Below the pieces are notes generated by a model. The model was given only the letters and a program-made list of their open reading frames with translations, had not been told where the DNA came from and did not search any database. The translations under genes were made by a program, and so were the position numbers. A DNA stretch of 64,000 nt from positions 175,929 to 239,928 of the forward strand of contig JBEKMQ010000002.1 of the NCBI GenBank assembly GCA_050008435.1. Reading direction: 5' to 3'. Positions within the stretch are counted from its first letter, which is position 1. Each line of letters starts with the position of its first letter. This stretch comes from Candidatus Bathyarchaeia archaeon. Lineage in GTDB: Archaea > Thermoproteota > Bathyarchaeia > Bathyarchaeales > Bathycorpusculaceae. Below, piece after piece: positions 1 to 64,000 of this stretch.

Positions 1-23
1 TAGCTTGAGTATTTCTCCTTTAA

Positions 24-89
24 CTTGAAAATCGCAGTGTTTAGCTGTATTCTCTACTTGAAAATCGCAGTGTTTAGCTGTATTCTCTA
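24..89. repeat. perfect 33-bp tandem duplication (2 copies) spanning the tfs stop codon
   Basis: cttgaaaatcgcagtgtttagctgtattctcta occurs at 24-56 and again at 57-89. Copy 2 holds the last codons and stop of the minus-strand TFS gene. Confidence 0.95.
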
Positions 90-442
90 TATGTGTATTC
101 GCATTTTGTGCAGCGCAGGAACTGAGTTGAAGATTCGTCTGCACCTCTGGTCTGCACCTGCCAAACGTAGGCCAAGTTGTTGCCGCATTTTGGACATTCG
201 ATTCTCACGGTGGGTAACGTTCGAAGCTTCTGTTCTTCCTTGCCGATAACAGCGACGAGTTGCCGCGGGTTAGGCTGAATGATTTTTGCAGCCTTCGGTT
301 CGACCTTTTTATCGGATGCTCGTTTCTTGTAGCCGCACTTCGGGCAGGTCATCACCAACGCTGCTTCTTTTCCAGTTTTTCCCTTCTTTGGTGCGAGGCG
401 AGACCCACATTTTGGGCAAAATTCCATGCTGCCTGGCTCCAC
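74..442 (-). CDS. tfs: transcription factor S / RNA polymerase subunit M-type zinc-ribbon protein
   Basis: N-terminal CPKCG...CPKCG ribbon. C-terminal CPKCG...QTRGADESSTQF...CTKCEY matches the TFIIS-type RSADE acidic-loop ribbon. The more likely start is MEFCPKCG at 427. Confidence 0.85.
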   Translation of the reverse strand: MEPGSMEFCPKCGSRLAPKKGKTGKEAALVMTCPKCGYKKRASDKKVEPKAAKIIQPNPRQLVAVIGKEEQKLRTLPTVRIECPKCGNNLAYVWQVQTRGADESSTQFLRCTKCEYTYREYS

Positions 443-507
443 TGTTCGTTTGTCTCACCTTAGCATAGTCTCTTTTAAACTTTTTCTTGTCCCAATAAGT
501 ATTGCCG

Positions 508-1101
508 CTAAGTAGCATGTGCGCTGATTCCAGAAGCAACCAAGTGGGCTACGCGCAAAGCTTCAGGAATATTGCTCCTAGTAGAAGTCACCTGCAAGAT
601 TCTCTCAGCGTCTTCCTCGCAGATGCCCGCTATTTGCATGTAGACGCTGGAGCTCTTGCCTCTGGTGCATACTTCAAACAGTTCTCCGGTGCCTCGTATG
701 GCGCTCCAACGCCTCTCGCTGTAAGGCAGGTTCTCCAGGGCCCGCTTAATTTCCTCGAAGTCTGGTCTGTCTCGAGTGACCGCTATAACGGGAAGCCTCG
801 TTTCAGCGTTAAGCTTCCTGATGTCGACCACGTTGAAACCCGCGAACGTGACGCCGTTGAGCATTATCACTCTCAGCTGCTTGTGATGAGGCGACCCTGT
901 TATCATGGAAGCAATTTTGCGTGTAGCATCCAAGCCGTCCACCTTGACTCTCGTATGCATCACGCCGTCAAGCCAGTAGCCGCCGCGGAAGACTACACCG
1001 ACTATCAGGGCGTCCCCCTTCACGTGAGGCGTAAAAACCCCGTCGTCGACCCCCAAGACCCTAATCTCAGTCTTGACAATGCGGAATCTTTTGCTTGACA
1101 A
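508..1101 (-). CDS. DUF99 (UPF0215) family protein
   Basis: 197 aa. The pattern VLGVDDG...GVVFRGG.WLDGV...VDGLDAT is typical of the archaeal DUF99 family. Confidence 0.6.
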   Translation of the reverse strand: MSSKRFRIVKTEIRVLGVDDGVFTPHVKGDALIVGVVFRGGYWLDGVMHTRVKVDGLDATRKIASMITGSPHHKQLRVIMLNGVTFAGFNVVDIRKLNAETRLPVIAVTRDRPDFEEIKRALENLPYSERRWSAIRGTGELFEVCTRGKSSSVYMQIAGICEEDAERILQVTSTRSNIPEALRVAHLVASGISAHAT

Positions 1102-1149
1102 AAGAAGGCCTCAATTCGCCACAAATACCAAGGCGTATAACTTTATAAG

Positions 1150-1842
1150 TTGATACTTTGGTCAAATGTCATCATGATCATGGAAACGGTCATGGCATGT
1201 TTCCTCTTGGCCTGCTTAATAGTTTTCTTCTCGATAAACCTGCACAACGTCCTCGTAGTTCACAAGCACGCTGACAAAACGACCCCGCGCGCCGAGGTTG
1301 ATCACCCATCCGGCCTCATCTTTGACTTAGCAGCTCTCGGCACCATAGTCTATTTCGTTGAAGCCGCCTCCTATCCGATCCTCATCCTGACCAATTCTAT
1401 CTCGGTACTAAGGGTCGCTGGATTCACCGTCTCAGACACGTTCACTCTCTATGCGCAGATTTTGGGCCTGCTTCTGACGGCACTCGGTTACTTCCTGTTC
1501 TTGTGGAGTGTCGTGGCCCGGGGGAAATACGCGACTTCATGGGCTATGCGAGAGAGCCACAGACTCGTCACGTGGGGCCCATACCGTCTCGTCCGCCACC
1601 CTTCCTATCTGGCCTATTTCGCCATGTTCATCGGATTTCTTTTCGCCTGGCCGAGCTGGCTGTCCCTGATTCCATTAATCGCCATCCCGGGCTATTTCCA
1701 AGTAACTTTTCAAGAAGAGAAGCTCCTGGAACTACGCTTCGGCGAAGAATACTTGAAATACCAGAGGAAAACCGGACGTTTTATCCCAAGGATAAAGACT
1801 CATGCTAAGGAAGCGCAGAAGGACTCAAGGGTTCCGCTGTGA
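1150..1842 (+). CDS. isoprenylcysteine carboxyl methyltransferase (ICMT)-family membrane methyltransferase
   Basis: Multi-TM protein with LVTWGPYRLVRHPSYL and EEKLLELRFGEEY motifs characteristic of the ICMT/PEMT family. Confidence 0.7.
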   Translation: MILWSNVIMIMETVMACFLLACLIVFFSINLHNVLVVHKHADKTTPRAEVDHPSGLIFDLAALGTIVYFVEAASYPILILTNSISVLRVAGFTVSDTFTLYAQILGLLLTALGYFLFLWSVVARGKYATSWAMRESHRLVTWGPYRLVRHPSYLAYFAMFIGFLFAWPSWLSLIPLIAIPGYFQVTFQEEKLLELRFGEEYLKYQRKTGRFIPRIKTHAKEAQKDSRVPL

Positions 1843-2234
1843 AGCAAAAAAACAGAATGCCCTCTTTCACAGAATCGCACGGCAGTTTAACCAAAGTTCT
1901 TGCTGATCATGGGCTAGCGTCGCTCGGCGACACGTTCGTCAACCTTGTTTGCTCATTAGCACTCTCGAACAGAAGAGGCAAACCTTGCGGCACAAGAGTC
2001 AAGGGTTCACTTCTTGCGGAAGGGCTGAGAAGGGCTGGGTTGAGACAATACGTTCCATCGAGAGCGACTCGCCACACGTTGGCAGACGCTGCCGAGGCCC
2101 TAATCGTCCACGCGTGGTTGAAGAACTGCATTACCCTGGAGGAAAGCGTGGCAACTCTGGAGAAGAGTGAAGATTTAGCTGAAGGCTTGAATCAGCTGCT
2201 TCAAACGATATTGCGCAGGATCAAGCTTTCTTAA
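1839..2234 (+). CDS. hypothetical protein with RNase III-like signature
   Basis: LASLGDTFVNLV and LADAAEALIVHAW resemble the RNase III LGD / ADxxEAlIGA motifs. The GTGA start/stop overlap with the upstream gene suggests an operon. By-eye assignment only. Confidence 0.35.
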   Translation: MKQKNRMPSFTESHGSLTKVLADHGLASLGDTFVNLVCSLALSNRRGKPCGTRVKGSLLAEGLRRAGLRQYVPSRATRHTLADAAEALIVHAWLKNCITLEESVATLEKSEDLAEGLNQLLQTILRRIKLS

Positions 2235-2505
2235 GAGCCCGCTCAAACTCCTTGCCGAAGTCACTGTTTAACTCTCGCGCTTTTGCCAACGCACTCTTCA
2301 GAACAGCTTCAGGTTTCACTTTGCCCTTCGTGCGCACGTAGACTATCGCTTTCGGAGTCATCGGATGAGGAATATCATAGCCTGCCAAATCCACGTTCTC
2401 TTCGTCCAAGATCCTTTTCTGGAGCAGGTTGAATAGGGTATGACCGGCACCGTCGACCTCCAATCTTAACTCGTTCGAAGTCTTGTTAAGAACCTTAACT
2501 TTCAT
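2221..2505 (-). CDS. rpoL: DNA-directed RNA polymerase subunit L (Rpo11)
   Basis: 94 aa. GHTLFNLLQKRIL...AGYDIPHP is the conserved RpoL/Rpb11 motif. It overlaps csl4 by 4 nt. Confidence 0.85.
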   Translation of the reverse strand: MKVKVLNKTSNELRLEVDGAGHTLFNLLQKRILDEENVDLAGYDIPHPMTPKAIVYVRTKGKVKPEAVLKSALAKARELNSDFGKEFERALKKA

Positions 2506-3125
2506 TCAAAGCTTCCCTCTTCCGAAGTGAGCCCCTTCCCATAATCAAAAGCCGTTTTCCTTCCTTCAATCCTTCCGCATTTAAGGCAATGCATGCCCTG
2601 ACGCCTCGATTCCAACGTGCCACCGCAGCTTGAGCAGAACGCGTAGATGACGCCAAGTTCCTTGTCCTTAGTCGACAAATGGTAAACTTGGTTTTTCTCG
2701 CTGATCACCTTTGCCCTTATGATGTCTCCTGCCTTGCAAATCTCAAACATGGAATCAACATATCTCACGTGCACGTCGGAAATGTGCAGGACGCCCATGA
2801 AGGCGCCGGTAAGCTCCTTGTCTCCAACTTGGAAAATGCGCACGTTAGCGTTTTCAGGCTGGACTAATGACACTTGCCCCACTATTGTGCTTCCGAGCTT
2901 AGGCATCAACACCTCTCGACCGGCTGGACTGACAGAAACGCGTCTTGTCGCAAAATCAAGCATGGCCCTGCCGACGAGCTTAGAGTAGATCACACCATCT
3001 TTGACGAAAGTCCCTGCGTCCGGCACGAATTCTTCGATAACCCCTAAACGCTCGCCGGGGAGCACTAAATCCCCAGTTTTCGGTGCAGCTGGTTTTGCAT
3101 CCATTCTTAACCCTTTTCCCACCAT
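2502..3125 (-). CDS. csl4: exosome complex RNA-binding subunit Csl4
   Basis: S1-like core plus a C-terminal zinc ribbon (CSSCGG...CLKCG), in the conserved rpoL-csl4 neighbourhood. Confidence 0.8.
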   Translation of the reverse strand: MVGKGLRMDAKPAAPKTGDLVLPGERLGVIEEFVPDAGTFVKDGVIYSKLVGRAMLDFATRRVSVSPAGREVLMPKLGSTIVGQVSLVQPENANVRIFQVGDKELTGAFMGVLHISDVHVRYVDSMFEICKAGDIIRAKVISEKNQVYHLSTKDKELGVIYAFCSSCGGTLESRRQGMHCLKCGRIEGRKTAFDYGKGLTSEEGSFE

Positions 3126-3270
3126 CGCGTATTGACATCGTCACGTTCAAACTTAGTTAAATGTATTTACCCGCCTGCTGGGTAACTGTAGTTTTCATTG
3201 CCTATCAATAAACCTTTTGATCATTCACGCGGATAAACGCGTTTCCCACGCAGACCAGTCGACAAAGTCA

Positions 3271-3966
3271 TCAGCTTTCTATGACGTACAGGTCAACTAT
3301 GAACTCGTGTTTTCTCTTCGTGTGGAAATTGAACATATACGGAATCGACATTATCATAGCATAGACTGCCTTAATCTTGCGTCCCTGCTTCTCAATGATT
3401 CCTTCCAAGAAGGGAGAGGCCGAAACAGCCACGATGCCGGTCGAGCAAGATTTCACCATCCTATAGAGGGTCCTGTCGGCGTGCTGATCCTTGTGAAGGG
3501 AATAGACAGTTTTTCCCACTTCCAAGGCTTTCTCCAGAAACTTCCGGTCAGCTCCAACTCTCTGAACCCCGTACGGGGGATTCTGCAGCACCGTATCGAA
3601 ATCGCCTCGTATCGTACGCACGTCCGCGACGAGCCAGTCCGCCTTGTCTTTCAACCCGAGTCTTCTCGAGTTTTCAACCGCAACCTTAACGGCAGTTTTG
3701 TCTATATCTACTCCCAGAGCTTCCTTCGCGCCTAAGAACGCTGCACCCAAGGCTAATCTTCCCGTGCCACATCCCAAATCCAAAACTGACCTACCGAAAA
3801 TGCGATTGTCCGCGTAAGCGGCGACGTAGAGCATGCGTGCAGCAACATCCGCGGGAATCGTGTACTGCTCCATATCCGCTTTAGGCTCAGGATGAGGTTC
3901 AACACGAGAAAGAAGCATTTCCAATTCTAGTTTTCGAACAATCCTTTTCTGCATAGTTCTTCCCAA
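3271..3966 (-). CDS. class I SAM-dependent methyltransferase, METTL5-like (NPPY motif)
   Basis: LDLGCGTGRL (motif I) and LQNPPYG (motif IV). It sits between csl4 and dph2, as in many archaea. Confidence 0.7.
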   Translation of the reverse strand: MGRTMQKRIVRKLELEMLLSRVEPHPEPKADMEQYTIPADVAARMLYVAAYADNRIFGRSVLDLGCGTGRLALGAAFLGAKEALGVDIDKTAVKVAVENSRRLGLKDKADWLVADVRTIRGDFDTVLQNPPYGVQRVGADRKFLEKALEVGKTVYSLHKDQHADRTLYRMVKSCSTGIVAVSASPFLEGIIEKQGRKIKAVYAMIMSIPYMFNFHTKRKHEFIVDLYVIES

Positions 3967-4931
3967 GACATCTCGCCGAGAACCACTAAAACCTCATTGT
4001 ATGAAAGTATAGGTGCGCGGAATCTCGGGGCATCTTCTATCGTTAACCTCGGACACGCCGTGTTCACAAAGACATCTATCGTTGGAAACTCCATAAGCGC
4101 TTCCGGAGTGACTTCTTCAATCACGAACATGTAGGCAACCTTTCCTTTCTCTTCGAGCTTCCGCTTCAGCTGCGAAGCTAGCTCCAGATTCTTCTGCCCC
4201 GGCTTTAATCCCACAAGAACTCCAAATGTCCTCGCCTTTTGAGCCTCTTCCACGCTTCTCCATCGTTGTCTAATAATTCTTTCAGCCTCATCATCGATAG
4301 AGAAAGCCTCACAATTGTACGGGTCAGCAACCACCGTGGGTTTTAAGGTTGACAATGCTACGCCAAGGGCATGGAATCGACCTCCGCCGACAAAGAGAAA
4401 GGCCTCAACATCCTTTGCTACTGATTTAGCATTGCTGTAATCGCATCCTATAACCTGTCCAGGGTAGCTCAGTCTTCCAGCGTCACCCGTCATGACGGTT
4501 TTCCCGGCTCGAACGAGTATCTCCCTGACTGAGTCGATGGTCTGCACATGCTGGACCGTGGTGGTCAAACCGATATTGTTCCATTTTTCCAAGAGCGGCA
4601 GGGCTTTTTCAACAGCACTTTCAACGTCTAGCGTTGCTCTCGCCTCAACATAAATCGTAGGTACCGGCTCGTGTTTCACCAGCTTCGAATGCCCATAGTG
4701 AACGATCAGGTCCACGCCTAGACCTTCTGCATCTTGTGTGGCTAGATCACATGCGCCGTAGCAGGGATCCGCGGAAATCATAGGCAAAGCCCCAGTTTTT
4801 TCAATGAACCTGGCCAAACGCGGGGCTTCAGGCTTTAGGCCTTCAGGAAGCTGTAGCAGAACACGTTTGGCCCCGATTTTCAGTATCGCCTGTCGTACTC
4901 TTTCCTCTTCAAAATCATAACTCTTCATCAA
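3927..4931 (-). CDS. dph2: 2-(3-amino-3-carboxypropyl)histidine synthase (diphthamide biosynthesis Dph2)
   Basis: 334 aa with the YGACD, VHYGHS and FVGGGRFH motifs typical of archaeal Dph2. Confidence 0.8.
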   Translation of the reverse strand: MMKSYDFEEERVRQAILKIGAKRVLLQLPEGLKPEAPRLARFIEKTGALPMISADPCYGACDLATQDAEGLGVDLIVHYGHSKLVKHEPVPTIYVEARATLDVESAVEKALPLLEKWNNIGLTTTVQHVQTIDSVREILVRAGKTVMTGDAGRLSYPGQVIGCDYSNAKSVAKDVEAFLFVGGGRFHALGVALSTLKPTVVADPYNCEAFSIDDEAERIIRQRWRSVEEAQKARTFGVLVGLKPGQKNLELASQLKRKLEEKGKVAYMFVIEEVTPEALMEFPTIDVFVNTACPRLTIEDAPRFRAPILSYNEVLVVLGEMSWEELCRKGLFEN

Positions 4932-4994
4932 GCCACTTCCAAAGTATTGATGTTGCGAAGCTTAGCAAAGGAAAAGCAGAATGTGCAGCAGCTG

Positions 4995-7442
4995 CTATTC
5001 AGATGCCCATTTGAAACCTTGATTTCTCTTCGCAGAATGGCGCATGATCCTTTCATGTTGCTCTGCGAGCCTTTCAAGCACTATCTTGTGTTCTATACTT
5101 GCTACGAGCTTCTTGGTTGATATGACCGCATCGTTGTTTACTGATATGCTGTCTATTCCCACTCTCACTAGGAACTCAGCGAAGTCTGGCAGGTTTGATG
5201 GACCTTCGCCGCATATGGACACTGTTGTCCCATTCTCATGTGCGACCCTGATCAAATGCGCGAGTATCCTTTCAACGGCTGGGTCTCTTTCATCGAAGTA
5301 GCCCATTTGGCCTAAGCGCTCGGAATCCCTGTCAATCATCAGGATGCCCTGAGTCATATCGTTTGAGCCTATGGAGAACCCATCGCAGAGTTTTGAGAAT
5401 TCATCGGCAAGTATTGCGATCGATGGGGTTTCAGCCATGAACCATATCTTGAAATCCTTCGTTCTTTCAAGCCCTTCTTCGCGCATGATCTCCAATACTT
5501 TCTCTGCTTCCCAGACTGTGCGTACTACTGGAATCATGACCCATACGTTCTTGAGACCCCATTCTCTTCGGCACTTTTGTATCGCTTGGCATTCAAGCCT
5601 GTAGGCCTTCTCGTACCATTCGCTTATGTAGCGGCTGCATCCTCTCCAGCCCAGCATCGGGTTATTCTCCACGATCTCATACTTGTCGCCGCCTTTGAGC
5701 TCGCGGTACTCGTTGGTCTTGAAGTCGCTGAAGCGCACAACAACGGGACGCGGCTGTATTGTCCTCGCAACAGTCGCTATGCCCCCGGCCAGCTTATCGA
5801 TGAAAACCTGCGACCGCCCCGTCTCTATAAAGGACATAGGGTGCTCACCTATGTAGCTGGCCAGTATGAATTCCATGCGCATCAGACCGATGCCTTCGAA
5901 AGGCAAGTCTTTGTACTCTTCAACTTTTTCTGGCACGCCCAGGTTCATGTAAATCTTTGTTGCAGTCACGGGCACAGATTGGAAGACGCCTCCTGACACT
6001 GGCATGCCGGAAACACCAGTTCCGCCAGCAGAGGAGAGTTGCGCAGTCAGAGTCTGCAGTACACCTTCGTAGACGATGCCGCTTCTAGAATCAACGGTGT
6101 ACTTCTTTCCAGTGACCAGAAGCTTCGTAGCGTTCTCGGTTCCCACGACACATGGAATACCGAGCTCACGGCTGACGATGGCGGCATGGCAGGTCACTCC
6201 CCCCTTGTCAGTCACTATTGCCCCAGCCAGCTTCATGAAGGGCACATAGTCCGGATTAGTCATGTCAGTGACGAGCACGTCGCCTTTCTGCATCACTCTT
6301 GAAGCCTCTTCTGGGTCCATGACGACCTTTGCAACGCCTATTCCGAAGCCTCTTTTTCCCGCAGCGATTCCCCTAACTACAACCTTTAACATCTCTGCTT
6401 GCCCAGTTCCTTCCGCTTCGGCTTTGGATCGAGCCTCAGGCGTTTTTTGACTCCAGACAGTTTCAGGTCTCGATTGCACCATGAATATGTTACTAGGAAA
6501 AGGCAGATCCCTGTCGATTGCCCACTCGATATCTTGAGGCTTACCATAATGATCCTCAATACGCTTAGAAAGTTCTGCAAGCGTCCGGATCTCCTCATCA
6601 CTGACGCAAGGTTGCTCCTGTTTCTCACTGGGTACTTCTGCATGAATGGTCTTGCCAGTGTTCGGATCACGAACGTATTGGACAGTCTTCTTAGCAATGT
6701 GCCGCTCAATTATTCTCATTGTTTTCTTTTCAACCACAAAATCATCCGGCGTGACAGAGCCAGACACGACGGCCTCGCCTAGACCCCAATTGCCATCTAT
6801 CACGATCTGACCAGGGTCGCCCGTGACAGGGTTTATCGTGAACAGCACTCCCGCAACCTTGGAGTTCACCATCTTTTGAACGCCGACGCTTAAGAAGACC
6901 TTTTCATGCGCAAACCCCTTCTCATCACGGTAGAATATTGCACGCGGCGTGAAAAGGCTTGACCAGCATTTCACCGTGTACTTGAGAAGCTCGGAGATGC
7001 CTCGCACGTTCAGAAAAGTCTCCTGCTGACCGGCAAAAGATGCATCAGCCAAGTCCTCAGCCGTTGCGCTTGATCTCACAGCGACAAAAACATCGTTCAC
7101 GTTGAGTTTCTTGCCCAATTGCTCGTAAGCGGCTCTGATGGCATTCTCAATGTCCTTAGGCATGGGCGTTTCTTCAATCAACTCTCGAATCTTCTTCGAA
7201 GCCACCTCGTACAGCTTCGGGTCGCCAGGATTCGTCACAGTCTCCCTTATGATCTCGTATATCTTCGAGGATATCCCAGTCTCCTCGATGAACTTCTTAT
7301 ATGCATACGCCGTTAGAGCGAAACCTGGCGGAACAGGTATCCCCGCGCTAGTAATCTCCCCCAAATTTGCATTCTTCCCGCCTACTGAGGGGATGTCAGT
7401 TTTTCTCAGGCTCTCGAACCAAATAATCAAATCCTGACGCAT
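4995..7442 (-). CDS. ppsA: phosphoenolpyruvate synthase
   Basis: GGKNANLGE ATP-grasp N-terminus, TDKGGVTCHAAIVSRELGIPCVVG phosphohistidine domain, and a C-terminal PEP-utilising TIM barrel (GSNDMTQ). The ORF runs to 7484, but the Arg/Lys-rich 14-aa extension is unlikely to be translated. Confidence 0.95.
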   Translation of the reverse strand: MRQDLIIWFESLRKTDIPSVGGKNANLGEITSAGIPVPPGFALTAYAYKKFIEETGISSKIYEIIRETVTNPGDPKLYEVASKKIRELIEETPMPKDIENAIRAAYEQLGKKLNVNDVFVAVRSSATAEDLADASFAGQQETFLNVRGISELLKYTVKCWSSLFTPRAIFYRDEKGFAHEKVFLSVGVQKMVNSKVAGVLFTINPVTGDPGQIVIDGNWGLGEAVVSGSVTPDDFVVEKKTMRIIERHIAKKTVQYVRDPNTGKTIHAEVPSEKQEQPCVSDEEIRTLAELSKRIEDHYGKPQDIEWAIDRDLPFPSNIFMVQSRPETVWSQKTPEARSKAEAEGTGQAEMLKVVVRGIAAGKRGFGIGVAKVVMDPEEASRVMQKGDVLVTDMTNPDYVPFMKLAGAIVTDKGGVTCHAAIVSRELGIPCVVGTENATKLLVTGKKYTVDSRSGIVYEGVLQTLTAQLSSAGGTGVSGMPVSGGVFQSVPVTATKIYMNLGVPEKVEEYKDLPFEGIGLMRMEFILASYIGEHPMSFIETGRSQVFIDKLAGGIATVARTIQPRPVVVRFSDFKTNEYRELKGGDKYEIVENNPMLGWRGCSRYISEWYEKAYRLECQAIQKCRREWGLKNVWVMIPVVRTVWEAEKVLEIMREEGLERTKDFKIWFMAETPSIAILADEFSKLCDGFSIGSNDMTQGILMIDRDSERLGQMGYFDERDPAVERILAHLIRVAHENGTTVSICGEGPSNLPDFAEFLVRVGIDSISVNNDAVISTKKLVASIEHKIVLERLAEQHERIMRHSAKRNQGFKWASE

Positions 7443-7443
7443 T

Positions 7444-7962
7444 TCACTCAACAATTTTCGCCTCTTCCTCCTGCTTCTTCTCAACGACTATACGACATGG
7501 AATACAAAGTTTCGCGCTCCCTCGCTTCAAAGCGATCTTCGCCGTTTCAACGCCCTCCGCACCTACATGGACCACGATTATCGTCTGATCAGCCCTCACG
7601 CGCGCCGCGGTACCGATTGGTCTTCCGAAAGAAGCCCGCATGCCTTGCTGCAAACGATCAGCATGCGCGCCGAAGATCATCTTGTTCTCCCTGAGAATGT
7701 TATGTGGGTAGGGCAGAACGTCCAAACGATAATTGTTTACAAGCTTGTCCAGCAAAATACGGTTAGAGGCTATGCGAGCAGCCTCCAGAGAGACGTGTCT
7801 AATCTGAGCTTGCTCCAAGGCAATGAGCTTCGCTTCATATTCAAACTGCTTCTTCGTGTCTCCCATCGTGAACTTTGTTATTTTCGGTGGAGGAAAACCC
7901 TTCGTAAATTCCTTCCTCGTGTTAGATTGACCCTTAACGGGCCGATAGTTCTTTGCATGCAT
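7444..7962 (-). CDS. rpl10e: 50S ribosomal protein L10e (uL16)
   Basis: 172 aa. YRPVKG...FTKG.PPPKI and LEAARIA motifs of L10e. Confidence 0.9.
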   Translation of the reverse strand: MHAKNYRPVKGQSNTRKEFTKGFPPPKITKFTMGDTKKQFEYEAKLIALEQAQIRHVSLEAARIASNRILLDKLVNNYRLDVLPYPHNILRENKMIFGAHADRLQQGMRASFGRPIGTAARVRADQTIIVVHVGAEGVETAKIALKRGSAKLCIPCRIVVEKKQEEEAKIVE

Positions 7963-7995
7963 TTCAGATGCCCCTTCTGCATACCATAACGGTCT

Positions 7996-8003
7996 TATTT
8001 AAA
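7996..8003 (-). promoter_or_regulatory. putative TATA box for rpl10e
   Basis: TTTAAATA on the minus strand, about 34 nt upstream of the ATG at 7962. Confidence 0.4.
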
Positions 8004-8143
8004 CGTATATTGCAACATGCTTACGTCCTGAATCGCTGATTTATCTTCTGATTCAACAATACATATTCAGCATCTACAAAAACCAAATCACCCAAAACTT
8101 CAACTACAAATTGTTCACGTGTAGAGACCAAAATAAAAAGCTG

Positions 8144-8252
8144 AAAAACCGACCTAGGAGGAGGGGGTCAAATGTTCGCGTGATTTCAACCCAACATTTG
8201 GGTGCAACCCGCTTCTGCGATCAGCCCACGCGAGGCTTCATGCTGGAAACCC
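8144..8252 (+). repeat. structured repeat unit U1 (type I hairpin)
   Basis: AAAAACCGACCTAGGAGG leader. Hairpin CAAATGTT (8169-8176) / loop CGCGTGATTTCAACCC / AACATTTG (8193-8200). Tail ends in CTGGAAACCC. Confidence 0.85.
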
Positions 8253-8365
8253 AAAAAAAACCAGCCTAGGAGGGGGGAGGTGCGTTTTAAGCGTGTTTTC
8301 AACCCTAAAACGCAGTTTAACCCGCTTCGGCCATCAGCTCACACGAGGCTTCGCGTCAGAAACCC
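8253..8365 (+). repeat. structured repeat unit U2 (type II hairpin)
   Basis: Same architecture as U1. Hairpin TGCGTTTTA (8281-8289) / loop AGCGTGTTTTCAACCC / TAAAACGCA (8306-8314). Tail CATCAGC..CACGAGGCTTC..CAGAAACCC. Confidence 0.85.
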
Positions 8366-8649
8366 AAAAAATGACACGGGCAACTACTCCTGATTTCACC
8401 GCCAAAAGATGAAACCAAGTACAACAAACCTTTGAGTATGAGGCAACAACCTTCTCCTTCAAGCTGACCAAAGGAGGAACGGCGGCCGCTTGAACCTCGA
8501 TACAAAAAGCAGAATCTGCCATAAAATCAAAGCCTACAAGCGATCCGAATTTTCACCAACCGAAAACCCTAGACTGCAACGCTAAAATACAAGCATGCCC
8601 ATTAGCAATCGAATCGATCACAAAAAATGCCAGCAAAACCGACTCGACG

Positions 8650-9972
8650 GTGACGATCTTGTGCCCCGACGAACAAATGTACGTTTTCATCCCAGGAAAA
8701 AACTGGAAACTCTCCCTAGCTGAACTCATAACATATCTTCAGACCAGAAAGATCAATTTCAAAGTCACCGACCTTTCAAAACCATTCTTCATCATCGCAA
8801 CCAAAAGCATCCTAGACCCGAAGATAGTTGACAACCTCGGAGGCACCATAAAAGCCGGCAAAGTCCTATCACAAATACCCTCCGAAACTGTTGAAGACGC
8901 CTTCCTTCACAAGAAAGAACACGCTCTCGCAGAGATCAGAAACTACCTATTGTCCGACCACGTTTTCAACAATCTTTTCGGAAAACCCCTCACCAAAAAT
9001 GTCTTTGGAGCCAGCATATACTTCGAAAACCCCCGTTTCCTTCACGTCTCCAAGAAAATTCAAAGATTCGTCGGAAGCTGCCTCAAAGACGAATTAGCCC
9101 TACAGGGAACAAAAGCCAGCTTCATGGGATTCCCCGAGAAAAGACGACTCCCACAGCTTACGCACGTTGAAGTGCTAAAAAAAGGGTTGGCCGAACAAGG
9201 CAAAGAGATACTCTTCTGCATAAGCAAAGCACAAACCTTCATATCCAAGACATCGAGCGTGCACAACCCCTTCGAATTTCAAAAGAGAGACATCAGCAGG
9301 CCAGTTCAGCGAAAGATCTACTCAATCCCTCCGAGACTAGCCAAGATCATGATAAACCTGTCTACTTGCTTGCCTGGAGAAGCCCTGCTTGACCCCTTCT
9401 GCGGCGTCGGCACGATTCTTCAAGAAGCCCTGCTCCTCAAGGCTCAGGTAACAGGAATAGACATAGACCCATGGTGTGTCAACGCTTCCCGCACGAACCT
9501 TCAATGGCTCACGAATCAATATGGGCTGAAAGAGGCAAAATATACTGTATTGCCGGGTGATTCCCGCAATCTGACGGACAAAGTCAATAGAGAAACTATT
9601 GACTGCATCGTGACAGAACCCGACCTCGGACCACCCCTCCGCCACTTTCCGACTGATTCATATGCGAGGCGCATGGCCGGCAAGTTGAAACTCTTATACC
9701 ACTCTTTTCTGAAAGGCGCTCACGAAACATTAAGAGCTGAAGGAAACCTAGTCTTCGTAACACCTTACGTGAAAACACGCTCCGGAAACTTCATCACATT
9801 GGATCTTGAAGAAGAAGTGAAAGCAATAGGCTTCAAAAAGACCTACCCATTCGAGAAGAACGTCTTTGCAGATGGCAGCCCACTGGTCAAAGAACTGGCG
9901 ACCACATCGTCGCTCGTTGACATCGGAAAGAAACACAAGATCGGCCGAGAAATCAACATTCTCCAGAAATAA
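8650..9972 (+). CDS. putative RNA (tRNA guanine-N2-type, Trm11/UPF0020-like) methyltransferase
   Basis: C-terminal class I MTase with LDPFCGVGTILQEA (motif I) and IVTEPDLGPP in place of DPPY. The long N-terminal domain has no recognisable motif. Confidence 0.5.
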   Translation: MTILCPDEQMYVFIPGKNWKLSLAELITYLQTRKINFKVTDLSKPFFIIATKSILDPKIVDNLGGTIKAGKVLSQIPSETVEDAFLHKKEHALAEIRNYLLSDHVFNNLFGKPLTKNVFGASIYFENPRFLHVSKKIQRFVGSCLKDELALQGTKASFMGFPEKRRLPQLTHVEVLKKGLAEQGKEILFCISKAQTFISKTSSVHNPFEFQKRDISRPVQRKIYSIPPRLAKIMINLSTCLPGEALLDPFCGVGTILQEALLLKAQVTGIDIDPWCVNASRTNLQWLTNQYGLKEAKYTVLPGDSRNLTDKVNRETIDCIVTEPDLGPPLRHFPTDSYARRMAGKLKLLYHSFLKGAHETLRAEGNLVFVTPYVKTRSGNFITLDLEEEVKAIGFKKTYPFEKNVFADGSPLVKELATTSSLVDIGKKHKIGREINILQK

Positions 9973-10058
9973 CACCGCGCATCCAAACAGCTGCCCTGAT
10001 TAGCTGAAATAGAAAAGTGAACAGTTGCAGCAGCAATCTTCATCGTCTGAAGAAATCA

Positions 10059-10628
10059 TCACTCACGTATTGCCGGTAATCTTTTGTTCCTAAACCATGT
10101 CTTGGCGAGTTCATCATAATTCGAAAATACTTTCTTCATGATCGGAATATACATCTGCATCTCGTCGTCAGTCAAATACTGAAATTGATATTCTCCGCTA
10201 TACGGTGCCGGCTGACCTTCTCTGGTAACGAATTCTATGTGCATGAAAGGGTCTCCACGCTTGATTACTATCGAACGCCGGTCATTGCCCAAGTTCACAA
10301 GCTCCAGAGCGAGCCTTCCAACAAACCCGCTGTGAACTTTGGCCGCATTCAAGAATGACAAGCCCATCCTTCCGTACTTGCTCTTGGCGGTCAAGTGAGC
10401 AACGTAGCTAGGCGGGATAAAGACCACTTCATACGATATCAAATTCTTGTGCTCCAAGTAGTTCAAGGCCGTTTCTTCCTTGACGCTTAGAATGTAACCG
10501 TCCCCGTCAAGCAGGTCGTAATCATAGGGATATATGCACTTGTAGTTCTCAATGAGCTCTCTCAGCTTGTCCTTCCCCAACACACACACTAAGCCAGACC
10601 TCCAAAGCTTTTCTACAATACTGAACAT
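10059..10628 (-). CDS. dCTP deaminase/dUTPase-superfamily protein
   Basis: KSKYGRMGLSF..AAKVHSGFVGRLALELVNLG...I.RGDPFMHIEF parallels the Dcd SSxaRlGl / DPGf.G..TLEl.N motif series. Confidence 0.55.
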   Translation of the reverse strand: MFSIVEKLWRSGLVCVLGKDKLRELIENYKCIYPYDYDLLDGDGYILSVKEETALNYLEHKNLISYEVVFIPPSYVAHLTAKSKYGRMGLSFLNAAKVHSGFVGRLALELVNLGNDRRSIVIKRGDPFMHIEFVTREGQPAPYSGEYQFQYLTDDEMQMYIPIMKKVFSNYDELAKTWFRNKRLPAIRE

Positions 10629-10675
10629 TTCATATTAAATAGTTTCCGACAGAACAGACTGCGAAGGCGAACCAG

Positions 10676-11275
10676 TTGAAATGCGCATATTGCAGAAGAC
10701 CTGCGGTTTACGTGTGCATCAAGTGCGGAGCGCCGACATGTGAACTACATGCGAAAGAGTCTGTGGTATGCCCCTCATGCATAAGGAAAAAAGGGACAAA
10801 ACATACCGTTAAGAAAGTCTCATCGAAGAATGAGAAGGACAAGATTAGAGCATTGGTAAGACAGTTCTGGGGTGAAGAGGAGCAGTTGACTTTTAACATC
10901 AAATTCAATGTTTCAGAGCAACCAGCATACGTTGCCCAAGTGGGAAATGAATTCGCTGGATTCATCTCCTTAAGCGAAAACCAAGATAGTTTGATCATTG
11001 TGGCTCTAGGCGTACACCCTGAATACCAGGACTCCGGAATTGGTCACAGCCTGATCAAGAAAGCCGAGGCGGAAGCAACAAAATTGCAGAAGAAAAAGTT
11101 GCTCGTCTCAACTTCAAACGATGATTTGCCAGCTTTAGGCTTCTATCAGTCTCTCGGTTTTCAGATTTTCGAAGTAGTACCGAACGCCATAGCAGAAAAA
11201 CATGGGACGACACTTGCAGGAGTAGGCGGATTGCCCATCAGAGATGAGTTAAGGTTGCAGAAGACTCTCAAATAA
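10676..11275 (+). CDS. GNAT family N-acetyltransferase with N-terminal zinc ribbon
   Basis: CAYC...CIKCG..C...CPSC N-terminus, then the GNAT motif A region VHPEYQDSGIGHSLIKKAE. Confidence 0.7.
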   Translation: MKCAYCRRPAVYVCIKCGAPTCELHAKESVVCPSCIRKKGTKHTVKKVSSKNEKDKIRALVRQFWGEEEQLTFNIKFNVSEQPAYVAQVGNEFAGFISLSENQDSLIIVALGVHPEYQDSGIGHSLIKKAEAEATKLQKKKLLVSTSNDDLPALGFYQSLGFQIFEVVPNAIAEKHGTTLAGVGGLPIRDELRLQKTLK

Positions 11276-11923
11276 CTATGCGTCTCTGCTTCTAAACACG
11301 CGATTCCCAACGTGTCCAGCTTCAATTAGGACTATCGACTCGAAGAATGGTAAATCCCGCATAACAATGATTTGGGCTTTCAAGCCTTTCTCGCTGAAAC
11401 TATCCAGAGTCCTTTCGACGCTCGACAACGTTGACTGCAACAGTAGAATCCGACCGTCAGGCATCAAATGATTTAAAGATTGGCAGATGAACCTGTCTAT
11501 AATTTGCCTACCAGTTTTTCCACCAGCCCAAGCGCGTTCCAGCCAGGATTCACCCTCGCCAGGGCTTGTTGGAAGGTAAGGAGCATTGAAAAGAATTAAG
11601 TTGAACGGTTCGCTCATATTCAATGAACTAAGCAGGTCTCCTTGAATGAAGGAGAACTTGTCGATTACACGGTTTAGCTTTGCATTCTCGCGCGCGCAAC
11701 GAACTGCGTGAGGGTTGATGTCAACAGCGACAACTCTTGAAGCATTCGCCGCAGCAATTACGCCCAGGATCCCGCATCCAGCTCCCACATCAAGAACATG
11801 TTTGCCGCTCTCACCCTGAAGATACTCAGCAAAAAGAAACGAATCTTCAGCAGGTTCGTAAACGTGGTCATAAACGTTGAAGACATAGCCTTCGAAGAAC
11901 ACTCGCTTAGCTGAAGAGGACAT
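11276..11923 (-). CDS. HemK/Mtq2-type (N5-glutamine) methyltransferase
   Basis: VLDVGAGCGILG (motif I) and LFNAPYLP (NPPY-type motif IV). Conserved next to ksgA in archaea. Confidence 0.7.
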   Translation of the reverse strand: MSSSAKRVFFEGYVFNVYDHVYEPAEDSFLFAEYLQGESGKHVLDVGAGCGILGVIAAANASRVVAVDINPHAVRCARENAKLNRVIDKFSFIQGDLLSSLNMSEPFNLILFNAPYLPTSPGEGESWLERAWAGGKTGRQIIDRFICQSLNHLMPDGRILLLQSTLSSVERTLDSFSEKGLKAQIIVMRDLPFFESIVLIEAGHVGNRVFRSRDA

Positions 11924-12755
11924 TTGCCAATTCTCCGAAATCTTCGGGTGCTAACATCCGTACTCGCTCATCAGAATAAGGAACTTTAGAAGCAATCGCT
12001 TCAGCGTCTTGGACAGTCTTTGCGAGTTTACTGCGAAGAAAAATATGAACGGCATTCCTCACCTTTCTATTGCGCTGAGTGAACAGGGTTTGCATCAGCC
12101 TTGTGAACAGCAGTTCATTCCTCACGGTAAAAGGTTTTGACTTTCTGAGCTCTAATCGAACGATAATGGAGTTTACATCTGGTTGTGGATAGAACACATG
12201 TTTTGGCACCTCCTCGAAAAGTTCGCATTTTGCTCGATAATAAGTGAGAACTGTCAGCCACCCGTAGTCTTCGGTTCCCACAGGTGCTACTAGACGGTTT
12301 GCAAACTCCTTCTGAAAGATCAAGACCGAAGAGTCAAAACCTCTATCCAGAAGCCACAGAAGCAGACGCGAAGAAATCCGGTATGGTGGAATCGACACCA
12401 CTTTGTCGAACTGTGGGACATCAGTCCTAAGTACGTTGCCAGCAATTACTCTAACGTTAGGCACGTTTTTGAACTGTTCGAGTAATATTCTTATGAGCCG
12501 ATTATCTGCTTCGACTGCCAGGACGCTTCTGCACTTGCCTGTCAGAAAACGTGTCAAGAAACCCAGACCTGCACCGATATCCAGTGTCACGTCATCTTTA
12601 TCGAGGGAAGCATAATCGCTCATGCTCTGAATTATTGAAGGCTCAATCATAAAATTCTGTCCCAGTAGTCTATTCGGAGAGATATGATACCTTCGAAGAA
12701 GAAGCTTCGTTCTTTCTAGTAGACTCACGCCGTTCGTAAGCAAGTTTGATTGCAC
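11907..12755 (-). CDS. ksgA: 16S rRNA dimethyladenosine transferase KsgA/Dim1
   Basis: LGQNFM start motif, DIGAGLGFLT, IPPYRISS. Confidence 0.9.
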   Translation of the reverse strand: MQSNLLTNGVSLLERTKLLLRRYHISPNRLLGQNFMIEPSIIQSMSDYASLDKDDVTLDIGAGLGFLTRFLTGKCRSVLAVEADNRLIRILLEQFKNVPNVRVIAGNVLRTDVPQFDKVVSIPPYRISSRLLLWLLDRGFDSSVLIFQKEFANRLVAPVGTEDYGWLTVLTYYRAKCELFEEVPKHVFYPQPDVNSIIVRLELRKSKPFTVRNELLFTRLMQTLFTQRNRKVRNAVHIFLRSKLAKTVQDAEAIASKVPYSDERVRMLAPEDFGELANVLFS

Positions 12756-13330
12756 TACTGGGTTCTAGTGAAGAGCCTATACTTGCTATCGCCAGACAGC
12801 TCTTCCAAGACTCTTTTAGTCACTAACTTGACAGGGTTGGGCAACTCTGTGCGTTTCTGTAAGTCATCATAGCTTTCAAAAGGTCTCTTTTCGCGCTCGT
12901 TTATGACCTGCCACATGTACTTCTTGCCTATTCCAGGGATCAATTCCAACGCATGCATTCTCGGTGTTATAGCTCTCGCGCTGTTGAAGAAGTTTATGAA
13001 CCAGTTTTCGCGGCTAAGCACTGTTCTGGATATGACGGCTGGGAGTTCCATTTTTGCAGCAGCTGTTAGTTCTTCGTATCTTATTCTTCCGATGATATAG
13101 GTGATCTCTTCTCTTGGTTCTTTTCCGACGTAGACGCGGTCATGAGGTTTCAACGTCACTCCATCTTTTACCAGCGCTTCCAACAGAGTGAAGAACTCTT
13201 CGCCCATAAGCTGAAGCAGGGCTCCTGCTCGGTATCCGGCTCTTCCGGTCGGTCGTACTCCGGAACGGCCGTGCGGTAAGAAATCCAAGACGTAGGCGTA
13301 CTCTTCGTATCGCTTTTCCATCATGGCCAT
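12755..13330 (-). CDS. DUF655 family protein (HhH-containing, conserved archaeal)
   Basis: YAYVLDFLPHGR N-terminus and LELIPGIGKK helix-hairpin-helix. Conserved position beside ksgA. Confidence 0.75.
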   Translation of the reverse strand: MAMMEKRYEEYAYVLDFLPHGRSGVRPTGRAGYRAGALLQLMGEEFFTLLEALVKDGVTLKPHDRVYVGKEPREEITYIIGRIRYEELTAAAKMELPAVISRTVLSRENWFINFFNSARAITPRMHALELIPGIGKKYMWQVINEREKRPFESYDDLQKRTELPNPVKLVTKRVLEELSGDSKYRLFTRTQ

Positions 13331-13384
13331 AGTCTCTATTCTATGTTCTTATTGCTTTAAAAATGGTTGCTTGGCGAGACCGGG

Positions 13385-13723
13385 TTATTTGGTTTTTTCG
13401 TGTTCAACCAGGAGGTCTACAATAGTTTTCAACGCCGAAGCATCGATGATCTTACGACCACTGGTGAGAAAGACTCTTAACTCGTCAACAGTCTTGGGTA
13501 GACAGTTGATTATTTGCACCGCCTCTTCTTCTTCTAAGCCGAATTCTTTTGTAAGCTTCTCCACAAGTTTCGCAGCTACTTTCGGCTCGACTTTGGAGAA
13601 CTTGGATACATAGTCAAGGGTTCGACGCTGCAATTGATCTAGGTTTTCCTCGCCGAGAGACTCGAGCAACGTCTTGACTTCGGGAAGTGTTTGGTTTTTT
13701 TCCCCAACGTTTTCTTTTGGCAT
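13385..13723 (-). CDS. rpoF: DNA-directed RNA polymerase subunit F (Rpo4)
   Basis: 112 aa HRDC-like protein (EAVQIINCLPKTVDELR), immediately downstream of rpl21e as in other archaea. Confidence 0.75.
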   Translation of the reverse strand: MPKENVGEKNQTLPEVKTLLESLGEENLDQLQRRTLDYVSKFSKVEPKVAAKLVEKLTKEFGLEEEEAVQIINCLPKTVDELRVFLTSGRKIIDASALKTIVDLLVEHEKTK

Positions 13724-14020
13724 CTAATCACCTTTAAACGGCTCTATGTGTTCAGGTCTGACTATAATTTCCTTGACTGCGTTTCCCTGCGGAACGGTCA
13801 CCACGTAGCTTCGCCCACGCTTTTCAGTCACCGTACCGGTCTTTCCGTGAAAGCGTCTATGAGGCATCCCTTTCTGGATGCTTGGATCTATTCTCACGAC
13901 GACGCGGTTCCCGGGCTGATATTCTTGGAGCAGTTTGCTCATTCTTATTTTTCCGCGTTCTTTATGCTCTTTCTTCAATAACCGGCGTGTACCTGAACGA
14001 TAACCCTTTGACCCTCTCAT
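13724..14020 (-). CDS. rpl21e: 50S ribosomal protein L21e
   Basis: MRGSKGYRSGTR...HRRFHGKTG.V motifs of L21e. Confidence 0.9.
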   Translation of the reverse strand: MRGSKGYRSGTRRLLKKEHKERGKIRMSKLLQEYQPGNRVVVRIDPSIQKGMPHRRFHGKTGTVTEKRGRSYVVTVPQGNAVKEIIVRPEHIEPFKGD

Positions 14021-14031
14021 ATTCTCACTTG

Positions 14032-15363
14032 CTAAACTTTCATAATCACGTTTAGAACGTCAAGTTTTACTGGTTTGGCCTTGTTTTCAAGAATTTCTGA
14101 AACGTTGGGCGTCGTTCTTCCTTCATCTCCAGTCACGAGCTCCTTGACATAAAGTCCTCCTTGGCAACGTAGCTTCATCTCAAGTTTTCTCGGTGACAGC
14201 TTCTTTATGTCCACGTCGTATATGTACCTTTCCCGGGTCAGATCTGCACGTCTGTGAAGTACACGAATGGGCGTCTTCTGAGTGATCACGGAATTCTTCA
14301 GCCTATCTCTTAGACGATTTATGTCATTAGCTGCAACTGCCTTCTTGAACTCGACGATCAATCGGTATTCTTTCTGCGTGGACTCGCCTCTCTTCAGTTT
14401 TCTTACGGTGTTCTTGTCCGCAAACTTTAGGCCTGAAACTGCAACTTTCCCATTCCCATAGGCGTTCACCTCTTCTTCGAGTCTCTTGAGTTCCAAGAAT
14501 CGATGCTTAGGTCTTGTTATTTCGAGTACGAAAGGTCTGCCATGGCCTAACATGCGAGCGTCGATGTCCTCCCTGCCAGATGCATGAAACGATGATTTGA
14601 CACCTTCAGTTGTATCCAGGAAGGGTTTTCCAATAATTTCCTCTACTGACTCGAGGTACATCTTCCCAGTCCAGTTGCATTTTTCGCAACCCCTACCTCG
14701 ACATTCTGAGCAGAACCACTTTGACTGTGGGATGTTCCTCACGTATTTTCGATATCGTCCAGCGACGAACAAAGGGTTGATTTGGAGTCTTACAGACTCT
14801 GTATAGGGGTTCACCAGAACGACCACATCCGGTTTCATGAATTCCACGAGTTTACTGTTCTCTTCAGCAATTCTTTTGCCTATCAACCTTCCAAACTCGT
14901 TCCGCATACTTTCTCCACGATCTGTCGTGAACTCAGCTTTGAATTCATCCTCGCGCTCTTCGACACTAACGGGCAGTTCCGTTCCTACCAAGAAGCTGGC
15001 GTATTCGTAGGTTTCGAGCATCGTCAGAGCCTTACTTACCAAGTTTTCAACACTGTTGAATCTATCTTCGCACAGAAAACACCGTTTTAAAACGGTTTTC
15101 TTCGGTAAGTGCCCTTTCATTTTTTGAAGCAGTTCCTGTGCAGTCTTGGAGAAACCGTTGGTTGCAAGAGTTTTAAGAATCTTGACGCCTTCCTTGTCTG
15201 TTACAGAAATTGAATGTGCCTCCAGTGCTAAGATGAGTTTTATTGATCTTCCTCGTTCGTCGTTTTCGATTCCGTGACCTAGCAGGGCGAATTGTCTTCC
15301 TAGGCAATGGTCGCATAAAGGATGCTTTTCAATCATCTTTAGCGATTTCTGTAGAATGCTCAT
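14032..15363 (-). CDS. pus10: tRNA pseudouridine synthase Pus10
   Basis: CDHCLGRQFA zinc-binding N-terminus, THUMP-like middle, and the C-terminal catalytic region GREDIDARMLGHGRPFVLE. Confidence 0.85.
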   Translation of the reverse strand: MSILQKSLKMIEKHPLCDHCLGRQFALLGHGIENDERGRSIKLILALEAHSISVTDKEGVKILKTLATNGFSKTAQELLQKMKGHLPKKTVLKRCFLCEDRFNSVENLVSKALTMLETYEYASFLVGTELPVSVEEREDEFKAEFTTDRGESMRNEFGRLIGKRIAEENSKLVEFMKPDVVVLVNPYTESVRLQINPLFVAGRYRKYVRNIPQSKWFCSECRGRGCEKCNWTGKMYLESVEEIIGKPFLDTTEGVKSSFHASGREDIDARMLGHGRPFVLEITRPKHRFLELKRLEEEVNAYGNGKVAVSGLKFADKNTVRKLKRGESTQKEYRLIVEFKKAVAANDINRLRDRLKNSVITQKTPIRVLHRRADLTRERYIYDVDIKKLSPRKLEMKLRCQGGLYVKELVTGDEGRTTPNVSEILENKAKPVKLDVLNVIMKV

Positions 15364-15386
15364 AACGTATCCTCAGAATTGGCCCA

Positions 15387-16718
15387 CTATAGATCGAGGG
15401 GCATGCCCTTGCCAAGGAAGGGCAACTTCTTTTTTCTCCTTAGAGTTTTAAGCATTCGGCGCATCACGACGTACTGTTTCAGAAGCTCTTTCACTTCCTT
15501 CTCGCTTGTCCCCGAACCTTTGGCCACTCGTCTCATTCTTGACGCATTGAACATCTTTGGGTTCTCTTTCTCCTTGGGGGTCATAGACTGGATCATGACT
15601 CGCCACTTTTCAAGTCTGTCTTCGGCCGTGTTTAGCATGTCTTCGGGTATATTGTACGACATGCCTGGGAGCATTTTCAATAGCTTTCGGAATGTGCCCA
15701 TGCCTTTCATTGCTTCAAACTGTTCATACATGTCTGTTAGAGTAAACTTTCCGCTGAGAATGGCTTTGGCCTTTTTTTCTGGAACCCTAACCTCTGCTTC
15801 GCGGACTTTCTCGAGCAACGTTTCCAAGTCGCCCATGCCTAAGAGTCTTCCAACGAATCGTGAGGGAACGAAGGCCTCTATGTCTTCGACTTTTTCGCCT
15901 GTGCCGATGAACTTTATAGGCGCTCCAGTGGCGGCCACTGCAGAAAGCGCTCCGCCTCCTCTTGCAGAGCCGTCGAGTTTTGTCACAAGGATCGAACCTA
16001 TGGGTGTGGCTTTGTTGAAGGCTTCAGCTTGAACCATAGCTTGCTGGCCGATCGTGCCGTCAATTACAAGCATGACTTCGTCTGGTTTGATGTTGTTTTC
16101 AAGCGTTTTCATTTCTTTGATGAGTTCCTGCTCTTCCTTGTGGCGGCCTGAAGTGTCGATTATGACTATGTCCTTGTCTGTGAACTGCTTCAGTCCCTCT
16201 TTGGCGACCTTCACGGGGTCTTTAGCTTTTGTGTCGCCGTAGATCGGCACGTTTACTCGGTTTGCCAGCTGCTGAAGTTGTGGGTAGGCTCCTGGTCTGA
16301 ACGTGTCCGCACACACTAGTGCTGGTCTGAGCCCTCTTTTCTGGAAGTATCTGGCCAGTTTTGCGCCGTTCGTCGTCTTTCCTGAACCTTGTATGCCTAC
16401 GAGCATGATCATTTTTCTTTTTCCCGGTTCAAATCTTATAGGGACGGCTTTGTCTCCGAGGAATCGTGTCAGTTCTTCGTAGACGACTTTTATTATGTGT
16501 TCACGCCTCGAAACTCCTGGCGGGACCTTTTCTTTCAGGGCTCGCTCTTCTATTCGTTTCGAAATTTCAAGGACGAGTTTGACGTTGACGTCAGATTGCA
16601 GAAGAGCCCTTTGAATGTCACGAACAAGCTCTTTAACCGTAGCCTCGTCTACGACAGAAGCCTTGAAAACTTTCCTCAGCGCATCGTAGAGTGAAGAGCC
16701 TAAACGTTCTAAGGCCAT
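15387..16718 (-). CDS. srp54: signal recognition particle protein SRP54
   Basis: GIQGSGKTT P-loop, DTSGR and TKLDG motifs, plus a Met-rich M domain. The likely start is MALERLG (16718); the ORF extends to 16760. Confidence 0.95.
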   Translation of the reverse strand: MALERLGSSLYDALRKVFKASVVDEATVKELVRDIQRALLQSDVNVKLVLEISKRIEERALKEKVPPGVSRREHIIKVVYEELTRFLGDKAVPIRFEPGKRKMIMLVGIQGSGKTTNGAKLARYFQKRGLRPALVCADTFRPGAYPQLQQLANRVNVPIYGDTKAKDPVKVAKEGLKQFTDKDIVIIDTSGRHKEEQELIKEMKTLENNIKPDEVMLVIDGTIGQQAMVQAEAFNKATPIGSILVTKLDGSARGGGALSAVAATGAPIKFIGTGEKVEDIEAFVPSRFVGRLLGMGDLETLLEKVREAEVRVPEKKAKAILSGKFTLTDMYEQFEAMKGMGTFRKLLKMLPGMSYNIPEDMLNTAEDRLEKWRVMIQSMTPKEKENPKMFNASRMRRVAKGSGTSEKEVKELLKQYVVMRRMLKTLRRKKKLPFLGKGMPLDL

Positions 16719-16832
16719 GATTTTCTCCTGAGTTAAGAATCGTCTGGTCTTTAAATACATATTCCGTTGTGCGTGTTTGTTTCCAGCAAGTTTTTTACGG
16801 TGAGTTGATTTTTCATTGTTGAGGAATCATGG

Positions 16833-17576
16833 TTGAGTGAGATCAGCATTGTGGAAAAGGGTCGGATCCCTTCAGGTGCGGTCATGCTGTTCGGTTTTCC
16901 AGATGTAGGACTGGTCGGCGTTATAGCAGCATCGCATATGATTGAAGAGCTTAATCTGGCCGAAGTGGCTCAGGTGGAGTCAAGATTACTACCGCCGTTG
17001 ATTGTGCTTCATGAAGGGCTTCCGCACTCGGCGATAAGGATTTTTGGAAATCACGATGTCCTGTTGGCCGTTTCTGAGACTCCGGTGCCTGCCGACATGG
17101 TCTATCTGGTTGTTGATGCTTTGATTGATTGGGGAAGACAGAAGAAGGTTAGGATGATGATTTCGCTGAGCGGCATACCTGTTCAAGAAAGACAGGATTT
17201 GAAGGAACTGAAGGTGTTTGCTGCTTCATCAAGCGTAGAGGTGCTCACGGCTGTTAAAGCCAAGAGTATCGAGGTGTTGATGGAGGGGTACATGGTTGGC
17301 CCGCAGGCCGTAATGCTCATGCGGTGTGCTCAAATCGGGCTCCCGGCAACGGCGCTGCTTGCACAGTGTTTTCTTAACTACCCGGATCCAGAAGCAGCTG
17401 CTGAGGTTCTGAAGAGCTTGGCGAAGGTGACGGGGATAGGAGTTGACGTTGCAAAGTTGTTGGAGAAGGGCGAGGAGATTCGGCTTAAGGCAAGAGACGT
17501 TATGAAACGGACTCAGGAAGAGATGTCGAAGATGAAGAAGAGTCAAGAGTACGATATTCCGGTGTATGTTTCATGA
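16833..17576 (+). CDS. PAC2-family proteasome assembly chaperone-like protein
   Basis: LFGFPDVGLVGVIAASHMIE N-terminus is typical of the archaeal PAC2 (PF09754-like) family. Confidence 0.6.
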   Translation: MSEISIVEKGRIPSGAVMLFGFPDVGLVGVIAASHMIEELNLAEVAQVESRLLPPLIVLHEGLPHSAIRIFGNHDVLLAVSETPVPADMVYLVVDALIDWGRQKKVRMMISLSGIPVQERQDLKELKVFAASSSVEVLTAVKAKSIEVLMEGYMVGPQAVMLMRCAQIGLPATALLAQCFLNYPDPEAAAEVLKSLAKVTGIGVDVAKLLEKGEEIRLKARDVMKRTQEEMSKMKKSQEYDIPVYVS

Positions 17577-18051
17577 GGAGACGGTGATGGTGTCGATCAA
17601 GAAGAGACGTTCGGCCGCGGATGATTTTGATGTTTATTTTCGGGATTTGAGACGGGAGTTTGAAGAATGGGGAGGCAAGCTGTTCGAAAGCCCAAGTTGG
17701 AATCAGAAGGCCTCTACGATCGAGCCGCTTCGTGACATGATCGTGGCGCCGACCGAAGTCGTGGTGACTGTCGATCTGCCTTTCACGAGGGAGAACACGC
17801 TGCAGGTCAGGGCGCTTGATGAGAACACGATAGAGATTTCGGCCGAGATGAAGAGGAAGATGAGTTTTAGGGAGTTGGGCATAACACATCACGTGGGGGA
17901 ATTCCAGAGGTTTCATTTTCAGTCTCGCATTCCGGTGCCGGTGCAGATGAAGAAGATGAAGATCCGCTTCAGGAAAGGAATGCTGGAGGTTCATATTCCT
18001 CGCGGGCGCGCGCGTTCAGAAAGTAGAAGTCGAGCTCTGGGGCAAAAGTAA
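17566..18051 (+). CDS. Hsp20/alpha-crystallin-like small heat shock protein
   Basis: VVVTVDLPF..ENTLQVRALDENTIEISAE ... RFRKGMLEVHIPR follows the ACD beta-sandwich pattern. It overlaps the upstream gene by 11 nt. Confidence 0.6.
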   Translation: MFHEETVMVSIKKRRSAADDFDVYFRDLRREFEEWGGKLFESPSWNQKASTIEPLRDMIVAPTEVVVTVDLPFTRENTLQVRALDENTIEISAEMKRKMSFRELGITHHVGEFQRFHFQSRIPVPVQMKKMKIRFRKGMLEVHIPRGRARSESRSRALGQK

Positions 18052-18272
18052 CTTCCATTAGCATCGTTCAAGCAGGGCCAGAACGTTGAACTGCGGTTGA
18101 GCGTTATTTTATAAGCCTCAGCCCCATGTTGGATTCGTCACAAGTCAGACGGCTCTTCTAGCATCATCGGCTCTGCTCGTATGCTACGCGTTGCGTCGAA
18201 TTAAACGTTGATGGAAAGTCTTTTAACACGATTGTGACCTAAACTGTTGAGCGGTTCACTGAGTGAAAATCT

Positions 18273-18479
18273 ATGCCGGTAGAACGAGGTATCCATTTGG
18301 CCATTTTCGTCTTGTTGTTGATAGGCTTGTGTTCGCTGACTGGTTGGGTCAGCCATGCTTATTTGCCTGAGCTGATTCTGCAGGTGGCGGCCATAGCATT
18401 GAGTTGGGGAACGATTCTTCTGGTTCTCTACGCTGGCTTCAGAGCGCTACACTGGGACTGGTGGACAGAACATTCGTGA
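18273..18479 (+). CDS. small membrane protein (2 TM)
   Basis: 68 aa with two hydrophobic helices. No recognisable family. Confidence 0.4.
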   Translation: MPVERGIHLAIFVLLLIGLCSLTGWVSHAYLPELILQVAAIALSWGTILLVLYAGFRALHWDWWTEHS

Positions 18480-18500
18480 AAGAGAATCAGCATCATGAGC

Positions 18501-18563
18501 GGACCTGCGGTTTAGGGCTGAAAACACGCCAAAAACGCACCTCCCCCTCCTAGGTCGGTTTTT
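18501..18563 (-). repeat. structured repeat unit U4 (type II hairpin, truncated tail), inverted relative to 8253-8365
   Basis: The reverse complement reads AAAAACCGACCTAGGAGGGGGAGG TGCGTTTTT/GGCGTGTTTTCAGCCC/TAAACCGCA. Hairpin at 18506-18539. Confidence 0.8.
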
Positions 18564-18686
18564 GGGTTTTCCGGTGTGAAGTCTCGTGTGTGCTGATGGC
18601 AGGACTGGGCTTACTCAACTGTTGGGTTGAAAACACGCGAACAGTTGATACCCCCCTCCCCGGTCGGTTTTTTGGTTTCCAGCATG
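18564..18686 (-). repeat. structured repeat unit U3 (type I hairpin), inverted relative to 8144-8252
   Basis: The reverse complement reads AAAAAACCGACCGGGGAGGGGGG..TCAACTGTT/CGCGTGTTTTCAACCC/AACAGTTGA..CATCAGC..CACGAGACTTC..GGAAAACCC. Positions 18674-18686 look like the tail of a further unit. Confidence 0.85.
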
Positions 18687-19252
18687 GTTTCAATGTTTTT
18701 GCTGCATGGACACTCTGCAGTTGACTTGTCTATTGATTTGATGTTTCGTCCTCAGTTTCCACGAGCAACCTAAAAGAAAAGAGGACCTAGCATTGCCTCC
18801 CTTTTCGTTCCAATTATAGCGCCCGTCACACGTCTGTATTACATCCGGTGTTTTCAACTTTTTTTTTGCGAAACTTCTTCCGGTATCTCAACAGTCTTTT
18901 TGGAAGGCGCATCTGCATCTTTAAGTTTTCCTCCAGTAGAAGCCGCTGTTACGTCCATGAGTAGACTTCCCGCCCCAATCGACACTCACCTAATAAAACA
19001 GAAAACGCTGAGACTAATCCTAGACCCACCCAACAATGTTTCAGGCAAAAGGGCGAAGAAAGGCGATTTCAGCATCGATTTTTCAGTAAACGTCAGGCTG
19101 AGGTTCTTAAGGTCATTGACTGTTGGGTCGAGTTTTTCTTGGTGCAAGGTTCCTAGCAGTTCTGTAACGCGTCGATTTCCTTTAATAATATTCTTAATAC
19201 GTAATTTCATGTAGTAGCTAAAACATAGCAAATTGTTAGTGGGGTAAGGAAA

Positions 19253-19885
19253 ATGAAACTTGCAATCTTTGGTGCAACTGGTGGCACGGGCAAGCTGCTT
19301 CTTGAACAGGCGCTTGAGGCAGGAGACCATGTTGTTGCATTCGTTCGTAATCCATCAAAGCTCAACATTAGGCATGAGTGCCTGACGGTTGTGCAAGGCG
19401 AGTTGGCTGATGAAGCGATGGTTGAACATGCAGTGAGCGATGCGGATGCAGTTATCAGCGTCTTGGGACCGCGAGGCGGCTCAAAAGGTAAACCGATCAC
19501 GCGAGGAATGCAGAATATAATTGAGGGGATGAAGAAACAGCACGTGCGTAGGTTGATTATCTCATCGACCTTGAGTGCCAAGGACCCGAATGATTCGCCT
19601 GATTTGAGGGCAAACGTTTTAGTCAACCTCGTGAAGTTCACGATGCACGCGGCGTACGAAGAGATAGTCAGTGTTGCAGAGACTGTGCGCAAGTCCGAGC
19701 TTGACTGGACGATCGTGCGCTTGACCACGCTCAACAACAATGCAAAATCTGGAAAAGTCAGAGTCGGCTATCTTGGCAGGGGCGAGGTGGGCTCAGGGAT
19801 ATCCCGTGCGGATTTGGCTGAGTTCATGCTGAAGCAGGTGAAGGATACGAAGTATCTGCGCGAGGCGCCTGTAATCAGCAATTGA
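19253..19885 (+). CDS. NAD(P)H-binding (NmrA/BVR-B-like atypical SDR) oxidoreductase
   Basis: MKLAIFGATGGTGKLLLEQAL Rossmann N-terminus. Confidence 0.7.
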   Translation: MKLAIFGATGGTGKLLLEQALEAGDHVVAFVRNPSKLNIRHECLTVVQGELADEAMVEHAVSDADAVISVLGPRGGSKGKPITRGMQNIIEGMKKQHVRRLIISSTLSAKDPNDSPDLRANVLVNLVKFTMHAAYEEIVSVAETVRKSELDWTIVRLTTLNNNAKSGKVRVGYLGRGEVGSGISRADLAEFMLKQVKDTKYLREAPVISN

Positions 19886-19900
19886 CGTTGATCTATTCCA

Positions 19901-20704
19901 TTGAGGAGGTGCCGAAATCGCATGGATCCAGCCTATTTTGCCGAGCACGCGTCGAAATCAGAATTCCTCGAAGAAAAGACAAAGAACGCCTTAGGCATGA
20001 TGAAGGAGGCAGGGTTTGAAATCGCGGGTCTAGTTGAGGTTGTTGTTGATGAGCAGCTTCCGTTCATGGGATACACTACGAGAAAGTGGAAGGAGCATGT
20101 CATCGTGGTTTCAGGCATGGCCGTTGATTCTGGCCTGGTGGAGGGTTTGTTGATTCATGAAATGTCACATATTTGCAGGACCGAGAAGAATCATCCTTCG
20201 CACGATTACAGGCTCCTGAACGATTTCACCAGGCGTCTGTCGAGCAAATATCGTTTTTCCGCGAAATATCAAGTGGAGATCTTGCAGCAGATCATAAACC
20301 ATATACAAGACCTGTACGCTGACGACATCGCGTTTGAGGTGTTTAGGAAGAATCAGGCAAAGCCGCCTTTTCCTCTAGAAAGAATGAGTGATTTCTTTCT
20401 GAGTTGGATAAAGACGGAACCATCAAGACTCAGGAACAAAACAAAAGAGAGGTGGGTGAACGCCTCTATATTGTTGAGCAACGCATTCGCAATCAGCAAT
20501 CTTGAGAGGCATCACGTCGAAGACGTTGGTGACAGGATGAAAACAGCGAATGAAATGTTCCTATCAAAGTTAGATGAACCTTTCCGAGAGGAATTCTCTT
20601 ACTTCAGAACTCTCATGACAAACCTGAAAGAAGATGCCAAAGAGCAGGAATTCAAAGATGAACTGTTGGCTTATGTCGACCATTTTTTGCAATTGACTTC
20701 TTGA
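19901..20704 (+). CDS. hypothetical protein with HExxH motif
   Basis: LLIHEMSHICR is a possible zinc-metallopeptidase-like site. No family recognised. Confidence 0.4.
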   Translation: MRRCRNRMDPAYFAEHASKSEFLEEKTKNALGMMKEAGFEIAGLVEVVVDEQLPFMGYTTRKWKEHVIVVSGMAVDSGLVEGLLIHEMSHICRTEKNHPSHDYRLLNDFTRRLSSKYRFSAKYQVEILQQIINHIQDLYADDIAFEVFRKNQAKPPFPLERMSDFFLSWIKTEPSRLRNKTKERWVNASILLSNAFAISNLERHHVEDVGDRMKTANEMFLSKLDEPFREEFSYFRTLMTNLKEDAKEQEFKDELLAYVDHFLQLTS

Positions 20705-20843
20705 TTTCCTGTTGCAGGATTAGTTATCGTGCTTCGTCAGTGACAAACGTGCTTAGAAGGCGCGACTACTGAACGACTCGTGTTTGTGACAGCCAATTCT
20801 TTAAGGGTTTGCTGGCAATATTAGGGGTGCAGGAGAGAATAGC

Positions 20844-21761
20844 ATGTATGACATTATTATCGTCGGTAGTGGGCCGGCAGGCTTAGCGGCTGCAATTCAT
20901 TCTGCAGTTTTCGGCTTGCGTACACTGGTTTTAGAGGCAGAAGAGAGAGCGGGTGGAATAGCAACTAGAGCTCGTGGGATAACTAATTACCCGGGCTTTC
21001 GAGGCAAGGTTTCTGGGCTGAGGCTTATGGAGAAGATAGTGCTTCAAGCAGAGAAGGATGGTGCCGAGGTTCACACTTCGGAGAATGTGATCAACCTTGC
21101 TCTGCGCGGAAACGATAAGGGTGTGGAGACTCAACGGGGCACGTATCGATGCAGAGCTTTGATCTTAGCAACTGGAGATGGAATGAACGGGATCGGTATG
21201 AAATGGGAAACCTGGATAGGTGGTGGCGTTGCCTACTGCGCAGAGTGTGGTGCACCCTTCTTCAAAGGAAAAGAAATAATCGTCGTAGGCAATGTCAGGG
21301 ACGCTGTTGACGAAGCCCTGCATTTAGCTAAGACAGCGAAGAACGTGAGGTTAGTTAACCATGCTAATACGATTCACATAGATGGTCAGACAAAGAGGCA
21401 GTTGGAAAAAAGTCATGTTAGTTTAATAGAAGATTTTGCGGGGAAAGAGATCAAAGGGGAACCACCAGTTAAACAACTCGTGATGCGCCAAGTTGGAGGT
21501 TCCAAGACCAGAACATTGACGGGCAACATGGTTTTCGTGGTTGCAGGCGTCAAACCGTTTGTTCAAGTTTTACGGAATGTTGGCATAAGAACTCACAGGC
21601 AAGGCTGCATTATCGTGGACGAGTTTGGAAGAACGAATGTTGAAGGAGTTTTCGCAACTGGCGGGTGCGCTTCAACAGTTAAAGACATGATACCTGCATG
21701 CGTGGGTGATGGAACAACCGTAGCTACATGTGCACGTTTGTACCTGGCATACGGATGCTAA
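20844..21761 (+). CDS. thioredoxin reductase-like FAD-dependent disulfide oxidoreductase
   Basis: IIIVGSGPAGLAAA FAD motif, CAEC redox-active CxxC, GVFATGGC C-terminal FAD motif. The second dinucleotide motif is degenerate (VVGNVRDA). Confidence 0.75.
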   Translation: MYDIIIVGSGPAGLAAAIHSAVFGLRTLVLEAEERAGGIATRARGITNYPGFRGKVSGLRLMEKIVLQAEKDGAEVHTSENVINLALRGNDKGVETQRGTYRCRALILATGDGMNGIGMKWETWIGGGVAYCAECGAPFFKGKEIIVVGNVRDAVDEALHLAKTAKNVRLVNHANTIHIDGQTKRQLEKSHVSLIEDFAGKEIKGEPPVKQLVMRQVGGSKTRTLTGNMVFVVAGVKPFVQVLRNVGIRTHRQGCIIVDEFGRTNVEGVFATGGCASTVKDMIPACVGDGTTVATCARLYLAYGC

Positions 21762-21972
21762 GTGTTTCAACCACCGAACCATTTCTGGCATCGTTTCCCT
21801 CTGTTTTGTTCAATCCTCTTTCATTTTTTTCGAGAATCAACGATAAGCACTCCCCGAAAAACGCTCTTTCGGCATTCTTAATGAGCCCCTTTGTATGATG
21901 CAAAAATGCTGATGAGCCAATTCGCGGGGCGCAACACGTCCATTTTCTCCTTGTTGATACGCATAGGACTAC

Positions 21973-22938
21973 TCAGAAGAGATGATTACTTGCAAAGATG
22001 GGGCTTTCGCCTATCTCGCTGACCACCGCGTTCTTGAACCCTATTTCGGTAAGACATTTAGCTATGGTTCTCGAGTTTTCTTTGTACGTGTTGATGAATA
22101 CTGATGGGCCAGTGTCCATAGAATACCAGGCTTGAACTCCGTCTTTTCTCTCGTTTATCAACTTTCTCACTACGCGGATTGTGTCAGGCTCCCATAGCAA
22201 CATATGCGACTTGCCTGTCATAGTTATAGCGTGCAGGTTAAGCGTGTCTTCTTCAGCTAGCCGTCCGATGGTAGCTGTGTCACCTTTGCCTATGGCTTTT
22301 TTCATCTCCTTGAGCATGGCGCCGATGTTCCTGCATCTCGCTTTGAACAGTGGCGAGCTGAGGACCTCTGCATGAGCCTCGTCAGTCTTCACCTCAGAAT
22401 GGATAGGCACTATGACCATGGAAAAGTCTATGTCCTCTGGCCAGCTAATCTGTTCGGCATAAGATTGGCCCTTCTTGTCGGCGTACCATATGGCAAAGCC
22501 TCCTGTGAGACTCCTTGTCGAAGAACCTGCACCGAGCCGGACGGTTTCTGAGAGAGAAACCGCATCCAGACACAATCCAAGCGCCTTAGAAGCTGACAGG
22601 CCCAAGGCTGCGAAACCAGAAGCAGAAAATCCCAGACCCTTGCCTGTCTTGAGGCTGTTCTCAGAAACCACTCTGAAACCACCATCGAATTCTGCCAGGG
22701 TCCCCAGCTTTCCCAGCACGATTTCTATGCGTTCCCTATCTTGTCCGCATGCTGTCTTGCCATCAATTATGAATTTGCTTTCTTTCGAGTCTTCTAGTGT
22801 CTCGACGGTCGTGGTAGTGGTTAAGGCTTGAACGCATACAGATATGCTGTCATGATAGGGTATCCTCTCTTTTGGTCTTCTTAGCCCGTGATATTTTATC
22901 AGTCCCTGGATAGGATGTGCGACAACGGTAACCTTCAA
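21973..22938 (-). CDS. GHMP-family (di)phosphomevalonate decarboxylase-like enzyme
   Basis: IKYHG...IPYHDSISV, GLGFSASGFAALG (GHMP motif II) and GAGSSTRSLTGGFAIW parallel the mevalonate diphosphate decarboxylase motifs. Confidence 0.7.
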   Translation of the reverse strand: MKVTVVAHPIQGLIKYHGLRRPKERIPYHDSISVCVQALTTTTTVETLEDSKESKFIIDGKTACGQDRERIEIVLGKLGTLAEFDGGFRVVSENSLKTGKGLGFSASGFAALGLSASKALGLCLDAVSLSETVRLGAGSSTRSLTGGFAIWYADKKGQSYAEQISWPEDIDFSMVIVPIHSEVKTDEAHAEVLSSPLFKARCRNIGAMLKEMKKAIGKGDTATIGRLAEEDTLNLHAITMTGKSHMLLWEPDTIRVVRKLINERKDGVQAWYSMDTGPSVFINTYKENSRTIAKCLTEIGFKNAVVSEIGESPIFASNHLF

Positions 22939-23116
22939 GCCAGTTGCCTCTGGGCCAAATACAATACGATTGAGAAAACCATGTTATTTAAGCTAGGCGC
23001 AGTTCAGTTTCTGCATTGAGCGCACGATTGTTTGCGTCGTTTCCGGTAGGAACACGATTTGAACGCTTAGCCTGATGAGGAAGTTCCCCGTGAAGCCCTC
23101 AAGCGCATGTATTGTC

Positions 23117-24037
23117 CTAGCCTTTCATCGGCCCTCCGATGGCGAATACTCCACGCACCTCTTCGTTTGTGAGTTCTGGTCCGCGACGCATCCTTATGCT
23201 TCTTGAGTATTGCGTGAAACCGTGTGCCGTGAGTAGGTCTACAGCGTTTTTGTTTGTTTCGGGAACGCCAACGTAGAGTGTCGTGTTCTCCAGACTATTC
23301 ATGCATGCTTGAAGCAGGTTCTTGGCTGTTCGAGTGCTTTCTGGGTTGCAGACGAAAGGTCCAAGGCTGTATCCGTTCTCTGCTTTTCTGCACATTAGGT
23401 ATCCTTCTACTGTGGCTTTGTCGTAGTTTGCGAAGCAGAGTTGTGGGTTTTCCTTGAAGAGGCTGACCAGAATCTTGGTCCTGTCTGCTCCGAAATATTT
23501 CTTGTCGAAGGCGGCGATTTTGTTGATGTTCTCCTTCGTGATTGCTGTTGTGCTGTCTCTCTTTTGTCGAGTTGGCTTCTTGATGGTTTTTGATAGTCTG
23601 AGTGAGCCGTATTCATCGATAAATCCCAGTTTTCTGTACAGTTCTGATACCTGGGTAGCGGCTTCCAGCTTGATTGTCTGCGCGCCGTGTTGCAGCAGGT
23701 AATCGATGGCTTTGTTCATGAGCTGCGTGGCTATTCCTTTTCTTCTGTACTCGGCTTCCACTATTAGGAGTCCTAGCCATGCGAGTTTGCCGTAGCTGAC
23801 TGTGAAAACGTGTCCAACAGGTTCTTTCTTTACTTCAGCAATGAAGCAACCTTCCGGTTGATAGTTGTACATGCGCAGCAAGTCTTCTTTCCTGTCGTTC
23901 CATCGTTCCGCCATGTTCAGTTTATACGCGAATTCCAAGTCTGCCTCTGTCAGTGTGCGGATGAACGGGGATTCCATAGTTGTCATCATCACGTTTAACT
24001 TGATATAAAACATTCTTTTGGTTTCTGGAACGATCAA
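23117..24037 (-). CDS. GNAT family N-acetyltransferase (two-domain)
   Basis: VEAEYRRKGIATQLMNKA motif A, plus a second GNAT-like half. Confidence 0.7.
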   Translation of the reverse strand: MIVPETKRMFYIKLNVMMTTMESPFIRTLTEADLEFAYKLNMAERWNDRKEDLLRMYNYQPEGCFIAEVKKEPVGHVFTVSYGKLAWLGLLIVEAEYRRKGIATQLMNKAIDYLLQHGAQTIKLEAATQVSELYRKLGFIDEYGSLRLSKTIKKPTRQKRDSTTAITKENINKIAAFDKKYFGADRTKILVSLFKENPQLCFANYDKATVEGYLMCRKAENGYSLGPFVCNPESTRTAKNLLQACMNSLENTTLYVGVPETNKNAVDLLTAHGFTQYSRSIRMRRGPELTNEEVRGVFAIGGPMKG

Positions 24038-24063
24038 AATTGCCTTGATTCCAACTTGTTAGT

Positions 24064-24570
24064 ATGAGAGAATATCTTAAAGCTGATTCTGTACCTATTT
24101 TCTCACACATGATAAAGGAAAGATCGACGGTCATACCTACTGTATATCTGGTTTTGACAGAGAGCAACAGAATTCTGCTTTCTCGAAGATACAACACGGG
24201 GTTTCAAGACGGAAGATACAGTCTCCCAGCTGGTCATCTAGACGGAAGAGAAGAGACCTTCATACAAGCTATGGTTAGGGAGACAAGAGAAGAAATAGGA
24301 GTGAAGATAGAACCATCGAACTTGGAACTAATTCACGTAATGCACAGGAAACAAAGCAAGCCGACTGATGAAAGAAGGATAAATCTCTTTTTCAGGGCAA
24401 GCAAGTGGGAAGGTGAGCCCAGAATTATGGAACCTGACAGATGTGATGACTTAAGATGGTTTAATCTTAATCATCTTCCAAGAAATACGATACCCTACGT
24501 AAGACAAGCAATTGAGTGCGTCAGAAACAGGATTTTTTACAGTGAATATGGATTCTCAAATGAACACTAG
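24064..24570 (+). CDS. NUDIX hydrolase
   Basis: Nudix box GHLDGREETFIQAMVRETREEIGV. Confidence 0.85.
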   Translation: MREYLKADSVPIFSHMIKERSTVIPTVYLVLTESNRILLSRRYNTGFQDGRYSLPAGHLDGREETFIQAMVRETREEIGVKIEPSNLELIHVMHRKQSKPTDERRINLFFRASKWEGEPRIMEPDRCDDLRWFNLNHLPRNTIPYVRQAIECVRNRIFYSEYGFSNEH

Positions 24571-24700
24571 AAGACCGTGCCCCGTTTCCTCGGTCTTTTT
24601 TGATTTTGCGGGAAAATCGTACGTGAACTAGGTGAAACTTGAGCAAGTCTTTTAACCGGCAGCATCAGACGTGGTTGAATTGAGAAGGAAGGGATGCTGA

Positions 24701-25054
24701 TTGATTAAGGGAGTTAATTGGCTTGAAGTAAAAGTGACTGACATCAAAAAGGCTATCAGTTTCTATCGTGATGTTCTCGGCTTGAAGATAAAGAATGAAT
24801 GGTCAAACTACATAATATTCGATTTAACTGGAACAACCGTTTTTGCAATAATGCTCGGCGGAAAGAAAGGACGAAAAGAAGGAGCACCAAACATCTATCT
24901 GGCCGTGGAAAACGTTGACGAGGAATACGACAGACTGAAGGCAAAAGGCGTCAACTTCGTAGAACCGCCGAAGAAACAATACTGGGGTGGCTACGCCGCA
25001 ATGTTCGCTGACCCAGACGAGAATCTATTCTACTTGACCCAAGCAAGAGATTAG
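24701..25054 (+). CDS. VOC/glyoxalase family protein
   Basis: 117 aa. FYRDVLGL and ADPDENLFYL are typical of the glyoxalase/bleomycin-resistance fold. Confidence 0.8.
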   Translation: MIKGVNWLEVKVTDIKKAISFYRDVLGLKIKNEWSNYIIFDLTGTTVFAIMLGGKKGRKEGAPNIYLAVENVDEEYDRLKAKGVNFVEPPKKQYWGGYAAMFADPDENLFYLTQARD

Positions 25055-25119
25055 TTTGCTATTGACAGAAACAGCCTGAGATTTTGAAACAGGCTCTTAC
25101 GCTAGTTTTGACCAGTTGA

Positions 25120-25266
25120 CTACTTTCGAAAACACTCCATGCAAATAGCAATCAGCTTGACGTCTTGAAGCGGCTGGGGTAGGGATGTAATGCCCTTCGC
25201 AAACACGGTCACATAACCCAAAGGCTTTCCACACTTCTGGCATCTCAATGGCTTAGGGTTCTCCAT
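25120..25266 (-). CDS. small zinc-ribbon protein (48 aa, below ORF-track cutoff)
   Basis: My translation is MENPKPLRCQKCGKPLGYVTVFAKGITSLPQPLQDVKLIAICMECFRK, with CxxC...CxxC. There is no clear ribosome-binding site. Confidence 0.35.
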   Translation of the reverse strand: MENPKPLRCQKCGKPLGYVTVFAKGITSLPQPLQDVKLIAICMECFRK

Positions 25267-25561
25267 TTTCCATCACTAGGTGTATTCTCTCCCTGACTTG
25301 CTTAAGGACTTGCCCATAATCAGTGTTTTCTGATGGCGCCATGTCGTACTTTGGCTGAGGTGCGTGCGCACGACCTACCCACACCAGGTGTAGTATATGA
25401 TCCGAGTATGACCCGAAAAACACAAGAACAGCCCAAACCACTCGCAGTCTGACTTAACAGCAAGCATGCGCGTTTTTCTGAAAGGGAAACATTGATGAAA
25501 GCTAATAGGACAAAACTATCAAACAGTTGATCAAGGCAGAGAGGGAAAATGGTTGCTTTTT

Positions 25562-25819
25562 ATGGTGATTGAGCGATTTAAGGACGCTAAAGCTGTTTAT
25601 CGCAGAGTGCGAGAAAAAGGCAGAATATTACCAGAAGGACTAAAATACGTTGGAAGTTGGGTGGAGGCCAACTGCAATCGCTGTTTCCAACTTATGGAAT
25701 GTGATGACGCAAGCTTGTTTCAGAAGTGGGTGATCCAATGGAGTGACCTAGTGGACTTTGAAATAATTCCAGTTGTTGAATCCAAGCAGACAGCGAAGGA
25801 GATTGAACCCTCTCTTTGA
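25562..25819 (+). CDS. DUF3303 family protein
   Basis: MVIERFKD..Y.R....GR.LPEGL.Y.GSWV....RCFQLME.DD pattern. Confidence 0.55.
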   Translation: MVIERFKDAKAVYRRVREKGRILPEGLKYVGSWVEANCNRCFQLMECDDASLFQKWVIQWSDLVDFEIIPVVESKQTAKEIEPSL

Positions 25820-25966
25820 CGCCCGCGCTCGTAGTGGACACACAGCCTATTCCCGAAAACGTTTTGATACAAAAATGATTTCAATGCAAGTGCCGACCTC
25901 GTCAACGCTTGCCACAATTTCGAAAGACGAGAACAGAGCGCGGGTCAACTGATCAGATACAATTGC

Positions 25967-26698
25967 TTATACAATGTTTAGCAATTCGTCGAGGGAAGAA
26001 ATAATCCTGTCTGGTGACGCTTGAAGGAGCTTTTCTTTTGGACTTATGCCTCCGACTATTGCGATTGCCATGACACCTGCATCTTTGGCGGCCATCACGT
26101 CTATCCAGCTGTCGCCGACGTATGCTGCATCATTTGGGCGGTATCCGAGCGTCGATAGGGCTTTTCTGACACAATCTCCATATGGCTTGATTCTTTTGAC
26201 GTCATCCCTCGTTATCACTACGTCAAAGAACCCGTCTAAGTCAAATTTCTTCAAAGCCAGTTTTACTCCTTTGCTGCCTGAATTTGATACTAGACCCACC
26301 TTGACCCCTGATTTCTTCAATTCGCATATGGCAAATGTTGCACCCTTCGTCAACTTTGATTCAGAAAGAGCCTCGACGTCAAACCTGTCAAGAACCGCAC
26401 TCAGGTTTTTTCTCAAAGACCCTCTGCTGAGCCCCTCTCCTTTCGCAACTTGTGCCTCGGCCTTCTCCAGCATGCTTTCCACTGTATCATCTATACTGAT
26501 GTTACGAGTATCGAGACCGAGTTCTGCTATCCTCTCGATCACGGCTGTCTTGGCTTCTTTAGCCTTGAAAGTGCTATTGAGAATCGTCCCATCAAGATCA
26601 AAAAACACGGCACGCATTCTCTTTCTTTCTTTCGACCCCATTCTCTTCATGAACCGTGGTTCCCCTTCTCTTGGTTTATCGCACGACCTTTCTTTCAA
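25967..26698 (-). CDS. HAD-superfamily hydrolase (phosphoglycolate phosphatase-like)
   Basis: VFFDLDGT motif I, LVSNS motif II, VGDSWIDVMAAKDAG motif IV. Confidence 0.8.
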   Translation of the reverse strand: MKERSCDKPREGEPRFMKRMGSKERKRMRAVFFDLDGTILNSTFKAKEAKTAVIERIAELGLDTRNISIDDTVESMLEKAEAQVAKGEGLSRGSLRKNLSAVLDRFDVEALSESKLTKGATFAICELKKSGVKVGLVSNSGSKGVKLALKKFDLDGFFDVVITRDDVKRIKPYGDCVRKALSTLGYRPNDAAYVGDSWIDVMAAKDAGVMAIAIVGGISPKEKLLQASPDRIISSLDELLNIV

Positions 26699-26838
26699 AT
26701 AGAATATTAGCTTTAGCGCGCACGCGTGTCATCTAAATAGTTCGCGGAGTGCTGAACTGCACAGATAAATAGACTTCTAACGGCATATTTCTATTGGGGC
26801 CTTCAGAACTGCGGCACGGGGCAAATAATAAATGAACA

Positions 26839-27384
26839 ATGCATGAAGCTCTGTTCAAGGTCCTGGAAATGTGCCAACTGAGATTAAGAGACGGCAGAGA
26901 AGTTGTTATTAGATTTCTGAACCCAGAGGATAGAGATGGACTTTTTCGGATGTTTTCTTCTATGTCTGAGAAGGCTCTTGAATGGAGCGCGGCGCCATAC
27001 ACTATGGATGTTATTGATAGGTGGATCGGCAATATACCAAGTCTGATACCCTTGGTAGCAGAATACGACAAGAGAATAATTGGTTACGCGGTCATCTACA
27101 AGTATCCCCATCAGAGAAGAAAGGGAATCGGAGATTTGGCCATATACCTGCATCAGGACTTTCAAAAAGCTGGACTGGGAACGGCGATGACCGAAAAACT
27201 TCTTGAGCTCGCCAAGAAGGAAAGAATGCACAAAATAGAGCTAGGTGTCGTAGCAGACAACGAGGTTGCAAAAAGCCTTTATCAGAAATTCGGGTTCAAG
27301 ACTGAAGGAGTAAGCAAAGACTCGTTCTTCGGCTTTGACGGAAAATATCACGACGTGGTTCACATGGGTCTAATATTAGACTGA
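26839..27384 (+). CDS. GNAT family N-acetyltransferase
   Basis: HQRRKGIGDLAIYL..AGLGTAM motif A region, and HKIELGV..N..A..LY.KFGF. Confidence 0.8.
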   Translation: MHEALFKVLEMCQLRLRDGREVVIRFLNPEDRDGLFRMFSSMSEKALEWSAAPYTMDVIDRWIGNIPSLIPLVAEYDKRIIGYAVIYKYPHQRRKGIGDLAIYLHQDFQKAGLGTAMTEKLLELAKKERMHKIELGVVADNEVAKSLYQKFGFKTEGVSKDSFFGFDGKYHDVVHMGLILD

Positions 27385-27391
27385 TAATCAT

Positions 27392-27988
27392 TTAGTACAA
27401 AGCATTCAGCAGCTTTGAGTGAGTAGTGCCTAGTAACCCTAACTGGTTGCTAGCCTGCCGTACTCCCATCAGAGAGGAGACGCATCCATCACGAGCACAC
27501 GCACTTTCATTGTCATTCAAATGTGTTCTCAGGAAATCAGCAATGATTGGCTTGAGATCAAAAGCGACTTTGATTCGGAGAATTCCCTTCAAGGCAAAGT
27601 ATTTTAGGTCAACTCCTTCACCGAGTTTTAGGTCTTCTGCCCTCTCGGAGATGTTACCCCAGAAGATGTGGCGTTCAACGATCTCGCCCGGCGTATTTTC
27701 AACGACAGTTCTAAACAATCTGAAATCATGAATATCCAAGCCCAGTTCTTCCTTCACTTCCCTCACTGTAGCAAGCTCTGGGCTTTCACCTTTCTCAACT
27801 CTTCCGCCTGGCAATGTCCAACAGCTTGGATATAGAAAGTCATGCTCACACCTGAGCTGCATGAGGACTTTTCCTTTAGAATTCACCAAGATAATTCCAG
27901 CAAACCTATTACGTTTCAAGCGCGCGCTTAAACGACTGATATCTGGATTGGAGTTTCTTCCACAAGCCATAAAAAAGCTGCAAAGCAA
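27392..27988 (-). CDS. NUDIX hydrolase
   Basis: Nudix box GGRVEKGESPELATVREVKEELGL. The N-terminal 30 aa are non-homologous and are encoded across the palindrome at 27919-27928. Confidence 0.8.
   Translation of the reverse strand: MLCSFFMACGRNSNPDISRLSARLKRNRFAGIILVNSKGKVLMQLRCEHDFLYPSCWTLPGGRVEKGESPELATVREVKEELGLDIHDFRLFRTVVENTPGEIVERHIFWGNISERAEDLKLGEGVDLKYFALKGILRIKVAFDLKPIIADFLRTHLNDNESACARDGCVSSLMGVRQASNQLGLLGTTHSKLLNALY
27919..27928. repeat. exact palindrome AGCGCGCGCT
   Basis: Flanked to give AAGCGCGCGCTT. It lies in the non-homologous 5-prime part of the Nudix ORF. Confidence 0.95.
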
Positions 27989-28014
27989 AACTATGAAGTA
28001 TGTGAGGTATTTGT

Positions 28015-28326
28015 TTGGATAAAGAAGCGGGTCGTATAAAGATCACGGTGCTCAAACGGTTTGACACTAAAGAGGTATTCAAAGATCCTCCAGTCAAGGC
28101 AAAGTATAGTGGTCCATGTCCCATCTTCAAAGAAGGACAGGTATTCCAAGTTGAGGATAGCATGCCAAACGGGTTTTGCCCTTACGCTTGGGACACAATC
28201 TTCCCGATGATTATGACGCTCAAGTTCGGTGGCAACTGTTCTGAGTGGTATGAGGAACCTGGAGTTGCAGTAGCGTGTTGCCCAGACGGATTAAGACCAG
28301 TGATCTTCAAGCTAGAGCGAAAATAG
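28015..28326 (+). CDS. TIGR04076-family protein
   Basis: GPCPIFKEG..F......PNGFCPYAW..I.P......GG.......V.CCPDGLRPVIF pattern. Confidence 0.55.
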   Translation: MDKEAGRIKITVLKRFDTKEVFKDPPVKAKYSGPCPIFKEGQVFQVEDSMPNGFCPYAWDTIFPMIMTLKFGGNCSEWYEEPGVAVACCPDGLRPVIFKLERK

Positions 28327-28740
28327 CCAGGATCCTCTGTATGCTTTCGTAAACCATCAAAACTATAATGCCTAATGGATATCGTCCCTCTGAAGACCTA
28401 GTTCAGGAGGAATCTCCCACACCTTGGCTATTTGCACTATCGTTTCCAGTTGTATTCTTGTTCTACACTTTCGACATATTGCTTTTAAGCTAGTTTTGGC
28501 ATGGCGTTCTATTGGTATTGCTGAGAAATCACACTAACAATAGTGGAGTTCTCCCGTATTCCCGACTGACATAGATATCGCCACTTTCGGCAAGAATAGA
28601 CGGATTAGCCTGATCTAAAAGAATAGAAGGAAATGTCTTCTGGTTTTGTTCTCTACCAAAGATGAAAGAATCATTGGATTTAGTTGTCATTCAGAAAAGA
28701 CAAGAAAAGAAAGTGGCGGAATGATATGTTTTTGCTGTTC

Positions 28741-29073
28741 TTAACTCTTCTTTGGCTTTCTGAGCATCGAGCCTATGTAGAGTCCGATGAAACTTGCCAC
28801 CACCACAATGAAAACATTTAAGGCTATCGTGTCAGTCAGTGCATATTCCTCAACGCTCCACCATTGAGATGTCGTCAGCGTCTTTCCTGGGTTGGCGTTT
28901 TGGTAGGTTTCTTTAACTAATGGAGTCCAGTCCCCCTGTGCTGGAATTGCTGCTGCATAGAAAAGCATCAGTAGAGCGGCTCCCAAGACGACTATCTTGG
29001 CTATGGTTTTTATGCCAGCTTCTTCCCAGATTTTCCTGGAGAAGATTGCGCCGACGATCAATCCACTAAGCAA
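28741..29073 (-). CDS. small membrane protein, possibly 5-prime truncated
   Basis: TTG start. The hydrophobic reading frame stays open upstream to about 29200 without a start codon. Confidence 0.4.
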   Translation of the reverse strand: MLSGLIVGAIFSRKIWEEAGIKTIAKIVVLGAALLMLFYAAAIPAQGDWTPLVKETYQNANPGKTLTTSQWWSVEEYALTDTIALNVFIVVVASFIGLYIGSMLRKPKKS

Positions 29074-29204
29074 GAAGGAGATTATCCCGACAACCGTGGG
29101 TCCCCAATCCCTGTAAAGTTTTACCCCACGCGGGTGCGGTGGAACACCAATGCTAAATAGATTCTCTGGTTTACATAGAAAGAGTCTGGGGGCATGGGAG
29201 CACT

Positions 29205-30269
29205 ATGATACTGATCAAAGAGGCCATTGAGGACGATAATGATGCTCTTAATGAACTTCAGAAGAAATGTCCGATGGGCACCAGCATGGTTATTGGAATC
29301 GACAGCTCGCCCGACTATTTTGCTCGGTCTAGACCATTCAAAGAGTGGCAGGTTCTCGTGGCAGTTGAGAATAGTACAATAGTTGGTTCTGCCGCATACG
29401 CAATAATCGATACCTGCGTTAAAGGAAAGCATCTTAAAACTGCCTTTGAGTATGGTTTCATCGTTGACCCTCTTCACAGGCGAAAAGGAATTGGGGAAAA
29501 ACTTCAAAGGCACATCGAGCAGTTCGTGCTGGAGAAGGATGTCAAGCTAGTGCACCTAGACATAATCGAGGACAACTTACCTTCGATAGGCTTATTTTCC
29601 AAAATGGGATTCAAGAAAGTGAAAGACTGCACGATATTTTCCTTGTTGCCTTACAAGAAGCAGAGAACTACAGGAGAGGCAAACATAAGGAGTATGAACG
29701 AGACTGACGTTGATGATGTGACAAACCTGATTAACGAGATGTACCGTGACTACGATTTCTTCGCTCCTTTCCAACCTAAGGACTTCCTAGAGTATCTCAA
29801 GCGAATGCCATACTTCGAGTTTCACAATATCCTTGTTCTTGAAGACAATGGTGGCATTAAAGCCTGTCTGGGATACTGGGATCACAGCAAAGTCAGAAGA
29901 TACATTGTAGAGAAAATGAACCGGACATTGAGAATACAGACATACCTGATGAAGTTGATTGGCTTATTTGCCGAAATGCCTAGAATTCCCAAGCCTGGCG
30001 AACCACTGCTGAACTACAACTTGACCGCTATGGCTTGCAGGAACTCAGAAAGCATGACAGAATTGATAAAACATACAGTCAACATTGCTCTAGAGAATAA
30101 GGTCAACCAGATCATCGTAGCGGTAGACCCAAGGAACCCGATAGCTGCGAATCTCTCACAGTTCAGACATACTGAGATGAAACTGCATTTCTTCACCAAA
30201 TCGCTCAGACAGGAAAGATTACCGAACCTTGGAGAAAGGAAACTCTACATCGACGCAAATCAAATGTAA
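29205..30269 (+). CDS. GNAT family N-acetyltransferase with C-terminal extension
   Basis: VDPLHRRKGIGEKLQRHIE motif A. 354 aa. Confidence 0.7.
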   Translation: MILIKEAIEDDNDALNELQKKCPMGTSMVIGIDSSPDYFARSRPFKEWQVLVAVENSTIVGSAAYAIIDTCVKGKHLKTAFEYGFIVDPLHRRKGIGEKLQRHIEQFVLEKDVKLVHLDIIEDNLPSIGLFSKMGFKKVKDCTIFSLLPYKKQRTTGEANIRSMNETDVDDVTNLINEMYRDYDFFAPFQPKDFLEYLKRMPYFEFHNILVLEDNGGIKACLGYWDHSKVRRYIVEKMNRTLRIQTYLMKLIGLFAEMPRIPKPGEPLLNYNLTAMACRNSESMTELIKHTVNIALENKVNQIIVAVDPRNPIAANLSQFRHTEMKLHFFTKSLRQERLPNLGERKLYIDANQM

Positions 30270-30305
30270 CTATCGTTCACATTCACCCTGCAGCATACGG
30301 CGATT

Positions 30306-30350
30306 TTGGTTGGTTGGATAAAACTTTACCCCAAACCAAACCAACCAACA
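30306..30350 (+). repeat. palindromic element E1 (centre ATAAAACTTTACC)
   Basis: TTGGTTGGTTGG-ATAAAACTTTACC(30318-30330)-CCAAACCAAACCAACCAACA, 37 nt after the stop at 30269. Confidence 0.9.
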
Positions 30351-30589
30351 ACGACGGACTGGCTGAGCAGGGAAAACAGGCTTAGCAGGGTGTATACACG
30401 ATTCAGGCTATACAGTAGTCAGTATCAGTATAAGGTATACTATAGTCGAAATCGAGTATACGCCTCAGCAGGGCACGCGCGCGCAAATGTCGTCGTCGGC
30501 GGGTAAGGTTTTTTCAAACCAACTTTACAAAGGGGAAAAATTCTTATTTAATCAATCTAAGCTAATGGAAGTTAGGAAGCTAAAGACAG

Positions 30590-31063
30590 ATGAAAGCACT
30601 TGTTGCCTACTACTCTAGAACAGGAAACACAAGGAAAGTTGCTGAGAGAATCTCAGCACTTTTGGGATGTGACATTGAGGAGATCCGTGACGTTGTAAAT
30701 AGGTCAGGCATGATTGGCTGGCTTAAAGCAGGTAGAGATGTAGGTTCTAAAAGATTGACAACATTAGAAACGGTGAAGAACGACCCGGCTGGTTATGATA
30801 TCATCGTGATTGGCACGCCTATATGGCGTCACACGTTGTCAACGCCGATCAGAACTTACATCTCGCAATACCAGGAGAACTTCAAGAAGGTATCTTTCTT
30901 CTGTACTGGAAGAAGCACCGGAGATAGTCCATTCGATGAAATGGAGTCGCTTTGTGGAAAGAAGCCAATCGCTACACTTAGGCTGCAGATAAGACGGGGA
31001 GTTGATACCGCTCACGATCCTGAGAAGATTCAAGATTTCATTTCTAAAATAGAAGCAGAGTAG
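30590..31063 (+). CDS. flavodoxin-family protein
   Basis: [20 protein letters not shown]-terminus and VIGTPIW are typical of short flavodoxin-like proteins. Confidence 0.75.
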
Positions 31064-31097
31064 ACGCGCGCGCGAAATCAAACAGAAGGAAATCACC

Positions 31098-31107
31098 AGC
31101 GCGCGCT
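31098..31107. repeat. exact palindrome AGCGCGCGCT
   Basis: Immediately 5-prime of the first catalase-homologous codon. Confidence 0.95.
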
Positions 31108-31307
31108 ACTACACTCAGCTAGGAAAACTGTTCAGGTTAATGAACCATGGGCAGCAACAAGTCTTGTTCGAAAACACAGCACGTGCGATGGAAGACAGCC
31201 CAAAAGAAATCAAGATACGACACATCAGAAACTGTCTGAAGGCTGATCCCGCTTATGGCAAAGGAGTTGCAGACGCCCTACGAATATCCTTAGATGAAGC
31301 AACCTAG
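31107..31307 (+). pseudogene. C-terminal fragment of a heme catalase (catalase-related domain)
   Basis: The frame reads [28 protein letters not shown]...[22 protein letters not shown], which follows the catalase C-terminal pattern (Y.Q.G.LYRLM....Q.L.EN.A..M....I..R....F..ADP.YG..V...L). No catalase core lies upstream. An ATG at 31140 could still give a 55-aa peptide. Confidence 0.65.
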
Positions 31308-31349
31308 TTTATTATTCTCTGTTATGCCCGCGCGCTTGCATTATGATCG

Positions 31350-31361
31350 ATCGCGCGCGAT
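31350..31361. repeat. 12-bp palindrome ATCGCGCGCGAT
   Basis: 20 nt downstream of the serpin stop. A further GCGCGC lies at 31330-31335. Confidence 0.95.
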
Positions 31362-31380
31362 GCGCAACCCGAGTCTATGT

Positions 31381-32700
31381 TCAAGCTGGGTTAAGGATTT
31401 TTCCCATGAATAGAACTGAGCCTGAGCGGTCATCTCTGATTTCAAAATAGAACGGTCTGTCGACCACGAAACTAGGGCGAGTGGGACGCGCCGTCGATGT
31501 TTCTCCTATGCCTACGACGGTGACTGCGGCTGCTTCTGTTCCTTTCTCATTGACTTCAACGATAGCTTTGTGGTCTACGTATGATATGTAGAGGTTCCTT
31601 GGGGCAGTGTCAGCGATGCCGCTGAAGTTGGCTTCATAGGGATCAAAGGCTGTTTCCATCCCCAGTTTCTGAAGAACGTCATTGAGGCGTTTCACACCGT
31701 ATTCCACTTTGAATTTCGGCAGTTTGACTACTAGATCAGCCGTGGGCTGAAGTCTGCTGAGGTATTCGTCGTGAGCGGTCTGGTTCAGGCTGGCAATAAA
31801 TGAGTCAAGAGGGACATCTTCATCTGGCAAGAAGACATACATTGCGACTTTGTCTCTTCCGTAGGGCAGTCTTGCCACTTGGCAGTCCTCCCCTGAGTAA
31901 TAGGTGAAGTTGCCTGCAGTAGACATCATGTCAACCTTCACAATGCTTCCTCCAGGCAAGAGGAAATCTTGTGGATGAGTCAGGGTCTCGTCAAATCTTA
32001 TAGTCCATTCTCCCTTGAAGTAGATAGCATTAATCAGAAGCATCACAAGCTCGGGACTTAGCTCCTGAATTATCTCCTTTATTTTGCCCTCTGTGTTCTT
32101 ATCTGCCCAACCATTAATCTCGCTGACAGTCTGGGGGTTCTCAAAGTCCCGCGTAAGAATCTCACCGTCATACGAAGTTCCTACTCTTTCCAAGAAACCC
32201 GATTTGACAATAGGTGCGAACTCTTTCTCCATCCAAACAGAGTTTCCAAGGAGTAGCTTTACTGCTTGATCAACGTTCTCCAAGCTTTCCATCAATTTTG
32301 AGTATTCCTGGTTTATCTCTTCTAAAGTCATGTTTCCAAAATCGAGAGTCTTCGCCATCGCATCTTTCGTCGTGCCTTCTGCCCCATTGTAGAGCATTGC
32401 TAAGGCCATTGAGACGCTCAAAGGAGAAATGAAAATATCCTTGTTCGCTTCCTCTGTGACAAGCTCTCTGAAAAGGCTGAAAGCAAACTCCGTATTTGCA
32501 CGAACTAACGCCGGATCAACAGAATAGGCCTTTGCATCAGATGTGGCATATGCTGAATTTAGGATACTTCCAGGAGTGTAAACTAGCGTCACATAACTAA
32601 CCAGAATAATGGACACTAACGCCAACGATATTGCAGTCAACTTACGAATACCAACGGCCTGCTTGCATTTCCTCCACATAAGCCATTCCCAGTAATACAC
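31381..32700 (-). CDS. serpin (serine protease inhibitor) with N-terminal membrane anchor/signal
   Basis: Serpin length and motifs (FSPLSVSMALAMLYNGA, NAIYFKG.W, C-terminal FVVDRPFYFEIRD..SGSVLFMGKILNP). Hydrophobic N-terminus. GTG at 32700 or ATG at 32679. Confidence 0.9.
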   Translation of the reverse strand: MYYWEWLMWRKCKQAVGIRKLTAISLALVSIILVSYVTLVYTPGSILNSAYATSDAKAYSVDPALVRANTEFAFSLFRELVTEEANKDIFISPLSVSMALAMLYNGAEGTTKDAMAKTLDFGNMTLEEINQEYSKLMESLENVDQAVKLLLGNSVWMEKEFAPIVKSGFLERVGTSYDGEILTRDFENPQTVSEINGWADKNTEGKIKEIIQELSPELVMLLINAIYFKGEWTIRFDETLTHPQDFLLPGGSIVKVDMMSTAGNFTYYSGEDCQVARLPYGRDKVAMYVFLPDEDVPLDSFIASLNQTAHDEYLSRLQPTADLVVKLPKFKVEYGVKRLNDVLQKLGMETAFDPYEANFSGIADTAPRNLYISYVDHKAIVEVNEKGTEAAAVTVVGIGETSTARPTRPSFVVDRPFYFEIRDDRSGSVLFMGKILNPA

Positions 32701-32719
32701 ATGCGACGCGCCAAATATA

Positions 32720-32758
32720 GTTCTAACGACTAGAACAGACCGTTCTAGCCGCTAGAAC
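32720..32758. promoter_or_regulatory. two adjacent palindromic operator-like sites sharing TAGAAC half-sites
   Basis: GTTCTA-ACGAC-TAGAAC (32720-32736) and GTTCTAGC-C-GCTAGAAC (32742-32758). Centres are 22 bp apart, next to a TATA-like AAATATAG (32713-32720), in the divergent region between the serpin and the 32839 ORF. Confidence 0.5.
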
Positions 32759-32761
32759 AGC

Positions 32762-32771
32762 AGCGCGCGCT
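32762..32771. repeat. exact palindrome AGCGCGCGCT
   Basis: In the divergent region between the serpin and the radical-SAM-like gene, 4 nt from the GTTCTAGC-C-GCTAGAAC palindrome. Confidence 0.95.
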
Positions 32772-32838
32772 AACTCATGGTCATTTGAGCACATTACTTA
32801 TTTCCAAGATTCTGAATAAGGAATCAAGCTGAGGACTA

Positions 32839-33468
32839 TTGATAGACTGGTTCGCCCGCCCAAAGCAAAACGCTCTTTCTCCCTCTGAACTAAACCCAGA
32901 GGGAAGGGGACATGCACTCGTGCTAAGGTATGCGGGTTGCCAACTGAGACAGGATAATTGTCCTCTCTGCTACGCAAGGCGTTACGCCTGGAACATTAAA
33001 AACGGCCATGAGTACGAAGTCGACAATGTCCTTAAATCACTTAGTAGGCTGCAGGAGCACACCTCAAGAAAGATAGTCTGGGTCAGAGTCCAAGGAGGAG
33101 AGCCGCTCCTGACATACGACAGATCGATCACGACTCTAAACTACGCGGAGAAAGCTCTGAGCCAGATTATTGAGAAGAAACTCAACTTCTATGGTACTAC
33201 GAGAGTAGTGATCCAAACCAACTCGCTCGGGATGAACCGGCTCAACGAAGAGCAGCTTGCAGAACTATCGAGGAGACTGGAGGCAATATCAAGAGGCATC
33301 GGTAAACAGGGGCGTATTGTTTTTGAGGTATCTCTCAAAAGCTCAATGAACTTGGGCATCCTTGCGCCACAGATCAAGGGATTTGACTTGCTTCTAAGAC
33401 TGCTAATTCCTCTGTGGAAGAAAGGATTTGACAACCTTGCTGTGTACCCATTAGCTGGTTTGGGATAA
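32839..33468 (+). CDS. radical-SAM-like protein with non-canonical CX6CX2C cluster motif
   Basis: GCQLRQDNCPLCY followed by VQGGEPLL (GGE SAM motif) and VVIQTNS. The last codons and the TAA stop lie inside element E2. Confidence 0.5.
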   Translation: MIDWFARPKQNALSPSELNPEGRGHALVLRYAGCQLRQDNCPLCYARRYAWNIKNGHEYEVDNVLKSLSRLQEHTSRKIVWVRVQGGEPLLTYDRSITTLNYAEKALSQIIEKKLNFYGTTRVVIQTNSLGMNRLNEEQLAELSRRLEAISRGIGKQGRIVFEVSLKSSMNLGILAPQIKGFDLLLRLLIPLWKKGFDNLAVYPLAGLG

Positions 33469-33492
33469 AACTTTACCCCCAAACCCAAACCC
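33457..33492 (+). repeat. palindromic element E2
   Basis: GGTTTGGG-ATAAAACTTTACC(33465-33477)-CCCAAACCCAAACCC. Confidence 0.9.
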
Positions 33493-33557
33493 ACTTTCTA
33501 AGACTACCGTAAATCTAAAATGGAAACATGCTCAACAGAAAAAGGAGGCATTCTAAA

Positions 33558-33908
33558 ATGGGCAGAACTATCGAAGAAGTGTTAGTCACTGGAAGAAACC
33601 TTCAGGAAGTGAAAACAGAGGTGTTCCGTTGGATGGACGAGTGGGGAATAAACAAAGTGGAGGAACGTGATGATTTTATTAGAGGACGCATGGGCGCGCG
33701 CGCTGGGCTAACAGCTCCCAAATACTTTGAGGTATCATATAGACCGCAAGATAATGGAGTTTTGGTACACACGGAAGGTTGGATCGGCGTATATGGGATG
33801 GCTGAATCGAGCTTTTCGAAAAGCGCACTTCTTGGTGGAATACCGAGGAGAAAAGGATGGAAAACTATAGAACAATTATGGAACAGACTAAGATCGATGT
33901 CAAAATAG
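33558..33908 (+). CDS. hypothetical protein
   Basis: AAAGGAGG Shine-Dalgarno 9 nt upstream of the ATG at 33558. No family recognised. Confidence 0.5.
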   Translation: MGRTIEEVLVTGRNLQEVKTEVFRWMDEWGINKVEERDDFIRGRMGARAGLTAPKYFEVSYRPQDNGVLVHTEGWIGVYGMAESSFSKSALLGGIPRRKGWKTIEQLWNRLRSMSK

Positions 33909-33935
33909 CAAATTCCCCAGGCTTGCCCTTGACTC

Positions 33936-33980
33936 GTTGTGTGTGTTTTTTTTGCCTTAAAATTTAATCCCAACCCAACC
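33936..33980 (+). repeat. degenerate palindromic element E11
   Basis: GTTGTGTGTG-T8-GCC-TTAAAATTTAATC-CCAACCCAACC. The centre matches 9/13 positions and the arms are the same types as E6. 28 nt after the stop at 33908. Confidence 0.55.
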
Positions 33981-34136
33981 TTGTTAGGGCGCACTTCGCT
34001 TCTACTGTGCAATTATCATTTCATCTTCTTTTGCCAACGAATCACCTGAGACAGTTTTCATCTCGTTTCATTTATAAGCCTAATTCGCCACGCTGAAAGA
34101 AAAAGAAGGGGTGTCTAGTGTCGTTGCTAGAGGATG

Positions 34137-34334
34137 CTATTGTTTGGCTTCCACTAATTTCGCAATCGGAGCGTTCTTCTTCACCGATTCAATACCATTC
34201 ACGCATGCTTCCTTTGAGGAGTAGCCTTCACTAACTGCAATTATCTCTCCATTGGCTGCCAGCAGACGGAATCTGAATTTTCCTGCCTTGTCTTTGAACC
34301 ATTCAAATTTGGGTTCCGGCAAAGATATCACCAC
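34137..34334 (-). CDS. YegP/DUF1508 family protein
   Basis: FEWFKDKAGKFRFRLLAANGEIIAVSEGYSSKEACVNGIESVKKNA matches the YegP repeat pattern. Confidence 0.7.
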   Translation of the reverse strand: MVISLPEPKFEWFKDKAGKFRFRLLAANGEIIAVSEGYSSKEACVNGIESVKKNAPIAKLVEAKQ

Positions 34335-34475
34335 CTGAAGATTATCTGTTGAGTTGATAGAAAAGGTTTTCGTCGCATAAGTAAAGACATTTATTAGGTT
34401 CCAGGCAACATGGCGAGTGGGTTTATGCGATATGTTTTTTAGGCAAAAAAAAGCTGTCTGTTGATAGTGATCAAA

Positions 34476-34667
34476 ATGTCATTCTTGGATAAAGCGAAGA
34501 AAAAGGCCGAAGAGGAAGCCAAAAAGGCTGCCGACGCAGCAAAAAAAGCCGGTGAAAAAGGAGTCCAAGGAGCCAAGACGGCTGGTGAAAAAGTCAAAGA
34601 AGCCGGTGAAAAGGGAGTAGAGGAAACCAAGAAAGCCGTACAAAAGGTGAAAGAAAAAATCGACTAA
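34476..34667 (+). CDS. small Lys/Ala/Glu-rich hydrophilic (LEA-like) protein
   Basis: MSFLDKAKKKAEEEAKKAADAAKKAGEKGV... with internal AGEKGV repeats. Confidence 0.45.
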   Translation: MSFLDKAKKKAEEEAKKAADAAKKAGEKGVQGAKTAGEKVKEAGEKGVEETKKAVQKVKEKID

Positions 34668-34829
34668 CATGTCAGCTCCGCCTTTGTCACATCTGGCAAA
34701 TCCCCCTTTTTCTATCTAATTTCACATTACGGTTTTGGGAGCCCTGTGGTGCGCGGGCTGATCACAAACGAAGAAGAACGAAGAACAGATAAGGGCAGAA
34801 AGAAGAAACCTCATTGTAGTTGAAGTGCT

Positions 34830-36227
34830 TTGAAAATCAAATTCTTAGGTGCAACGCGTCAAGTGACGGGTTCAAGCTACCTGCTCGAAGCTGGCGGATT
34901 GGAGATACTTGTTGACTGTGGGCTTTTTCAGGAAAGAGATTACTCCTACAGAAACTGGCAAGCATTTCCTGTTCCTCCCCACCAGATTCAGCACCTACTC
35001 CTTACCCACGTTCACATCGACCACTCGGGACTCGTCCCCAAGCTTGTGAAGGAAGGATTCACTGGGGAAATCCTACTGACCCCCGCTTCCAAAGAATTGT
35101 TCCCAATCGTGCTTCTAGATTCTGCTCGAACACAGGAAGAGGACGCTGCCTTCAAGAAAAGACGTCATGAAAGGGAGGGTCGAAAAGGACCACGCCCCGA
35201 AATCCCACTCTACACGGTTCAAGACGCTGAGAAATGTTTTCCTCTCCTTAGGGCTCTTCCCTATGAGCAACCTATTCAACTGAACGACCTAGTCACAGTC
35301 TGCTTCCACGACGCCGGTCACATCCTGGGGTCAGCCATGATCGAAGTCACCGTTCGAGATGAAGACGAAACAAAGAATGTTGTCTTTTCAGGGGACATAG
35401 GCCAATGGAACAAACCTCTGCTTGGCGATCCTTCATTCTTTGAGCGAGCCGATTACGTGGTTATGGAATCAACCTATGGAGATCGCAAACACGAAAATCT
35501 CCAAGAGGCCGAGGACAAGCTTGGAAAAACCGTTAACGAAACCATCAACGCAGGCGGAAATGTCATCATTCCAACCTTCGCCATCGAACGCGCCCAAGAG
35601 TTGGTGTACTATTTCAACAAGCTCGCGCGTGAAGGGAGAATACCGTACGTTATGACTTTTCTAGACAGCCCCATGGCCGTCGAGATAACGAGAGTGTTCG
35701 AACGATGCATGAAATACCTCGACGATGAAACACAATCCCTTTTCAAAGATGGAAAATCACCCTTTGATTTCCCAGGATTGAACCTTGTAGAGTCCGTTGA
35801 GGCGTCAAAAGCGATCAACCTCGCCAAGGGTTCAGTCGTCATTATGGCTGGTTCAGGGATGATCACTGGAGGTCGAATAAAGCACCACTTAGTCAGGAAC
35901 ATAACTCGCCCAGAATCTACCCTGCTTTTCGTAGGATACCAGGCAGCTGGAACGCTAGGAAGGCAGATTCTAGACGGCGTCTCGCCTGTTAGAATCTTTG
36001 GACAACTCTATCCCGTACGGATGAAGATTCAGGAGATTGAAGGCTTTTCCGCGCATGCGGACATCACCGATCTGGAACGTTGGCTCAGCAACTTCAAGTC
36101 GCCGCCCACCCAAGTTTTCCTGACTCATGGCGAAGAGAGCTCGATCCAGAGTCTGGAGAATTATCTGCATTCTAAGGGCGGATGGCAAGTCAGGGTGCCA
36201 GCATACCTAGAGGAATACAACCTCTAG
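34830..36227 (+). CDS. MBL-fold beta-CASP family ribonuclease-like hydrolase
   Basis: KFLGA.R.VTGS, THVHIDHSG (HxHxDH), beta-CASP insertion, C-terminal SAHAD. Confidence 0.8.
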   Translation: MKIKFLGATRQVTGSSYLLEAGGLEILVDCGLFQERDYSYRNWQAFPVPPHQIQHLLLTHVHIDHSGLVPKLVKEGFTGEILLTPASKELFPIVLLDSARTQEEDAAFKKRRHEREGRKGPRPEIPLYTVQDAEKCFPLLRALPYEQPIQLNDLVTVCFHDAGHILGSAMIEVTVRDEDETKNVVFSGDIGQWNKPLLGDPSFFERADYVVMESTYGDRKHENLQEAEDKLGKTVNETINAGGNVIIPTFAIERAQELVYYFNKLAREGRIPYVMTFLDSPMAVEITRVFERCMKYLDDETQSLFKDGKSPFDFPGLNLVESVEASKAINLAKGSVVIMAGSGMITGGRIKHHLVRNITRPESTLLFVGYQAAGTLGRQILDGVSPVRIFGQLYPVRMKIQEIEGFSAHADITDLERWLSNFKSPPTQVFLTHGEESSIQSLENYLHSKGGWQVRVPAYLEEYNL

Positions 36228-36245
36228 CTTGCGCGCGGTGACCTA

Positions 36246-37073
36246 TTATTCGTAATATTTTTCTACAATCTGCATACTAAACTTCCATAGCCGTTCCTGC
36301 GTCTTTTTGTTATAGGTTATCTGGTGGGAAGAAATAGGCTTCTGTTCACTAAAGTATTTGCTGGTGACACCTTCCACATCAGGTGATGAAGCAAGGAAGA
36401 CCGAAGTGGCGGCGCCTGCTTGCACGGAGATGCCCTGCAGGTCGGGCCATGCTGAACGCAGTAGGTAAGTATCTACTACGCCAGGGTGCAGACAATTGGC
36501 TGTCACACCACTGTCCTTTAGATAATCTGCCAGGTAATATGTGAAGAGGACATTGGCCAGTTTGGATTGTGAGTAGGCTTCCCATCCTTCGTAACCATCA
36601 AGGGTGTGTAGAAAATCGTAATCAATGTCGTGAGCGCTGTGGACGCTTGAAGCCACCACTACGATCCGTGCAGGGGTGGATTGTTTAATCTTTTTCAAAA
36701 GCAGCAGAGTGAGCAAAAAATGCGCCAAATGGTTGACAGCAAAAGACAGCTCAAAACCATCAGCGGAGAGAGTTGGCTTTGGGACGTAGATGCCAGCATT
36801 ATTAACCAGTACGTCCAGGTGTTTTTCATGGGTGATGACTTCATTCGCTATGGCTTTCACCTCAGCCAGAGAGGAGAAATCAGCTGGGTAGAGCGCCAAG
36901 TTCGCGCTGCCAGTTCCTGACCTTATCAAGTCGCACGTCTTATCTAAATGTTGAAGGGATTTATCGTGCAACAACAAGCGGGCGTGCATACGCGCCAGCT
37001 CCAAGGCGGTCTGCTGACCAATGCCGTTGCCGGCGCCAGTAATTAGAATTGTCTTACCTGTCAGGTCTGACAT
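36246..37073 (-). CDS. short-chain dehydrogenase/reductase (SDR)
   Basis: TGAGNGIGQ cofactor motif, NNAG, YSQSK active site. Confidence 0.85.
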   Translation of the reverse strand: MSDLTGKTILITGAGNGIGQQTALELARMHARLLLHDKSLQHLDKTCDLIRSGTGSANLALYPADFSSLAEVKAIANEVITHEKHLDVLVNNAGIYVPKPTLSADGFELSFAVNHLAHFLLTLLLLKKIKQSTPARIVVVASSVHSAHDIDYDFLHTLDGYEGWEAYSQSKLANVLFTYYLADYLKDSGVTANCLHPGVVDTYLLRSAWPDLQGISVQAGAATSVFLASSPDVEGVTSKYFSEQKPISSHQITYNKKTQERLWKFSMQIVEKYYE

Positions 37074-37170
37074 GCTTAACTCCTTTGTTCATTTAACAAG
37101 GTACACTTTTGTTATTATATCTAGCACGCGCTCTTATCAAAGTCCAATACGCTCTCACACACTCACTCCG

Positions 37171-37299
37171 TGTGCGTGTGTGGTGTGTGTAGGTAGGTAG
37201 GTATAGGTGGAGGAGGAGTGGTGGGTGCAGTGGCAGGGGTGGAGTTAGGCAGAGTTTGTGGTATGGGTTGTGGTAGTGAGTGGTAGTTTGGTTGGTTGG
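37171..37299 (+). repeat. C-poor G/T-rich low-complexity tract adjoining element E3
   Basis: About 130 nt with only about 4 C (GTGTGCGTGTGTGGTGTGTGTAGGTAGGTAGGTATAGGTGGAGGAGG...). Preceded by a CACACAC/GTGTGTG hairpin. Confidence 0.8.
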
Positions 37300-37331
37300 A
37301 TAAAACTTTACCCCAACCAACCAACACTCAC
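37276..37331 (+). repeat. palindromic element E3 (extended stem)
   Basis: GTGAGTG..TTTGGTTGGTTGG-ATAAAACTTTACC(37300-37312)-CCAACCAACCAA..CACTCAC. Confidence 0.9.
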
Positions 37332-37460
37332 CGGCAGGATATCGTCAAACACTGTCGAGGCTTGATCTTTGGCATAAGCCAAACTTCTCCATTCAACAGC
37401 TAGGAGCAGTGGAAGCGCAAGTTATTTAGCTCAGGGTCACCTCACGATTAACTGATAGTA

Positions 37461-38078
37461 ATGCGTTGGCAAATCTTCGCAATTCTAGGCTCAATACTCC
37501 TGACGTTTGGAATCGCACTTATCGTCTCCGCACAAAACTTACCGGTCTACTACGAAGGCGGAGGAACAGGAGTATCCATGACTAACAAAATCGTAGGGGG
37601 ACTAGCGCCCGACTACTGCGAAATCCCCATAATCACAGTGCCAAACACTATACAAATTCACGCAAGATCTATAGAACCAGTCAACGTCAGAATCGACGCG
37701 CCAAACGGAACGAATGTGGCGCAATGGCAAAACGAAACCGTAAATGTAGAATATCCCGTGGCGGAATGCGGGTTCTGGCACGTCTACATCTCACAACCCT
37801 CAAGATACTTCGTTTACGGCGAAGTACTCGTCACAGCTCCACTGTATGCACATCCAGTGCTCATGTACGCGTCAATACCAATCCTGCTCGGCACAATGAG
37901 TCTCCTGCATTCAATCTACAAGAAGAAACAGGCTTCCAACCTCGAGGACATCCAATTCGAACAGAACATCGGCGGAAGATGGGTTTTCCTCTCTTGGATA
38001 CCTATACTCGCTATCATTTCTCAAGCGCCCCTGTATATTCCGAGCTTTCCATGGCTCTACGCATTCCTAATAGAGTAA
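37461..38078 (+). CDS. hypothetical membrane-anchored protein
   Basis: N-terminal TM/signal, about 100-aa extracytoplasmic segment, C-terminal TM helices. Confidence 0.5.
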   Translation: MRWQIFAILGSILLTFGIALIVSAQNLPVYYEGGGTGVSMTNKIVGGLAPDYCEIPIITVPNTIQIHARSIEPVNVRIDAPNGTNVAQWQNETVNVEYPVAECGFWHVYISQPSRYFVYGEVLVTAPLYAHPVLMYASIPILLGTMSLLHSIYKKKQASNLEDIQFEQNIGGRWVFLSWIPILAIISQAPLYIPSFPWLYAFLIE

Positions 38079-38452
38079 CAGTCGCGGCTGTCTTTTTCTC
38101 GTTCGCCCTCGCCTACGTCAAGATATACCTGTCAAGCAAAGGCTTCTATATCGAAGCCCCATTCCTCAACTTCCACAAATACTACAAGACGCATCAGATC
38201 GTCGGATACAGTATCACTCAGGAAAACAAGCAACGACTACTTGGCTTCTGGACAATACCATCAAGGCGTCCTAAGAAAGAAGACCAGATCACCCTTTCCG
38301 TCCTAGATCCACTTCCAGCACGAATTTGGATAACATCACTCGCAACAAGACTGTACTCCAACAAGATAGTCTTCCGCCCAAAATCAACAGAGAAATTCGC
38401 GGCAGCCGCCAAAAAACTGGGCATAACAATGAAAGAAGCCACTGAACTCTAG
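38051..38452 (+). CDS. hypothetical small protein (internal ATG of ORF 37724..38452)
   Basis: Only the part downstream of 38078 is free of overlap. N-terminal hydrophobic helix. Confidence 0.25.
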   Translation: MALRIPNRVTVAAVFFSFALAYVKIYLSSKGFYIEAPFLNFHKYYKTHQIVGYSITQENKQRLLGFWTIPSRRPKKEDQITLSVLDPLPARIWITSLATRLYSNKIVFRPKSTEKFAAAAKKLGITMKEATEL

Positions 38453-38649
38453 AGGGGTGATCCTCTCGGATTTCACATTAGCAGTCATAAGGCTAAGCAT
38501 AGTGGCGATTCTCTCACTTAGTTCGTGTGGATCTGACGGGGTGCCTTTCCATCTGTCGACCGCAATCTCCTTGCAGTAACAGTAATTGATGTAGCTATCT
38601 AAAGTTACCTCGCCCATTTCAGCTGCGGCTTTGAAGTCTTTGTGTTGAG

Positions 38650-39738
38650 TTGTTTAGCGCGCGGCAAAAGCTAATATATGAAGGAAAACTTGCGTCTACG
38701 CGAGCCACTATATTTCGGTTCTTGAAAACGGCTAAACGAGGATGTGTGAACGTATTGAGGGAAAATGGATTTCGTAAATACCTTCAGGAACGCAAGCTGA
38801 GCGCGAAAAACATAGACTCTTCAGTTAAAGCAGTGAAGAATTTTGAGGAACATCTGAAAACGAAAAAGAGCACACTGGAATCTGTGAGCTTGGATGCGCT
38901 CAGGGAGTACATTTCGCTTCTGGTTAAAGAAGACAGGAACTCTGAGGACAGGCTCGTCGCCATCGCGCGCTACTGCTATTACATAAAGAAAAACGACTTA
39001 TACATTTACTTCGCGTCAATACTCGGAGCCACAAACGTGCTACCCGATATCGGCGAAAGACTAGTCACCATCGCTGGAGAAGAAGTCCGTCGCAAAGTCT
39101 ACCAAGCGATTGAATTCCCTCCGCTCGGCGCTCCTCAAGAAGATTATCCCGAGCTGACCAAAAAGATTCTAGATAGAATGGAAGCCGAATTGCCGCCAGC
39201 GAAGTGCAGAGAAGTCATGACGTGGAATTATCACAAGGTGCCCGCTGCGGCGTCCAAGGAAGCCAAGAAACGCTTCGAGAAATCCGCCAGCATAGACGAA
39301 TACCTCAAAGGCGAACATCGAAGGCTTGTTGAGGAGCTCGAAAGCTACATGAAGAAGGGCCAATTGTGGTTTGAGCAGGAAATCACGCCCGAGGTCTTGG
39401 AGTTCGTGAAAAACAATCAAGAAATCAACACTGGAATCCGAAGAGGCGACAAAATCTTCAAGATAAAAATCCCTTACGCTCCGAAGCAGTTTCTCAAAGA
39501 AGAAGACCCAACTATGAGGAAGTACTACGCCTGCCACTGCCAGCTTGTCAGAACTGCCTTACGCAACGGCAAGCCCAAAATCTCGCCGACGTTCTGCTAT
39601 TGTAGTGCTGGTTTTGAAAAGCTCCACTTTGACGTGATATTCGACGAACCTGTGGAAGTAGAGTTGCTCGAAACCCTTCTGAAAGGAGACCCTCGCTGCC
39701 GTTTCGCGATAAAGATTCCGAAGGGCAAAATGAAATAG
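38650..39738 (+). CDS. hypothetical protein with Cys-rich C-terminal domain
   Basis: C-terminal YYACHC...FCYCSAGF...GDPRCRF looks metal-binding. The N-terminal FRKYLQERKLSAKNIDSSVKAVKNFEEHL weakly resembles an integrase SAM-like core-binding domain. The likely start is GTG 38746 (GAGGA 4 nt upstream), with a TATA-like AAAAGCTAATATAT at 38667-38680. Confidence 0.5.
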   Translation: MFSARQKLIYEGKLASTRATIFRFLKTAKRGCVNVLRENGFRKYLQERKLSAKNIDSSVKAVKNFEEHLKTKKSTLESVSLDALREYISLLVKEDRNSEDRLVAIARYCYYIKKNDLYIYFASILGATNVLPDIGERLVTIAGEEVRRKVYQAIEFPPLGAPQEDYPELTKKILDRMEAELPPAKCREVMTWNYHKVPAAASKEAKKRFEKSASIDEYLKGEHRRLVEELESYMKKGQLWFEQEITPEVLEFVKNNQEINTGIRRGDKIFKIKIPYAPKQFLKEEDPTMRKYYACHCQLVRTALRNGKPKISPTFCYCSAGFEKLHFDVIFDEPVEVELLETLLKGDPRCRFAIKIPKGKMK

Positions 39739-39775
39739 TGATGAAATCGTAATACGCGCTGAGTGAGTGCATTTT

Positions 39776-39820
39776 GTGGTTGGTTGGGGTAAGGTAAAGT
39801 TCTATCCAACCAACCCAACA
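39776..39820 (-). repeat. palindromic element E4 (only copy on the opposite strand)
   Basis: The plus strand reads GTGGTTGGTTGG-GGTAAGGTAAAGTTCTAT-CCAACCAACCCAACA, so the centre is the reverse complement of ATAGAACTTTACC plus a 5-nt duplication. Confidence 0.85.
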
Positions 39821-39826
39821 TGACTA

Positions 39827-39854
39827 CGACTGCGACGACTGACGACTGCGACGA
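39827..39854. repeat. 12-mer CGACTGCGACGA repeated twice at 16-nt period
   Basis: 39827-39838 and 39843-39854, directly flanking E4. Confidence 0.85.
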
Positions 39855-39959
39855 CGATTACACCCCATCCGACTGCAAAGCAGTCACCTTCCCTCAAGGG
39901 AAGGACGTGAAGAAAAGTTATAGGTGAACCAAGAGGATTAATCAGAATAGTGAAAGGAA

Positions 39960-40196
39960 GTGATTACAAGCAAAATCAGAACAAGGCAATGGCTTCTGTT
40001 CATTTTGCTTGCAGTCGGTCTCATATTGTGTCTTATCGGACTGCCAATATGGGTTGCAATGTCCCGTGGTGAGCAGACTCAAGTCTATCCTGAGAATTTT
40101 CGACTGGTCTTTTCCCTTTCAATGCTGGGGTCGGTCATTTTTGGTGTCTTGTTGATATTGGCAGCATTGCGTCTGAGAAAATGGATGAGACGTTAG
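39960..40196 (+). CDS. small membrane protein (2 TM)
   Basis: 78 aa, GTG start, two hydrophobic helices. The stop abuts element E5. Confidence 0.45.
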   Translation: MITSKIRTRQWLLFILLAVGLILCLIGLPIWVAMSRGEQTQVYPENFRLVFSLSMLGSVIFGVLLILAALRLRKWMRR

Positions 40197-40226
40197 TGTG
40201 TGGATAACTTTACCGCACACACACAA
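40196..40226 (+). repeat. palindromic element E5 (GT/CA arms)
   Basis: GTGTGTGG-ATAACTTTACC(40204-40214)-GCACACACACAA. Confidence 0.85.
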
Positions 40227-40282
40227 CTCTCCGCAAATGATATGAATCTAGTTGAAGACATGATTATGAAGGTGCACATTTC

Positions 40283-40726
40283 GTGACTGAAGAGCGCAGT
40301 GACTATTCACATTATACTGGAATTCTGTCAAGTCTGATTGGTGGATTGTATTTTGTTTCTGGTTTCACTTTCACTGCCATAACCCTGCTACTCACTTTTC
40401 AAACCCAGACAAGCCTCTTCTTTCAGACCACGCTTTTTCTAATGAATATTCTAGTCGAACTGTCCTTCTTCTTGGCACAATGGTACACAACGCATTCAAC
40501 CCTTTATGCAGCCATTCCGCCCCTCACAGGATTTTCCAAGATTGCAAATTACTTGACGTTTTTGGTTGCAAGTCTGGCGACGATGGTGCCAACGCTTCTT
40601 TTCTTTGTTTATGGGTTTGTCTATTTGGGATTAGCATCGGTGATTGCATGGATAGCGATGCTCATCGCTGCGTATCTCTTCATTTATAGGCAAATCAGTA
40701 AGAAAACCATATTCCAGAAATCCTGA
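40283..40726 (+). CDS. membrane protein (4 TM)
   Basis: 147 aa with four hydrophobic helices. GAAGGTG 9 nt upstream of the GTG start. Confidence 0.5.
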   Translation: MTEERSDYSHYTGILSSLIGGLYFVSGFTFTAITLLLTFQTQTSLFFQTTLFLMNILVELSFFLAQWYTTHSTLYAAIPPLTGFSKIANYLTFLVASLATMVPTLLFFVYGFVYLGLASVIAWIAMLIAAYLFIYRQISKKTIFQKS

Positions 40727-40738
40727 AAGCAGAAACCA

Positions 40739-40774
40739 GTGTGTGTGCGCATAAAACTTCACCCCCAACCCAAC
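40739..40774 (+). repeat. palindromic-family element E6 (chimeric arms)
   Basis: GTGTGTGTGCGC-ATAAAACTTCACC(40751-40763)-CCCAACCCAAC. The arms are not mutually complementary. Followed by a G-poor C/A-rich tract to about 40832. Confidence 0.8.
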
Positions 40775-40933
40775 TTACTCTCTCTGACAGATACAGACAG
40801 ACAAAAAAACACGCACACATCACACAAAAGTACGCGCGCGGGGTTCATCTTCTAGGCATTCTATCAGGAGCACCTAAGCCAAAAAGCTTAAAGCATGTGC
40901 TTCAAATAACGTATTTTCAAAAAGGAGGGAAAA

Positions 40934-41230
40934 ATGAGGATGAAAAGCAAAGAGTTTATGGATAAAGATGTGTTTGCGTTAGACGAGAAAATCGGCAAAG
41001 TCAAAGAAATCGGAATAGATCCAGAAGAGTGGAAAGTAACTCATCTTGAAATCGAATTGGAAAAGGAGATAGCTGAATCTGTGCTTGGCGCAAAGAAAGG
41101 CGGAGTACGAAACATGTTGGCCATTTCAGCCCTAGAGAAAGGGGTTGCACGCTGGACAGACAAGGGACTGCACTTAAAAGTATCAAAAGATCAACTTCAC
41201 ATGTATTTAAGACCAGTAGTTGGGACTTAG
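40934..41230 (+). CDS. PRC-barrel domain protein
   Basis: DKDVFALDEKIGKVKEIGIDPEEWKVTHLEIEL is a typical PRC-barrel N-terminus. AGGAGGG Shine-Dalgarno 5 nt upstream. Confidence 0.65.
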   Translation: MRMKSKEFMDKDVFALDEKIGKVKEIGIDPEEWKVTHLEIELEKEIAESVLGAKKGGVRNMLAISALEKGVARWTDKGLHLKVSKDQLHMYLRPVVGT

Positions 41231-41348
41231 TTGGGCGCGCGCTTTCTTTCACATTTTCTCTCTTTCTATGCCCATACAAACACAAAAAACAAAAAAGCGC
41301 GCGGTAATCTTTACTTTATTCACTTCTTCACCCAAAATATACTTTTGA

Positions 41349-41546
41349 TCACTCTTTAACTTCAAGATAAATACCTAGTATAACAATCAAGAGTCCTGCT
41401 ACACACCTAATTTCACGTTCAAAATCATAAATAAAGTCATGGTTATTTCCTGGTAACAAAATACTTCCTATACCATCTGCAATAACCAAAATACCAATCA
41501 AAATGACTAAACCAGAAACAATATGCAATTTCTTACTCTTCTTCAT
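41349..41546 (-). CDS. small membrane protein (2 TM)
   Basis: 65 aa with two hydrophobic helices. Confidence 0.4.
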   Translation of the reverse strand: MKKSKKLHIVSGLVILIGILVIADGIGSILLPGNNHDFIYDFEREIRCVAGLLIVILGIYLEVKE

Positions 41547-41684
41547 AATCTCTCACCTGTCGCTTTTCTGCAAAATAAGTAGATTAAACATGATACAAAG
41601 TTTCTCCATATCTTCGTTCTTCTCTAATCACTGCCTTATAACCTGCTTTGAGCGCGCGCGCACTGGACAGAATGTCGCCTAGGC

Positions 41685-41696
41685 AAGGCGCGCGCC
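41685..41696. repeat. 12-bp palindrome AGGCGCGCGCCT
   Basis: Paired with GCGCGCGCGC at 41651-41660, between two minus-strand small-membrane-protein genes. Confidence 0.95.
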
Positions 41697-41785
41697 TAAC
41701 CTAGACCAGCCCTCTTTTTATGTTTCAAAGAAAAAGTTGCGGTGAATATTGAATTATTGCTATACAGCCGTAGATGTAGTGGTAC

Positions 41786-42109
41786 TTATGTTTTTTTGGT
41801 TACCACTACAATGAGTCCAAGTAGTCCTCCGATGACAACCAGTAGTCCGCCAAGTCCACCGCCAATGATTCCAACGATTATGAGTACGATTGCCCAAACG
41901 AGAGTAGTTACGCTTTTTGCACCAATTATTGCTATGACACCGCAAATAATGGCAACGATGCTGCCATAGGCGAAGAATTCCCAATGCAAAACTGGCCCAA
42001 AGTTTTGACCAGAATACCCAATGAATGATAACAATCCTAAGATTACCAGCAGTATTCCGCCTATAAGAGCTAAGATGTAAGCTATTTGAGACACTGAAGT
42101 TTCTGACAT
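41786..42109 (-). CDS. small membrane protein (3-4 TM)
   Basis: 107 aa, Gly/Ile/Leu-rich helices. The competing overlapping frames look spurious. Confidence 0.5.
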   Translation of the reverse strand: MSETSVSQIAYILALIGGILLVILGLLSFIGYSGQNFGPVLHWEFFAYGSIVAIICGVIAIIGAKSVTTLVWAIVLIIVGIIGGGLGGLLVVIGGLLGLIVVVTKKT

Positions 42110-42166
42110 TCACATTCAACTCTCACTTAACAATTTATAGCTCTAAGCGTTTAAGAAGTTTACTCT

Positions 42167-42202
42167 GGTTTGGGTTTGGGGATAAAACTTTACCCCCAAA
42201 CC
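42167..42202 (+). repeat. palindromic element E7
   Basis: GGTTTGGGTTTGGGG-ATAAAACTTTACC(42182-42194)-CCCAAACC. Confidence 0.9.
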
Positions 42203-42604
42203 GTGATTGTGAGGTTAGGCGGCTTCCTGCTCTCACTTGTTCTGTTATGGCTTGCAGTCCTTTCCTATTCCGAAGGCTCTCGCTATTTGTTCTCCAACCT
42301 TCCAGTAACTTCCGAGAGTTCCCTCGGATAGCAGTAGCGCGCGGCCTAGCATAATTGAAGTGTGGCGCCAGTGAATTTGTTTAGATTCATGATTGAGATG
42401 GAGGCGATAGGATTTGAGTAAGAAAGGCAAACCCGCGGGAAAAATGATTGACAGACAGAAGGACCATCAGACGAGAAGGGCCCGTGGGGGAAAGAAGCAG
42501 AAACGTAGATAGACAAGTAGGCCTGGCCAGATCATCCTTATAAGCGACGCTGAGAAGCTATGTTGTGAGAAAGGCATTAGGCATACCGACAGGGTATTGC
42601 AGTA

Positions 42605-42661
42605 TTTTGCTTTAGAAATGGTTTGCTTTTGCTTTGAATTGGCCTGTTTTTGCCTTAGAGG
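42605..42661 (+). promoter_or_regulatory. three direct repeats (TTTTGCTTTaGAAaTGG type) upstream of the wHTH gene
   Basis: 42605-42621, 42627-42642 and 42647-42661, with starts spaced 22 and 20 nt apart. They end 11 nt before the ATG at 42672. Confidence 0.5.
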
Positions 42662-42671
42662 TAACTACAAC

Positions 42672-42977
42672 ATGTTAGGAATTAGAAACGTGCCGGATCG
42701 AAACCGGAGCAGATTTGAGATAATAGCGGAAATCTTGAAGAGGTTGCGTGAACCGGCTAGTAAAGCGAATATCATGTCTCATTGTAATATGAGCTCCGCA
42801 CAATCTGGGCAGTACTTGGATTTTATGGAGTCGGTTGATCTTGTTCATACAGACGCGATAACAGGGAGAGTAACGTACGCGAAAACAGAGGCTGGTCGAG
42901 GTTATCTGGAAGTGTACAACAAGATGGCTCTTCTGCTTGATCCCTGTATCTCTGTTCCAATGATGATTCAACATTGA
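42672..42977 (+). CDS. winged-helix DNA-binding protein (archaeal HTH_45/ArnR-like)
   Basis: RSRFEIIAEILKRL...ANIMSHCNMSSAQSGQYLDFMESVDLV follows the wHTH pattern of small archaeal regulators. The upstream Cys/Phe-rich part of the ORF (42597-42671) is unlikely to be coding. Confidence 0.6.
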   Translation: MLGIRNVPDRNRSRFEIIAEILKRLREPASKANIMSHCNMSSAQSGQYLDFMESVDLVHTDAITGRVTYAKTEAGRGYLEVYNKMALLLDPCISVPMMIQH

Positions 42978-43056
42978 GAGGTATGGAACAGAAAAAAGGA
43001 ATTGTTCAGTAGCGAACGTGAAAAGTGTTTTGAGATTGGGGCGTGGAGGATAATTT

Positions 43057-43293
43057 ATGAAAATATTGGAAGGATGGAGAAGAATAGACAACGAGAGAGG
43101 ATACATGAATGCGACGACTGGACAGAATATTTCTGTTATGAAGAACCAATTCGGCGAGCACTACTCAGTACTGCTCGTACCTAGGACAGAAAATGACGAG
43201 GAAGAAAGAAAGGTTTCACCTGAATTTGCGACCAGATCAAAGGCAGAAGCATTTGCTGTGGATTGGATGAATAAGCATCCGAAGGGAACTTGA
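43057..43293 (+). CDS. hypothetical protein
   Basis: 78 aa, no family recognised. Confidence 0.4.
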   Translation: MKILEGWRRIDNERGYMNATTGQNISVMKNQFGEHYSVLLVPRTENDEEERKVSPEFATRSKAEAFAVDWMNKHPKGT

Positions 43294-43433
43294 ATTAACT
43301 CTGACATTGATTTCCTTGCGCCTCATTTTCTGCAGAGTCTGAAGTAAACCGCATTAGCAAGGTCTTCTTCTAGATCAGCGCGGGCTATTAGCTGTAGCGA
43401 TTTCGGCGTCGTTGAAGTACAACCGTTTGCTCG

Positions 43434-43468
43434 AAAACCCAAGGGTTTTGCTACGCACCGAAGTGCGT
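43434..43468. terminator. twin stem-loops between convergent genes
   Basis: AAAACC-CAAG-GGTTTT (43434-43449) and ACGCAC-CGAA-GTGCGT (43453-43468; a UUCG tetraloop on the minus strand). 40 nt downstream of the minus-strand zinc-ribbon gene. Confidence 0.35.
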
Positions 43469-43508
43469 GCTTGCGTGCAAGGAGGGTCTTCTAAGTGAAT
43501 GTCAATCG

Positions 43509-43640
43509 CTATTTTTGGGAACCTGCTCGATGGAACGATTTTACAGTGTTCAGTTTGGTTCCGCAAGCTGAGCATTTACCCTCGGCAGTGATTTTCGGCT
43601 GCTCCTTAACCTCAGCACCGCAAAGTCCACATTTTGGCAT
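43509..43640 (-). CDS. small zinc-ribbon protein (43 aa, below ORF-track cutoff)
   Basis: MPKCGLCGAEVKEQPKITAEGKCSACGTKLNTVKSFHRAGSQK, with a GGAGGTGAT Shine-Dalgarno 5 nt upstream of the ATG. Confidence 0.65.
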   Translation of the reverse strand: MPKCGLCGAEVKEQPKITAEGKCSACGTKLNTVKSFHRAGSQK

Positions 43641-43722
43641 CGAATCACCTCCTCACAAGGTTCTGATCAGCAATCTATTATTCTTCCTGCGCATAAGAAC
43701 ACTTCGTCATTTGGCATGGTTC

Positions 43723-44106
43723 TTACGTGTGATTTCGGGAAGCTGCTTCACTGTCTATTATCTGCAGGAGCTTCATCACTTTCTTGCCTTTTGTTCGGAG
43801 TTCTATTTTTGAGATGGTGTTTTTCATTGGGCACAGCTCATCCACTATTATCCCTTCTTTTTCGCTGTAGATCACTGGGTAGATTTGGCATCCTGAAGGT
43901 CTGTGTCTGTAAGCCTTGCAGCGGCGATTTTCAGTGTCGTAGAAAATGCATAACCCACGGCAATTTTTCATTCTGGCAAAACCATGTCTGTCGTACCGCA
44001 TGAATTTCTGTTTGTTGTAGCCCACTTTTTCCAAACGTTCAACGTCAGCGTTGGAAAGCATCATTTCAGTCTTTTCACAGCATACTCCACAATGCGAGCA
44101 GTGCAT
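43723..44106 (-). CDS. YkgJ-family (UPF0153, CxxCxxCC) cysteine-cluster protein
   Basis: CSHCGVCCE N-terminal motif and a downstream C..Y..RP..C..YP. Confidence 0.7.
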   Translation of the reverse strand: MHCSHCGVCCEKTEMMLSNADVERLEKVGYNKQKFMRYDRHGFARMKNCRGLCIFYDTENRRCKAYRHRPSGCQIYPVIYSEKEGIIVDELCPMKNTISKIELRTKGKKVMKLLQIIDSEAASRNHT

Positions 44107-44563
44107 GCAATGGGTTCCACTCTGGCTTTCTTATCTGTTTTTGTCAATCTAGCGCGCGCAGAGTTGAAATTGTCACGCTCGTCGATTCGAATGTTTCCAA
44201 ACTATTAGGCTCAGGCTCTTCGTCCATATTGGAGCGTTTCGGCTTGGATTAATAGTGGGCAGTTTACCCATGATTCTAGGGACACTTTCTCGCATAGATC
44301 TACTACTATATGAGAGAAGAACAAAGAGATAAATGAATGAGAACAGATGTAAGGTTCCAGAACCTATGAAAAAGAGAGGAATTGAGGCAGAGTGGAGAGG
44401 GCCAAGAAAAACTGTGTAGAAAGAAAAGATGAAAAAATGAAAAGAAGCGGTCGTTGGAAGGAATGAGCGAATATCTTGCTTGGAACCTGAGGGTTTGGCT
44501 CGGCAGGTTGTGTCAGAGTTTGAATGAATTGAATAGTCGCTTCGTCCTAAACTGTCCCAGCTA

Positions 44564-44800
44564 TTGGACGAGGCAGTTCAGGCCGATATTGTTCAAGATG
44601 AGAAAATGAAATTGAGTTCCAGAGAAAAGAAGCTCCAGTCTTATGAACACGAAATAAAATATTGGGAAAGCCAGCGCCGTCGGTATGAGGCTTTCGGAGA
44701 GACGGAGACTTGGCAGAAAATCTACGATTTACTATTCGAAAGGACCAAAAAGCTTGAAACCGAAGATCAAGATGAAGAGACAAGGAACGGGTTGCATTAG
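44564..44800 (+). CDS. hypothetical coiled-coil protein
   Basis: 78 aa, charged, TTG start. A 48-aa ATG ORF in another frame (44463-) immediately upstream hints at a possible frameshifted gene. Confidence 0.3.
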   Translation: MDEAVQADIVQDEKMKLSSREKKLQSYEHEIKYWESQRRRYEAFGETETWQKIYDLLFERTKKLETEDQDEETRNGLH

Positions 44801-44816
44801 GGTATCTTTCCTTTGA

Positions 44817-44846
44817 GTGTCGGGACAAAACTTTACCCCAACCAAC
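44817..44846 (+). repeat. palindromic-family element E8 (left arm eroded)
   Basis: GTGTCGGG-ACAAAACTTTACC(44825-44837)-CCAACCAAC. Confidence 0.8.
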
Positions 44847-44908
44847 GCTTGAGCAACCAAGAAAAAGCCCATCTGGCTCGCCTGTCTGATAATAGAAAAC
44901 GAGGAGAC

Positions 44909-45115
44909 CTATGCCTTGTTTTCTTCACGTTCTGACACGGGTCCGAAAAACTCGTTTGGAGACATTTGTGCTAGAAACGGAACTCCACTTTCCCAGCCAA
45001 GAGGTGGCCAATCTCCCGACAGCAGATACTCAATAGCCGTCATTATCATCAAAGCGAGAATCACACCAGCAAGCTCCAGAACCAGCCCAACGCCCAATAG
45101 AAGCTTTCTAAGCAT
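44909..45115 (-). CDS. small membrane protein
   Basis: 68 aa with one or two hydrophobic helices. Confidence 0.4.
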   Translation of the reverse strand: MLRKLLLGVGLVLELAGVILALMIMTAIEYLLSGDWPPLGWESGVPFLAQMSPNEFFGPVSEREENKA

Positions 45116-45169
45116 ATTCTGAGTCTAAGACCATGTTTTCTTTTATTTGTTTTCCTTGCAACAGATTCC

Positions 45170-45179
45170 AGCGCGCGCT
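45170..45179. repeat. exact palindrome AGCGCGCGCT
   Basis: 2 nt upstream of element E9. Confidence 0.95.
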
Positions 45180-45181
45180 CG

Positions 45182-45218
45182 ATTGGTTGGTTGGATGAAA
45201 CTTTACCTTCACACACAG
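45182..45218 (+). repeat. palindromic-family element E9 (chimeric arms)
   Basis: ATTGGTTGGTTGG-ATGAAACTTTACC(45195-45207)-TTCACACACAG, directly preceded by AGCGCGCGCT (45170-45179). Confidence 0.85.
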
Positions 45219-45267
45219 AAGACACGGAAAAGAACTTAAATTGGGTGACTATTATTCTTAAATCAAA

Positions 45268-45618
45268 ATGGATTCTTCAAAGTTGATTTTGACTGCTCTA
45301 AGATTCAATGAGAGAATCAACCAACGAGACTTTGAAGGCTTGGCCGAGCTGATGACTGATGATCACACGTTCATAGACAATTCTGGAGGAGTCACAAAAG
45401 GCAAATTGGCTATGAAAGAGGGTTGGAGAGATTTCTTCGAGAAGTATCCCGACTACCAAAACATATTCACTTGTGTGACAACTCAAGACAATGTTGTTGT
45501 CATTGTTGGTCACTCTACGTGTTCTTACAAACCGCTTGAGGGTCCAAACATATGGACTGCCAAGGTGCGGAGTGGACTTGTGTCCGAATGGAGAGTATAT
45601 TGGCTGGACCAAAGGTAA
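45268..45618 (+). CDS. SnoaL-like / NTF2-fold protein
   Basis: 116 aa. ALRFNERINQRDFEGLAELMTDDHTFID...W pattern of SnoaL-like domains. Confidence 0.65.
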   Translation: MDSSKLILTALRFNERINQRDFEGLAELMTDDHTFIDNSGGVTKGKLAMKEGWRDFFEKYPDYQNIFTCVTTQDNVVVIVGHSTCSYKPLEGPNIWTAKVRSGLVSEWRVYWLDQR

Positions 45619-45640
45619 GAACGAATTATTATTCACCCTC

Positions 45641-51752: not shown

Positions 51753-53090
51753 CTAGGCTTCTTTCTCAACTTCTCGCGTTGAATCTTCTAGGATGTCTAG
51801 GGCTGCGTCAACAAGGTCTCTCGTAATGACTAGTGGCGGTGCGATCCTGATCGTTGAAGCCCCGCAGGTGATGACGGTTACTCCGCGCTTCCATGATCGT
51901 GTCATAATCTCGCTGGCTTTCTGGGGAGCGGGCTTCTTGCTTTCCTTGTCTTCCACGATTTCAACTCCTATCATCAGTCCTTTGCCTCTCACGTCGCCCA
52001 CGATTTCGCTTTTTTCCTTCAACTCTTCCATTCGTTTCATGATGTAGCTACCTTGTTTGGAGGCGTTTTCCAACAGTTTCTCTTCGTTTATGACGTCTAT
52101 GACAGCGCTGGCTGCAACGCATGAGAGCGGGTTGCCTCCGAAAGTGCTTGCGTGTGATCCTGGAACCCAGTCCATCACTTTCGATTTTGAAATCGTGGCG
52201 CCCAGCGGCAAACCTGAAGCTAAGCCTTTTGCGCTACAGATGATGTCTGGTTCGACGCCCCAGTGTTCGATGGCGAACCATTTCCCAGTTCTTCCAATGC
52301 CTGATTGTACCTCATCATCTATCATTAGCATGTCATATTTGTCGGCAAGCTTCTTCAACCGCTGGAAGTATTCAGGCGGCGGAACAACGTACCCGCCTTC
52401 GCCCTGAATAGATTCAAACAGCATTGCGGCAGTGTCTTCAGGAGGCACATACTTCTGCAGGACATATTCGTCAATGAAATCCACGCACCAATAATGACAC
52501 TCAGGATAAGTCAGCTTAAACGGACAGCGATAACAGTATCCGTAGGGCACGTGAGTCACACCGGGCATCAACGGGGAGAAGTACCGTCTCTGCGTAGGCT
52601 TACTGGCCGTGAACGACAAGGCACCCACGGTGCGCCCGTGAAAAGCGCTTATGAACGCGATAAACAGTTGCCTGCGGCTGTGCCACTTTGCAATCTTCAC
52701 CGCGGCCTCAATGGCTTCGGCGCCGCTGTTGCCGAAATAGACCTTCTTGTCAGGCGTTCCCGGCGCTATCTTCGCGAGCTTCTCAGCCAAGTTGACGACT
52801 TCCCTGTAGTAGAAGTCCGTGTTAGAATAATGCAGGAAGCGATCACACTGGCTTTTTATGGCCGTCACCACCTTAGGGTGATTGTGCCCAACGTTCAAGC
52901 ATACTAAGCCTGAGTTGAAGTCGATGAACTCGTTTCCATCCACATCTTTCACGATGCAGCCTTTTCCAGATTCAACCACAAGCGGGTAGAACCGCCCGTA
53001 AGAAGGAGAAATCAGACTTTCATCTTTCTTGACAAGTTCTCTCGCCTTGGGCCCTGGTGGAGTAACCACAATCTTCGGATAGCCACTCAT
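51753..53090 (-). CDS. class III pyridoxal-phosphate-dependent aminotransferase
   Basis: GNSGAEAIE, DEVQSGIGRTG and SAKGL (PLP lysine) motifs. Confidence 0.9.
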   Translation of the reverse strand: MSGYPKIVVTPPGPKARELVKKDESLISPSYGRFYPLVVESGKGCIVKDVDGNEFIDFNSGLVCLNVGHNHPKVVTAIKSQCDRFLHYSNTDFYYREVVNLAEKLAKIAPGTPDKKVYFGNSGAEAIEAAVKIAKWHSRRQLFIAFISAFHGRTVGALSFTASKPTQRRYFSPLMPGVTHVPYGYCYRCPFKLTYPECHYWCVDFIDEYVLQKYVPPEDTAAMLFESIQGEGGYVVPPPEYFQRLKKLADKYDMLMIDDEVQSGIGRTGKWFAIEHWGVEPDIICSAKGLASGLPLGATISKSKVMDWVPGSHASTFGGNPLSCVAASAVIDVINEEKLLENASKQGSYIMKRMEELKEKSEIVGDVRGKGLMIGVEIVEDKESKKPAPQKASEIMTRSWKRGVTVITCGASTIRIAPPLVITRDLVDAALDILEDSTREVEKEA

Positions 53091-53196
53091 ATCACATCGC
53101 CGACCGGAACCTAGCGTTAGAGAAGATTACTTATATAGCTAACGATGCCCCTTGACACAAAAACACAATGCATAATTAGTTGCTGAAGCCCTGCGC

Positions 53197-53682
53197 CTAC
53201 TGCCTAGTTATGCTGATTTCAATTGTAGAGACGTTTGTTTTTCTATCTCCTTCCCTAGTCACTTGTTCGGTGCTTATGCTGATGCCTTGAAGTTGCGCGT
53301 TTTTCATGAACGTTCGTCTCAGCAGTTCAGCCGTGTCCACAGCTTTGCAGATAGCCCGCCCTCTAGCCTTCAGAACTATCTTGTTCGACCCAGCGCTGAA
53401 AGAGGTTATACAGGCCATCACGTAATTCTTCACTGGCTTCTGACCAACAAAAACGACTTTTTCGCTGACCCCTTTTGCCGGTTCGGCCTCTGCTTGTTTT
53501 GAGGGTAACGTGGTTTTCTCTATTCCCAGTTCAGGCTTCGGAGATTCAGCCACTTCTGAGGGCTTGGGCACTTCCTCTGTTGTCGGTTCAGGCTTCGGAG
53601 ATTTCGGCACTTTCGGCGATTTTGCGGGCTTTGGCACTTTTTCTTTTTCTTCAGAAGTCTTCTTCTGCTTAGTCCTTGGCAT
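53197..53682 (-). CDS. albA: Alba-family DNA/RNA-binding protein with a Lys/Pro/Glu-rich N-terminal tail
   Basis: The C-terminal ~95 aa (VFVGQKPVKNYVMACITSF..GSNKIVLKARGRAICKAVDTAELLRR...VSTIEISI) is a canonical Alba fold. The N-terminal ~65 aa contains KSPKVPKSPKPE-type repeats. Confidence 0.85.
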   Translation of the reverse strand: MPRTKQKKTSEEKEKVPKPAKSPKVPKSPKPEPTTEEVPKPSEVAESPKPELGIEKTTLPSKQAEAEPAKGVSEKVVFVGQKPVKNYVMACITSFSAGSNKIVLKARGRAICKAVDTAELLRRTFMKNAQLQGISISTEQVTREGDRKTNVSTIEISITRQ

Positions 53683-53831
53683 GTTGTGCTTACCTTCTTC
53701 GATGACCGAGTAAATGATGCCCCTAGAACAGTGTATATCACGGTTTTTATCTTCTTATGTCTTTCCATACCTTGCATCCGTCGGAGGATCAGCTTGGGGT
53801 TTTCATGTTGACCGTGCTCGAAGATGCCTGA

Positions 53832-54605
53832 TCATTTTCTTCTGAGGAGCACCATGTTAATGTTGCTCGGAGTTTTGGCCTTCTCCAAGGGTTTATCCAG
53901 GAACCAGGTGCTTTCGGTTCCTTCCCACCATCCTAGAAACTCGAATTTATCGTTGAGTTTTACTAGCGTTTTGAATTCCTGAGGGAAGATGAACTTCAAA
54001 TCCTCTTCGCTGACGAGCCTCTTTGCTCGTCCATGGTCATTGACTTCAAGTGTGCCCCTTTCTGTGTAAATCTGATTCATTACGTCCTTCCAATAAGCAA
54101 AGCTGTAGGTCGTATTCACCGTGACCTCCTCTTTTTCCATAGTCCAGCTTTGCTCTGCAGTTCGCGTCCAGTCGACAGCCTTGTTCTGAATGAAGTACAG
54201 ACCTCCTCTTTTCAGGGAATAAGCTACGGAATTCAGATGATTCATGAACTTCTCATTCGACTCAACAACCAAAGACCCCATCATGATGAATGCAAAATCC
54301 ATCTTCTTTTTCAGTCTGAAGCCGCACATATCAGCTTGTACAGTTTCGACTTGGACCCCCTCTTCCTTTGCTTTCTCAGACAAGTAACTCAGCATTTCAC
54401 CGGCTAAGTCTAATCCAACTGCTTCACATCCCCTTTTTGCTATCTCCCTCAACTGCGAGCTTGGGCCACAGGCAATGTCAAGGAAACGTTTGACCTTTAT
54501 TTTGCTGAACTTCTCGATTATCAGCTCAAACGTATCGATCTGTTTTTTCACGTCGAAGAAGTTGAAGGCAATCTCATAATACAGAGGATTCTTGTAGATG
54601 TCCAT
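53832..54605 (-). CDS. class I SAM-dependent methyltransferase
   Basis: FLDIACGPSSQL motif I, followed by GLDL and ADM motifs. Confidence 0.75.
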   Translation of the reverse strand: MDIYKNPLYYEIAFNFFDVKKQIDTFELIIEKFSKIKVKRFLDIACGPSSQLREIAKRGCEAVGLDLAGEMLSYLSEKAKEEGVQVETVQADMCGFRLKKKMDFAFIMMGSLVVESNEKFMNHLNSVAYSLKRGGLYFIQNKAVDWTRTAEQSWTMEKEEVTVNTTYSFAYWKDVMNQIYTERGTLEVNDHGRAKRLVSEEDLKFIFPQEFKTLVKLNDKFEFLGWWEGTESTWFLDKPLEKAKTPSNINMVLLRRK

Positions 54606-54750
54606 ATCTTCAAAGTTCGTTTCTCAAGTAAAATAAGCTTACCGAACATGAATCTGAACTGCACACGGCCGTACGCGCACACAAGCCAGAAAATATGATC
54701 TCTTCGATCGAAAGTAAACCATAAAAAGAACCGAGCACAACAATACTCGA

Positions 54751-55695
54751 GTGGTGTCATTAATGGAGAACGTGAGATTCGGCGTTCAAGCATTGCAGGC
54801 AATGCCTGACTATTCCACCCTGAAGAAGGTAGCATTAGAATGCGATCGTCTAGGTTTTGACTCCGTCTGGATATACGACCATCTACAATTCACATACGGA
54901 CCCACACTGGAATGTTGGACGACTCTGTCGGCTTTGGCCGAAGCGACCAAAAACGTTCGAGTTGGACCACTGGTAACCTGCAACGCCTTCCGCTATCCCT
55001 CGATCCTGGCAAAAATGGCGGCGACAGTCGACATGATTTCTAACGGAAGACTCAATTTCGGAATAGGAGCAGGATGGCACGAAGCTGAGGCTGCGGCTTA
55101 CGGAATACCCTTTCCAAGAGGAGGCATCCGCGTGGAAATGCTAGATGAGGCATTGTCAATAATAGAAGGGCTATGGACGAAGGACAAATTCACCTTTAAA
55201 GGAAAACACTATTCTGTTAACGACGCCATCTGCATTCCAAAACCACTTCAAAAACCTTACCCGCCGATACTCGTAGGAGGCGGCGGAGACAAGATGCTCA
55301 GGCTAATCGCAAAACACGCGAACGCCTGGGACGGCGGGTTCACCGATCTCGAAGGTTACAAGAAAGACCACGCCCGACTGAAGGCCGCATGCAAAGAGAC
55401 TGGAAGGAACTGCAGCGAAATAGAGAATACCTTTCAGAGTCGCGTGATAATAGCGGAAGATGACAAAGCTGCACTGAAGAGGGCGGAAAAGTGGTGCGCA
55501 GAGCGCAAAGGAAAACCAGACGACCCCGACTGGAAGTTCGCCGTCAAAGGATCGCCCCAAACTTGCATAAAAACTCTGAAAGACTATGTTGATGCCGGCG
55601 TGACACACTTCACACTTCTGTTCGCAGATGTCGCCAGCCTGAAACCCCTCCAACTGTTCGCAGAAAAGGTAATCCCCGAGTTTCATTCGTACTAG
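54751..55695 (+). CDS. luciferase-like (LLM class) F420-dependent oxidoreductase
   Basis: FDSVWIYDHL, GRLNFGIGAGW, PPILVGGGG. Confidence 0.75.
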   Translation: MVSLMENVRFGVQALQAMPDYSTLKKVALECDRLGFDSVWIYDHLQFTYGPTLECWTTLSALAEATKNVRVGPLVTCNAFRYPSILAKMAATVDMISNGRLNFGIGAGWHEAEAAAYGIPFPRGGIRVEMLDEALSIIEGLWTKDKFTFKGKHYSVNDAICIPKPLQKPYPPILVGGGGDKMLRLIAKHANAWDGGFTDLEGYKKDHARLKAACKETGRNCSEIENTFQSRVIIAEDDKAALKRAEKWCAERKGKPDDPDWKFAVKGSPQTCIKTLKDYVDAGVTHFTLLFADVASLKPLQLFAEKVIPEFHSY

Positions 55696-55816
55696 AGAAA
55701 GCATTCAATGGGTAGAAAAGGCTCCCAAGTGGAACAGGGACAACCAGCAGAAGAGAGCAATTAGTGCCAGCCAAGAACGCGCCAGGCTCGTGGCGCGCGC
55801 TTACGACTGCTTTAAG

Positions 55817-56362
55817 TTAGTCAAGCCGCTTCGCGGACTGCTTGTCCGCAAATTTCATTCCTTCTTCGAAAGCGCGAACGTTGGCCTCAAACAGGTCAAT
55901 TTTCTTCCCGAAAAGTTCCTTCAGTCCTTCAATAATGCTTTCTTTGGACACGATTTTGGTGAGGGCGACGTAGGCGCCTAGCATGACCATGTTCGCTGAT
56001 CTTTCAGCGCCGGATGATGTCGCGATCTCGCTTGCTGGCACCGAGATGATTCTAACGTCTTTTCGTGTCGTCGATCTGTTCACGAGTGAACTGCTCAGCA
56101 GCAGAAGGCCGTCGCTCTGCAGTTTCGGTTCAAAAGCCTCCAGCGAAGGGTTGTTCATAACAATGACCGCGCACGGGTGAGCCGCCACTGGTGATCCGAT
56201 CTCTTCACTCGATACCACGACCGTGCAGTTGGCTGTTCCACCGCGCATCTCTGGCCCGTACGACGGGATCCACGTGACATGTTTACCTTCCTTCATTGCA
56301 CTGTATGCCAAGAGTTTCCCGATGAACATGAGCCCTTGTCCGCCGAAGCCGGACATTACCAC
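55817..56362 (-). CDS. 2-oxoacid:ferredoxin oxidoreductase, gamma subunit
   Basis: GFGGQGLMFIGKLLA... and YGPEMRGG motifs. Confidence 0.85.
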   Translation of the reverse strand: MVMSGFGGQGLMFIGKLLAYSAMKEGKHVTWIPSYGPEMRGGTANCTVVVSSEEIGSPVAAHPCAVIVMNNPSLEAFEPKLQSDGLLLLSSSLVNRSTTRKDVRIISVPASEIATSSGAERSANMVMLGAYVALTKIVSKESIIEGLKELFGKKIDLFEANVRAFEEGMKFADKQSAKRLD

Positions 56363-56400
56363 GTTTTCATAGGAGCCTTTGTTCGCTAGCTTGGCGATGT

Positions 56401-57144
56401 TTATCCCTCCTTGGGTGACTTGAACTCTCCCAATGGAAAATAAGGGGCCATTCTTTCGTCAACCCATTTCACCGATTCTGCAGGCGTCATGTGCCAGTTC
56501 GTGGGGCACTGGGACAGGACTTCCACGATCGAATAACCCAATCCTTTGATCTGGGTTTCAAAGGCTTTCTTGATGGCTCTCTTTGCTTGTACAACGTTCT
56601 TGGGGCTGCTTACGCTTACGCGCGCAACGTAGGCGGCGCCTTCAAGAGTTGCCAGCATCTCGCATACGCGAATAGGGTAGCCCGCTCTCTCTGCGGATCT
56701 ACCGTCTGGAGTAGTCGTGGTCTTCTGGCCGATGAGCGTCGTCGGCGCCATCTGCCCCGCAGTCATTCCGTAGACCGCGTTGTTGACGAAAATGGTCGTG
56801 ATTTTTTCGCCGCGCGCTGCTGCGTGAACCGTTTCTGCAGTTCCTATGGCTGCAAGGTCGCCGTCTCCCTGGTAAGTGAAAACGATCAGCTCAGGGTGCA
56901 CCCGCTTGCATCCTGTAGCAATGGCAGGAGCTCGACCGTGGGCGGCTTCATAAGAGTCCAAGTCAAAGTAATTGTAGAGGAGCACCGCGCAGCCCACAGG
57001 AGCTACAACGACCGTTTTCTCGCGGATCCCAAGTTCGTCTATGACTTCCGCGATCAACCGGTGGATAGTTCCATGACCGCATCCCGGGCAATAATGTGTG
57101 CTTGCTGCAGTAAGCGTCTTCGGTCTCACGTAAACGGTTTCCAT
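56401..57144 (-). CDS. 2-oxoacid:ferredoxin oxidoreductase, beta (TPP-binding) subunit
   Basis: YCPGCGHG and GDGD...NN.VYGMT motifs. Confidence 0.9.
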
Positions 57145-57146
57145 CT

Positions 57147-58211
57147 CTACTTTACCTCCGAGGCAATCTTCTCTACTTCCACGACGATTTCCTCGTAGCT
57201 CGGCACTATTCCGCCTACCCTGCTGTAGAAGTGCACTTGGCTCTTGCCGCAGAGAGCAAGCTTCACGTCCTCGAGCATCTGTCCCATACTCATTTCAACG
57301 ACCAAGAAGCTCTTCACTCGCGCCGCTATCTTACCGAACGCTTCATAGGGGAATGGGTAAAGCGATATGGGCCTCAATAGGCCAACCTTCAACCCTTTTT
57401 CGCGAAGGATTTTGATGGCAGTCTTCGCAATCCGAGCAACTGTCCCATAAGCTGCGATCAGTACTTCCGCATCTTCAGTCATGTAGGATTCGAAGCGTAC
57501 CTCATTCCTGACCGCCTCGCGAAGTTTTTCAGCGATGGCCAAGTTGCGTTTCTCCAGAATCACTGGATCAAGATAGAGAGATTTGATCAGTTTTCGATGC
57601 CCAGCTGAGCCTCCCGTGATCGCCCAGTCCTTCCTTGGAGGCACAAAACTCTTCGCAGCCGGCTTGAATTCAATGGGCTCCATCATCTGACCAATGTTCC
57701 CATCGCCTAAAATCATCACGGGGTTACGATATCTGTCCGCCAAATCGAATGCAAGTATGGTGAGGTTCGCTGCCTCTTGGCCTGTCGACGGGGCCAACAC
57801 AAGCATGTGATAATCACCGTGGCCTCCTCCCTTCGTTGCTTGGAAATAGTCCGATTGAGAGGGCGCAATCCCGCCGAGCCCAGGCCCACCCCGCATCATA
57901 TTCACTATCACACACGGAAGCTCAGCTGCCGCAATGTAGGAAATTCCTTCTTGCATAAGGCTGATCCCCGGACTGGAAGAAGAAGTCATTGTCCTTGCGC
58001 CCGCACCTGAGGCACCGAACACCATGTATATAGCGGCTACCTCACTTTCTGCTTGAAGAAAAGTGCCGCCTACTTCGGGCATTCTCCACGCCATGTATTC
58101 GCCGATCTCGTTCTGCGGCGTTATCGGATAAGCAAAATAGTATCTGCACCCAGCCTGAACAGCAGCCTCAGCTATTGCCTCATTTCCAGCCATGAACCTC
58201 TTCTCAGTCAC
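57147..58211 (-). CDS. 2-oxoacid:ferredoxin oxidoreductase, alpha subunit
   Basis: GNEA.A.AA..AG....F.YPITP N-terminus. Confidence 0.9.
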
Positions 58212-58447
58212 TTCTTCTCACCAACCGCTTTCTTCGCTCGAGAAACCGTGATAGCAGCATCCGGGCACATCAGGGCACACAAGGCGCACCCCGTGCATTC
58301 TCCGCCCGGATCCAAAAATTCTGCTGGATGATAGCCATTTTTGCTGACAGAATTGGAAACTCGGATCGCTTTTTGAGGACAGAAACTGATACAAAGTCCG
58401 CAACCCTTACAGTATTCCTCATCTATGACGATCTTACCCATCATCAA
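58208..58447 (-). CDS. 2-oxoacid:ferredoxin oxidoreductase, delta (2x[4Fe-4S] ferredoxin) subunit
   Basis: CKGCGLC..FCP and CTGCALCALMCP. The delta-alpha-beta-gamma gene order is typical of Kor/Vor-type rather than Por-type operons. Confidence 0.85.
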   Translation of the reverse strand: MMMGKIVIDEEYCKGCGLCISFCPQKAIRVSNSVSKNGYHPAEFLDPGGECTGCALCALMCPDAAITVSRAKKAVGEKK

Positions 58448-58560
58448 TCCAGCTCTTTCCTTGTTGGTGAACCCAAGCTCTGCCCGACAGTCTCAGGCAG
58501 ACATCCTGTTGCAGCTTAAACTCAAGATATTTCAGAAAGTCCGACCATATTAATATTAAG

Positions 58561-60393
58561 CTAAACAAACAACAAAAATAACATCAAGAGAAGCCCGCTG
58601 ACAAGCGAGATGGGCACGATCGCTCTCTTAGCCCTTCGAAGCCCCTTATCCGTCAAGTCGGAAAGACTCTCCAGTCGCTCCCTGCCGATGACCCTGACAT
58701 CAGAAACGGATATGCTTCGACAGCCGACCTTGGCACTCTTCAATTCAGCCACGGCGGCAAGGGCTACCTCTTTGATACAGCCTATCAGCTTTTCATGATC
58801 GATAACTTCACCTATAGGATAATACCCGCGTCTGCCCAAGACTATACCACTGACTGAATGCGTGTCCGTCGTAAAAACTTCACCTGCGCTAATGCCGATC
58901 GACCCAAGAGCGGAAAGGATCTTTTCGCGTAGCCCAGAAACGATATTGTTGCCATCGATCACCACGTAAGCAGCGGTTTGGTCCGCGACCCTGAAGGCGA
59001 CTACAGTGATCCCGCCCTGGCCCATGCCTTCCCTAAGGCTGAACTCCGACAAGGTCGAGCTCCCCCCAACCTCAAACAGTAAGCGAGACGCCGCAGCCGC
59101 CTTCTCCAAGCAAGAAGCTGCGACTACCTGCAGTGAACTGAAGGCGTCAGGCATCACATCCATGCGGTCAATACTGTTGTGGGCATTGACGACTGTACAG
59201 CAGGCCAGCCCAAGTTGCTTCGCCTTCTCTTGAATGAACAAGCCCAATTCTTGAGGTATGTCTTCAGTGGTCCTAGGTGCTAACGTGACAGAGAGGAATG
59301 CGGCATCGTCAAAAATCTGGCAGCACGCAGATGCTAGACCATCACTGGTCGTGAAGAAGGGCGAAGCCCCCACCCCAGAAGCCGGAAAACCCATCGCGTT
59401 AACAACATTATTCACGACTTTTTGATTCTGAGCCTGCGAAGCCAAATCAAGCTCATGACCGAAAAGGCCGTGAGGAACACAGGCTATGCACCCGAATTTC
59501 TTTTCCAAAGCATGCTTGAGCAAATACGGCAAGACGCTACTTCCGATGTTCTTGAAAGGTCCAGGATGTACAGAAGGAACGACCACGCACACTTCCCTTT
59601 CTGAGGAATCAAACTTGAACAGCGTAAGATCAACATCCTGTTTTTCGCTGAGTCTCTCCAAGAACCCCTCGAAAGGAACATTCACGTCAGCTATCCAGCT
59701 GAGCAGAAAAGCCTTGAAGAGCGATAATGCTGGAACATCTAACGTTTCGTCAGCCACTTTGTTTATGAGTGAGAGGAAAAGGTAGCTTGCAGCAACGCTT
59801 AGAACTGGAGAAAAAACGAAAAACAGAAGCCTTGAGAACGTAATCGGATAGCCCGCCGGCATCGCTTGCCATACTGCGATGAAGGGAATCACGTTCAAAC
59901 AGGGTGAAAGAAGAGACACCAAAACGAGGCGCTTATAGTCGAGAAATGACGTTGAGTTAAAGACTATTAGACGGAAAACCATCACCGCAGAAAACCCGAG
60001 AAGACAAAGCCTGACCCACCATGCCACACCGTACGATATTTCAACTATCGTTCCTATGAAAATGAAGAACAACCATATGACCCAGCAGAAAAAAGAAAGG
60101 GCCCCGGTCCGTCTCAAATCATAGATTGGGTCCTGCCTCAAAACTAGTCTGCTTACGGCATAGTCCGTGACGAAAGTGATCAAGAACAGAGAAAAGCCCA
60201 GCAGAAGCCCATAAGCCAACCCATCATATGAACCAAACACAGCATCAGCGGAGACCAGAGCAACCACGAAACAAATCAGAGCTAGATACAGAACAACCCT
60301 CCTGTAAGACGGAAGCCTGAACAATGATGCATAATGCTTCACAGCCGCGTCCATAGATTGAGTCAACGAATCCTGAGAATCGGAAGAACCCAC
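58561..60393 (-). CDS. DUF2070-family membrane protein
   Basis: 610 aa. An N-terminal ~230 aa with several TM helices, then a large soluble domain and a C-terminal TM, as in archaeal DUF2070. Confidence 0.6.
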   Translation of the reverse strand: MGSSDSQDSLTQSMDAAVKHYASLFRLPSYRRVVLYLALICFVVALVSADAVFGSYDGLAYGLLLGFSLFLITFVTDYAVSRLVLRQDPIYDLRRTGALSFFCWVIWLFFIFIGTIVEISYGVAWWVRLCLLGFSAVMVFRLIVFNSTSFLDYKRLVLVSLLSPCLNVIPFIAVWQAMPAGYPITFSRLLFFVFSPVLSVAASYLFLSLINKVADETLDVPALSLFKAFLLSWIADVNVPFEGFLERLSEKQDVDLTLFKFDSSEREVCVVVPSVHPGPFKNIGSSVLPYLLKHALEKKFGCIACVPHGLFGHELDLASQAQNQKVVNNVVNAMGFPASGVGASPFFTTSDGLASACCQIFDDAAFLSVTLAPRTTEDIPQELGLFIQEKAKQLGLACCTVVNAHNSIDRMDVMPDAFSSLQVVAASCLEKAAAASRLLFEVGGSSTLSEFSLREGMGQGGITVVAFRVADQTAAYVVIDGNNIVSGLREKILSALGSIGISAGEVFTTDTHSVSGIVLGRRGYYPIGEVIDHEKLIGCIKEVALAAVAELKSAKVGCRSISVSDVRVIGRERLESLSDLTDKGLRRAKRAIVPISLVSGLLLMLFLLFV

Positions 60394-60652
60394 TTCTATC
60401 CCCTTGAGCGAATTTTCTAAAAAGGGATCTCAAAGATATTAAAGTGTTGCGAAAACCTGTCCAGCACAGAGGAACATGCCATCCTCCGCATGATCCACCG
60501 CGAACCAGGTCACACATCTTTGTACACACGGCTGGAAAACTGAGCTTGACAAGAATGATTCAGTTGCATCTACGGGAACATCGCCGCCGAACGACTTAAG
60601 AGGAACAAGTGTTTTATTCTTCAACTTAGACTATCAAGGTTTTGCGAACCCC

Positions 60653-60940
60653 ATGCCAGAGCAAGATGTCCCTCTAACAATATTTCATATGCTGGAGAAG
60701 AACATGGGAAACCAGATACGAGTTATTCTAGATCCAGCTTATGGCTTTGAAGGAACTCTCATGGCAGTAACCCGTGAGCCAGCGGGAATATGGCTCTCAG
60801 ACGCAGAGGCAATCATCCTTCGTGCCACGATCGCCCAACCTATACCTCAAGTCACAAGCAGAGAAGACAGAAGTGAAATATTCGTGCACCTCAATTCTGT
60901 CCAAAGAATAGAAGTTCTGCATGCACCCACAAGGCGATAG
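60653..60940 (+). CDS. hypothetical protein (possibly Sm-like fold)
   Basis: GNQIRVILDPAYGFEGTLMAV......IWLSDAEAI loosely follows an Sm1/Sm2 pattern. Tentative. Confidence 0.3.
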   Translation: MPEQDVPLTIFHMLEKNMGNQIRVILDPAYGFEGTLMAVTREPAGIWLSDAEAIILRATIAQPIPQVTSREDRSEIFVHLNSVQRIEVLHAPTRR

Positions 60941-60944
60941 AACA

Positions 60945-61115
60945 TCAGCCGAAATATACATGCGCCAAGATACAGATAATTATTAGAGCCACTGAAAATG
61001 CCACAAGCAACTCAGGCCTAACTTTGATCCCCTCAGTCTCCTCTTCAAAGAATCTAAGCAGACCAGCACTCGCAGCCGGCATCGGGCTAGAGTCTTTTTT
61101 CTTCTTCTTGCTCAT
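60945..61115 (-). CDS. secG: preprotein translocase subunit Sec61beta (SecG), 56 aa, below ORF-track cutoff
   Basis: My translation is MSKKKKKDSSPMPAASAGLLRFFEEETEGIKVRPELLVAFSVALIIICILAHVYFG. The AGL.RFFEE...GIK..P plus C-terminal TM is the Sec61beta signature. Confidence 0.8.
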   Translation of the reverse strand: MSKKKKKDSSPMPAASAGLLRFFEEETEGIKVRPELLVAFSVALIIICILAHVYFG

Positions 61116-61223
61116 CGTCAACCCTTCGGGCTCAGCAACTGACTTCTACCATTTTCTTCATTATTAACGTTACGTAGTCTCAAAAGGCTTTTTATTTTTG
61201 AACAAACGATAGTTCGTCCAAAG

Positions 61224-62549
61224 GTGTCAATAATGGCTACGCCCAGAGAAGAGTACGACCATGTTTTTGACCTTCTCCAACAACATCACAAATGGTTCCA
61301 AGAGAGTATCCCGCTAATAGCCAGTGAAAACGTTCCAAGCCCAGCCGTCCGCGAGACTCTCATCACAGATTTTGGGAATCGCTATGCCGAGGGGTGGCCT
61401 GGAGAACGCGTCTACGCCGGTTGCCGTTATATAGACAAAGTGGAGTTCAAATGCATCGATCTGATGAAGCAGCTCTTCAACGCCGAATTCGTGGACGTCA
61501 GGCCAATATCAGGGGTCGTAGCAAACTTGGCGGTATACACAGCGTTCACAGAACCAGGAGACACGTTGCTAGCACTATCCATCCCCTGCGGCGGACACAT
61601 CACTTCTGGAAAGAAGGAGTTCGGAGGAACAGCAGGAGCCGTCAAGGGGCTGATCGTGGAGTATCTGCCGCTAGACTACAAAGAGTTGAACATCGATGTC
61701 GACAAGGCGAAAAGCAAGATTCAAGAACTCGCCGCCAAGGGGAAGCCGCCGAAGTTCATCATGTTCGGCGCAAGCGTTTTTCCATTTCCACACCCTGTAA
61801 AGGAACTTGTTGAAACCATTCACTCGGTGAACGCAACCGTCGGGTATGATGCAGCGCACGTAGCAGGACTGATCGCAGGAGGACAATTCCAAGATCCACT
61901 CAGAGAAGGCGCCGACGTCGTAAGCCTGAGCACGCATAAAACGTTCTTCGGACCCCAACATGGCGGAATACTTTCCTGGGAGAAAAATGCCGAAAGGCTA
62001 AAGAAAGCGACTTTTCCAGGAATGGTCAGCAACCATCACCTTCACGCAGTTGCGGGTCTCACGATCGCATGCGCAGAGATGCTTCAATTCGGAAAAGAAT
62101 ACGCAGCTCAGATCGTGAAGAACGCTAAGGCCTTGGCTCAAGCTCTTTACGAAAGAGGCTTCAACGTCCTAGCAGAACACAAGGGATTCACTCAGTCCCA
62201 CGTCATATTGATAGACATAACAAGGCATGGAGACGGGGGCACGATCGAAGAGACGCTTGAAAAAGCAAACATAATCATAAACAGAAACCTACTGCCATGG
62301 GACATCAAAGAAGGAAGGCATTTCATGCATCCAGGCGGCATAAGAATGGGCGTTTCAGAAGTCACAAGACTGGGAATGAAGGAACCAGAAATGGCTGAGA
62401 TAGCAGAATTCGTCAAACACGTCATAATAGACAAAAAACCAGTAGACAAAGTAAGCACTGACGTCGCAGAGTTCAGGAAAAACTATCAAAAAGTCCAATA
62501 CTGCTTCGAAAACACCACAGAAGCCTACAAATACATAAAAATCCGCTAG
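61224..62549 (+). CDS. glyA: serine hydroxymethyltransferase
   Basis: LIASEN, YAEG.PG.R.Y.GC and STHKTFFGPQHG (PLP lysine) motifs. Confidence 0.95.
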   Translation: MSIMATPREEYDHVFDLLQQHHKWFQESIPLIASENVPSPAVRETLITDFGNRYAEGWPGERVYAGCRYIDKVEFKCIDLMKQLFNAEFVDVRPISGVVANLAVYTAFTEPGDTLLALSIPCGGHITSGKKEFGGTAGAVKGLIVEYLPLDYKELNIDVDKAKSKIQELAAKGKPPKFIMFGASVFPFPHPVKELVETIHSVNATVGYDAAHVAGLIAGGQFQDPLREGADVVSLSTHKTFFGPQHGGILSWEKNAERLKKATFPGMVSNHHLHAVAGLTIACAEMLQFGKEYAAQIVKNAKALAQALYERGFNVLAEHKGFTQSHVILIDITRHGDGGTIEETLEKANIIINRNLLPWDIKEGRHFMHPGGIRMGVSEVTRLGMKEPEMAEIAEFVKHVIIDKKPVDKVSTDVAEFRKNYQKVQYCFENTTEAYKYIKIR

Positions 62550-62891
62550 AAGCACAACAGGATGAAAGCGCTCGGCGTGGCATCAACGCAAGAAAGAAGA
62601 GAAACCGCCTAACCTGCACAGATTACCTTTTGGCGAAACTGAAGGAACATCAATTCGAAACTGAAACCATAAATGCTCATGACCCAGAGATAATACTCTC
62701 AACAAATGCAGCTACGAATATTTCTCCCATAACCTGAAGGACAAAGAAGAGCAGTTCCAACATGCGGGGGCAAAGCCGCAGGTCTTTACCGTACATTCAA
62801 GGAAAGCTTAGCGGGTTTAATACTTAGAGAGTGGAAGAGCAAGCAGCAGAAACCCTAGCCAGAATTCACCCTCTTGAAGTGATGAGAAATC

Positions 62892-63215
62892 ATGCACATA
62901 AATGAGTTTCAGGACATGATGCGCCGATTGTACTTCCATAAAGACTTCGACCGAGGTGTCAAAGGAACTTACGATTGGCTCGTGGACGAGACAAGAGAAC
63001 TCGGTGAAGCCTTAGAAAAAGGCGACAAAAAGCAATTAGAAAGCGAATTTGCGGATGTTATCGCATGGTTAGCCTCCTTGGCAAATGTTGTCAACGTCGA
63101 TCTTCAAAAGGCCACGCTGGACAAGTATGCCAACGTATGCCCAAAATGTAAACGTTCACCCTGCCAATGTCCTTTCAAGAAAGGCCCAAAAGGCGTTTCT
63201 GCCCCGCGCCTGTGA
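62892..63215 (+). CDS. MazG-like nucleotide pyrophosphohydrolase domain protein
   Basis: L.DETRELGEAL......LESEFADVIAWLASLAN pattern, plus a C-terminal CPKC..SPCQC. Confidence 0.65.
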   Translation: MHINEFQDMMRRLYFHKDFDRGVKGTYDWLVDETRELGEALEKGDKKQLESEFADVIAWLASLANVVNVDLQKATLDKYANVCPKCKRSPCQCPFKKGPKGVSAPRL

Positions 63216-63447
63216 TCAGCCACATATACGGCTTGCCGCCCTTCCGTTCAACGATCTTTTCAGCCTCGAGCAGCTTCAGATGGTGCACGACGACGCCATA
63301 GTGCATCCCAGCCTCGTTGGCAATAGACTTGGCATCAATAGAGTGTTTCTCCAGCACACTCAGAATTTGGGTTCGAGCCCTCAGACCGAGTCTAATGTTT
63401 TTTATGAAGGACAAGTATGCGTTCGGATGCCAATTCTCCTTGACCAT
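63175..63447 (-). CDS. ArsR-family winged-helix transcriptional regulator
   Basis: RTQILSVLEKHSIDAKSIANEAGMHYGVVVHHLKLLEAEKIVERK. Confidence 0.75.
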   Translation of the reverse strand: MVKENWHPNAYLSFIKNIRLGLRARTQILSVLEKHSIDAKSIANEAGMHYGVVVHHLKLLEAEKIVERKGGKPYMWLITGAGQKRLLGLS

Positions 63448-63491
63448 TCTAATCCGCTAATCTGTAGTTCAGCTGCATAGAAAAGTCTTGT

Positions 63492-64000
63492 TCAAGCAAA
63501 GTCTGCCAGACTGATCTGCCTCGGCTTCTTACCCTCAAACATGGCGCCAATCTCATCCCTTATCAGCAGTATCCGCTGAGCATAATAATGCGGAAGCTCA
63601 TACTTTTCGATCAATTGCAAGGCGACATCCAAATATTTTTCAATACCGCCCCGATAAACAGTAAGAGTTAATTGTCCGCCGCAGATTGGACACTTGCCGC
63701 GGAGAGGAATACGTCGGTAACGCTTGTTGCAAGTCTTGCACCTGAAAGCCTGGGTGGAGAAAGCTCGAAGGTTCCCCGCTATATCACGTATAAAGTGAGT
63801 GGTCAAGACCTTGAGAGCGACTTTCCTGACATCTACAGCCTCAATTTTCTGACACAAAGCAAGCTGACTATCAAGTTTTTCCACCATCGTCTTCAGCCGT
63901 TTGTATGAGCTTTCAGCATTCCCCATGTTGATGTTGGACACTGGCATCGTAAAATTGAACCCTTCAAACTGCGCCTCCGTCCCAAGACGTGACGCAATCA
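63492..64000 (-). CDS. polC: DNA polymerase II (PolD) large subunit DP2, C-terminal part; gene continues beyond the window
   Basis: FRCKTCNKRYRRIPLRGKCPICGGQLTLTVYRGGIEKYL is the conserved DP2 C-terminal zinc-finger region. The frame is open to position 64000. Confidence 0.75.
   Translation of the reverse strand, partial: IASRLGTEAQFEGFNFTMPVSNINMGNAESSYKRLKTMVEKLDSQLALCQKIEAVDVRKVALKVLTTHFIRDIAGNLRAFSTQAFRCKTCNKRYRRIPLRGKCPICGGQLTLTVYRGGIEKYLDVALQLIEKYELPHYYAQRILLIRDEIGAMFEGKKPRQISLADFA

Follow-up and report, generated by a model that had tools for sequence, protein, structure and literature searches.

A dispersed family of hairpin repeats in Bathyarchaeia, arranged in polar head-to-tail arrays

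Bathyarchaeia are abundant, uncultured archaea. Our literature searches found no interspersed repeat family or small-RNA family described from them. Several known systems can be compared with the repeats presented here. The BOX elements of Streptococcus pneumoniae (boxA-boxB(n)-boxC) are modular and polar, with variable internal modules placed head to tail and a distinct terminal module. They are intergenic and have no transposase of their own. To our knowledge, their modules do not carry a conserved-loop hairpin each, and no link with strand asymmetry has been reported for them. IS200/IS605 elements and REPs are recognised as hairpins, produce no target duplication and insert in a fixed orientation, in the lagging-strand template or at stalled forks (PMC5027513, PMC6006769, PMC3733652). 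REPs are related hairpins processed by Y1 enzymes (PMC5027513, PMC6006769). They are thought to be processed as single-stranded DNA, are substrates for rearrangement and are sometimes found in mRNAs (PMC3733652, PMC2817692, PMC6006769). A tetranucleotide tag, GTAG or CGTC, is found at the 5' foot of the palindrome (PMC3733652), and REPs alternate in orientation within the BIME mosaic (PMC2817692).

The DNA analyzed here is a stretch of 64 kb from a member of the Bathyarchaeia, which we call the window. It contains four units in two head-to-tail arrays, at 8144-8365 on the + strand (array 1) and at 18686-18501 on the - strand (array 2). Units are composed, in this order, of an A-run, a box CCGACCTAGGAGGGGGG, a 9-bp hairpin and a variable linker, and are classified in types according to their hairpins. 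The features found in the window are the following:

8144-8252, + strand: unit A, type I, found by sequence and loop match (type I profile E = 4.6e-32); A-run 8144-8148, 5' box CCGACCTAGGAGGAGGGGG 8149-8167, 5' arm TCAAATGTT 8168-8176, loop 8178-8192, 3' arm AACATTTGG 8193-8201, linker 8202-8252
8253-8365, + strand: unit B, type II with a linker, found by loop match (type II profile E = 9.7e-24); A-run 8253-8260, 5' box 8261-8280, 5' arm TGCGTTTTA 8281-8289, loop 8291-8305, 3' arm TAAAACGCA 8306-8314, linker 8315-8365
8366-8430 (about), + strand: decayed third unit (AAAAAATGACACGGG...CTGATTTCACCGCCAAAAG), which aligns with the intact third unit of the orthologous L059 and L040 arrays
18564-18686, - strand: unit C, type I, found by loop match (type I profile E = 3.9e-32); partial linker first, 18674-18686, A-run 18673-18668, loop 18638-18624, stem TCAACTGTT/AACAGTTGA
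18501-18563, - strand: unit D, type II, terminal and without a linker (type II profile E = 9e-24); A-run 18563-18559, loop 18529-18515, end GCAGGTCC
8366-18500, no strand: segment bounded by the two inverted arrays, inverted in the relative L114 with its breakpoints in the arrays

The original prediction, which described these four units as copies of a candidate structured RNA, placed them correctly, as confirmed from the sequence and from loop matches. The loop pattern GCGTGWTTTCARCCC has exactly four matches in the 64 kb (8178 and 8291 on the + strand, 18624 and 18515 on the - strand), while 0.52 are expected by chance and none of 100 shuffles reaches four. Profiles built from 70 and 57 outside copies find the same four units and no others in the window. 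When the four are aligned, the mean column identity is 68%. The conserved loop is indeed found between unrelated stems, those of units A and C in type I and those of units B and D in type II, and the compensatory double change noticed between the two type I copies is real: A-T is replaced by C-G. On the other hand, a 3' module (CATCAGC..CGAG.CTTC..GGAAACCC) had been attributed to all four units. It is found in three of them but not in the fourth, and in the whole family it is only one of several poorly conserved linkers.

A metagenome scan with a pattern made of the 5' box plus the loop found 95 stretches, with several arrays per large contig: 5, 7 and 4 in contigs of 629, 436 and 397 kb. From these stretches 186 units were extracted, 151 of them unique, which correspond to 38-39 independent genomic sites approximately. 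The samples are peat and sediment metagenomes, and the names of the homologues of the flanking methyltransferase indicate that the host belongs to the Bathyarchaeia. All copies stem from a few closely related populations, with orthologous flanks 88-100% identical; gene calls around loci outside the window are ORF heuristics. A stricter pattern (loop plus 3' module) gave only three bacterial chance matches in species-representative genomes. Five chance matches in viral contigs had neither box nor stems, and plasmid and phage collections showed no similarity to the units. The repeats are a previously undescribed family, dispersed in the genomes of a narrow clade of Bathyarchaeia.

The conserved core of the family has about 65 nt: the A-run, the box, the 9-bp hairpin, usually with the loop GCGTGNTTTCARCCC, and a tail (T)AGGTC. 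The hairpin, with its 9-bp stems and a loop of 15-16 nt, has 34 nt in all. Cores are found head to tail in intergenic DNA, with interchangeable linkers between them. Arrays hold from one to four units, none has been seen inside a credible gene, and all the units listed share the orientation of their array neighbours. The repeats have sharp boundaries, which lie 40-60 nt ahead of the first loop and 20-30 nt past the last. There are four main hairpin types. Type I has the stem TCAAxyGTT/AACy'x'TTG. Type II, with the stem TGCGTTTT/AAAACGCA, is usually the last unit of the array and ends in GCAGGTC, without a linker. Type III corresponds to GGCCGTC...GATGGCC, and type IV, without the conserved loop, to GGATGTTnnnAACATCC. 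Conservation in the family is in fact highest in the A-run plus the 5' box, not in the loop: GGAGG(G)n is invariant and the T-run, on the opposite strand, is almost invariant. Copies diverge by 0-10% per position in the core, from the A-run to (T)AGGTC, and by 20-60% in the linker.

The predicted hairpin with compensating stem changes holds when homologues are examined. In 86 distinct type I and type II hairpins, 88.5% of the cells are paired, against 65.4% after shuffling, and pairing reaches at most 47% when the register of the stem is slid. Six of the nine stem pairs change on both sides. Within type I, 31 copies have C-G at the polymorphic pair, 22 have A-T there and 17 have a mismatch (Fisher p = 1.8e-5). 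Relatives present further stems, such as GTATTTTG/CAAAATAC in L119 and TTGTGTTTTGT/ACAAAACGCAA in L117. Pairing is kept across at least four stem sequences, and the hairpin, on which selection for pairing acts, is maintained through complete stem replacements. These changes represent a few events inherited by many copies, and they are equally expected for a hairpin formed in single-stranded DNA.

We have also searched for known RNA genes. The earlier failure to recognise an RNA family is borne out by Rfam 15 (including C/D-box, H/ACA, riboswitches and SRP), which gives no gathering-score match in the 64 kb; with a permissive threshold, two matches (E about 8) appear in 7960-8660, both outside units A and B. 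A scan for tRNA and tmRNA finds none in the window. A tRNA-like stretch is present directly after the orthologous array in L040 (about 4900-5020) and at the same locus in L059; it reads as an intron-containing tRNA on the opposite strand, and ARAGORN made no call. Some other interpretations of the units were rejected. The loop might be read as a K-turn or C/D box, but UGAU is only present in copies with A at the variable position. The short ORFs which run through the units are repeat artefacts: the length of the G-run varies and the ATG is not conserved. A linker helix, CAGCA/UGCUG, shows uncompensated changes. The comparison of G.U with A.C stem mismatches, which might indicate the strand, is contradictory and gives no consistent signal. 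A double change from T-A to A.C in nine copies makes a G.U pair only on the T-run strand, while stem position 8 is U.G on the A-run strand in 56 of the 70 type I copies.

The position of the arrays relative to genes does not follow any rule. Independent sites lie between divergent ORFs in 10 cases, convergent in 8, tandem-opposed in 8 and tandem-co-oriented in 6; when all arrays are counted the figures are 16, 17, 20 and 14, in the same order (chi-square p = 0.77). The downstream gene faces the array in 45 cases out of 82 (p = 0.44). An oligo-T terminator had been proposed on the strand opposite to the A-run. T5-8 is indeed found on the reverse strand of every unit, but its orientation to genes is inconsistent, and its use as the terminator of a gene is rejected. 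Array 1 sits between rpl10e (7444-7962, - strand) and a gene for a Trm11-like methyltransferase (8650-9972, + strand). In array 2, the end of unit D and the stop codon of a conserved membrane ORF of 68 aa (18273-18479, + strand) are 21 nt apart. No recurrent protein family is found beside the arrays, except ABC ATPases and surface proteins, and the segment between inverted arrays in L048 contains ordinary metabolic genes.

The family works like the REP/BIME or BOX mosaics and is a kind of interspersed palindromic repeat. As in REPs and BIMEs, we find short intergenic multicopy palindromes in composite mosaics, with variable linkers and a conserved hairpin. The size also corresponds to a REP (an extragenic palindrome of 20-40 bp in many copies): 34 nt, with 151 unique units at about 38 sites. 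Nevertheless, the host is archaeal, the stems are A/T-rich with a large conserved loop of 15-16 nt, and there is an additional conserved 5' box with its A-run. In place of the REP tag at the 5' foot, type I has its GTAG on the 3' side, 2 nt from the stem (GGGTAGG), with the opposite polarity, and type II has GCAGGTC. Units are head to tail, among the units listed, instead of alternating as in BIMEs. No RAYT (Y1) or other Y1/HUH transposase was found adjoining the arrays, and the annotated genes of the window (about 5-11, 16.8-19.9 and 26-63 kb) include no RAYT, transposase, integrase or member of the Y1_Tnp family.

The absence of long terminal inverted repeats and of target duplications is shared with IS200/IS605 elements. 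The only terminal inverted repeat is GACCT(A)...(T)AGGTC, with 5-7 bp and no covariation, and the longest word shared by the flanks has a mean of 3.67 nt, compared with 3.44 +/- 0.15 for shuffled pairings. The ends of IS200/IS605 elements function by means of hairpins on one strand, with an orientation tied to the single-stranded DNA of the fork (PMC5027513). The family differs in having tandem units, with no tnpA or tnpB found near the arrays and no pair of left and right ends enclosing a cargo; moreover, its polarity corresponds to a local skew at the kb scale, not to a demonstrated direction of replication. Archaeal MITEs (Sulfolobus, Halobacterium, Haloquadratum) are likewise small non-coding multicopy intergenic elements (PMC10969869, where BOX elements are also named), but, unlike the family described here, where none of these was found, they have a parent IS, target-site duplications and terminal inverted repeats of at least about 10 bp. 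The original prediction had considered the terminus of an IS or MITE as the competing identity. That competing identity holds in spirit, for this is a dispersed IS- or MITE-like repeat, although no known IS or MITE terminus is matched. With BOX the family shares modular, polar, head-to-tail arrays with a distinct terminal unit, here type II, while sequence and host are unrelated. A CRISPR array was also considered and rejected: the linkers fall in a few recurring families and arrays have only 1-4 units. Failing the defining tests of REPs, MITEs and CRISPRs, the family represents a distinct form of interspersed palindromic repeat, an archaeal counterpart to REP/BIME and BOX with a different architecture.

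Base composition around the arrays is strongly asymmetric. We have calculated the skew as (A+C-G-T)/N on the array-forward strand, which is the strand with the A-run and GGAGG, at 38 sites:

250 nt upstream: skew +0.23, positive at 37 of 37 sites
+250 to +500 nt: skew +0.16, positive at 32 of 33 sites
+0.5 to +1 kb: skew +0.17, positive at 29 of 31 sites
+1 to +1.5 kb: skew +0.14, positive at 25 of 27 sites
beyond 4-6 kb: skew about 0

The skew is highest at the arrays and fades over about 4 kb; its sign is equal on the two sides, and its A-T and C-G components make similar contributions. At third codon positions within 1 kb downstream, also on the array-forward strand, it is +0.37 in co-oriented ORFs (15 of 16 positive) and +0.26 in opposed ORFs (10 of 13 positive). 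We can reject the orientation of genes and codon preference as its cause: both kinds of ORF have the same sign, and array-less orthologues are balanced. The skew of the window (+ strand) mirrors its two inverted arrays, with values of +0.25 and +0.18 at 8-10 kb, a reversal of sign at about 12 kb, and values of -0.18 and -0.14 at 16-18 kb. Two zones can be defined:

7444-9972, asymmetry zone of array 1: + strand A+C-rich; third-position skew +0.28 in rpl10e and +0.40 in the methyltransferase gene
15387-18479, mirror zone of array 2: + strand G+T-rich; third-position skew (window + frame) -0.25 in SRP54, -0.37 in PAC2 and -0.44 in Hsp20

For the methyltransferase gene, the third-position skew is +0.40, +0.52 and +0.48 where array 1 is present (three genomes), and +0.04, +0.21, +0.01 and -0.02 where it is absent (four relatives); rpl10e reaches 0.70 in L114. 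The shift is mainly from T to C and from G to A on the forward strand, that is, from A to G and from C to T on the T-run strand. The orientation of arrays is locked to the local asymmetry in base composition, not to the direction of genes. The link is imperfect: near site 2 the skew is equally strong in L115, which is array-free, and that of L047 spans the whole 13-kb locus with no peak at the array. In L115, the orthologues of 10059-10628 and 15387-18051 have third-position skews of 0.6-0.78, whose sign differs between genes. It seems that, in general, these genomes have patchy strand asymmetries at the kb scale. Since the orientation of an array predicts a very strong local asymmetry at synonymous sites, exposure of single-stranded DNA and the polarity of replication or repair become testable from sequence.

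Comparison of related loci allows us to follow the turnover of the arrays, although no insertion event was observed between close strains, only unit turnover and deletion. The two arms are of the same type in 129 of 134 units. The other five are chimeras (I/II and III/II), which the comparison of orthologous loci (L005 with L057, L031 with L048) identifies as deletions between loops. At three loci a type I stem contains the reverse complement of the loop; such an inverted loop is a flip at the DNA level. L040 and L059, whose array locus is orthologous to site 1 of the window, have flanks 97% identical, and yet the first unit of one, of type I, is replaced in the other by types IV and III. Site 1 is empty in L115, L116, L117 and L118, with a spacer of 220-490 nt and a methyltransferase identity of 57-69%; a single diverged unit is present at site 2 of L117. 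Recombination between cores adds units to the arrays, removes them and exchanges them.

Larger rearrangements are also found. In L114 (72% identity) both arrays are present, with type IV units, and the segment between them is inverted: its positions 2959-12860 match 8650-18565 of the window on the + strand, while 12998-14280 match 8081-6799 on the - strand. The outgroups L115 and L116, unlike L114, are collinear with the window. The two inverted arrays are the breakpoints of this 10-kb inversion. The family also breaks assemblies: the L119 contig, with 10,242 nt, begins in array 1 and ends in array 2. Both effects are relevant to the reconstruction of genomes from metagenomes and to synteny analyses.

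What these units are may be explained in several ways. The original prediction of a discrete structured RNA gene of about 100 nt is not supported: the units belong to a dispersed repeat with some 38 sites, their orientation to genes is random, they fold in an ordinary way, and neither the outer helix nor the linker covaries. We favour a lineage-specific, non-autonomous, strand-polar repeated DNA element of Bathyarchaeia which would be handled as single-stranded DNA, a reading that we consider evenly balanced between being right and wrong. The hairpin would be read on one strand, probably the G+T-rich T-run strand, in the way in which HUH/Y1 enzymes read REPs and IS200/IS605 ends on the lagging-strand template; both the enzyme and the single-stranded intermediate are putative. 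Copies would then be homogenised and rearranged by homologous recombination, and any RNA structure would arise only incidentally, from read-through transcription. Such reading of a single strand would account for the polarity as well as for the selection for pairing. Against this explanation, the skew is local, at the kb scale, and roughly symmetric around the arrays, not as a replichore-wide replication bias would give, and L115 is skewed near site 2 with no array there. The missing REP tag, the head-to-tail order of units, the lack of target-site duplications and the negative search for a Y1/HUH gene beside arrays and among the annotated window genes count against it as well. A purely selfish repeat would also not need the tight conservation of the A-run/T-run and the loop, which exceeds that of a decaying repeat. 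Small structured RNAs might still be made from the T-run strand, an alternative that we judge unlikely. Each would combine the outer helix GACCUA/UAGGUC with the 9-bp hairpin, an exposed C-rich loop ACCCCCCUCCU and an oligo-U terminator, and the loop, similar to an anti-Shine-Dalgarno, would act on ribosome-binding sites or bind a protein; if this strand is transcribed, the family would be a multi-copy anti-Shine-Dalgarno RNA. The minimum free energy fold of the reverse strand agrees with this arrangement in both consensus cores (outer helix, hairpin, free CCCCCCUCC C-rich loop, then U5-8). The near invariance of the T-run, the covariation of the hairpin, the G.U pairs of the nine copies mentioned above and the start of several arrays 12-21 nt past a stop codon on the T-run strand also point to it. 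However, folding z-scores are only -1.1 to -1.3 for cores on this strand and -1.0 to +0.7 for whole units, the outer helix CCGACCTA/TAGGTCGG is conserved in sequence without any covariation, and the U.G at stem position 8 speaks for the other strand. There is no TATA-like element inside the unit. A strict TATA pattern is uninformative for the flanks, and with a looser test A/T words similar to promoters are not enriched (14 of 38, compared with 29% in random sequence and 53% upstream of ORFs). With random orientation to genes, antisense or read-through transcription would be the only source of RNA for one half of the arrays. In addition, loop-inverted and chimeric copies persist, types turn over fast between relatives, and the lack of an Rfam match counts on the same side. 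A leader or UTR element on the forward strand, whose GGAGG boxes would mimic a Shine-Dalgarno sequence and regulate the downstream gene, is very improbable. The invariant GGAGG(G)n agrees with it, as does array 1, upstream of the methyltransferase gene and on its strand, but array 2 faces the 3' end of a gene, neighbouring genes are mutually unrelated, the forward-strand fold is inconsistent between types, and only one fifth to one quarter of the arrays are co-oriented with the genes on both sides; these orientation statistics largely refute it.

The skew itself suggests another explanation, a cis-acting polar DNA element of the host which would cause the local asymmetry. A nick site specific for one strand, or a pause site for forks or transcription, could play this role; it would leave the T-run strand single-stranded, or make it the repair template, for a few kb on both sides. 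We regard such an element as rather improbable. It fits the peak at the arrays with equal signs and a decay of about 4 kb, the skew of site 1 in the three genomes with an array and its absence or weakness in the four without, and a substitution pattern of the deamination type on the T-run strand; loop, box and A-run are also conserved beyond what the decay of selfish copies predicts. But L115 is equally skewed near site 2 without an array, the skew of L047 is not centred on its array, no protein partner is known, and a housekeeping signal would not usually have a narrow distribution with turnover of types. Models of double-strand-break resection, of a simple origin or of a simple polar fork barrier are rejected: each predicts that the sign changes across the array, while the same sign is found on both sides. 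The stronger claim, that arrays create a strand-specific mutation bias at the kb scale instead of merely following it, seems doubtful to us. By one route, a strand-specific nick or persistent single-strandedness of the T-run strand would let deamination-type changes there (C to T, A to G) become fixed to a distance of about 4 kb on either side, and so drive neighbouring third codon positions to +0.4 to +0.7, whatever the direction of the gene. If true, arrays would represent a novel type of archaeal local mutator or strand-discrimination element.

Some minor features of the window should also be mentioned. A non-coding block upstream of rpl10e (about 8035-8085, CTGATTTATCTTCTGATTCAACAATACATATTCAGCATCTACAAA) is recognisable in L115, L116 and L117, and partly in L114, and a similar word is found at 16739-16764, between SRP54 and PAC2: they may be a shared promoter or leader motif. 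The spacer between array 1 and the methyltransferase gene has two population haplotypes at 8478-8530, GGCGGCCGCT in one and AGTGGCCACT in the other, with clustered changes which preserve a palindrome. The very start of the window (23-88) is an exact tandem duplication of a 33-nt unit (ACTTGAAAATCGCAGTGTTTAGCTGTATTCTCT). Finally, a second, unrelated family of hairpin repeats is found at 29112-45674, clustered in a stretch partly poor in long ORFs. Its stem is TTGGTTGGTTGG/CCAACCAACCAA, with a variant TTTGGGTTTGGGG/CCCCCAAACCCAAA, and its conserved loop is GGATAAAACTTTACC. It has 11 matches with at most three mismatches, compared with 1.7 expected; examples are 30305-30339, 33459-33491, 37287-37325, 39784-39819 and 42167-42203.
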